This document shows positions 1 through 64,000 of a stretch of 64,000 nt of DNA, one piece after another. Positions within the stretch are counted from its first letter, which is position 1; every line of letters starts with the position of its first letter. The stretch lies in the NCBI RefSeq assembly GCF_056746865.1, contig NZ_CM163382.1; one strand, given 5' to 3'. The position numbers and the translations under genes were made by a program. Under the pieces are notes generated by a model that saw nothing but the letters and a program-made list of their open reading frames with translations, was not told the origin of the DNA and made no database searches.

Positions 1-233
1 GACCGGAAAATGCGCTGACCGGACATGAAAATGAGGTGGTATCAGCGCAGCCGGATACCATGATTGATACGGCTGCTCTGGTCACGGTCGTGGCACTGGT
101 GACGCTGCATACTGATGCACTTCACGCCACGCGGGATGAACCTGTGGCATTTGTGCTGCCGGGAACGGCGTTTCGTGTCTCTGCCGGTGTGGCAGCCGAA
201 ATGACAGAACGTGGCCTGGCCAGAATGCAATAA
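1..233 (+). CDS. Phage DNA-packaging protein FI-like, C-terminal part (partial, enters from upstream of window)
   Basis: Open frame 3 runs from the window edge to a stop at 231-233; it sits directly upstream of FII as in lambda gene order and the C-terminal residues match my recollection of lambda FI. Confidence 0.6.
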   Translation, partial: PENALTGHENEVVSAQPDTMIDTAALVTVVALVTLHTDALHATRDEPVAFVLPGTAFRVSAGVAAEMTERGLARMQ

Positions 234-244
234 CGGGAGGCGCT

Positions 245-598
245 GTGGCTGATTTCGATAACCTGTTCGATGCTGCCATTGCCCGCGCCGATGAAACGAT
301 ACGCGGGTACATGGGAACGTCAGCCACCATGACATCCGGTGAGCAGTCCGGCGCAGTAATACGTGGTGTTTTTGATGACCCTGAAAATATCAGCTATGCC
401 GGACAGGGCGTACGCGTTGAAGGCTCCAGCCCGTCCCTGTTTGTCCGGACTGATGATGTGCGGCAGCTGCGGCGCGGCGACACGCTGACCATCGGTGAGG
501 AAAACTTCTGGATAGACCGGATTTCGCCGGATGATGGTGGAAGCTGTCATCTCTGGCTTGGGCGGGGCGTACCGCCTGCCGTTAACCGTCGCCGCTGA
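245..598 (+). CDS. Head-tail joining protein FII (117 aa)
   Basis: 117-aa ORF whose sequence (MADFDNLFDAAIARADETIRG...) is near-identical to lambda FII as I recall it; correct position before Z. Confidence 0.85.
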   Translation: MADFDNLFDAAIARADETIRGYMGTSATMTSGEQSGAVIRGVFDDPENISYAGQGVRVEGSSPSLFVRTDDVRQLRRGDTLTIGEENFWIDRISPDDGGSCHLWLGRGVPPAVNRRR

Positions 599-609
599 AA
601 GGGGGATGT

Positions 610-1188
610 ATGGCCATAAAAGGTCTTGAGCAGGCCGTTGAAAACCTCAGCCGTATCAGCAAAACGGCGGTGCCTGGTGCCGCCGCAATGGCCATTAACC
701 GCGTTGCTTCATCCGCGATATCGCAGTCGGCGTCACAGGTTGCCCGTGAGACAATGGTACGCCGGAAACTGGTAAAGGAAAGGGCCAGGCTGAAAAGGGC
801 CACGGTCAAAAATCCGCAGGCCAGAATCAGGGTTAACCGGGGGGATTTGCCCGTAATAAAGCTGGGTAACGCGCGGATTGTCCTGTCCCGACGCAGGCGT
901 CGTAAAAAGGGGCAGCGTTCAGCCCTGAAAGGTGGCGGCAGCGTGCTTGTGGTGGGAAACCGTCGTATTCCCGGCGCGTTTATTCAGCAACTGAAAAATG
1001 GCCGGTGGCATGTCATGCAGCGTGTGGCCGGGAAAAACCGTTACCCCATTGATGTGGTGAAAATCCCGATGGCGGTGCCGCTTACCACGGCGTTTAAACA
1101 GAATATTGAACGGATACGGCGTGAACGTCTTCCGAAAGAGCTGGGCTATGCGCTGCAGCATCAACTGAGAATGGTAATAAAGCGATGA
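610..1188 (+). CDS. Tail completion protein Z (192 aa)
   Basis: 192-aa ORF, lambda Z-like sequence and length, gene order FII-Z-U. Confidence 0.85.
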   Translation: MAIKGLEQAVENLSRISKTAVPGAAAMAINRVASSAISQSASQVARETMVRRKLVKERARLKRATVKNPQARIRVNRGDLPVIKLGNARIVLSRRRRRKKGQRSALKGGGSVLVVGNRRIPGAFIQQLKNGRWHVMQRVAGKNRYPIDVVKIPMAVPLTTAFKQNIERIRRERLPKELGYALQHQLRMVIKR

Positions 1189-1580
1189 AACATACTGAAC
1201 TCCGTGCAGCCGTACTGGATGCACTGGAGAAGCATGACACCGGGGCGACGCTTTTTGATGGTCGCCCCGCTGTTTTTGATGAGGCGGATTTTCCGGCAAT
1301 TGCCGTTTATCTCATCGGCGCTGAATACACAGGCGAAGAGCTGGACAGTGATACCTGGCAGGCGGAGCTGCATATTGAAGTTTTCCTGCCTGCTCAGGTG
1401 CCGGATTCAGAGCTGGATTCGTGGATGGAGTCCCGGATTTATCCGGTGATGAGCGATGTCCCGGCACTGTCAGATTTGATCACCAGTATGGTGGCCAGTG
1501 GCTATGACTACCGGCGCGACGATGATGCGGGCCTGTGGAGTTCAGCCGATCTGACTTATGTCATTACCTATGAAATGTGA
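1185..1580 (+). CDS. Tail tube terminator protein U (131 aa)
   Basis: 131-aa ORF overlapping the Z stop (ATGA coupling); lambda U length and position. Confidence 0.85.
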
Positions 1581-1587
1581 GGACGAT

Positions 1588-2328
1588 ATGCCTGTACCAA
1601 ATCCAGTAATGCCGGTGAAAGGGGCCGGGACCACACTGTGGGTTTATAAGGGGAGCGGTGACCCTTATGCGAACCCGCTTTCAGACGTTGACTGGTCGCG
1701 TCTGGCAAAAGTTAAAGACCTGACGCCCGGCGAACTGACCGCTGAGTCCTATGACGACAGCTATCTCGATGATGAAGATGCAGACTGGACTGCGACCGGG
1801 CAGGGGCAGAAATCTGCCGGAGATACCAGCTTCACGCTGGCTTGGATGCCCGGAGAGCAGGGGCAGCAGGCGCTGCTGGCGTGGTTTAATGAAGGTGATA
1901 CCCGTGCCTATAAAATCCGCTTCCCGAACGGCACGGTCGATGTGTTCCGTGGCTGGGTCAGCAGTATCGGTAAGGCGGTGACGGCGAAGGAAGTGATTAC
2001 CCGCACGGTGAAGGTCACCAATGTGGGACGTCCGTCGATGGCAGAAGATCGCAGCACGGTGACGGCGGCCACCGGCATGACGGTAACGCCAGCCAGTGCT
2101 TCCGTAGTGAAAGGGCAGAGCACCACGCTGACCGTGGCCTTCCAGCCGGAAGGGGCAACCGACAAGAGCTTCCGTGCGGTGTCTTCGGATAAAACAAAAG
2201 CCACCGTGTCGGTCAGTGGTATGACCATCACCGTGAACGGCGTTGCTGCAGGCAAGGTCAACATTCCGGTTGTATCTGGTAATGGTGAGTTTGCTGCGGT
2301 TGCAGAAATCACCGTCACCGCCAGTTAA
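1588..2328 (+). CDS. Major tail tube protein V (246 aa) with C-terminal Ig-like domain
   Basis: ORF track gives 1558..2328; I place the start at the internal ATG at 1588 ([22 protein letters not shown]...), which reproduces the lambda V N-terminus and 246-aa length. Confidence 0.85.
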
Positions 2329-2343
2329 TCCGGAGAGTCAGCG

Positions 2344-2766
2344 ATGTTCCTGAAAACAGAATCATTTGAACATAACGGTGTGACCGTCACGCTTTCTGAA
2401 CTGTCAGCCCTGCAGCGTATTGAGCATCTCGCCCTGATGAAACGGCAGGCAGAACAGGCGGAGTCAGACAGCAACCGGAAGTTTACTGTGGAAGACGCCA
2501 TCAGAACCGGCGCGTTTCTGGTGGCGATGTCCCTGTGGCATAACCATCCGCAGAAGACAAAGCTGCCTTCCATGAATGAAGCCGTTAAACAGATTGAGCA
2601 GGAAGTGCTTACCACCTGGCCCACAGAGGCAATTTCTCATGCTGAAAACGTGGTGTACCGGCTGTCCGGTATGTCTGAGTTTGTGGTGAATGATGCTCCT
2701 GAACAGGCAGAGGACGCCGGGCCTGCAGAGCCTGTTTCTGCGGGAAAGTGTTCGACGGTGAGCTGA
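2344..2766 (+). CDS. Tail assembly chaperone G (140 aa)
   Basis: 140-aa ORF ending ...PVSAGKCSTVS; lambda G length and position; contains the slip site near its 3' end. Confidence 0.85.
   Translation: MFLKTESFEHNGVTVTLSELSALQRIEHLALMKRQAEQAESDSNRKFTVEDAIRTGAFLVAMSLWHNHPQKTKLPSMNEAVKQIEQEVLTTWPTEAISHAENVVYRLSGMSEFVVNDAPEQAEDAGPAEPVSAGKCSTVS
2742..2748 (+). promoter_or_regulatory. Programmed -1 ribosomal frameshift slippery heptamer G GGA AAG (G to G-T)
   Basis: Heptamer GGGAAAG lies in the G zero frame as G-GGA-AAG at 2742-2748, exactly where the T frame opens; same slip sequence as lambda G-T. Confidence 0.65.
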
Positions 2767-3182
2767 GTTTTGCCCTGAAACTGGCGCGTGAGATGGGGCG
2801 ACCCGACTGGCGCGCCATGCTTGCCGGGATGTCATCCACGGAGTATGCCGACTGGCACCGCTTTTACAGTACCCATTATTTTCATGATGTTCTGCTGGAT
2901 ATGCACTTTTCCGGGCTGACGTACACCGTGCTCAGCCTGTTTTTCAGCGATCCGGAGATGCATCCGCTGGATTTCAGTCTGCTGAACCGGCGCGAGGCTG
3001 ACGAAGAGCCTGAAGATGATGTGCTGATGCAGAAAGCGGCAGGGCTTGCCGGAGGCGTTCGTTTTGGCCTGGACGGGAATGAAGTTATCCCCGCTTCCCC
3101 GGATGTGGCGGACATGACGGAGGATGACGTAATGCTGATGACAGTATCAGAAGGGATCGCAGGAGGAGTCCGGTATGGCTGA
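2748..3182 (+). CDS. Tail assembly protein T, expressed as a G-T fusion by -1 frameshift
   Basis: 144-aa -1 frame ORF overlapping the 3' end of G with no independent ATG start; matches the lambda G/GT arrangement. Confidence 0.8.
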   Translation: MFDGELSFALKLAREMGRPDWRAMLAGMSSTEYADWHRFYSTHYFHDVLLDMHFSGLTYTVLSLFFSDPEMHPLDFSLLNRREADEEPEDDVLMQKAAGLAGGVRFGLDGNEVIPASPDVADMTEDDVMLMTVSEGIAGGVRYG

Positions 3183-5730
3183 ACCGGTAGGCGATCTGGT
3201 CGTTGATTTAAGTCTGGATGCGGCCAGATTTGACGAGCAGATGGCCAGAGTCAGGCGTCATTTTTCCGGTACGGAAAGTGATGCGAAAAAAACAGCGGCA
3301 GTCGTTGAACAGTCGATGAACCGGCAGGCGCTGGCTGCACAGAAAGCGGGAATTTCCGTCGGGCAGTATAAAGCCGCCATGCGTATGCTGCCTGCGCAGT
3401 TCACTGACGTGGCCACGCAGCTTGCAGGCGGGCAAAGTCCGTGGCTGATCCTGCTGCAACAGGGGGGGCAGGTGAAGGACTCCTTCGGCGGGATGATCCC
3501 CATGTTCCGGGGGCTTGCCGGTGCGATCACCCTGCCGATGGTGGGGGCCACCTCGCTGGCGGTGGCGACCGGAGCGCTGGCGTATGCCTGGTATCAGGGC
3601 AACTCAACCCTGTCCGATTTCAACAAAACGCTGGTCCTTTCCGGCAATCAGGCGGGACTGACGGCAGATCGTATGCTGGTCCTGTCCAGAGCCGGGCAGG
3701 CGGCAGGGCTGACGTTTAACCAGACCAGCGAGTCACTCAGCGCACTGGTTAAGGCGGGGGTAAGCGGTGAGGCTCAGATTGCGTCCATCAGCCAGAGTGT
3801 GGCGCGTTTCTCCTCTGCATCCGGCGTGGAGGTGGACAAGGTCGCTGAAGCCTTCGGGAAGCTGACCACAGACCCGACGTCGGGGCTGACGGCGATGGCA
3901 CGCCAGTTCCATAACGTGACGGCGGAGCAGATTGCGTATGTTGCTCAGTTGCAGCGTTCCGGCGATGAAGCCGGGGCATTGCAGGCGGCGAACGAGGCCG
4001 CAACGAAAGGGTTTGATGACCAGACCCGACGCCTGAAAGAGAACATGGGCACGCTGGAAACCTGGGCAGACAGGACAGCACGGGCATTCAAATCCATGTG
4101 GGATGCGGTGCTGGATATTGGTCGTCCTGATACCGCTCAGGAGATGCTGATTAAGGCAGAGGCTGCGTTTAAGAAAGCAGACGACATCTGGAATCTGCGC
4201 AAGGATGATTATTTTGTTAACGATGAAGCGCGGGCACGTTACTGGGATGATCGTGAAAAGGCCCGTCTTGCGCTTGAAGCCGCCCGAAAGAAGGCTGAGC
4301 AGCAGAGTCAACAGGACAAAAATGCGCAGCAGCAGAGCGATACCGAAGCGTCACGGCTGAAATATACCGAAGAGGCGCAGAAGGCTTACGAACGGCTGCA
4401 GACGCCGCTGGAGAAATATACCGCCCGTCAGGAAGAACTGAACAAGGCACTGAAGGACGGGAAAATTCTGCAGGCAGATTACAACACGCTGATGGCGGCG
4501 GCGAAAAAGGACTATGAAGCGACGCTGAAAAAGCCGAAAGGCGTGAAGGTGTCTGCGGGCGATCGTCAGGAAGACAGTGCTCATGCTGCCCTGCTGACGC
4601 TTCAGGCAGAACTCCGGACGCTGGAGAAGCATGCCGGAGCGAATGAGAAAATCAGCCAGCAGCGCCGGGATTTGTGGAAGGCAGAAAGTCAGTTCGCGGT
4701 ACTGGAGGAGGCGGCACAACGTCGCCAGCTGTCCGCACAGGAGAAATCCCTGCTGGCGCATAAAGACGAGACGCTGGAGTACAAACGCCAGCTGGCTGTA
4801 CTTGGCGACAAGGTCACCTATCAGGAGCACCTGAACGCGCTGGCGCAGCAGGCGGATAAGTTCGCACAGCAACAACGGGCAAAACGGGCCGCCATTGATG
4901 CAAAAAAACGGGGGCTGACTGACCGGCAGGCAGCGCGGGAAGCCACGGAACAGCGCCTGAAGGAACAGTATGGCGATAATCCGCTGGCGCTGAATAACGT
5001 CATGTCAGAGCAGAAAAAGACCTGGGCGGCTGAAGACCAGCTTCGCGGGAGCTGGATGGCAGGCCTGAAGTCCGGCTGGAGTGAGTGGGAAGAGAGCGCC
5101 ACGGACAGTATGTCGCAGGTTAAAAGTGCTGCCACGCAGACCTTTGATGGTATTGCACAGAATATGGCGGCGATGCTGACCGGCAGTGAGCAGAACTGGC
5201 GCAGCTTCACCCGTTCCGTGCTGTCCATGATGACAGAAATTCTGCTTAAGCAGGCAATGGTGGGGATTGTCGGGAGTATCGGCAGCGCCATTGGCGGGGC
5301 TGTTGGTGGCGGCGCGTCCGCGTCAGGCGGTACAGCCATTCAGGCCGCTGCGGCGAAATTCCATTTTGCAACCGGAGGATTTACGGGAACCGGCGGCAAA
5401 TATGAGCCAGCGGGGATTGTTCACCGCGGTGAATTTGTCTTCACGAAGGAGGCAACCAGCCGGATTGGCGTGGGGAATCTCTACCGGCTGATGCGCGGCT
5501 ATGCCACCGGTGGTTATGTCGGTACACCGGGCAGCATGGCGGACAGCCGGTCGCAGGCGTCCGGGAAGTTTGAGCAGAATAACCATGTGGTGATTAACAA
5601 CGACGGCACGAACGGTCAGATAGGGCCACAGGCGCTGAAGGCGGTTTATGACGTAGCCCGTAAGGCGGCAATGGATGTTGTGACCGGGCAGATGCGTGAT
5701 GGTGGTCTGTTCTCCGGAGGTGGACGATGA
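3175..5730 (+). CDS. Tail tape measure protein H (851 aa)
   Basis: 851-aa ORF, coiled-coil-rich, with a C-terminal glycine-rich segment; lambda H-like size and position after G-T. Confidence 0.9.
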   Translation: MAEPVGDLVVDLSLDAARFDEQMARVRRHFSGTESDAKKTAAVVEQSMNRQALAAQKAGISVGQYKAAMRMLPAQFTDVATQLAGGQSPWLILLQQGGQVKDSFGGMIPMFRGLAGAITLPMVGATSLAVATGALAYAWYQGNSTLSDFNKTLVLSGNQAGLTADRMLVLSRAGQAAGLTFNQTSESLSALVKAGVSGEAQIASISQSVARFSSASGVEVDKVAEAFGKLTTDPTSGLTAMARQFHNVTAEQIAYVAQLQRSGDEAGALQAANEAATKGFDDQTRRLKENMGTLETWADRTARAFKSMWDAVLDIGRPDTAQEMLIKAEAAFKKADDIWNLRKDDYFVNDEARARYWDDREKARLALEAARKKAEQQSQQDKNAQQQSDTEASRLKYTEEAQKAYERLQTPLEKYTARQEELNKALKDGKILQADYNTLMAAAKKDYEATLKKPKGVKVSAGDRQEDSAHAALLTLQAELRTLEKHAGANEKISQQRRDLWKAESQFAVLEEAAQRRQLSAQEKSLLAHKDETLEYKRQLAVLGDKVTYQEHLNALAQQADKFAQQQRAKRAAIDAKKRGLTDRQAAREATEQRLKEQYGDNPLALNNVMSEQKKTWAAEDQLRGSWMAGLKSGWSEWEESATDSMSQVKSAATQTFDGIAQNMAAMLTGSEQNWRSFTRSVLSMMTEILLKQAMVGIVGSIGSAIGGAVGGGASASGGTAIQAAAAKFHFATGGFTGTGGKYEPAGIVHRGEFVFTKEATSRIGVGNLYRLMRGYATGGYVGTPGSMADSRSQASGKFEQNNHVVINNDGTNGQIGPQALKAVYDVARKAAMDVVTGQMRDGGLFSGGGR

Positions 5731-6056
5731 AAACCTTCCGCTGGAAAGTGAAACCGGGTATGGATGTGGCTTCGACTCCTTCCGTCAGGGAGGTGCGCTT
5801 TGGTGATGGTTACTCCCAGCGCGCGCCTGCCGGGCTGAATGCCAACCTGAAAACGTACAGCGTGACGCTTTCTGTCCCCCGTTGGGAGGCCACGGCGCTG
5901 GAATCGTTTCTGGCAGAGCACGGAGGCTGGAAAGCCTTTCTGTGGACGCCGCCTTATGACTGGCGGCAGATAAAGGTGATCTGCGCAAAATGGACGTCGC
6001 GGGTCAGTATGCTGCGTGTTGAGTTCAGCGCAGAGTTTAAACAGGTGGTGAACTGA
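5727..6056 (+). CDS. Tail tip protein M (109 aa)
   Basis: 109-aa ORF overlapping the H stop; lambda M length and order. Confidence 0.85.
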   Translation: MKTFRWKVKPGMDVASTPSVREVRFGDGYSQRAPAGLNANLKTYSVTLSVPRWEATALESFLAEHGGWKAFLWTPPYDWRQIKVICAKWTSRVSMLRVEFSAEFKQVVN

Positions 6057-6754
6057 TGCAGGATATCCGGCAGGAAACACTGAATGAATGCACCCGTGCG
6101 GAGCAGTCGGCCAGCGTGGTGCTCTGGGAAATCGATCTGACAGAGGTCGGTGGTGAACGTTATTTTTTCTGTAATGAGCAGAACGAAAAAGGTGAGCCGG
6201 TTACCTGGCAGGGGCGGCAGTATCTGGCGTATCCCATTCAGGGGAGTGGTTTTGAACTGAATGGCAAAGGCACCAGTACGCGCCCCACGCTGGCAGTCTC
6301 TAACCTGTACGGTATGGTCACCGGGATGGCGGAAGATCTGCAGAGTCTGGTCGGCGGAACGGTGGTCAGGCGTAAGGTTTACGCCCGTTTTCTGGATGCG
6401 GTGAACTTCGTCAACGGAAACAGTGACGCCGATCCGGAGCAGGAGGTGATCAGCCGCTGGCGCATCGAGCAGTGCAGCGAACTGAGCGCGGTCAGTGCCT
6501 CCTTTGTGTTGTCCACACCAACGGAAACGGATGGTGCTGTTTTTCCGGGGCGCATCATGCTGGCCAACACCTGCACCTGGACCTATCGCGGTGATGAGTG
6601 CGGTTATAACGGTCCGGCTGTCGCGGATGAATATGACCAGCCGACGTCCGATATCACGAAGGATAAATGCAGCAAATGCCTGAGCGGCTGTAAGTTTCGC
6701 AATAACGTCGGCAACTTTGGCGGCTTCCTTTCCATTAACAAACTTTCGCAGTAA
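6056..6754 (+). CDS. Tail tip protein L (232 aa)
   Basis: 232-aa ORF; C-terminal cysteine cluster (CTWTYRGDECGY...CSKCLSGCKF) typical of lambda L. Confidence 0.85.
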   Translation: MQDIRQETLNECTRAEQSASVVLWEIDLTEVGGERYFFCNEQNEKGEPVTWQGRQYLAYPIQGSGFELNGKGTSTRPTLAVSNLYGMVTGMAEDLQSLVGGTVVRRKVYARFLDAVNFVNGNSDADPEQEVISRWRIEQCSELSAVSASFVLSTPTETDGAVFPGRIMLANTCTWTYRGDECGYNGPAVADEYDQPTSDITKDKCSKCLSGCKFRNNVGNFGGFLSINKLSQ

Positions 6755-6759
6755 ATCCC

Positions 6760-7503
6760 ATGACACAGACAGAATCAGCGATTCTGGCGCACGCCCGGCG
6801 ATGTGCGCCAGCGGAGTCGTGCGGCTTCGTGGTAAGCACGCCGGAGGGGGAAAGATATTTTCCCTGCGTGAATATCTCCGGTGAGCCGGAGGCGTATTTC
6901 CGTATGTCGCCGGAAGACTGGCTGCAGGCAGAAATGCAGGGTGAGATTGTGGCGCTGGTCCACAGCCACCCCGGTGGTCTGCCCTGGCTGAGTGAGGCCG
7001 ACCGGCGGCTGCAGGTGCAGAGTGATTTGCCGTGGTGGCTGGTCTGCCGGGGGACGATTCATAAGTTCCGCTGTGTGCCGCATCTCACCGGGCGGCGCTT
7101 TGAGCACGGTGTGACGGACTGTTACACACTGTTCCGGGATGCTTATCATCTGGCGGGGATTGAGATGCCGGACTTTTATCGTGAGGATGACTGGTGGCGT
7201 AACGGCCAGAATCTCTATCTGGATAATCTGGAGGCGACGGGGCTGTATCAGGTGCCGTTGTCAGCGGCACAGCCGGGCGATGTGCTGCTGTGCTGTTTTG
7301 GTTCATCAGTGCCGAATCACGCCGCAATTTACTGCGGCGACGGCGAGCTGCTGCACCATATTCCTGAACAACTGAGCAAACGAGAGAGGTACACCGACAA
7401 ATGGCAGCGACGCACACACTCCCTCTGGCGTCACCGGGCATGGCGCGCATCTGCCTTTACGGGGATTTACAACGATTTGGTCGCCGCATCGACCTTCGTG
7501 TGA
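6760..7503 (+). CDS. Tail tip assembly protein K (JAB/MPN HSHPGG motif plus NlpC/P60-like region)
   Basis: 247-aa ORF containing HSHPGG; overlaps I by 103 nt as lambda K/I do. An alternative shorter start at the ATG at 6904 would give 199 aa. Confidence 0.75.
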   Translation: MTQTESAILAHARRCAPAESCGFVVSTPEGERYFPCVNISGEPEAYFRMSPEDWLQAEMQGEIVALVHSHPGGLPWLSEADRRLQVQSDLPWWLVCRGTIHKFRCVPHLTGRRFEHGVTDCYTLFRDAYHLAGIEMPDFYREDDWWRNGQNLYLDNLEATGLYQVPLSAAQPGDVLLCCFGSSVPNHAAIYCGDGELLHHIPEQLSKRERYTDKWQRRTHSLWRHRAWRASAFTGIYNDLVAASTFV

Positions 7504-8072
7504 AAACGGGGGCTGAAGCCATCCGGGCACTGGCCACACAGCTCCCGGCGTTTCGTCAGAAACTGAGCGACGGCTGGTATCAGGTACGGATTGCCGGGCG
7601 GGACGTCAGCACGTCCGGGTTAACGGCGCAGTTACATGAGACTCTGCCTGATGGCGCTGTGATTCATATTGTTCCCAGAGTCGCCGGGGCCAAGTCAGGT
7701 GGCGTATTCCAGATTGTCCTGGGGGCTGCCGCCATTGCCGGATCATTCTTTACCGCCGGAGCCACCCTTGCAGCATGGGGGGCAGCCATTGGGGCCGGTG
7801 GTATGACCGGCATCCTGTTTTCTCTCGGTGCCAGTATGGTGCTCGGTGGTGTGGCGCAGATGCTGGCACCGAAAGCCAGAACTCCCCGTACACAGACAAC
7901 GGATAACGGTAAGCAGAACACCTATTTCTCCTCACTGGATAACATGGTTGCCCAGGGCAATGTTCTGCCGGTTCTGTACGGTGAAATGCGCGTGGGGTCG
8001 CGGGTGGTCTCTCAGGAGATCAGCACGGCAGACGAAGGGGATGGTGGTCAGGTTGTGGTGATTGGTCGCTGA
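7401..8072 (+). CDS. Tail assembly protein I (223 aa)
   Basis: 223-aa ORF with ubiquitin-like N-terminus and glycine/alanine-rich hydrophobic middle; lambda I length and position. Confidence 0.8.
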   Translation: MAATHTLPLASPGMARICLYGDLQRFGRRIDLRVKTGAEAIRALATQLPAFRQKLSDGWYQVRIAGRDVSTSGLTAQLHETLPDGAVIHIVPRVAGAKSGGVFQIVLGAAAIAGSFFTAGATLAAWGAAIGAGGMTGILFSLGASMVLGGVAQMLAPKARTPRTQTTDNGKQNTYFSSLDNMVAQGNVLPVLYGEMRVGSRVVSQEISTADEGDGGQVVVIGR

Positions 8073-8091
8073 TGAAAAACGTTTATGTGAA

Positions 8092-8112
8092 ACCGCCTCC
8101 GGGCGGTTTTGT
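8092..8112 (+). other. Short GC hairpin between I and J (aaccgcctccgggcggtttt)
   Basis: Inverted repeat ACCGCC/GGCGGT followed by a T-run in the I-J intergenic gap; could be a weak attenuator or mRNA-stabilising structure. Confidence 0.35.
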
Positions 8113-8131
8113 CGTTTATGGAGCGTGAGGA

Positions 8132-11100
8132 ATGGGTAAAGGCAGCAGTAAGGGGCATACTCCGCGCGAAGCGAAGGACAACCTGAAGTCCACGCAGTTG
8201 CTGAGTGTGATCGATGCCATCAGCGAAGGGCCGGTTGAAGGTCCGGTGGATGGATTAAAAAGCGTGCTGCTGAACAGTACGCCAGTGCTGGACAGTGAGG
8301 GGAATACCAATATCTCCGGCGTCACGGTGGTGTTCCGGGCCGGTGAGCAGGAGCAGACACCGCCGGAGGGATTTGAATCCTCCGGCTCCGAGACGGTGCT
8401 GGGTACGGAAGTGAAATACGACACGCCGATCACCCGGACCATCACGTCGGCAAACATTGACCGACTGCGTTTTACCTTCGGCGTGCAGGCACTGGTGGAA
8501 ACCACCTCAAAGGGGGACAGGAATCCGTCGGAAGTCCGCCTGCTGGTTCAGATCCAGCGTAATGGTGGCTGGGTGACGGAAAAAGACATCACCATTAAGG
8601 GCAAAACCACCTCGCAGTATCTGGCCTCGGTGGTGGTGGGTAACCTGCCGCCGCGCCCGTTCAATATCCGGATGCGCAGGATGACGCCGGACAGCACCAC
8701 AGACCAGCTGCAGAACAAAACGCTCTGGTCGTCATACACCGAAATCATCGATGTGAAACAGGGCTACCCGAACACGGCACTGGTCGGCGTGCAGGTGGAT
8801 TCGGAGCAGTTCGGCAGCCAGCAGGTGAGCCGTAATTATCATCTGCGCGGGCGCATTCTGCAGGTGCCGTCGAACTATAACCCGCAGACGCGGCAATACA
8901 GCGGTATCTGGGACGGAACGTTTAAACCGGCATACAGCAACAACATGGCCTGGTGTCTGTGGGATATGCTGACCCATCCGCGCTACGGCATGGGGAAACG
9001 TCTTGGTGCGGCGGATGTGGATAAATGGGCGCTGTATGTCATCGGCCAGTACTGCGACCAGTCAGTGCCGGACGGCTTTGGCGGCACGGAGCCGCGCATC
9101 ACCTGTAATGCGTACCTGACCACACAGCGCAAGGCGTGGGATGTGCTCAGTGATTTCTGCTCGGCGATGCGCTGTATGCCGGTATGGAACGGGCAGACGC
9201 TGACGTTCGTGCAGGACCGACCATCAGATAAGGTGTGGACCTATAACCGCAGTAATGTGGTGATGCCGGATGATGGCGCGCCGTTCCGCTACAGCTTCAG
9301 CGCCCTGAAGGACCGCCATAATGCCGTTGAGGTGAACTGGATTGACCCGAATAACGGCTGGGAGACGGCGACAGAGCTTGTGGAGGACACGCAGGCCATT
9401 GCCCGTTACGGTCGTAACGTCACGAAGATGGATGCCTTTGGCTGTACCAGCCGGGGGCAGGCACATCGCGCCGGGCTGTGGCTGATTAAAACAGAACTGC
9501 TGGAAACGCAGACCGTGGACTTCAGCGTGGGCGCAGAAGGGCTTCGCCATGTGCCGGGCGATGTCATTGAAATCTGTGATGATGACTATGCCGGTATCAG
9601 CATCGGCGGGCGCGTGCTGGCGGTAAACAGCCAGACCCGGACGCTGACGCTCGACCGTGAAATCACGCTGCCATCCTCCGGTACCACGCTGATAAGCCTG
9701 GTTGACGGAAGTGGCAATCCGGTCAGCGTGGAGGTTCAGTCCGTCACCGACGGCGTGAAGGTGAAAGTGAGCCGTGTTCCTGACGGCGTTGCTGAATACA
9801 GCGTGTGGGGGCTGAAGCTGCCGACGCTGCGCCAGCGCCTGTTCCGCTGCGTGAGTATCCGTGAGAACGACGACGGCACGTATGCCATCACCGCCGTGCA
9901 GCATGTACCGGAAAAAGAAGCCATCGTGGATAACGGGGCGCACTTTGACGGCGACCAGAGCGGCACGGTGAATGGTGTCACGCCGCCAGCGGTGCAGCAC
10001 CTGACTGCCGAAGTCACCGCAGACAGCGGGGAATATCAGGTGCTGGCGCGCTGGGACACGCCGAAGGTGGTGAAGGGTGTGAGCTTTATGCTTCGCCTGA
10101 CCGTAACAGCGGATGACGGCAGTGAGCGGCTGGTCAGCACGGCCCGGACGATGGAAACCACTTACCGCTTCACACAACTGGCGCTGGGGAACTACAGGCT
10201 GACAGTCCGGGCAGTAAATGCGTGGGGGCAGCAGGGCGATCCGGCGTCGGTATCGTTCCGGATTGCCGCACCGGCAGCGCCGTCGCGGATTGAGCTGACG
10301 CCGGGCTATTTTCAGATAACCGCCACGCCGCATCTTGCGGTTTATGATCCGACGGTACAGTTTGAGTTCTGGTTCTCGGAAAAGCGGATTGCGGATATCA
10401 GGCAGGTTGAAACCACAGCACGCTATCTTGGCACGGCGCTGTACTGGATAGCCGCCAGTATCAATATCAAACCGGGCCATGATTATTACTTTTATATCCG
10501 CAGTGTGAACACCGTTGGCAAATCGGCATTCGTGGAGGCTGTCGGTCAGCCGAGTGATGATGCATCAGGCTATCTGGATTTTTTCAAAGGAGAAATCGGG
10601 AAAACACATCTGGCCCAGGAGCTGTGGACGCAGATTGATAACGGTCAGCTTGCGCCTGACCTGGCTGAAATCAGGACGTCCATTACGGATGTCAGCAATG
10701 AAATCACACAGACCGTCAATAAGAAACTGGAAGACCAGAGTGCAGCGATCCAGCAGATACAGAAAGTTCAGGTTGATACAAATAATAACCTGAACAGCAT
10801 GTGGGCTGTGAAGCTGCAGCAGATGCAGGACGGACGCCTTTATATTGCGGGTATCGGTGCCGGTATTGAGAACACCCCTGACGGCATGCAGAGTCAGGTG
10901 CTGCTGGCGGCAGACAGGATTGCGATGATTAATCCTGCGAATGGCAACACAAAACCGATGTTTGTTGGTCAGGGCGATCAGATATTCATGAACGACGTGT
11001 TCCTGAAACGCCTGACGGCCCCCACCATTACCAGCGGTGGAAATCCACCGGCATTTTCCCTGACACCGGACGGAAAGCTGACCGCTAAAAATGCGGATAT

Positions 11101-20331: not shown

Positions 20332-23304
20332 TTACCAGTGCACTCCAATGGTGAGAAACGCGTTGTTGCGCTCTCCGTTACGTTGATTAATCGCCTTAAA
20401 GGTATGTTGATATTCGACGCCGAGACTGACTTTGTGCGGCCAGGCGTCGTAGTGCGTCTCGCCGGTCCAGATATTCCAGCGGACCCCGACACCGCCAAGC
20501 TGCGCGCCCTGAGTGCCTTTATCACGATAACCGTTGTCCTGAACGTGAGCGTAAGGCTCAATAGTCTGCCCGTTCGCCACCTTCTGATGCCAGCTGACGC
20601 GATAATCTGCCGTCCACGCCTGAATATCCTGACGGACATATTGCGCCGCATCGAGGTACAGGTTTTGGGCAAACCAGCCTGAACCGTTCGGGTGCCATTC
20701 GTCGCTGTATTTGCCGCCATTAAAGAATGAGGCGCTGGCGCGCAGCATGGTATCGGATGCGCCATTTTGCCCGTTCAGCGGCAACTGCTGTTCGACGGCG
20801 AGGAAAAAGATCTGATCGCGCAGCGGCTTCCAGCGCAGACCGGTGCCGGACATCGGATTTTTCACCGGCATCATCACCCCGTTTTCTCCGGTATCGGCAA
20901 AGACGCGGCTATAAACTGAGAGCAGGTCGCCTTCCAGCAGCATATTGCGTCCGATGCGGTACTCGGCTTCCAGTTGCCCATAGCTACGATAGCTTTTCCC
21001 TGGCGCTGCGCCGCCGACATTATTGTTAGCGGTACTCATTGCGCCGGAACGCAAGCCGATAGAAGAATCGAAACTGAACGTCCAGCGGCGACCGACCTCC
21101 TCATGCAGACGGCGGAAATTGAAGCGTTGCTGATTTTGCTCTGGGGTCAGTGGGGTTATCAGCGCCTGATTATCAATGTCATCAATCACCAGCCGGGCGT
21201 AGTGCTGCGTCGCAGGCATGTCATCCAGACGCTGGTTCACGTAGGCCAGTTGTCGGATAAGTGCCGGATCGTCCGGTAGCCCTTTATGCGCCTGTTCGAG
21301 CATTTCCCGCGACTGTGCGATATCACCGCTATCCCACAAGGCGTAACCAAGCGCTGCCTGGGTGTTGCTATTATTCGGTTCCAGTTCCAGCGCGGCGCGC
21401 AAATCACTCACCGCCGCCGGGACATTATGACGTTGGCGATAAATTGTCGCCCGCGCAACGTAAGCGTTGGCAGAAGGCGCAATATTGATTGAGCGCGTGA
21501 GATCGTTCAGTGCGAGTTCCGGCTGACCAGGAATGTAACGTTGCGCATGCAGCCACCAGTAGAGGGCATTGTTTCCCAGCCCACGTTGTTCTGCCTGCTG
21601 AAGCCAGCGATCGCGAGCCGCACCATTTCCTGCCGCCTGGGCGGTATTGGCAGCAGCAAGCAGATCCTCATTGCTCATGTCGTGAAGACTGATTTTCTGC
21701 CAGGCCGCCAGTGCGGTGGCGTAGTCCTCAACCTGATACGCCTGATAGGCTACCGCACGATGTTGCCAGGCGTTCGGTTGTCGTTGTTCGGCCTGAAGCC
21801 ATGCATACAACGCCACACCGGGTAGCGTGTCCCGATAACACTTTGCCAGACGGTTCCAGGCGGCAGCATCGTAGGAAGGCGACATATCGCCCAGCAAGCG
21901 AACTATTGCCGGGCAATTATCTGCAATACCCGGCAACTGACTTTGCCACTGACGTTGCTCCGCCAGCGGTAAGGGTTTCGATAAAATCGCCACCTTCGCC
22001 GGAGTTGCCAGGTAAGGATGACTTTCCAGCAGAGACGCCAGTCGCGCCATTAACGTCTGGCTGACACGCGCATCGCCCTGGAAAGGATAGCGTTGCAGCA
22101 ATAAATCGGCAGCTTCGCGTGACTGCTCGTTCTGCATCAGTTGCCAGGTCAGTTGATCCAGGCGGGTAAGATTTGCCGGTTCTTGCTGATACAGCAATCG
22201 TGCCAGACGCAGAGCTTCAGCCTTGTTACGGGTCGCCACGCTAACGGTATAACGCTCCTCAAGCATTTCATTGGCGGGGAGGGTGGCGAGCAGTTTTTGC
22301 GCTGCGTCGTACTGACCTTCTTTTAACAGCACCGGTAGCGTCGCGCCAACAACATACTGGCGGTTATCGGCAAACTGTACCGTATAATTCGCCAACGCCA
22401 GAACGGGGTTGGCGCTGTATTTAGATAACAGATAGAGCCAACTTTTCTCTTGTGCATCCGTGGTAAACAGCGGCTTATTTTCAATGAGATAACGCTGGAG
22501 GCGTGCTTTTTCGTCACGATAAGCCAGCGCGGTCGCGTAAGTAATATATGACTGCGGATCGGTGAAGATCCCCTGTGATTGCAGCGCCAGGATCCGATCG
22601 TCCAGCTGCCCGGCAAGAAGCACATCAAACCACTGGCGGCGTTCTGCCGCGCTTAATGTGTTCTGCTGGCGTGCTTCATTGTATAGCGTATCTGCCTGGG
22701 ACCATTGCTTCAGGTAGATTGCCCGTTGCAGCAGATCGGTTCGCAGCGTTTTTCCTTCCGGCGATGCAGCAAACGTCGCATCGTTCAGTTGCGCTCTGGC
22801 GACAGGTAATTGTGCCAGCCGCAGGGCATTCTGCCCAACTTCACTGCGACAACGCAGGGTCGGCGCAGCATCGCACGCTTTTTGCTGGGCAAGCAGTTCT
22901 TCAACAGTCGTAACGCTTTTCACTTCAACTGGAATAGCCGCCAGACTGCGCTCAAGTCGGGCATCTCCTGGGTGACGTTTCAGTTGATCCTCAAGCAACA
23001 GCCGCGCCCGGTCATCATGACCAAAATGGCGATAGGCTTCCGCAAGGTATAAAGTTAGCGGAATATTATCCGGCACCTGCTGGTGTATATATTCAAATTC
23101 GCGGATGGCGGTTGCTTCGTCGTTATTTTTCTGTGCCTTCAGCGCCTTGTCGAGACGGGGATAAATAACAAAATGGCGATAATCGCTCAGCCCCAGCTCT
23201 TCTGCGCTGGTGCCGATATTGTCTGCGAGTGCGCTGGTACTCAATAAAGACGTCAGCAGTAAACCAGACCATCCGATGACGCGATTAAGGTTATTCTCCT
23301 TCAT
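20332..23304 (-). CDS. nfrA: NfrA: TPR-repeat periplasmic domain plus C-terminal outer-membrane beta-barrel (990 aa)
   Basis: ORF track gives 997 aa; start placed at MKENNLNRVIGWSGLLL (ATG at 23304) to match E. coli NfrA; C-terminus ends ...NAFLTIGVHW, typical of an outer-membrane barrel. Confidence 0.9.
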   Translation of the reverse strand: MKENNLNRVIGWSGLLLTSLLSTSALADNIGTSAEELGLSDYRHFVIYPRLDKALKAQKNNDEATAIREFEYIHQQVPDNIPLTLYLAEAYRHFGHDDRARLLLEDQLKRHPGDARLERSLAAIPVEVKSVTTVEELLAQQKACDAAPTLRCRSEVGQNALRLAQLPVARAQLNDATFAASPEGKTLRTDLLQRAIYLKQWSQADTLYNEARQQNTLSAAERRQWFDVLLAGQLDDRILALQSQGIFTDPQSYITYATALAYRDEKARLQRYLIENKPLFTTDAQEKSWLYLLSKYSANPVLALANYTVQFADNRQYVVGATLPVLLKEGQYDAAQKLLATLPANEMLEERYTVSVATRNKAEALRLARLLYQQEPANLTRLDQLTWQLMQNEQSREAADLLLQRYPFQGDARVSQTLMARLASLLESHPYLATPAKVAILSKPLPLAEQRQWQSQLPGIADNCPAIVRLLGDMSPSYDAAAWNRLAKCYRDTLPGVALYAWLQAEQRQPNAWQHRAVAYQAYQVEDYATALAAWQKISLHDMSNEDLLAAANTAQAAGNGAARDRWLQQAEQRGLGNNALYWWLHAQRYIPGQPELALNDLTRSINIAPSANAYVARATIYRQRHNVPAAVSDLRAALELEPNNSNTQAALGYALWDSGDIAQSREMLEQAHKGLPDDPALIRQLAYVNQRLDDMPATQHYARLVIDDIDNQALITPLTPEQNQQRFNFRRLHEEVGRRWTFSFDSSIGLRSGAMSTANNNVGGAAPGKSYRSYGQLEAEYRIGRNMLLEGDLLSVYSRVFADTGENGVMMPVKNPMSGTGLRWKPLRDQIFFLAVEQQLPLNGQNGASDTMLRASASFFNGGKYSDEWHPNGSGWFAQNLYLDAAQYVRQDIQAWTADYRVSWHQKVANGQTIEPYAHVQDNGYRDKGTQGAQLGGVGVRWNIWTGETHYDAWPHKVSLGVEYQHTFKAINQRNGERNNAFLTIGVHW

Positions 23305-25528
23305 TTTCGGACTCCAGTTGCGCAACCTGTTCTGTGTTTAAACCTGCTTTGAGTAATAGTGATTGCATCGAAACTTGTAATTCGCGTTGAATTGTCAGGA
23401 CGCGATCCAACGTTTCCTGGCTGATAACGCCTTCGGTGACCAAAAACTTGCCGAGCGGCAGAGAACTGCGTTCATGGCGCAATAACAACACGTTAATTGC
23501 TGAACGATTAATATGACCGAGCGTGGTCAGTATTTCGGCGAACAGGAACTGATGCGGCACATATTGCCGCCAGATTTCACCGGCCTGCTGTTCCGTGAGC
23601 CACTGATGCTGAACCGCATTGTACAACATTGCCCGCGGATCGTGACCGCGTCGGCGCGCATACCAGTGGCGTAACCCCGTGACAATTTGTCCCCGCAGAA
23701 CAATGACGTAACGCACTTTGCGTCCGACTTTACGCGTCAGGGCCGCCAGCGAAACCGGGTCAATACCATCTTCACTGCCGACAATTAACTCATCATTTTC
23801 CAGACGCAGCGGCAGCACTGCATAATGCAGCGCCACGGAGGCCGGCATTTCGGCAATCAGTGATGAAGGGATCTGCCAGGCGTCGATCGACTCCCACGCC
23901 ACGCCGTTTTGCTCTGCCAGCGCCTGTGCCAGCTGTTCGGCGCTAATCAGCCCCTGCATCAGCATTGAACCGCCCAGGCGTAGACCTTCGACGCGATTAC
24001 GCAGTGCTGTATCGAGTTGTTCTTCAGTGATGACCTGATTTTCCAGCAGGATTTGACCTAACGGACGCAACGAGCGGGTATCGCCAGTCACGCTGGGGAA
24101 GTCATGCGTTGTTTTATCCCACGCGACACGACGTGGATCGCCGTGTTGAAGTACCTGTTTTAACGCGCGCCAGTTGGCCATGAAGTTAATCAGGTTGCCC
24201 CAGAAAAGACGCAGGACAGATAGCAGCCCCTGCGTCAGGCCGTAGTAGCCAGTAACGAAAATCACCCGCTGCACGATGCGGTTAATCATCAAGCCAAAGT
24301 TTAGCCACAGCAGAGTCATTAACCATGCGCTGCCGCTGAAAATAGAAAGGAAATGCCAGGCATCGGGCCACAAACTTTCATACGCCAGCAACAGCAAAAG
24401 CTGGATCATCACCAGCATCGCGAGGAAGCTGACAAAGTTACTGATTGCCCCTTTGCGGTCGCGCCAGAGAAAGTAGTTCAGCGTCAGACTGGAGGTCCAT
24501 TTGTGGGTTTTAAAGCCCTGGAAAACAATGCCGATGATCCAGCGAGATTTTTGTCGAACCGCAGTCGAAAAGGTATCGGGGAAATATTCGCGCACGCAGA
24601 TCATGTTTGACGTCCGCGCGTGCTGTAAAAATTTACGCTGCTCGCGTTCTTTGGCTTCGTCCACCACCGGAAAACGGACAAAAATTTCCGTCATACCTTT
24701 TTCTTTCAGGCGGAAACCAATGTCGTAATCTTCAGTAAGACTCTGCACGTCGAAAGCAATACCATCACCGTCAGCTAACAGTGCGGTCACGGCGCGGCGG
24801 CTGAAACAAGTACCGACGCCTGCGCTGGGCACCTGTCCGGCGAGGGCTTCACGCACCGGAACATCTATGCCATGCAGTTCTGAAAACTCATCAATGTAAG
24901 TCATGCTGGTGAAGTGCGTCCATTCGCGTTCGAATGGGTATACCGGGATCTGAATCAGATCTTTACGCTCGACCAGATAGTTGAACAGACGCAATTCCAT
25001 CGGTGAAATTACGTCTTCGGCGTCATGCAGAATAAAACCAGCAAAAGCGAAATTGGCGCTACGCTCAAACTGGGTGATGGCGTCCAGCACGTTGTTCAGG
25101 CAGTCGGCTTTGCTGGTGGGGCCAGGACGCGCGCAGACTACCTTATGCACGTTTGGGAAGCGAGCGCACACTTCGTCAACATCACGCTGAGTATCGGGGT
25201 CGTTGGGGTAGGTGCCAACAAAGATATGATAGTTTTCATAGTCGAGCGTGGTCGCCGCCAGCTCGGCCATATTGCCGATGACGCCCGTTTCATTCCACGC
25301 CGGAACCATAATCGCTAACGGTTTTTCATCTGGTTTATACAGTTCGCGGTAACTCATTCGCGGGTAGCGGCGATAAACACTCAACTTGCGTTTAATGCGG
25401 CGTACCCAGTAGACGACATCAATAAAAAAATCGTCCAGCCCGCTGATGAACATGATGACCGCTAACGTTATCGCGATTACTTTTAAGCCGTAGAGCCAGG
25501 TAGCAAAAACATCAAGAAGCCAGTCCAC
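23291..25528 (-). CDS. nfrB: NfrB: inner-membrane family-2 glycosyltransferase with C-terminal cytoplasmic regulatory domain (745 aa)
   Basis: 745-aa ORF, N-terminal TM helix, GT2-like core; 14-nt overlap with nfrA start; matches E. coli NfrB. Confidence 0.9.
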   Translation of the reverse strand: MDWLLDVFATWLYGLKVIAITLAVIMFISGLDDFFIDVVYWVRRIKRKLSVYRRYPRMSYRELYKPDEKPLAIMVPAWNETGVIGNMAELAATTLDYENYHIFVGTYPNDPDTQRDVDEVCARFPNVHKVVCARPGPTSKADCLNNVLDAITQFERSANFAFAGFILHDAEDVISPMELRLFNYLVERKDLIQIPVYPFEREWTHFTSMTYIDEFSELHGIDVPVREALAGQVPSAGVGTCFSRRAVTALLADGDGIAFDVQSLTEDYDIGFRLKEKGMTEIFVRFPVVDEAKEREQRKFLQHARTSNMICVREYFPDTFSTAVRQKSRWIIGIVFQGFKTHKWTSSLTLNYFLWRDRKGAISNFVSFLAMLVMIQLLLLLAYESLWPDAWHFLSIFSGSAWLMTLLWLNFGLMINRIVQRVIFVTGYYGLTQGLLSVLRLFWGNLINFMANWRALKQVLQHGDPRRVAWDKTTHDFPSVTGDTRSLRPLGQILLENQVITEEQLDTALRNRVEGLRLGGSMLMQGLISAEQLAQALAEQNGVAWESIDAWQIPSSLIAEMPASVALHYAVLPLRLENDELIVGSEDGIDPVSLAALTRKVGRKVRYVIVLRGQIVTGLRHWYARRRGHDPRAMLYNAVQHQWLTEQQAGEIWRQYVPHQFLFAEILTTLGHINRSAINVLLLRHERSSLPLGKFLVTEGVISQETLDRVLTIQRELQVSMQSLLLKAGLNTEQVAQLESENEGE

Positions 25529-25864
25529 ACAAAAACCTTACATTAACGCTGGTTATGTTTAGGGTGGCGTATATTAAGGTTTTTTATGAATTGTGACAGC
25601 TTTTTACCATTAATAGGTATGACTATTGCGGCACGTTATTTTTACACTGGTTATAAAAGTTGCCGTTTGCGTAGAATGTAGACAAAAGCGTGGTGTCAAG
25701 GAGGGGCGGTAAACGTCATAGTGAAGAGGAGTGGTGGCACCGATCAGGTCATCATGTAGTGTAAGCGTCTGGAGGAGGTGAGCAGGGGAGATCATTTTCC
25801 CCGTGCTGAACAAAAAGACGGCGTTGCTGTGGGTACAGGAAGGCTAACTTCATTTCTCTTTAGA

Positions 25865-26401
25865 TTATTTAAGTTTAATATTCAACCAGGAAATAAAGAA
25901 CGTTAAAATAACAAAGGAAAAAACAATCAAAGAGACATTCCTGAAAAATACGTGCTCATAAAAAAGATAAAAAACGTACAAAATTGGGCACGCAACTTTC
26001 AGGACGTTTATATGTTTAGAATTCTCTTTATCTTTAAAGTTAAAATTACATAAAAATATAAAGAAATATGAAAGCATGGCTGAAAACATCATTGATAAGG
26101 CGCGATATGGCAGTCCTGAATTAAAGGTTTCGACTCCTAATAATATTGTCGATAGCGTTGCAATTATAATTGCCACTTTTTTACTAGAGGTGAAAGTAAC
26201 GACAAAAAATATCAATGATATAAATAAGAAAGAAAAAAATATGTAAATATTTGTTGATATATGTACTTTATGAGGAACTGTAAAATAGGTATAACTGATT
26301 GTAATTATGATGGTAATTATTCTGTATAGCATGCATGCTAACAGGCCAATCAGTAGTTTGTTCGCAAATTTATAAGGGGATTCGCTATTGGTTGATTGCA
26401 T
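25865..26401 (-). CDS. Hypothetical polytopic membrane protein (178 aa), AT-rich
   Basis: Four to five strongly hydrophobic segments; very AT-rich codon usage; no recognisable catalytic motif. Confidence 0.4.
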   Translation of the reverse strand: MQSTNSESPYKFANKLLIGLLACMLYRIITIIITISYTYFTVPHKVHISTNIYIFFSFLFISLIFFVVTFTSSKKVAIIIATLSTILLGVETFNSGLPYRALSMMFSAMLSYFFIFLCNFNFKDKENSKHINVLKVACPILYVFYLFYEHVFFRNVSLIVFSFVILTFFISWLNIKLK

Positions 26402-26465
26402 GGTTATTATGCTCTTGAATTGTGTATTTTATTGGAATGTTTCTTGGTTAACTAAAACAATGCAT

Positions 26466-26894
26466 TTAATAGGTGGTGGTGTAAATATCAATGTCATACT
26501 CATTATCACAGACTACTATTACTCTACGAGTTATGTCAAAAAATAACGTTAAATCATAGGTTCCCTGTTCTCTGAAAATACTCTGCGCAAATGACGTGAA
26601 ATTATTCCCATTTATAACTATTTTTACTTTACCTTCATAGATAAGCCAGCAACGAAAACATTCAGCTGTACCAGATAATGTCACTATCTGACTGATTAGA
26701 AGATTTATATTTACCGGATGAGGTAAAAAAAGTCTGTCGTTGAGGCAATCAATATTATGTGTTTGATGAAACTCTTTTCTCATTAATGAAGAGTTATCAT
26801 ATAGCAGGGTTATACTAAACGAGTCAATTCCGTCAAGCTTTTGCATAAATTTGTTTGCTTTATAAATAAGCAACTTTGCTTGTGTTTTTGTCAT
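26466..26894 (-). CDS. Hypothetical protein (142 aa), AT-rich island gene
   Basis: ORF with consistent AT-rich codon usage, same strand and close spacing with neighbours; no motif recognised. Confidence 0.35.
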   Translation of the reverse strand: MTKTQAKLLIYKANKFMQKLDGIDSFSITLLYDNSSLMRKEFHQTHNIDCLNDRLFLPHPVNINLLISQIVTLSGTAECFRCWLIYEGKVKIVINGNNFTSFAQSIFREQGTYDLTLFFDITRRVIVVCDNEYDIDIYTTTY

Positions 26895-26921
26895 GATGGT
26901 GATCTTTTATGCAAGGGGGAA

Positions 26922-27368
26922 TTATTGGAATTCAAATGTTTTATATTCCTCTGTAATCATCTTTAAACTTAACATAGCCATGTCTCGGGTATCTTCATCA
27001 TCAGATTGTAGAGAAATATTTAATCCTTTAATTAAGGTGTTATCGGGAAAAGCCATTGCCAATAATGTACACCAACATCGGACACTTTTTATTGTCAGAG
27101 GATTTTCCAGTATGTTGGCGATATTTGAAGCTATAATGTTTTTATCACACTTGTACAAAAAATCTTCGACCAACTGATATACACCGAAGCCATCACCTTC
27201 CCCAAACGATTGTAAAAATAACGGTATGGCTTCTTCAGCAGGATTTGCAGAAAAATAAAGCCTTACATTGTTATATTTATTGATAAGTTCCTGAGTGATG
27301 TCATAATCATTTGGCATAGGTTGGTTTAGAGCAAGGAATGCTAATGCTTCTTTTTTAGTCATATTCAT
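26922..27368 (-). CDS. Hypothetical protein (148 aa), AT-rich island gene, possible immunity-type protein
   Basis: 27-nt spacing to the downstream gene; small acidic cytoplasmic protein; immunity role is inferred from context only. Confidence 0.35.
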   Translation of the reverse strand: MNMTKKEALAFLALNQPMPNDYDITQELINKYNNVRLYFSANPAEEAIPLFLQSFGEGDGFGVYQLVEDFLYKCDKNIIASNIANILENPLTIKSVRCWCTLLAMAFPDNTLIKGLNISLQSDDEDTRDMAMLSLKMITEEYKTFEFQ

Positions 27369-27698
27369 AATGGTTAATATTGCTTGCTGGAAGAATTAAG
27401 GTAAAAATGGTTCATAGACAGAATTAAATAGGAAGTCTTGTTTCCAGATAACTTTATCATGAAAAAGAGATTTGGCTTGATGCGTATAAAGATTATGAGG
27501 ATAAATAGTTTCTCCACCATAAATGATGTTCTTTCCCGTTACACCGGAGAATTCATTGGCTATAATCTGTCGTTTAAGCCAGTGAATGACTTTACATAAG
27601 CATATTAATTTATCCTTAGAATCAGTTGTGTTAATTTCAGTAAGTTGTAAAATCTTTTCCCCATTATACTCAACTAAATGCCCCGGCTTTATTTCAAT

Positions 27699-27941
27699 TC
27701 AACCACAATAACGATCAATGCTACTAAACTTTATTCTTCTATTGTTAGGTTTAATGCTGGGCATAAGATAAATTCGATGTGCTACGGCAGGGATCTTTTC
27801 TGTTAAGACATTTAATTGCTTAGAGTATTCATCTTGTAGTGTAAACCAAATTGAATGTAATTTGTATTTTGAGGCTACAATCGCGAGCCAATTAGACAGT
27901 TCCTCGTTCGTGCAAAAAACATTTATCCTGGCAGTTGCCAT
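27699..27941 (-). CDS. Small hypothetical ORF (80 aa), possibly a remnant of a decayed gene
   Basis: Short ORF followed by about 330 bp with no long frame; may be part of a frameshifted larger gene. Confidence 0.2.
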   Translation of the reverse strand: MATARINVFCTNEELSNWLAIVASKYKLHSIWFTLQDEYSKQLNVLTEKIPAVAHRIYLMPSIKPNNRRIKFSSIDRYCG

Positions 27942-28185
27942 TCGTAATCCTTTTTATATAAGATTGTGTGAATGTCACCGAAACAACTTGATATGAATAA
28001 AATAGCTAAAGCGAAATGGATGACGTGTTACTAAAAAACCATTCTGAAAAGGAAGCCTGAATAAACGCGATGACGAAACTTCCACTCTCCATGTTTCATC
28101 AGAAAAATAACTAAATTCGATGTGGTTTTCATATAATCTCATTTCACGTAAGGTTCCGCTACCATAAGGGACCGCAATCAGGGAA

Positions 28186-29445
28186 AGATTACGAAAGCCC
28201 GCTCCCAGCAAGGACTGACGCCAGATAGTTTCTGTCCATGGCTGCTTTTCGCATCTTACGTCTTAACCCTGCCTTGAATACCTTATCATTCGTCAAAATA
28301 TTAATAGCGATGTGCCGTATCCCTGAAAATAATTCTGCGGCGTTTCCTCTTCTTATTTTGCAGTCGTCTTCATTCATTACCACGTCCAGACGCCAGTGCA
28401 GCTTATTCTCCACGTGCCAGCGGTTTCGGATTGCTGTGGCGAACTTCTCTGCGGTTAAATCAGCAGAACTGATATAATATCTGACCGTCATTTCTGGCTC
28501 TTTCTTTTGTTCTGCTATTATTGACCGAAAGGAGACTGCCACGCATAATTTCTTCAGACCTTTCCATTCAAACGTGAAATCAATAAGTTCATCAGGGACA
28601 TCGCAAACAATGTGAAGACGGATTTCTTCTCTGCCGTGACTCTTTTCACTAATTGCGTAACTGTCATGCTCTGGATTATTTAATTCTTTCAGTGGGAATT
28701 TTTCCTCAAAGGCTTTATTAAGCCGCCCCTGATTTCCTTTTACAGCGAATAAATAATCACCGCCCTGTTTTTGTATCTTCTCTGCAATATCTTTCTGGCA
28801 ACCCATCGCATCAGTTGTGATGATTTTTCCTTTAATATCCAGCATGTTAAGAAGTTCAGGGATAGCTGTAATCTCATTTGATTTCTCATCCGTCCTGATC
28901 TGTCCGATGACCAGACTGTGCATTGTTGAGAACGCACTAATGACATGAATCGCTCCCTTGCGGCGACTCTTGTCATAAGAATGCCGGAGTGTTTTTCCAT
29001 CAATTGCGATGACGTCTTTATCATCTGAAGAATGGCAGTCACGCATCCAGTTAATAAAGCACTCGTGAAATTTTGCAGGACTGATACAGGATACAACTCT
29101 GGCAATAGTATCGTGAACAGGAATACCATTATCAAAATCACCATATTGCTTCAAAAAATCGAGATGTGTTTCCCCAAAATCCTCTATATCTTCCCAGCCT
29201 TCTGCACCCGAAATAACGGCACAAATAGTCAACAGTAGAATATCCGATAATTTATGTTCCACTTTCCAGGCTTGTCTGTAATCGGGGATAATAGAAATAT
29301 GTTCCATCAATTTTTTAAGTTCCATTTTGTTCTCCTTAATTATGTAAGGAGTATTTGATCATGTATAAGCAATAAAAAACAGCTTCAGGTAATGAGGAAT
29401 ATCTCAATTTGTAAACATAAAATGCGAATTATTTAGTACAAAAAG
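28186..29445 (-). mobile_element. H-rpt (H-repeat, ISAs1-family) element, copy 1
   Basis: About 1.26-kb block repeated at 30336-31598 with near identity; encodes the H-repeat-associated transposase. Confidence 0.8.
28189..29325 (-). CDS. H-repeat-associated protein / ISAs1-family transposase (378 aa, intact)
   Basis: 378-aa [57 protein letters not shown]... matches E. coli H-rpt proteins (YhhI-like). Confidence 0.85.
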
Positions 29446-29673
29446 TGTACTTCTGATGATCTTTCCCTGGGAGGTGATACTGACCGTCTGCCCGAATTCG
29501 TCATAGAGGAAAAACGTCGCGCCGCCCTCCGGGTCAATTTCACACACCGGAAGCCGGTCTTCACTGAAGCGGATAATGGTGGTATGCCCCAGCGAATCAG
29601 TCATCTCCAGCTCATGGCAGAAATCATTCCATACAAAGTGGTAGTCGTAGTACCCGCCGTCGCCCAACAGCAA
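29446..29673 (-). pseudogene. Rhs (YD-repeat) core fragment, truncated by H-rpt copy 1
   Basis: Translation ...DSLGHTTIIRFSEDRLPVCEIDPEGGATFFLYDEFGQTVSITSQGKIIRS has the YD-repeat pattern (DPxGG...YxYD...G); the frame runs into the H-rpt boundary. Confidence 0.5.
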
Positions 29674-29690
29674 TCAATCATCGAATCAAA

Positions 29691-30152
29691 TTAACTTGAC
29701 AAGGTTTTTATTTTTTCGTGTTCGAAAAATAAATGTAGCATAGCGTCATTAATATTACCGCCTATAATACAAAAATAGTTATCAAAACCACCATAAAGAG
29801 CACCATCATCTGAAATAAAATATGTCATATGCTCAGAAAAACCAACACCAACAGGACATAAACGCTTATTGACCAATGGTTCATAGACTTCAGTTATCCA
29901 TTTAGAGTCTATCCAACCAGCAGCTTTTATTGGATCAAAATCGGATTTATCATACTCATTAGGATCTGAATAAGATTCATGCCGTACTATCAACCCTCCA
30001 AACTCTGATAAAAAATCACAAATAATTTCATTAACAAAATATTTCTTAATGGATAAACACTTTATATATTTATCTATGTTTTCTTTTCTGCCATAGTGCC
30101 ATCCATTTTGCAACAGGACACTCATCACTTGTTTATTCGTTATATGATTCAT
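29691..30152 (-). CDS. SUKH-like (SMI1/KNR4-type) candidate immunity protein (153 aa)
   Basis: Size and motifs (FLSEFGGLIV..., LCPVGVGFSEHMTYFISDDGALYGGF...) resemble SUKH immunity proteins; sits directly after a toxin-tip remnant and before an Rhs core fragment. Confidence 0.5.
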   Translation of the reverse strand: MNHITNKQVMSVLLQNGWHYGRKENIDKYIKCLSIKKYFVNEIICDFLSEFGGLIVRHESYSDPNEYDKSDFDPIKAAGWIDSKWITEVYEPLVNKRLCPVGVGFSEHMTYFISDDGALYGGFDNYFCIIGGNINDAMLHLFFEHEKIKTLSS

Positions 30153-30154
30153 AA

Positions 30155-30335
30155 TTACCCCGTTAATACATTAATTCCTAAATATTTGAAAATTTCCTGA
30201 CAGTTTCTACAGTTCGGAAAAGCACTTCCATCACCAGTATGAACTGTAGCCATTTCCAAATCATGCAACGATGAATTATCTTTGAGAGCTTTATTCACCG
30301 CATCTATTTCAGCACAATTATTAACAGCCCAAGGC
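30155..30335 (-). pseudogene. Remnant of a toxin C-terminal tip, possibly deaminase-like, truncated by H-rpt copy 2
   Basis: Short frame whose 5' end is cut by the H-rpt boundary; contains a C-x-x-C element (FPNCRNCQ) loosely resembling the zinc-binding motif of deaminase toxins; weak. Confidence 0.3.
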
Positions 30336-40029: not shown

Positions 40030-41412
40030 ATGTCTCCTTGTAAACTTCTGCCATTTTGTGTGGCCCTTGCGCTAACCGGTTGTTCACTGGCACCGGATTA
40101 TCAGCGCCCGGCAATGCCCGTGCCGCAGCAGTTCTCACTCAACCAGAACGGCCTGGTTAACGCAGCAGATAACTACCAGAACGCGGGCTGGCGCACCTTT
40201 TTTGTTGATAATCAGGTGAAGACGCTGATTAGCGAGGCGCTGGTGAATAACCGGGATTTGCGCATGGCGACGCTGAAAGTGCAGGAAGCGCGGGCGCAAT
40301 ATCGTCTGACCGATGCCGACCGCTACCCACAGCTCAATGGCGAGGGCAGCGGCAGCTGGAGCGGCAATCTTAAAGGCGATTCAGCCACGACGCGGGAGTT
40401 CTCGACTGGCCTTAACGCCAGCTTTGATCTCGATTTTTTCGGTCGCTTAAAGAACATGAGCGAAGCCGAGCGACAAAATTATTTAGCCACTGAGGAAGCC
40501 CAGCGCGCGGTGCATATTCTGCTGGTTTCTAATGTCGCGCAAAGCTATTTCAATCAGCAGCTGGCGTATGCGCAATTGCAAATCGCCGAAGAAACGCTGC
40601 GTAATTATCAGCAGTCATATGCGTTTGTCGAAAAACAACTGTTGACCGGTAGCAGCAATGTTCTGGCGCTGGAACAGGCTCGCGGGGTGATTGAAAGTAC
40701 CCGCAGCGACATCGCTAAACGTCAGGGGGAACTGGCGCAGGCGAATAATGCATTGCAACTGTTATTGGGAAGCTACGGCAAGCTGCCGCAAGCGCAGACA
40801 GTAAACAGCCACAGCCTGCAAAGCGTTAAATTACCGGCGGGCTTGTCGTCGCAAATTTTATTGCAGCGCCCGGATATTATGGAAGCTGAACACGCGTTAA
40901 TGGCGGCTAATGCCAATATTGGTGCTGCACGTGCAGCATTTTTCCCGTCTATCAGCCTGACCAGCGGAATATCGACCACCAGCAGCGATCTGTCGTCATT
41001 ATTTAACGCCAGCAGCGGGATGTGGAATTTTATTCCCAAAATTGAGATCCCCATTTTTAATGCCGGACGCAACCAGGCCAATCTGGATATCGCCGAAATT
41101 CGCCAGCAGCAGTCGGTGGTGAATTATGAACAGAAAATCCAGAACGCCTTTAAAGAAGTGGCAGATGCGCTGGCATTACGTCAAAGCCTGAACGATCAAA
41201 TTAGCGCCCAGCAGCGTTATCTGGCGTCGCTGCAAATTACTTTGCAACGGGCGCGGGCATTATATCAGCACGGCGCGGTAAGTTATCTGGAAGTGCTGGA
41301 TGCTGAGCGTTCTTTATTTGCAACCCGACAAACTTTACTTGACCTGAATTATGCCCGTCAGGTTAATGAAATTTCTTTATATACCGCCTTAGGCGGCGGT
41401 TGGCAGCAATAA
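40030..41412 (+). CDS. cusC: Outer membrane efflux channel CusC (lipoprotein)
   Basis: MSPCKLLPFCVALALTGCSLAPDYQRP... with lipobox LTGC; ORF track start (GTG 40024) is 2 codons upstream. Confidence 0.9.
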   Translation: MSPCKLLPFCVALALTGCSLAPDYQRPAMPVPQQFSLNQNGLVNAADNYQNAGWRTFFVDNQVKTLISEALVNNRDLRMATLKVQEARAQYRLTDADRYPQLNGEGSGSWSGNLKGDSATTREFSTGLNASFDLDFFGRLKNMSEAERQNYLATEEAQRAVHILLVSNVAQSYFNQQLAYAQLQIAEETLRNYQQSYAFVEKQLLTGSSNVLALEQARGVIESTRSDIAKRQGELAQANNALQLLLGSYGKLPQAQTVNSHSLQSVKLPAGLSSQILLQRPDIMEAEHALMAANANIGAARAAFFPSISLTSGISTTSSDLSSLFNASSGMWNFIPKIEIPIFNAGRNQANLDIAEIRQQQSVVNYEQKIQNAFKEVADALALRQSLNDQISAQQRYLASLQITLQRARALYQHGAVSYLEVLDAERSLFATRQTLLDLNYARQVNEISLYTALGGGWQQ

Positions 41413-41435
41413 TTTTTAACTCCAGGAGAGAATAA

Positions 41436-41768
41436 ATGAAAAAAGCACTGCAAGTCGCAATGTTCAGTCTGTTTACCGTTATTGGCTTTAATGCCCAGGC
41501 TAACGAACATCATCATGAAACCATGAGCGAGGCACAACCACAGGTCATTAGCGCCACCGGTGTGGTAAAAACCATTGATCTGGAAAGCAAAAAAATCACC
41601 ATCCACCACGATCCAATTACCGCGGTGAACTGGCCGGAGATGACCATGCGCTTTACCATCACCCCGCAGACGAAAATGAGTGAAATTAAAACCGGCGACA
41701 AAGTGGCGTTTAATTTTGTCCAGCAGGGCAACCTTTCTTTATTACAGGATATTAAAGTCAGCCAGTAA
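41436..41768 (+). CDS. cusF: Periplasmic copper chaperone CusF (110 aa)
   Basis: 110-aa ORF with signal peptide; matches CusF. Confidence 0.9.
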   Translation: MKKALQVAMFSLFTVIGFNAQANEHHHETMSEAQPQVISATGVVKTIDLESKKITIHHDPITAVNWPEMTMRFTITPQTKMSEIKTGDKVAFNFVQQGNLSLLQDIKVSQ

Positions 41769-41783
41769 CCCAGGTTTAATGAG

Positions 41784-43007
41784 ATGAAAAAAATCGCGCT
41801 TATTATCGGCAGCATGATCGCGGGCGGTATTATTTCTGCGGCAGGTTTTACCTGGTTTGCAAAGGCGGAACCGCCCGCAGAAAAAACGTCGACCGCAGAA
41901 CGTAAAATTTTATTCTGGTACGACCCGATGTATCCCAATACGCGGTTCGATAAACCAGGTAAATCGCCGTTTATGGATATGGATCTGGTGCCGAAATATG
42001 CCGATGAAGAGAGTTCTGCGTCTGGTGTGCGCATTGACCCGACTCAGACGCAGAATCTGGGGGTGAAAACGGCTACCGTCACGCGCGGGCCGCTGACTTT
42101 TGCCCAGAGTTTCCCGGCGAATGTCAGTTACAACGAGTATCAGTATGCCATTGTGCAGGCTCGCGCTGCCGGGTTTATCGACAAGGTGTATCCGCTTACC
42201 GTGGGCGATAAAGTGCAAAAGGGCACACCGCTTCTCGACCTGACCATTCCCGACTGGGTGGAAGCGCAGAGTGAGTATTTACTGCTGCGCGAAACCGGCG
42301 GTACGGCGACCCAGACTGAAGGCATTCTTGAGCGGCTGCGACTGGCGGGAATGCCGGAGGCGGATATTCGCCGCCTGATCGCCACGCAAAAAATCCAGAC
42401 TCGCTTTACGCTCAAAGCGCCCATTGATGGCGTGATCACCGCGTTTGATCTGCGCGCGGGAATGAATATCGCCAAAGATAATGTGGTAGCGAAAATTCAG
42501 GGTATGGACCCGGTGTGGATCACTGCCGCGATCCCGGAGTCCATCGCCTGGCTGGTGAAAGATGCCTCGCAGTTTACGCTCACCGTTCCGGCGCGACCTG
42601 ATAAAACACTCACCATTCGCAAATGGACCCTGCTACCCGGCGTGGATGCCGCGACCCGCACGCTGCAGCTGCGTCTGGAAGTCGACAACGCCGACGAGGC
42701 GCTAAAACCGGGAATGAACGCCTGGTTGCAACTCAACACCGCCAGCGAACCGATGCTGCTCATTCCGTCACAGGCGCTGATTGATACCGGCAACGAACAG
42801 CGGGTGATTACCGTTGATGCCGACGGACGCTTTGTACCGAAACGCGTTGCCGTTTTCCAGGCATCGCAAGGCGTCACCGCGTTACGCTCTGGTCTGGCGG
42901 AAGGTGAAAAGGTGGTTTCCAGCGGCCTGTTCCTGATTGATTCCGAAGCCAATATTTCTGGCGCACTGGAGCGGATGCGCTCTGAAAGTGCTACCCATGC
43001 GCATTGA
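41784..43007 (+). CDS. cusB: Membrane fusion protein CusB (407 aa)
   Basis: 407-aa ORF; matches CusB. Confidence 0.9.
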   Translation: MKKIALIIGSMIAGGIISAAGFTWFAKAEPPAEKTSTAERKILFWYDPMYPNTRFDKPGKSPFMDMDLVPKYADEESSASGVRIDPTQTQNLGVKTATVTRGPLTFAQSFPANVSYNEYQYAIVQARAAGFIDKVYPLTVGDKVQKGTPLLDLTIPDWVEAQSEYLLLRETGGTATQTEGILERLRLAGMPEADIRRLIATQKIQTRFTLKAPIDGVITAFDLRAGMNIAKDNVVAKIQGMDPVWITAAIPESIAWLVKDASQFTLTVPARPDKTLTIRKWTLLPGVDAATRTLQLRLEVDNADEALKPGMNAWLQLNTASEPMLLIPSQALIDTGNEQRVITVDADGRFVPKRVAVFQASQGVTALRSGLAEGEKVVSSGLFLIDSEANISGALERMRSESATHAH

Positions 43008-43018
43008 GGGAATAGCCA

Positions 43019-46000
43019 ATGATTGAATGGATTATTCGTCGCTCGGTGGCGAACCGTTTTCTGGTGCTGATGGGCGCGTTGTGTCTGAGTATCTGGGGCA
43101 CCTGGACCATCATTAACACGCCAGTGGATGCACTGCCGGATCTCTCTGATGTACAGGTGATTATTAAAACCAGCTATCCCGGTCAGGCACCGCAAATCGT
43201 TGAAAATCAGGTGACTTATCCGCTAACCACCACTATGTTGTCGGTGCCTGGCGCGAAGACTGTGCGCGGTTTCTCGCAGTTTGGCGACTCTTATGTGTAT
43301 GTCATTTTCGAAGATGGCACCGATCCATACTGGGCGCGCTCGCGGGTGCTGGAGTACCTCAACCAGGTACAGGGTAAGCTGCCTGCGGGAGTCAGCGCCG
43401 AGCTGGGGCCAGATGCCACGGGTGTTGGCTGGATCTATGAATATGCACTGGTGGATCGCAGCGGTAAGCACGATCTTGCCGATTTACGCTCATTGCAGGA
43501 CTGGTTTCTCAAATATGAGCTGAAAACCATTCCTGACGTTGCGGAAGTGGCGTCGGTAGGCGGTGTGGTGAAAGAGTATCAGGTGGTTATCGATCCTCAG
43601 CGCCTGGCGCAATATGGCATCAGTCTCGCCGAAGTAAAAAGCGCGCTGGATGCTTCAAACCAGGAAGCGGGCGGTTCGTCGATCGAACTGGCGGAAGCGG
43701 AATATATGGTGCGCGCCAGCGGCTATCTGCAAACGCTCGACGACTTTAATCACATCGTTTTAAAAGCCAGTGAAAATGGCGTGCCCGTTTATCTGCGCGA
43801 TGTTGCGAAGGTCCAGATTGGCCCGGAGATGCGCCGGGGCATTGCCGAACTGAGCGGCGAAGGCGAAGTGGCGGGCGGGGTGGTGATCCTGCGCTCCGGC
43901 AAAAACGCCCGAGAAGTGATCGCCGCCGTGAAAGACAAACTGGAAACGCTGAAAAGTAGTCTGCCGGAAGGCGTGGAGATAGTTACAACATACGATCGCA
44001 GCCAGCTCATTGACCGCGCCATCGACAACCTCAGCGGCAAGTTGCTGGAAGAGTTTATTGTGGTGGCGGTAGTCTGTGCGCTGTTTCTCTGGCATGTGCG
44101 CTCGGCGCTGGTGGCGATTATTTCGTTGCCGCTGGGGTTGTGTATTGCTTTTATTGTCATGCACTTTCAGGGACTGAACGCCAATATTATGTCGCTGGGC
44201 GGCATTGCGATTGCCGTCGGGGCGATGGTCGATGCCGCTATCGTCATGATCGAGAATGCGCATAAACGGCTGGAAGAGTGGCAGCACCAGCATCCTGACG
44301 CCACGCTGGATAATAAAACGCGCTGGCAGGTGATCACCGATGCGTCTGTTGAAGTGGGTCCGGCGTTGTTTATCAGTCTGCTGATTATCACGTTGTCGTT
44401 TATCCCGATCTTCACCCTGGAAGGGCAGGAAGGGCGTCTGTTTGGCCCGCTGGCGTTCACCAAAACGTATGCGATGGCGGGTGCGGCGCTGCTGGCGATC
44501 ATAGTGATCCCTATCCTGATGGGTTACTGGATCCGTGGCAAAATTCCGCCAGAAAGCAGTAACCCGCTCAATCGCTTTTTGATTCGTGCTTATCATCCGC
44601 TGTTGCTGAAAGTACTGCACTGGCCAAAAACCACGCTGCTGGTGGCAGCGCTTTCGGTGCTGACGGTTCTCTGGCCGCTCAATAAAGTTGGCGGGGAATT
44701 TTTACCGCAGATCAATGAAGGCGACTTGTTGTATATGCCATCGACGCTGCCGGGGATTTCCGCAGCAGAGGCGGCGAGTATGCTGCAAAAAACCGACAAG
44801 CTGATTATGAGCGTACCTGAAGTGGCGCGGGTATTTGGCAAAACCGGGAAAGCGGAAACCGCCACCGATTCTGCTCCGCTGGAGATGGTAGAAACGACCA
44901 TCCAGCTTAAGCCACAAGATCAGTGGCGGCCAGGCATGACGATGGACAAAATCATTGAAGAACTGGATAACACCGTGCGTCTGCCGGGGCTGGCGAATCT
45001 GTGGGTGCCGCCAATTCGTAACCGTATCGATATGCTCTCAACCGGCATTAAAAGCCCTATCGGCATTAAAGTTTCCGGCACTGTGCTGGCGGATATCGAC
45101 GCGATGGCGGAGCAAATTGAAGAAGTGGCGCGAACGGTGCCAGGCGTAGCTTCTGCGCTTGCCGAGCGTCTGGAAGGTGGGCGCTATATTAACGTTGAGA
45201 TTAACCGTGAAAAAGCCGCGCGTTACGGTATGACGGTGGCGGATGTGCAATTGTTTGTGACATCTGCGGTGGGCGGGGCGATGGTTGGCGAAACGGTGGA
45301 AGGGATTGCCCGTTATCCAATTAATCTGCGTTATCCGCAAAGCTGGCGCGATAGTCCGCAGGCGCTGCGCCAGTTGCCGATTCTGACGCCGATGAAGCAG
45401 CAAATCACCCTGGCAGACGTGGCTGACGTTAAAGTCTCTACCGGACCGTCGATGCTGAAAACCGAGAATGCGCGCCCGACGAGCTGGATTTATATCGATG
45501 CCCGCGATCGTGACATGGTGTCGGTGGTTCACGATCTGCAAAAAGCGATAGCTGAAAAAGTGCAGTTAAAACCGGGCACCAGCGTGGCATTCTCCGGGCA
45601 GTTCGAGCTACTGGAGCGCGCCAACCATAAGCTGAAACTGATGGTGCCGATGACGTTGATGATCATCTTCGTGCTGTTGTATCTGGCGTTCCGTCGGGTG
45701 GGCGAAGCGTTGCTGATTATCAGCAGCGTACCGTTTGCGCTGGTGGGCGGCATCTGGTTGCTGTGGTGGATGGGCTTTCATCTTTCCGTGGCGACGGGCA
45801 CCGGTTTTATTGCCCTTGCCGGGGTTGCCGCCGAATTTGGCGTGGTGATGCTGATGTATTTACGTCATGCCATAGAGGCCGAGCCGTCGTTGAATAATCC
45901 GCAAACATTCAGCGAGCAGAAGCTGGATGAGGCGTTGTATCACGGCGCTGTCCTGCGCGTGCGCCCGAAAGCGATGACGGTGGCGGTGATTATCGCTGGT

Positions 46001-46162
46001 CTGCTGCCGATTCTGTGGGGAACGGGAGCAGGTTCAGAGGTGATGAGCCGGATTGCCGCGCCGATGATTGGCGGCATGATCACCGCGCCTTTGCTATCGC
46101 TGTTTATTATCCCGGCGGCGTATAAGCTGATGTGGCTGCACCGACATCGGGTACGGAAATAA
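43019..46162 (+). CDS. cusA: RND-family copper/silver efflux pump CusA (1047 aa)
   Basis: 1047-aa ORF with 12 predicted TM helices; matches CusA. Confidence 0.95.
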
Positions 46163-46263
46163 AAGCAGGATACCCGGTTTAACCGTGTGGATTGTGTCTT
46201 GCGACGATGGGCACTAAATGTTAAAAGGTGCCCCTCAACAAAAAAGACACACAGGGGAAAGGC

Positions 46264-47640
46264 GTGAAAAACGCGTCAACCGTATCGGAAGATACTGCGT
46301 CGAATCAAGAGCCGACGCTTCATCGCGGATTACATAACCGTCATATTCAACTGATTGCGCTGGGTGGCGCAATTGGTACTGGTCTGTTTCTAGGCATTGG
46401 CCCGGCGATTCAGATGGCGGGTCCGGCTGTATTGCTGGGCTACGGCGTCGCCGGGATCATCGCTTTCCTGATTATGCGCCAGCTTGGCGAAATGGTGGTT
46501 GAGGAGCCGGTATCCGGTTCATTTGCCCACTTTGCCTATAAATACTGGGGACCGTTTGCGGGCTTCCTCTCTGGCTGGAACTACTGGGTAATGTTCGTGC
46601 TGGTGGGAATGGCAGAGCTGACCGCTGCGGGCATCTATATGCAGTACTGGTTCCCGGATGTTCCAACGTGGATTTGGGCTGCCGCCTTCTTTATTATCAT
46701 CAACGCCGTTAACCTGGTGAACGTGCGCTTATATGGCGAAACCGAGTTCTGGTTTGCGCTGATTAAAGTGCTGGCAATCATCGGTATGATCGGCTTTGGC
46801 CTGTGGCTGCTGTTTTCTGGTCACGGCGGCGAGAAAGCCAGTATCGACAACCTCTGGCGCTACGGTGGTTTCTTTGCCACCGGCTGGAATGGGCTGATTT
46901 TGTCGCTGGCGGTGATTATGTTCTCCTTCGGCGGTCTGGAGCTGATTGGGATTACTGCCGCTGAAGCGCGCGATCCGGAAAAAAGCATTCCGAAAGCGGT
47001 AAATCAGGTAGTGTATCGCATCCTGCTGTTTTATATCGGTTCACTGGTAGTTTTACTGGCACTCTATCCGTGGGTGGAAGTGAAATCCAACAGTAGCCCG
47101 TTTGTGATGATTTTCCATAATCTCGACAGCAACGTGGTAGCTTCTGCGCTGAACTTCGTCATTCTGGTAGCATCGCTGTCAGTGTATAACAGCGGGGTTT
47201 ACTCTAACAGCCGCATGCTGTTTGGCCTTTCTGTGCAGGGTAATGCGCCGAAGTTTTTGACTCGCGTCAGCCGTCGCGGCGTGCCGATTAACTCGCTGAT
47301 GCTTTCCGGAGCGATCACTTCGCTGGTGGTGTTAATCAACTATCTGCTGCCGCAAAAAGCGTTTGGTCTGCTGATGGCGCTGGTGGTAGCAACGCTGCTG
47401 TTGAACTGGATTATGATCTGCCTGGCGCATCTGCGTTTTCGCGCGGCGATGCGACGTCAGGGACGTGAAACACAGTTTAAGGCGCTGCTTTATCCGTTCG
47501 GCAACTATCTTTGTATTGCCTTCCTCGGCATGATTTTGCTGCTGATGTGCACGATGGATGATATGCGCTTGTCAGCGATCCTGCTGCCGGTGTGGATTGT
47601 ATTCCTGTTTGTGGCATTTAAAACGCTGCGTCGGAAATAA
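46264..47640 (+). CDS. pheP: Phenylalanine-specific permease PheP (458 aa)
   Basis: ORF track starts 12 codons upstream; the GTG at 46264 (VKNASTVSEDTASNQEPTLHRGL...) reproduces the PheP N-terminus and length. Confidence 0.85.
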   Translation: MKNASTVSEDTASNQEPTLHRGLHNRHIQLIALGGAIGTGLFLGIGPAIQMAGPAVLLGYGVAGIIAFLIMRQLGEMVVEEPVSGSFAHFAYKYWGPFAGFLSGWNYWVMFVLVGMAELTAAGIYMQYWFPDVPTWIWAAAFFIIINAVNLVNVRLYGETEFWFALIKVLAIIGMIGFGLWLLFSGHGGEKASIDNLWRYGGFFATGWNGLILSLAVIMFSFGGLELIGITAAEARDPEKSIPKAVNQVVYRILLFYIGSLVVLLALYPWVEVKSNSSPFVMIFHNLDSNVVASALNFVILVASLSVYNSGVYSNSRMLFGLSVQGNAPKFLTRVSRRGVPINSLMLSGAITSLVVLINYLLPQKAFGLLMALVVATLLLNWIMICLAHLRFRAAMRRQGRETQFKALLYPFGNYLCIAFLGMILLLMCTMDDMRLSAILLPVWIVFLFVAFKTLRRK

Positions 47641-47671
47641 GGCATTCACGCTACATCCGACAAAACGATGT

Positions 47672-47706
47672 CCGCTCTCATCCATTCGATGAGAGCGGTT
47701 TTTTTA
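47672..47706. terminator. Bidirectional intrinsic terminator between pheP and ybdG
   Basis: Hairpin ccgctctcatc-cattc-gatgagagcgg flanked by T-run (plus) and A-run (minus) between convergent genes. Confidence 0.6.
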
Positions 47707-47707
47707 A

Positions 47708-49003
<1,296 letters not shown>

Positions 49004-49062
49004 TTATGCAAATCAGGAGAATCTGAGGGGAAATAGCCGGGCAGATGCCCGGCAAGAGAGAA

Positions 49063-49716
49063 TTACACTTCGGTTAAGGTGATGTTTTGCGGCAGACGAG
49101 ATTTCGGCAGCGTAGCGTTAAAATCTTCAACGCTGTGATGACCCACCGGAACAACTACCAGACTGGTGTAGCCTTTCTCTTTCAGACCAAATTCTGCATC
49201 GAGGATTGCGGCGTCAAAACCTTCGATGGGTACCGCGTCCAGACCCAGCGCCGCCACGCCGAGCAGGAAGTTGCCGACGTTGAGATAAACCTGTTTTGCC
49301 ATCCACTCTGCATCATCATGCAGATCTTTACGGTGCATATCGGCGAAGAACTTGCGACCTTTATCGTTCGCGGCTTTCGCTTCCGGCGTGGCAAAGCGGC
49401 CATCGGCATCTTCCTGGTCAACAACCAGCTTCAGCCAGGCATCGTCCATCGCGGTTTTTGCACAGAACACCACAACGTGCGAGGCATCAAGCATTTTACG
49501 CTCGTTGAACACGTAATTACCGGCAGCGGATTTGGCAACACGCGCTTTACCTTCTTCCGTGCTGGCAACAATAAAATGCCACGGCTGGGAGTTGGTGCTG
49601 GATGGGCTGTATTGCAGGAGAGTTTTGATCTGCTCGGCCTGTTCCGGGGTTAGTTTTTTGCTGGCATCAAATGCCTTAGTGGAATGACGCTTTAAGGCGA
49701 CAGAAATGATATCCAT
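49063..49716 (-). CDS. nfsB: Oxygen-insensitive NAD(P)H nitroreductase NfsB (217 aa)
   Basis: [50 protein letters not shown]...; matches NfsB. Confidence 0.9.
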
Positions 49717-49794
49717 AAAGACTCCATGTGAAAGTAATTTTGCGTGCCAGCAGATTACAAGGATCGAGATGAAATGGTAAGCGAGAAAAATGCG

Positions 49795-50178
49795 CTATTG
49801 ATTTACGGTTGAGTAAGGACGCAGTCGTTTTTGATCGCGTTTAGCCAGACCATCAACCACCAGATTCCACGAATCGTTGATCAGATCGCGAAGTAACGCT
49901 TCGGAGATTTCCTCGCCGGGATACACCGAAATCCAGTGCTTTTTATTCATGTGATACCCTGGCTTGATGCTTGGGTATATTTGCTGATTTAGCAGGGATT
50001 TTTGTGGATCGGACTTCAGATTGATAAAGGGGACGCCGCGCAGCTCCGACGACAGCATAAAAATCTTGCCGCCAATTTTAAAAACATCGAACTCCGGGCC
50101 AAAAGGCCAGCAAAGCTCGACAAAGGGTAACTCAAGGGCCAGGCGTTTCGTCGTTTCGTGCGGTGATTGCTTATCCAT
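49795..50178 (-). CDS. ybdF: YbdF, DUF419-family small protein
   Basis: Start placed at the internal ATG ([22 protein letters not shown]...); the longer 167-aa ORF would overlap ybdJ. Confidence 0.75.
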
Positions 50179-50242
50179 AAACGTTCCTTTAGGCGAAGGA
50201 GAATAAGCAAAGTATGCCGCGAAGTTCGGCGATAATCGACGT

Positions 50243-50491
50243 TTAATCCGCCAGCGAGAACCAGCGTCGCCAGATAAAGCGCAGAACAAAATACTCAATA
50301 GCGCCCAGCACTAAAAACCACAGACAAAACAATAAAGTGTAAAGCTGGCTAAGATCCATCAGATGGAACGTGGTCACCAGTTTTTGTGCCAGCGTCAGCC
50401 CCAATGCGGGGGCGGGAAGCAGCAGGCAAGAGAGGAAAGCCATCAGCAAAATGCCTGCTGCGGTGGTCAAGGTTTCTAAAGGGTGTTTCAT
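50243..50491 (-). CDS. ybdJ: Small inner membrane protein YbdJ (82 aa)
   Basis: 82-aa ORF with two hydrophobic helices; position as in E. coli. Confidence 0.75.
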
Positions 50492-50556
50492 AACATTGTT
50501 AAATGTAAGTTAAAACACCATTGTCAGGGATATTCTTCTGTAAGGCAATTCCCGAC

Positions 50557-51684
<1,128 letters not shown>

Positions 51685-52019
51685 TTATGTTGGCGTTTTC
51701 TATTCAGTATAGAAGTCGGAGCGGCTGGGCGAGATGCGGAAGTTCTGGAATGCTTCTTTTTTTTGGTGATGGTGAACTGATTGTGACTGAAGAAGTTTGG
51801 CTACTTTTGCAATGTGACAAGTTATGGCAGAGCTGGCTGGTGGCGAAGAATTTTGACGATTGAGGCATGCAGAAAAATACGGGTTCAGCTTCAGTTGATC
51901 AAATGAGGAGTGAGAAGTCCGAAACAGGACTCACTGTATAAATAAACAGCTATTTTGCTGAAGAAGGGTAAGATAACGGCGGGTGCCTGAAGCTTTCCGG
52001 TTTCAGGTTTACTCTGAGG

Positions 52020-52090
52020 TCTGGAAAGATGAAGCCCCAGGACGATATTTCTATCAACCCTGGGGCTGCCACTCCAAACCCAAACAATTT
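52020..52090 (-). ncRNA. sokE: Predicted Sok-type antisense RNA (copy 1), approximate coordinates
   Basis: By analogy with hok/sok loci the antisense RNA overlaps the mok initiation region; a plausible promoter (TTGCCT-N17-TACCAT) is present on the minus strand near 52100. Boundaries not determined. Confidence 0.3.
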
Positions 52091-52217
52091 GGATGGTAGT
52101 CCCTTCTTCGCATGGAGGCAATATAAACATGCTGACGAAATATGCCCTTGTGGCTGTCATAGTGCTGTGTTTAACGGTGCTGGGATTTACGCTTCTGGTC
52201 GGAGACTCGCTGTGTGA
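52029..52217 (+). CDS. mokE: mok-type reading frame overlapping hok (copy 1)
   Basis: 62-aa ORF starting upstream of hok and overlapping it out of frame, the classic mok/hok arrangement. Confidence 0.5.
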
Positions 52218-52281
52218 GTTTACGGTGAAGGAACGTAATATTGAGTTTAAGGCTGTTCTCGCTTACGAACCGAAGAAGTAG
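52129..52281 (+). CDS. hokE: Hok-family host-killing toxin (50 aa), copy 1
   Basis: [50 protein letters not shown]: single TM helix, typical Hok sequence; IS186 lies 22 bp downstream of the stop. Confidence 0.8.
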
Positions 52282-52303
52282 CCGTTGTGCGGGGAGTAAT
52301 CCC

Positions 52304-53641
52304 ATAAGCGCTAACTTAAGGGTTGTGGTATTACGCCTGATATGATTTAACGTGCCGATGAATTACTCTCACGATAACTGGTCAGCAATTCTGGCCCATA
52401 TTGGTAAGCCCGAAGAACTGGATACTTCGGCACGTAATGCCGGGGCTCTAACCCGCCGCCGCGAAATTCGTGATGCTGCAACTCTGCTACGTCTGGGGCT
52501 GGCTTACGGCCCCGGGGGGATGTCATTACGTGAAGTCACTGCATGGGCTCAGCTCCATGACGTTGCAACATTATCTGACGTGGCTCTCCTGAAGCGGCTG
52601 CGGAATGCCGCCGACTGGTTTGGCATACTTGCCGCACAAACACTTGCTGTACGCGCCGCAGTTACGGGTTGTACAAGCGGAAAGAGATTGCGTCTTGTCG
52701 ATGGAACAGCAATCAGTGCGCCCGGGGGCGGCAGCGCTGAATGGCGACTACATATGGGATATGATCCTCATACCTGTCAGTTCACTGATTTTGAGCTAAC
52801 CGACAGCAGAGACGCTGAACGGCTGGACCGATTTGCGCAAACGGCAGACGAGATACGCATTGCTGACCGGGGATTCGGTTCGCGTCCCGAATGTATCCGC
52901 TCACTTGCTTTTGGAGAAGCTGATTATATCGTCCGGGTTCACTGGCGAGGATTGCGCTGGTTAACTGCAGAAGGAATGCGCTTTGACATGATGGGTTTTC
53001 TGCGCGGGCTGGATTGCGGTAAGAACGGTGAAACCACTGTAATGATAGGCAATTCAGGTAATAAAAAAGCCGGAGCTCCTTTTCCGGCACGTCTCATTGC
53101 CGTATCACTTCCTCCCGAAAAAGCATTAATCAGTAAAACCCGACTGCTCAGCGAGAATCGTCGAAAAGGACGAGTAGTTCAGGCGGAAACGCTGGAAGCA
53201 GCGGGCCATGTGCTATTGCTAACATCATTACCGGAAGATGAATATTCAGCAGAGCAAGTGGCTGATTGTTACCGTCTGCGATGGCAAATTGAACTGGCTT
53301 TTAAGCGGCTCAAAAGTTTGCTGCACCTGGATGCTTTGCGTGCAAAGGAACCTGAACTCGCGAAAGCGTGGATATTTGCTAATCTACTCGCCGCATTTTT
53401 AATTGACGACATAATCCAGCCATCGCTGGATTTCCCCCCCAGAAGTGCCGGATCCGAAAAGAAGAACTAACTCGTTGTGGAGAATAACAAAAATGGTCAT
53501 CTGGAGCTTACAGGTGGCCATTCGTGGGACAGTATCCCTGACAGCCTACAAAACGCAATTGAAGAACGCGAGGCATCGTCTTAACGAGGCACCGAGGCGT
53601 CGCATTCTTCAGATGGTTCAACCCTTAAGTTAGCGCTTATG
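52304..53641 (+). mobile_element. IS186 (1338 bp) with 11-bp target duplication GGAGTAATCCC
   Basis: Terminal inverted repeats cataagcgctaacttaagggttg ... caacccttaagttagcgcttatg; identical 11-mer at 52293-52303 and 53642-53652. Confidence 0.9.
52352..53470 (+). CDS. insL: IS186 transposase (IS4 family, 372 aa)
   Basis: MPMNYSHDNWSAILAHIGKPEELDTSARNAGALTRRREIRD...; matches the IS186 transposase. Confidence 0.9.
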   Translation: MPMNYSHDNWSAILAHIGKPEELDTSARNAGALTRRREIRDAATLLRLGLAYGPGGMSLREVTAWAQLHDVATLSDVALLKRLRNAADWFGILAAQTLAVRAAVTGCTSGKRLRLVDGTAISAPGGGSAEWRLHMGYDPHTCQFTDFELTDSRDAERLDRFAQTADEIRIADRGFGSRPECIRSLAFGEADYIVRVHWRGLRWLTAEGMRFDMMGFLRGLDCGKNGETTVMIGNSGNKKAGAPFPARLIAVSLPPEKALISKTRLLSENRRKGRVVQAETLEAAGHVLLLTSLPEDEYSAEQVADCYRLRWQIELAFKRLKSLLHLDALRAKEPELAKAWIFANLLAAFLIDDIIQPSLDFPPRSAGSEKKN

Positions 53642-53979
53642 GGAGTAATCCCCGCATATCCGGTTGTCAGGTCAGGGTGGTAAGGCACCTGCTTTACACT
53701 TTCGCCCGCGGTCAGCAATGGCTGCGGGCGATTTCGTTTTACGAACAATAACGAGCGTTGCCAACAGAAGTCCGAAACAGGACTCGCTGTATAAATAAAC
53801 AGCTATTTTGATAAGGAAGGGTAAGATAACGGCGGGTGCCTGAAGCTTTCCGGTTTCAGGTTTACTCTGAGGTCTGGAAAGATGAAGCCCCAGGAGATAT
53901 TTCTATCAACCCTGGGGCTGCCACTCCAAACCAGACAATTTGGATGGTAGTCCCTTCTTCGCATGGAGGCAATATAAAC

Positions 53980-54132
53980 ATGCTGACGAAATATGCCCTT
54001 GTGGCAGTCATAGTGCTGTGTTTAACGGTGCTGGGATTTACGCTTCTGGTCGGAGACTCGCTGTGTGAGTTTACGGTGAAGGAACGTAATATTGAGTTTA
54101 AGGCTGTTCTCGCTTACGAACCGAAGAAGTAG
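53980..54132 (+). CDS. Hok-family toxin (50 aa), copy 2 (tandem duplicate)
   Basis: Encodes the same 50-aa Hok peptide as copy 1 (one synonymous difference seen); the upstream mok-equivalent frame differs by two 1-nt indels. Confidence 0.65.

Positions 54133-64000: not shown

Follow-up and report, generated by a model that had tools for sequence, protein, structure and literature searches.

Gene K of a lambda-like prophage very probably encodes a 247-residue two-peptidase protein, and the 199-residue annotation of lambda K traces to one G missing from the 1982 reference sequence

In 2006, Iyer, Burroughs and Aravind described TAPK, a phage tail protein that joins a JAB domain to an NlpC/P60 domain and adjoins TAPI, whose N-terminal ubiquitin fold resembles ThiS/MoaD and closes with a conserved glycine, and they predicted that the JAB domain of TAPK releases the ubiquitin-like domain of TAPI (PMC1779556). 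Later virion data fit this prediction. The lambda protein gpK is required for tail assembly and is absent from the virion (PMC10721106, PMC12617516). It was missing from virion mass spectrometry in a study in which gpI could be modelled only from residue 135 and whose supplements list one gpI peptide, with no position given (PMC10721106); other models of gpI begin at residue 134 (PMC12617516) and at residue 101 (PMC11101478). According to the meeting summary of a 2025 talk, gpK clips the ubiquitin-like N-domain off gpI. A comparable pair, likened to gpK and gpI by description as their homologs, is PA0639/PA0640 of the F-type pyocin, which is a tailocin and not a phage; its tip cannot be assembled without the gpK homolog, which is missing from mature particles, and the pyocin study named no responsible protease.

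Here, we have analysed gene K in a window of 64,000 nucleotides (contig NZ_CM163382.1 of assembly GCF_056746865.1), where it is complete and belongs to a lambda-like prophage (Table 1). The gene order H-M-L-K-I-J is that of lambda, the DNA of the region is 99.7–100% identical to lambda and lambda-like phages (99.7–99.8% against lambda), and matching prophages are present in 4,363 of 5,426 complete E. coli genomes. The window K is identical at 246 of 247 residues to K of the lambda record PV340536, the sole substitution being Y140H. The product of the preceding gene matches Pfam Phage_tail_L with 332 bits. The original prediction had described a 247-aa reading frame whose ATG begins 6 nt past the last base of the L stop codon and which includes residues upstream of an HSHPGG motif, and this is what the list of reading frames and the sequence hold: the L–K spacer is ATCCC (5 nt), and HSHPGG occupies K residues 68–73. 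It had also named the product of a downstream ATG as the classical lambda K. That in-frame ATG at 6904 is codon 49, 144 nt (48 codons) further on, and the 199-aa product starting MSPEDW is indeed the K of J02459 (14276..14875, 'tail component;199'). The long form of gpK, whose sequence includes MTQTESAILAHAR, would have a mass of ~28 kDa, and the short form ~23 kDa. Thus the same gene has a 199-aa reference and Swiss-Prot entry in lambda (TIPK_LAMBD / NP_040598), whereas in the window, as in most of the lambda-like sequences that we fetched, it is intact at 247 aa. The 247-aa K is annotated by PGAP (WP_000194783.1; one E. coli genome checked) and in OQ243220, PV340577, PV340536, Tritos, ev207, ASU11 and WGPS2. 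We argue from comparative sequence analysis that K is very probably a two-peptidase protein of 247 residues read from ATG 6760, and that the 199-residue annotation stems from a G missing in the reference.

Table 1. Positions of genes, domains and sites around gene K in the window
Feature	Position	Strand	Remarks
Gene L (minor tail / tail tip protein, 232 aa)	6056..6754	+	TAA stop 6752-6754
Gene K, full-length	6760..7503	+	ATG, 247 aa; JAB/MPN+ plus NlpC/P60 tail-tip assembly peptidase
JAB/MPN+ (JAMM) metalloprotease domain, K residues 3-104	6766..7071	+	Pfam PF14464
Glu19 codon, upstream catalytic Glu of JAMM motif	6814..6816	+	absent from 199-aa form
Internal GGAGG (6888-6892) and in-frame ATG 6904 (Met49), legacy 199-aa start	6888..6906	+
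G missing from J02459/NC_001416	6894	+	after reference position 14266; loss frameshifts K
Zinc-binding JAMM motif HSHPGGLPWLSEAD	6961..7002	+	H-x-H-x7-S-x2-D (H68, H70, S78, D81)
NlpC/P60 (C40) cysteine peptidase domain, K residues 111-224	7090..7431	+	Pfam PF00877, Cys121 codon 7120-7122
Gene I (223 aa)	7401..8072	+	N-terminal ubiquitin-like domain, Gly-rich and hydrophobic linker, C-terminal tail-tip plug
K/I overlap, 103 nt	7401..7503	+	K residues 214-247; I residues 1-34 in +2 frame
Ubiquitin-like (beta-grasp) domain of I, residues 14-97	7440..7691	+	begins upstream of GTG 7500

The protease domain of K is complete only in the long form. Against curated Pfam cut-offs of 25 bits for Prok-JAB and 23 for NlpC/P60, the 247-aa K matches Prok-JAB (PF14464) with 52.3 bits over profile positions 3–112 of 114, whereas the 199-aa K reaches 23.3 bits over positions 63–112 only, which is under the cut-off. 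The preference voiced beforehand for the longer form, as the one with a complete JAB/MPN fold, is supported by this comparison. All members of the JAMM catalytic set (E19, H68, H70, S78 and D81) are present in the window K, and the codon of Glu19 is GAG in 82 of 82 close relatives. In an alignment of 41 homologous proteins with 32–59% identity to K, residues G22, N38, H68, H70 and D81 are invariant and P17, E19, C21, F47 and S78 are conserved in at least 90%, while Met49 is not conserved, being I, V or L in distant homologs. That Glu19, P17, C21, G22 and N38 all lie before Met49 agrees with the earlier view that the JAB fold needs the upstream residues. An AlphaFold2 model of K made with the 41 homologs (pLDDT 95.6, pTM 0.90) places a helix at residues 3–15 and strands at 21–27 and 30–36 within residues 1–48. 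The 199-aa product would hold half a JAB domain (residues 49–105) and is unlikely to fold. Since an active JAMM site needs Glu19, the gpI-processing function would require the long form.

Structural comparison of the model places each half of K beside a known class of peptidase. One half was matched by Foldseek to PfJAMM1 (5LD9/5LDA), Rpn11, CSN5 and 2KKS, with a probability of 1.00 for 5LD9, Rpn11, CSN5 and 2KKS, and the other half to MepS/Spr, Acd33800 and other NlpC/P60 enzymes. PfJAMM1, solved with the ubiquitin-like SAMP2, and DSY2949 (2KKS) share with K the fold and the E...HxHx7Sx2D motif, at target-normalised TM scores of 0.63–0.66 and an rmsd of ~2.9 Å over 111–113 columns. With 2KKS, a JAB protein of solved structure, the alignment spans K residues 7–105, AHARRCAPAESCG of K pairing with AHARQALPNEACG of 2KKS. 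The substrate of these JAMM enzymes is a ubiquitin-like beta-grasp domain, the same as the presumed substrate of K. Unlike the prokaryotic JAMM enzymes, however, K has its JAB domain fused to an NlpC/P60 peptidase, identity is only ~20–25%, and the presumed substrate of K is part of a structural protein of the phage, to which it is linearly fused, whereas that of the JAMM enzymes is a conjugate. The NlpC/P60 part of K matches the full PF00877 profile (1–105 of 105) with 48.3 bits; among the 41 homologs Cys121 is at least 90% conserved, and His187 and His199 are invariant. It shares PF00877 and the Cys-His-His triad with the E. coli C40 enzyme MepS/Spr (Foldseek TM ~0.6, also for Acd33800), but K has no signal peptide or cell-wall-binding domain and would act, if at all, intracellularly during tail assembly. 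The TAPK family has the identical two-domain architecture, directly upstream of an I protein with an N-terminal beta-grasp domain, as here, and we see no structural difference between it and the window K; start codons and reference sequences are not discussed in its description (PMC1779556). The mechanism predicted for TAPK, in which the JAB domain frees the ubiquitin-like domain, is predicted to apply directly to the window K.

Comparison with relatives suggests that the 48 codons ahead of Met49 belong to the protein. Searched in full with HMMER, 1.84 billion cluster representatives yielded 1,733 relatives of K at E ≤ 1e-10. Those with 35–51% identity are 230–260 aa long and have alignments that begin at query residue 1–15, and homologs down to ~32–35% identity still align from the same residues. 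For the close relatives we combined 10 annotated phage loci with 80 IMG/VR loci, the related-locus search having used a 13-sequence alignment of close K relatives, and aligned the resulting 86 distinct sequences with MAFFT. ATG 6760 is kept in 84 of the 86; of the remaining two, one is a contig that is truncated and the other has a junction upstream that differs. In the close relatives, the variable sites within codons 1–48 number 15, 12 and 36 at the first, second and third codon positions, and pN/pS is 0.27, compared with 0.12 for codons 49–213. Judged from these substitution patterns, codons 1–48 are under purifying selection.

The packing of the tail genes points the same way. The H/M junction is a 4-nt overlap, M/L a 1-nt overlap and L/K a 5-nt gap, whereas a start at 6904 would leave a gap of 149 nt after L against neighbouring junctions of −4, −1 and +5 nt. 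Synteny around K is the same in homolog loci at 36–51% identity: at two of them (37–51% identity) the start of K and the stop of L share 4 nt, and at a third (36%) K starts 11 nt past the stop of the preceding gene. If the classical annotation were right, K would be 199 aa long and begin at 6904, and positions 6760–6903 would be untranslated or a separate small reading frame. K is so annotated in J02459, NC_001416, OM418625 and TIPK_LAMBD, and a Shine-Dalgarno (SD) sequence does stand upstream of 6904. Yet the 144 nt ahead of it vary by codon position in the K frame, at the pN/pS given above, and encode the catalytic Glu and half a domain that is kept in homologs at ~32–35% identity; the short form falls under the Pfam JAB cut-off, the gap would sit in an otherwise tightly packed operon, and the annotation itself is accounted for by a 1-nt omission in the reference. 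We give this reading, already contradicted by the comparative data, practically no credence. The original prediction had held the choice of start to be undecidable from sequence alone, which was too cautious: the comparison of related sequences favours ATG 6760 and, to our mind, settles it, and it is from this comparison that we infer the start. A literature search on the K start found nothing, nor did the literature yield N-terminal sequencing, mass or ribosome-profiling data for gpK.

The 199-aa annotation of lambda K traces to one G missing in the 1982 reference. Aligned at window position 6894, the reference reads GGAGGCTATT and the window GGAGGCGTATT. In J02459, ATG 14133 (the equivalent of window 6760) opens a reading frame of 76 aa with its stop at 14363; its first 45 residues are those of the window K, and the frame is shifted thereafter. 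Because the missing G puts the first 45 codons off-frame, annotators could take only the first ATG past the break, and both J02459 and its RefSeq copy NC_001416 carry K from there (the UniRef name for the sequence is TIPK_LAMBD). Among the 86 distinct sequences, J02459/NC_001416 stand alone both in the deletion at 6894 and in having a frame-breaking single-base indel at the JAB domain. An independently deposited lambda genome, LC730321, differs from J02459 at 15 places over the whole genome, one of which is an extra G after 14266. Among its 14 further differences are the loss of a G at 138 and the gain of a C at 20832, the latter in what we take to be the stretch where laboratory lambda carries its known stf frameshift. 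For commercial cI857 Sam7 lambda DNA, a G insertion at 14266 is, we assume, listed relative to J02459.

It is conceivable that the G was truly lost by mutation in the 1982 stock, splitting K into parts of 76 and 199 aa and implying that laboratory growth does not need the JAB domain. Four records are without the G (J02459, NC_001416, OR474059 and OR974322), and the internal SD and ATG could in principle express the 199-aa part. The four are not independent witnesses, however: NC_001416 is a copy of J02459; OR474059, an UNVERIFIED record of an engineered strain, and OR974322, whose coordinates are identical to those of the reference, look reference-derived, the latter being probably reference-guided. 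In these last two records the absence of the G was judged by match length (860 against 861 bases). Every other sequence of the region that we fetched has the G, among them OM418625, LC730321 and PV340536, which are records of lambda or lambda hybrids. Judged by match length (861 against 860), the other lambda stocks and hybrids KT232076, EU078592 (DE3), OM418626-7 and HK629/630 have it as well. Moreover, K is one of the essential tail genes, and its JAMM residues are invariant or at least 90% conserved. We therefore regard a genuine mutation of the stock as very improbable, if slightly less so than the classical start. A literature search on the discrepancy at 14266 found nothing, and the MutaMouse lambda-gt10 paper and a lambda mutation-rate preprint are silent on the site.

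The short form also spreads independently of the lambda reference. About one quarter of the automated gene calls in the protein database, thousands of them from public assemblies, are the 199-aa K (clusters P0058, P0060, P0065 and P0066, with thousands of members apiece), presumably due to the internal GGAGG ahead of ATG 6904.

Only in its initiation signals does the short start seem, on paper, to be the better one. We calculated the pairing of each start region to the 3' end of 16S rRNA, and the folding energy of a 60-nt window (−30 to +30) against background windows taken every 3 nt across 3200–11600. ATG 6904 has an SD energy of −9.5 kcal/mol at a spacing of ~10 nt, within the top 3% of positions, whereas 6760 has none (+0.7 kcal/mol). 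The order is reversed for structure: the fold at 6760 is −7.2 kcal/mol, among the 2.7% least structured, and that at 6904 is −22.8 kcal/mol, at the 90th percentile, with the GGAGG paired to an upstream CUCC in the minimum free energy structure, a weak prediction with an ensemble frequency of 0.07. The corresponding values at the L start (6056) are −7.2 kcal/mol for SD and −9.4 kcal/mol for the fold. Two GTG codons, 6829 and 6868, were rejected as K starts; with either, Glu19 is lost, the SD is weaker (−6.1 and −5.5 kcal/mol) and the spacing is long.

In view of the strong SD at 6904, two isoforms could be made in the manner of lambda C/Nu3 or S107/S105, one of 247 aa from 6760 and one of 199 aa from 6904, the latter effectively an NlpC/P60-only protein with a separate role. 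ATG 6904 is kept in 74 of the 86 close relatives, gene callers choose it in thousands of contigs, and TAPK proteins with the NlpC/P60 domain only do exist in some phages (PMC1779556). In the other 12 of the 86, however, it is replaced by ATC, ATT, ATA or CTG, so that M49I is a natural variant of K, while the GGAGG stays (one GGAAG apart). Since the GGAGG encodes the conserved Pro43-Glu44 and persists in sequences that have lost the ATG, it is explained by coding constraint. The I, V or L at residue 49 of distant homologs, the stable fold around 6904 and the half domain left in the 199-aa product likewise tell against a second isoform. On balance we find two isoforms improbable. The more specific proposal, that the internal start makes a 199-aa NlpC/P60-only isoform with a candidate role in cutting the tape measure gpH down to gpH*, a cleavage stated as uncatalogued (PMC12617516), seems to us a shade less probable again. 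Low-level initiation at ATG 6904 is unlikely, and as the main start it probably does not serve.

How ribosomes could begin K at 6760 is suggested by its position. Ribosomes ending L at its TAA would probably re-initiate 6 nt on, at 6760, in an unusually unstructured A/U-rich stretch that has no SD. The tail genes appear packed for translational coupling, and we infer such coupling between L and K. Read from 6760, K would be a non-structural assembly enzyme, as the literature has it, whose JAB domain may cut the N-terminal ubiquitin-like domain from gpI after gpI joins the tail-tip complex; in virions only the C-terminal part of gpI is seen. The cut would be expected near PRVAGAKSGG(101) of gpI.

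It is now the start of gene I, and not that of K, that is inconsistently annotated. The 103-nt overlap of K and I had been part of the original prediction, and it stands when I is read from 7401, though PGAP and some phage records start I later. The 223-aa form from ATG 7401 is used by J02459 and several phage records; GTG 7500, giving 190 aa and a 4-nt overlap with K, is used by PGAP in E. coli genomes and by PV340577 and PV340536; ev207 starts I 66 nt after 7401; and one review gives gpI as 190 residues. The candidate N-termini of the gpI precursor are MAATHT..., MARICL... and MKTGAE.... Read from 7401 or 7440 (223 or 210 aa), I matches Pfam Lambda_tail_I (PF06805) with 100 bits over profile positions 2–83 of 83, whereas from GTG 7500 the match covers positions 26–83 only, at 68.8 bits, 31 bits less, and the GTG 7500 start truncates the ubiquitin-like domain. 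Among the 86 sequences, ATG 7401 is present in all 86, position 7440 is CTG in 8 and position 7500 is GTA in 10. An SD sequence, GAGAGG, lies at 7384–7389 (−9.3 kcal/mol), and the local structure at 7401 is open (−7.3 kcal/mol); neither ATG 7440 nor GTG 7500 has an SD or open structure, and both are less supported as starts. ATG 7401 is thus the better supported start of I, and the 103-nt overlap is well supported, or an overlap of no less than 64 nt should I begin at 7440.

K and I do not overlap everywhere: homolog loci at 36–51% identity share 61, 46 or 0 nt between the two genes. The pN/pS of the overlap among 82 relatives is 0.19 in the I frame against 1.05 in the K frame, values that are descriptive only since both frames code and interpretation is hard; the constraint seems unevenly shared between the two frames. 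Within the overlap, the C-terminus of K forms a confident AlphaFold2 helix (residues 230–243) that is conserved in distant homologs.

Further features were noted around these genes. A promoter and terminator scan of 5500–8500 gave counts no higher than background. Between I and J, a hairpin at 8079–8126 with the core GAAACCGCC-UCCG-GGCGGUUUU, followed by a U-rich run, has a minimum free energy of −20.8 kcal/mol and a z-score of −2.46; it is unlisted by the simple terminator scan and looks like a terminator within the late operon. The reading frame of J, the central tail fibre, runs from 8132 to 11629 and encodes 1165 aa against 1132 aa in lambda. As K and I are near-identical to lambda and J differs, we have here a mosaic prophage whose receptor-binding end is not that of lambda. 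A further reading frame lies beyond the tail genes at 11684–14059, and 14347–64000 holds many long reading frames on both strands, presumably the rest of the prophage and host chromosome. No tRNA genes were found in the window.

We would like to point out that gene K is itself an ordinary gene whose nature is already known: its JAB and NlpC/P60 domains were published in 2006, and activity on gpI has been reported. What is added here is the cause of the discrepancy between 247 and 199 residues, which is a matter of annotation hygiene, since J02459, NC_001416, TIPK_LAMBD, OM418625 and PMC7291167, which quotes K as '199 in total', still use the 199-aa K. In that product the protease domain lacks both its catalytic Glu and its first three elements of secondary structure. 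K cloned by reference coordinates would give a crippled protein, and ribosome-profiling or proteomic data mapped to the reference would show a frame break in K. Gene I is similarly affected, as several pipelines start it too late. In each of the two genes a functional domain is truncated, in K by the coordinates derived from the reference and in I by those of the pipelines.

Follow-up and report, generated by a model that had tools for sequence, protein, structure and literature searches.

Immunity proteins of the colicin A/E1 type, and those for pore-forming T6SS effectors, are polytopic membrane proteins that act against membrane-targeting toxins. Orphan immunity genes downstream of cdi and rhs loci are expressed and protective (Poole et al., 2011; PMC3150448), and two further papers document expression and protection for orphan immunity genes in other systems (PMC10539506; PMC12247911). 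The site between nfrB and cusS is Rhs "position 4" in an earlier survey (Jackson et al., 2009; PMC2935791, Table 3). Here we analyse the contents of this site in a 64-kb window, by which we mean the whole stretch of 64,000 nucleotides studied (contig NZ_CM163382.1), and focus on a cluster of small genes beside nfrB. On sequence comparisons, the cluster is probably made up of four orphan immunity genes, each independent of the others and one of them inactivated only recently, in a decayed Rhs/T6SS effector island. The concept is already known, orphan immunity genes at the Rhs hotspot being well documented, and this is a familiar arrangement of that kind and not a new system.

Layout of the cluster and its island

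In K-12 the island is absent and 149 bp separate nfrB and cusS; homology between the window and K-12 stops at 25670 and restarts at 37774, leaving an island of 12.1 kb whose nfrB-proximal end is the focal cluster. The features are:

25865-26401, minus strand: 178-aa ORF, polytopic inner-membrane protein predicted from hydropathy
26466-26894, minus strand: 142-aa ORF, predicted cytoplasmic protein
26922-27368, minus strand: 148-aa ORF, predicted cytoplasmic protein
27396-27941, minus strand: pseudogene of a 181-aa protein, from its in-frame match to an intact gene in R32_14_1F
27975-28178, minus strand: 3' ORF remnant, truncated by ISEc1
28179-29470, minus strand: ISEc1 copy 1, with a 378-aa transposase ORF (repeat and terminal inverted repeat; RefSeq annotation)
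25671-37773, strand not applicable: island between nfrB and cusS, delimited by the homology break against K-12

The first-pass annotation had proposed three co-directional, tightly spaced and extremely AT-rich genes of 178, 142, and 148 aa, and their coordinates and strand are borne out: the gaps between them are 64 and 27 nt, and GC content is 0.29-0.34 over 25750-28000 versus 0.52-0.57 in nfrA/nfrB. The region holds three frames of at least 140 codons, and even one such frame arose in just 3 of 1000 composition-preserving shuffles. Hydropathy gives the 178-aa protein five strong hydrophobic segments and one weaker segment, that is, five to six TM helices rather than the four to five first suggested, and finds no hydrophobic segment in the 142- and 148-aa proteins.

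The roughly 800 bp upstream of these genes had been described as decayed and holding only short broken frames. The stretch does bear a stop codon and is cut by an IS element, but it is mostly one gene of 181 codons, in frame throughout, whose sole interruption is a TGG to TGA change at codon 81 (27699-27701). An intact counterpart, for which a search had been proposed, exists in R32_14_1F (L002, 9028-9573): 27396-27941 aligns to it over its full length, with 92% protein identity and dN/dS of 0.17. Farther upstream, the remnant at 27975-28178 contains a 78-aa ORF that runs into the ISEc1 end; it gave no match in a Pfam search, and outside the 151 genomes with the identical cluster the stretch does not occur.

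ISEc1 (ISAs1 family, H-rpt) forms the upstream boundary of the cluster with its first copy and recurs in a second, repeated copy at 30330-31621; the element has a terminal inverted repeat. We considered that removing copy 1 might rejoin an Rhs YD fragment with the 78-aa remnant, and rejected this: the frames differ, a target-site duplication is absent, and no reading frame reappears when the flanks are joined. Besides the Rhs YD fragment, the island contains a SUKH-3 gene, a YwqJ-deaminase fragment, a Tox-PAAR-like gene, a Tox-GHH2 fragment, and two WD40/BNR-like paralogs; no full-length rhs gene was found within the 64-kb window. The neighbours of the cluster thus include immunity genes and recognisable debris of polymorphic toxins, in line with an immunity role. 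In the slots of the focal genes, sister versions of the island carry SMI1/KNR4 genes (L002, L005, and L006) or a CdiI_N gene (L020).

Of 5426 complete E. coli genomes, 151 carry the entire 2.66-kb stretch at 100% identity, so that a likely role for its four "hypothetical" genes bears on about 3% of these genomes. Among other lineages (L002, L004, L005, L006, and L020) the four genes assort independently, occurring singly or in other combinations. Across all four, dN/dS is 0.10-0.45.

Homologs of the four genes and their neighbours

Family searches left the proteins unclassified, as the first reading had also found: the 178-, 142-, and 148-aa proteins have no Pfam match at E<=1 and no NCBIfam match, and PADLOC-DB v2 gave nothing significant, its only hit being the 178-aa protein against a 2TM effector model (E 0.36). 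None of the four focal proteins matches the Pfam immunity families (SUKH-1 to 6, Imm*, CdiI_N, and colicin immunity), and PDB searches with profiles of the 142-, 181-, and 178-aa families and with the ~264-aa effector described below returned nothing below E 0.2. The evidence on function instead comes from gene neighbourhoods. RhsI immunity genes lie immediately downstream of the variable tip of rhs (PxxxxDPxGL), and homologs of the 148-, 142-, and 181-aa genes are found in this position. RhsI proteins acting on nuclease-type tips are expected to be small and cytoplasmic, with neither a TM segment nor a signal peptide; in agreement, hydropathy shows no hydrophobic segment in the 142- and 148-aa proteins, and the AF2 model of the 181-aa family is compact. 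Because no rhs tip precedes any focal gene in the window, the focal genes are orphans at this locus; an orphan immunity gene in the strict sense has no cognate effector anywhere in its genome, and here neither the locus nor the rest of the 64 kb holds a cognate toxin.

The 148-aa gene has homologs of 45-99% identity across Enterobacterales (dN/dS 0.10-0.22). An Rhs gene stands immediately before the homolog, or overlaps it, in E. coli EC17GD31 (L003), Cronobacter (L010-12), and metagenome contigs (L013-15); these Rhs genes, from three independent taxa, share one post-DPxGL toxin domain, which is unclassified and carries the motif HTPHHAIQ ... GITINLRKDLH. No complete genome has both the window-type and the toxin-linked copy, each genome having at most one place for the gene. 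The best reading of these neighbourhoods is that the 148-aa protein is an orphan RhsI immunity protein for this Rhs C-terminal toxin domain.

The 142-aa family has a narrow range, with members in E. coli and E. fergusonii only, and dN/dS is 0.29-0.45. Its informative member, in L024, is 33% identical to the window protein (tblastn E 4e-13; pairwise E 9e-22) and shares an 11-nt overlap with the 3' end of a gene for a full-length, 1298-aa Rhs whose C-terminus matches Pfam Tox-HNH-EHHH; upstream lie genes for VgrG, a DcrB/DUF1795 (Eag) protein, and a weakly PAAR-like protein. Such a pair of Rhs and 142-aa homolog is present in 72 E. coli genomes. In E. fergusonii, the homolog adjoins an SMI1/KNR4 immunity gene downstream of cusS. 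The 142-aa protein is best read as a diverged orphan from an RhsI family that would confer immunity to Tox-HNH-EHHH nuclease Rhs tips. The toxin link involves one homolog type, and 33% identity is too distant for predicting cross-protection.

The 181-aa family is large, with 108 clusters at 50% identity in which W81 is nearly invariant, and has had no Pfam model: no Pfam family matches the protein at E<=1, and no immunity family matches at E<=0.01 across 65 relatives. Its AF2 model is a compact alpha/beta fold (pLDDT 92). Two of four examined loci were informative about context: one member (P0040, in L022) overlaps an Rhs-type toxin gene in which a C-terminal domain comes after a DPSGL motif, and another (P0044) adjoins an Imm11 gene; of the other two loci, one was on too short a contig and one had an uninformative neighbour. 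A tblastn search for the family in plasmids found nothing beyond the same locus. The pseudogene is thus likely to represent an orphan immunity gene, which would give this uncharacterised family a likely role. UGA read-through in E. coli inserts tryptophan, and the TGA at W81 could in this way still yield some wild-type 181-aa protein.

Full-length homologs of the 178-aa protein, at 42-93% identity, conserve its length and TM pattern. At five loci (L016, L021, L035, L037, and L038) the homolog overlaps the 3' end of a gene for a ~264-aa protein. VgrG lies upstream in L021, L037, and L038, and also in L026-L029, L032, and L033; in L035, VgrG is found only downstream. TssE and TssA genes lie downstream in L017-19, L026, and L027. 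Shorter, 4-TM relatives fill the slot of the 178-aa homolog after VgrG or PAAR, including a PAAR on a Vibrio plasmid, and hhalign links the 178-aa family to the 4-TM proteins encoded after members of the same effector family (95.9%, E 6e-9). The gene order of T6SS cargo immunity partners, after an effector beside vgrG/PAAR or in a T6SS cluster, is therefore that of the 178-aa homologs elsewhere and is not seen in the window. The ~264-aa partner has an invariant YQWFEPLADNYR motif and no hydrophobic segment of its own by hydropathy; Pfam and PDB sequence searches gave no relative, and an AF2 model from a nine-sequence alignment was poor (pLDDT 55). A literature search on DUF6402, a neighbour in one of the T6SS clusters, gave no papers. 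The ~264-aa protein is called a putative T6SS effector from its position only, and it is probably membrane- or periplasm-acting because its immunity protein is an inner-membrane protein. The effector gene is absent from the window, and blastn detected no DNA similar to it in complete E. coli genomes. The 178-aa protein is best read as an orphan member of the immunity family paired elsewhere with this VgrG/PAAR-linked effector, and as a by-product the analysis brings out an unannotated family of candidate effectors with polytopic immunity partners. Scans of species-representative genomes for the 142-aa and 178-aa families found no relatives, so both families are rare.

Function of the cluster and rival explanations

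In the mechanism that we favour, the cluster is what remains at the nfrB end of an Rhs/type VI secretion effector island that has decayed. If expressed in this strain, each product would neutralise one specific toxin delivered by the T6SS of a neighbouring cell. The 148-aa protein would bind the Rhs C-terminal toxin with the HTPHHAIQ motif in the cytoplasm, the 142-aa protein would likewise act in the cytoplasm by binding a Tox-HNH-EHHH nuclease tip of an Rhs, the 181-aa protein, now with its stop at W81, would have bound another Rhs-type toxin, and the 178-aa protein would provide immunity in the inner membrane against the ~264-aa effector carried by VgrG/PAAR. The suggestion in the first-pass annotation of orphan immunity cassettes agrees with these results, since homologs of all four genes lie after or overlap an Rhs toxin or VgrG/PAAR-linked effector gene and no such toxin is present here; its alternative label of toxin-related genes does not hold, as none of the four resembles a toxin. 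Several observations sit uneasily with the favoured explanation: decay is visible in the cluster, the promoter scan turned up no well-placed site, the context of the 181-aa family is thin, and the toxin link of the 142-aa gene comes from one homolog type.

The same genes could be inert relics, former immunity genes that have lost their expression or their use and persist only because the island is young in the clone. Identity of the cluster in all 151 carriers means that selection within the clone cannot be gauged from them, one of the four genes already has a stop codon, and related copies have decayed as well, with a frameshift in the membrane gene of L004 and a truncated 148-aa gene in L005. 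IS elements and rearrangements flank the cluster, and the promoter and terminator scan showed no enrichment, with consensus promoters fewer than in shuffled sequence and none well placed. However, three genes are intact in DNA of about 30% GC, where stops arise easily, dN/dS stays below 0.5 even between orphan copies of different lineages (for example, the window versus L004, L006, and L020), and orphan immunity genes are expressed and protective in the systems cited above. We therefore judge the relic explanation unlikely. The three intact genes might instead form one co-functional operon, such as the phage-defence or membrane-stress module offered as an alternative in the first reading; in it, the membrane protein would be the effector and the two cytoplasmic proteins its partners. 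Their tight spacing, shared direction, and AT-richness suggesting horizontal acquisition fit such an operon, as does the faint, non-significant 2TM effector match, but the PADLOC, Pfam, and NCBIfam searches were without significant match, each gene has toxin-linked homologs of its own, and the genes keep different partners elsewhere, which makes a single operon very improbable. Absence of conservation as a unit had been named in advance as evidence against the cluster reading; that absence is real and counts against a single system, but it does not touch a set of independent orphan cassettes.

Two further alternatives are scarcely credible. In the carrier genomes, RefSeq/PGAP calls a 56-aa plus-strand ORF (26076-26246) and not the 178-aa frame, as would be expected if the shorter ORF were the true gene. 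The 178-codon frame, though, is open in six diverged homologs, to 42% identity, in which all antisense frames are broken; the gene has dN/dS of 0.40 and 0.22, keeps its length and TM pattern, and its homologs retain the overlapping order with the upstream effector gene. The antisense annotation is thus a recurrent RefSeq mis-annotation, corrected here. A functional tie to the adjacent nfrBA exopolysaccharide/phage N4 receptor genes is just as hard to sustain: the cluster lies directly upstream of nfrB in the same direction, and read-through transcription into nfrB is conceivable, but K-12 and most E. coli keep nfrBA without these genes, and homologs of each gene sit at unrelated loci beside toxins.

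An array of orphan immunity genes remains our preferred explanation. If active, the genes would shape which gut competitors the lineage resists. More tentatively, and with some doubt, the array may work as a shield of several specificities, with which an E. coli lineage that lacks the corresponding weapons could withstand T6SS attacks from other Enterobacteriaceae, and the 178-aa and ~264-aa proteins may belong to an undescribed, polymorphic effector-immunity family with 4-TM and 6-TM immunity forms.

Comparison with known systems

The SUKH, SMI1/KNR4, Imm, and CdiI_N families occupy the same slots in sister islands, and a SUKH-3 gene lies in the window itself, but the four focal proteins fall outside the Pfam models of these families. 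As with colicin A/E1-type immunity proteins, the 178-aa family consists of small multi-pass inner-membrane proteins encoded directly after, and overlapping, the gene of a putative secreted effector; unlike them, it shows no sequence relationship to those proteins (Pfam, E<=1), and its partner is a ~264-aa effector without hydrophobic segments.

The cluster also resembles the orphan rhs-CT/rhsI and cdiA-CT/cdiI modules (PMC3150448; PMC2935791): it lies at a catalogued E. coli Rhs locus, its small AT-rich genes have homologs that follow DPxGL-demarcated Rhs toxin tips, and it shares interspersed IS elements and a mosaic content between strains. It differs in that the focal genes are immunity genes only, the usual toxin-tip fragments being missing upstream of all four, and in that one of the proteins, located in the membrane, comes from an effector pair of the VgrG/PAAR cargo type and not from an Rhs pair. 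Compared with the orphan immunity arrays of Bacteroidales, Vibrio cholerae, and Serratia (PMC12247911; PMC8189183; PMC10539506), the cluster sits in an E. coli chromosomal Rhs hotspot and not on a dedicated mobile defence element, is much smaller and partly decayed, and offers putative protection. Like those arrays, it is a tandem set of mixed specificities without cognate effectors, and the presumed role of both is protection from non-self T6SS attack.

The island between nfrB and cusS

The window is part of an E. coli chromosome, and the flagged cluster is the nfrB-proximal end of a 12.1-kb island: homology of the window to K-12, where nfrB and cusS are spaced only 149 bp apart, ends at 25670 and restarts at 37774, and the island is therefore 25671-37773. 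The nfrB/cusS site is Rhs "position 4", one of 11 conserved Rhs positions in E. coli and Shigella (Jackson et al. 2009, PMC2935791 Table 3). Of 5426 complete E. coli genomes, 151 carry the 2.66-kb stretch holding the cluster at 100% identity. A 336-aa hypothetical gene, intact in strain 118UI (L001 20591-21601), is split in the window by an IS3-family element, and so the window differs from these 151 genomes elsewhere in the island.

Features of the island and its nfrB border
23291-25528, minus: nfrB, adjoining the cluster, which sits just upstream
25865-26401, minus: 178-aa membrane protein gene
26466-26894, minus: 142-aa protein gene
26922-27368, minus: 148-aa protein gene
27396-27941, minus: 181-aa pseudogene, full length and in frame
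27975-28178, minus: 3' end of an ORF, cut by ISEc1
28179-29470, minus: ISEc1 (ISAs1 family) copy 1, bounding the cluster upstream
29404-30355: Rhs YD-repeat fragment, SUKH-3 immunity gene (29691-30152) and 66-aa YwqJ-like deaminase C-terminal fragment (30155-30355), between the ISEc1 copies
30330-31621: ISEc1 copy 2, transposase broken into 218-aa and 156-aa ORFs
~32750-34090: IS3-family element, about 1.34 kb and IS2-like in size, with a 301-aa rve transposase ORF and a 136-aa HTH_Tnp_1 ORF
34498-37383: cusS-proximal stretch, with a Tox-PAAR-like gene (34498-34812) and a 99-aa Tox-GHH2 nuclease fragment (37084-37383) adjoining cusS
34866-35906 and 36018-37058: two paralogous 346-aa WD40/BNR-like genes

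The first-pass annotation had described three tightly spaced, AT-rich genes without a recognisable domain, and this description holds: the three ORFs are on the minus strand with gaps of 64 and 27 nt, cluster GC is 0.29-0.34 (0.52-0.57 in nfrAB), and scans of Pfam, NCBIfam, and PADLOC recognised none of the three proteins. At such composition, three open frames that each reach 140 codons are far above chance expectation, even one having arisen in only 3 of 1000 shuffles. By hydropathy the 142-aa and 148-aa proteins have no hydrophobic segments; the 178-aa product is a membrane protein as proposed, with five strong hydrophobic segments and one weaker in place of the four to five helices first counted. 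In carrier genomes RefSeq/PGAP calls a 56-aa antisense ORF (26076-26246, plus) instead of the 178-aa gene. Homologs of the 178-aa protein are full length down to 42% identity with length and motifs conserved, dN/dS is 0.40 relative to a copy with 80% identity and 0.22 relative to one with 42%, and in six diverged homologs (29-32% GC) the frame is open and every antisense frame is broken; together these show that the 178-aa frame is a real gene and the 56-aa ORF a mis-call.

The upstream stretch, taken at first for about 800 bp of short broken frames, is mostly a full-length copy of a gene that is intact in strain R32_14_1F (L002; proteins 92% identical), and only 27975-28178 is a truncated ORF end. 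The sole interruption of the 181-aa frame is TGG>TGA at codon 81 (27699-27701), where tryptophan is nearly invariant across the family. Joining the flanks of ISEc1 copy 1 in silico restores no frame and reveals no target-site duplication, which points to an IS-mediated rearrangement at this junction.

Homologs beside toxin genes

Homologs of the 148-aa protein are spread across Enterobacterales, and in three independent settings (E. coli EC17GD31, with a 4-nt overlap; Cronobacter; three metagenome contigs) one comes immediately after an Rhs gene or overlaps it. The Rhs proteins of all three settings have in common a domain after DPxGL (GEDLYVGTY...HTPHHAIQ...GITINLRKDLHxLTWT) that has no Pfam match. 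The Hafnia homolog is one of a series of small genes that lack annotation. Window-type and toxin-linked copies never occur together in a complete E. coli genome. The 142-aa family is limited to E. coli and E. fergusonii. E. coli 64A:C has a homolog at 33% identity (tblastn E 4e-13, pairwise E 9e-22) with an 11-nt overlap into the end of an Rhs gene. That gene encodes 1298 aa with a Tox-HNH-EHHH tip (Pfam), and upstream of it are genes for VgrG, a DcrB/DUF1795 protein, and a weakly PAAR-like protein; 72 E. coli genomes have the pair, the toxin being annotated there by PGAP as an HNH/endonuclease VII fold polymorphic toxin.

Homologs of the 178-aa gene in two comparison loci (L016, L021) overlap the 3' end of a gene for a ~264-aa protein, called an effector from its position, and in L021 the VgrG C-terminus is encoded directly upstream. 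A T6SS cluster contains a degraded pair of this type, preceded by VgrG-DUF6402-DUF6201 and followed by TssE/TssA. No trace of the effector is present in the window, and complete E. coli genomes hold no effector-like DNA at blastn sensitivity. The invariant motif of the effector family is YQWFEPLADNYR, and a metagenome scan for YQWFEPLADNY gave 13 more loci; members are L016 227-1018, L021 352-1146, L026-L038, and L039 5995-6789. VgrG is upstream in most of the 13, and in every scanned locus with downstream sequence a small polytopic membrane gene follows, in most cases overlapping the effector's 3' end. This gene is of a 185-aa type (L035, L037, L038) or a 114-138-aa 4-TM type, the latter aligning with helices 1-4 of the 178-aa family (hhalign, 95.9%, E 6e-9). 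L031 has four paralogous membrane genes of this slot in tandem. The neighbour is VgrG in Enterobacteriaceae-like contigs and PAAR on a Vibrio aerogenes plasmid, where the order is PAAR, effector, unannotated 122-aa 4-TM gene. The effector has no Pfam or PDB relative, and its AF2 model is poor (pLDDT 55). These proteins are apparently an unannotated family of T6SS cargo effectors followed by 4-TM or 6-TM proteins.

Genomic context says less about the role of the 181-aa gene than about those of the other three. The family comprises 108 clusters at 50% identity, each of ~180 aa, with no Pfam model; its AF2 model is confident (pLDDT 92) and has no informative PDB neighbour. One member has a 23-nt overlap with a gene whose product ends in an Rhs-type core followed by a DPSGL motif and then a C-terminal domain that has no Pfam match and, judged from its residues, may carry a PD-(D/E)xK-like signature (RRPDITF...ENVGK). 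Another adjoins an Imm11 gene, a third has no informative neighbour, and a fourth contig is too short to show neighbours.

Cassettes, remnants, and probable orphan immunity

Gene content of sister islands
R32_14_1F (L002): SMI1/KNR4, 181 aa, 148 aa, ISAs1
Locus L005: SMI1/KNR4, broken 181 aa, truncated 148 aa
2020CK-00188 (L004): frameshifted membrane gene, 142 aa, extra 110-aa ORF, 148 aa
Locus L020: CdiI_N, membrane gene
E. fergusonii (L006): ISAs1, SMI1/KNR4, 96 aa, 142 aa

Sister islands hold differing subsets of the cluster genes, a pattern of cassettes that assort independently and not of a multi-gene machine; pairwise dN/dS across all of them is 0.10-0.45. In E. fergusonii the 142-aa gene follows cusS, ISAs1, and an SMI1/KNR4 gene. 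The unannotated 110-aa ORF of 2020CK-00188 (L004 10154-10486, minus), between the 142-aa and 148-aa homologs and without Pfam or PADLOC matches, is possibly one more orphan cassette. When the 142-aa protein of the window is compared with that encoded at L004 9594-10022, the last ~60 residues are near-identical (one A/V difference) and the N-terminal half is far more diverged, which suggests recombination within the gene. Elsewhere in the island, 29404-30355 resembles a toxin/immunity module of the deaminase kind, orphaned and decayed, and 34498-37383 probably represents one more toxin remnant, together with duplicated immunity genes. A 40-aa ORF at 37492-37614 matches the SMI1/KNR4 N-terminus of L002, L005, and L006 and then diverges, suggesting that an ancestral SMI1/KNR4 module was displaced by the present ones. 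ISEc1 copy 2 is annotated as intact in 118UI. Large ORFs at ~3000-15500, upstream of appY, ompT, and envY, match prophage tail genes, annotated in 118UI as gpJ and tail-fibre proteins, and have no relation to the cluster.

Toxin-adjacent homologs, the absence of cognate toxins from the window, and independent assortment support the leading idea of the first-pass annotation, orphan immunity cassettes. Since a promoter scan of the cluster returned nothing useful and decay is evident in the window locus and in sister loci, part or all of the cluster may have become a silent relic, which we consider rather unlikely. For orphan immunity, we infer expression, binding, protection, and toxin targets: by analogy with characterised Rhs/CDI and T6SS toxin/immunity pairs (PMC3150448), each product would neutralise a single toxin arriving from outside by binding it. 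The cytoplasm would be the site of action of the three soluble proteins, of which two probably counter nucleases; the membrane protein would counter its effector, delivered by VgrG/PAAR, at the inner membrane. Of the by-products, the putative effector/polytopic-immunity family, so far unannotated, and the RefSeq mis-call of the 178-aa gene are of most use; the cluster itself is probably an unremarkable array of orphan immunity genes at an Rhs hotspot already known, built from families still unnamed in databases.
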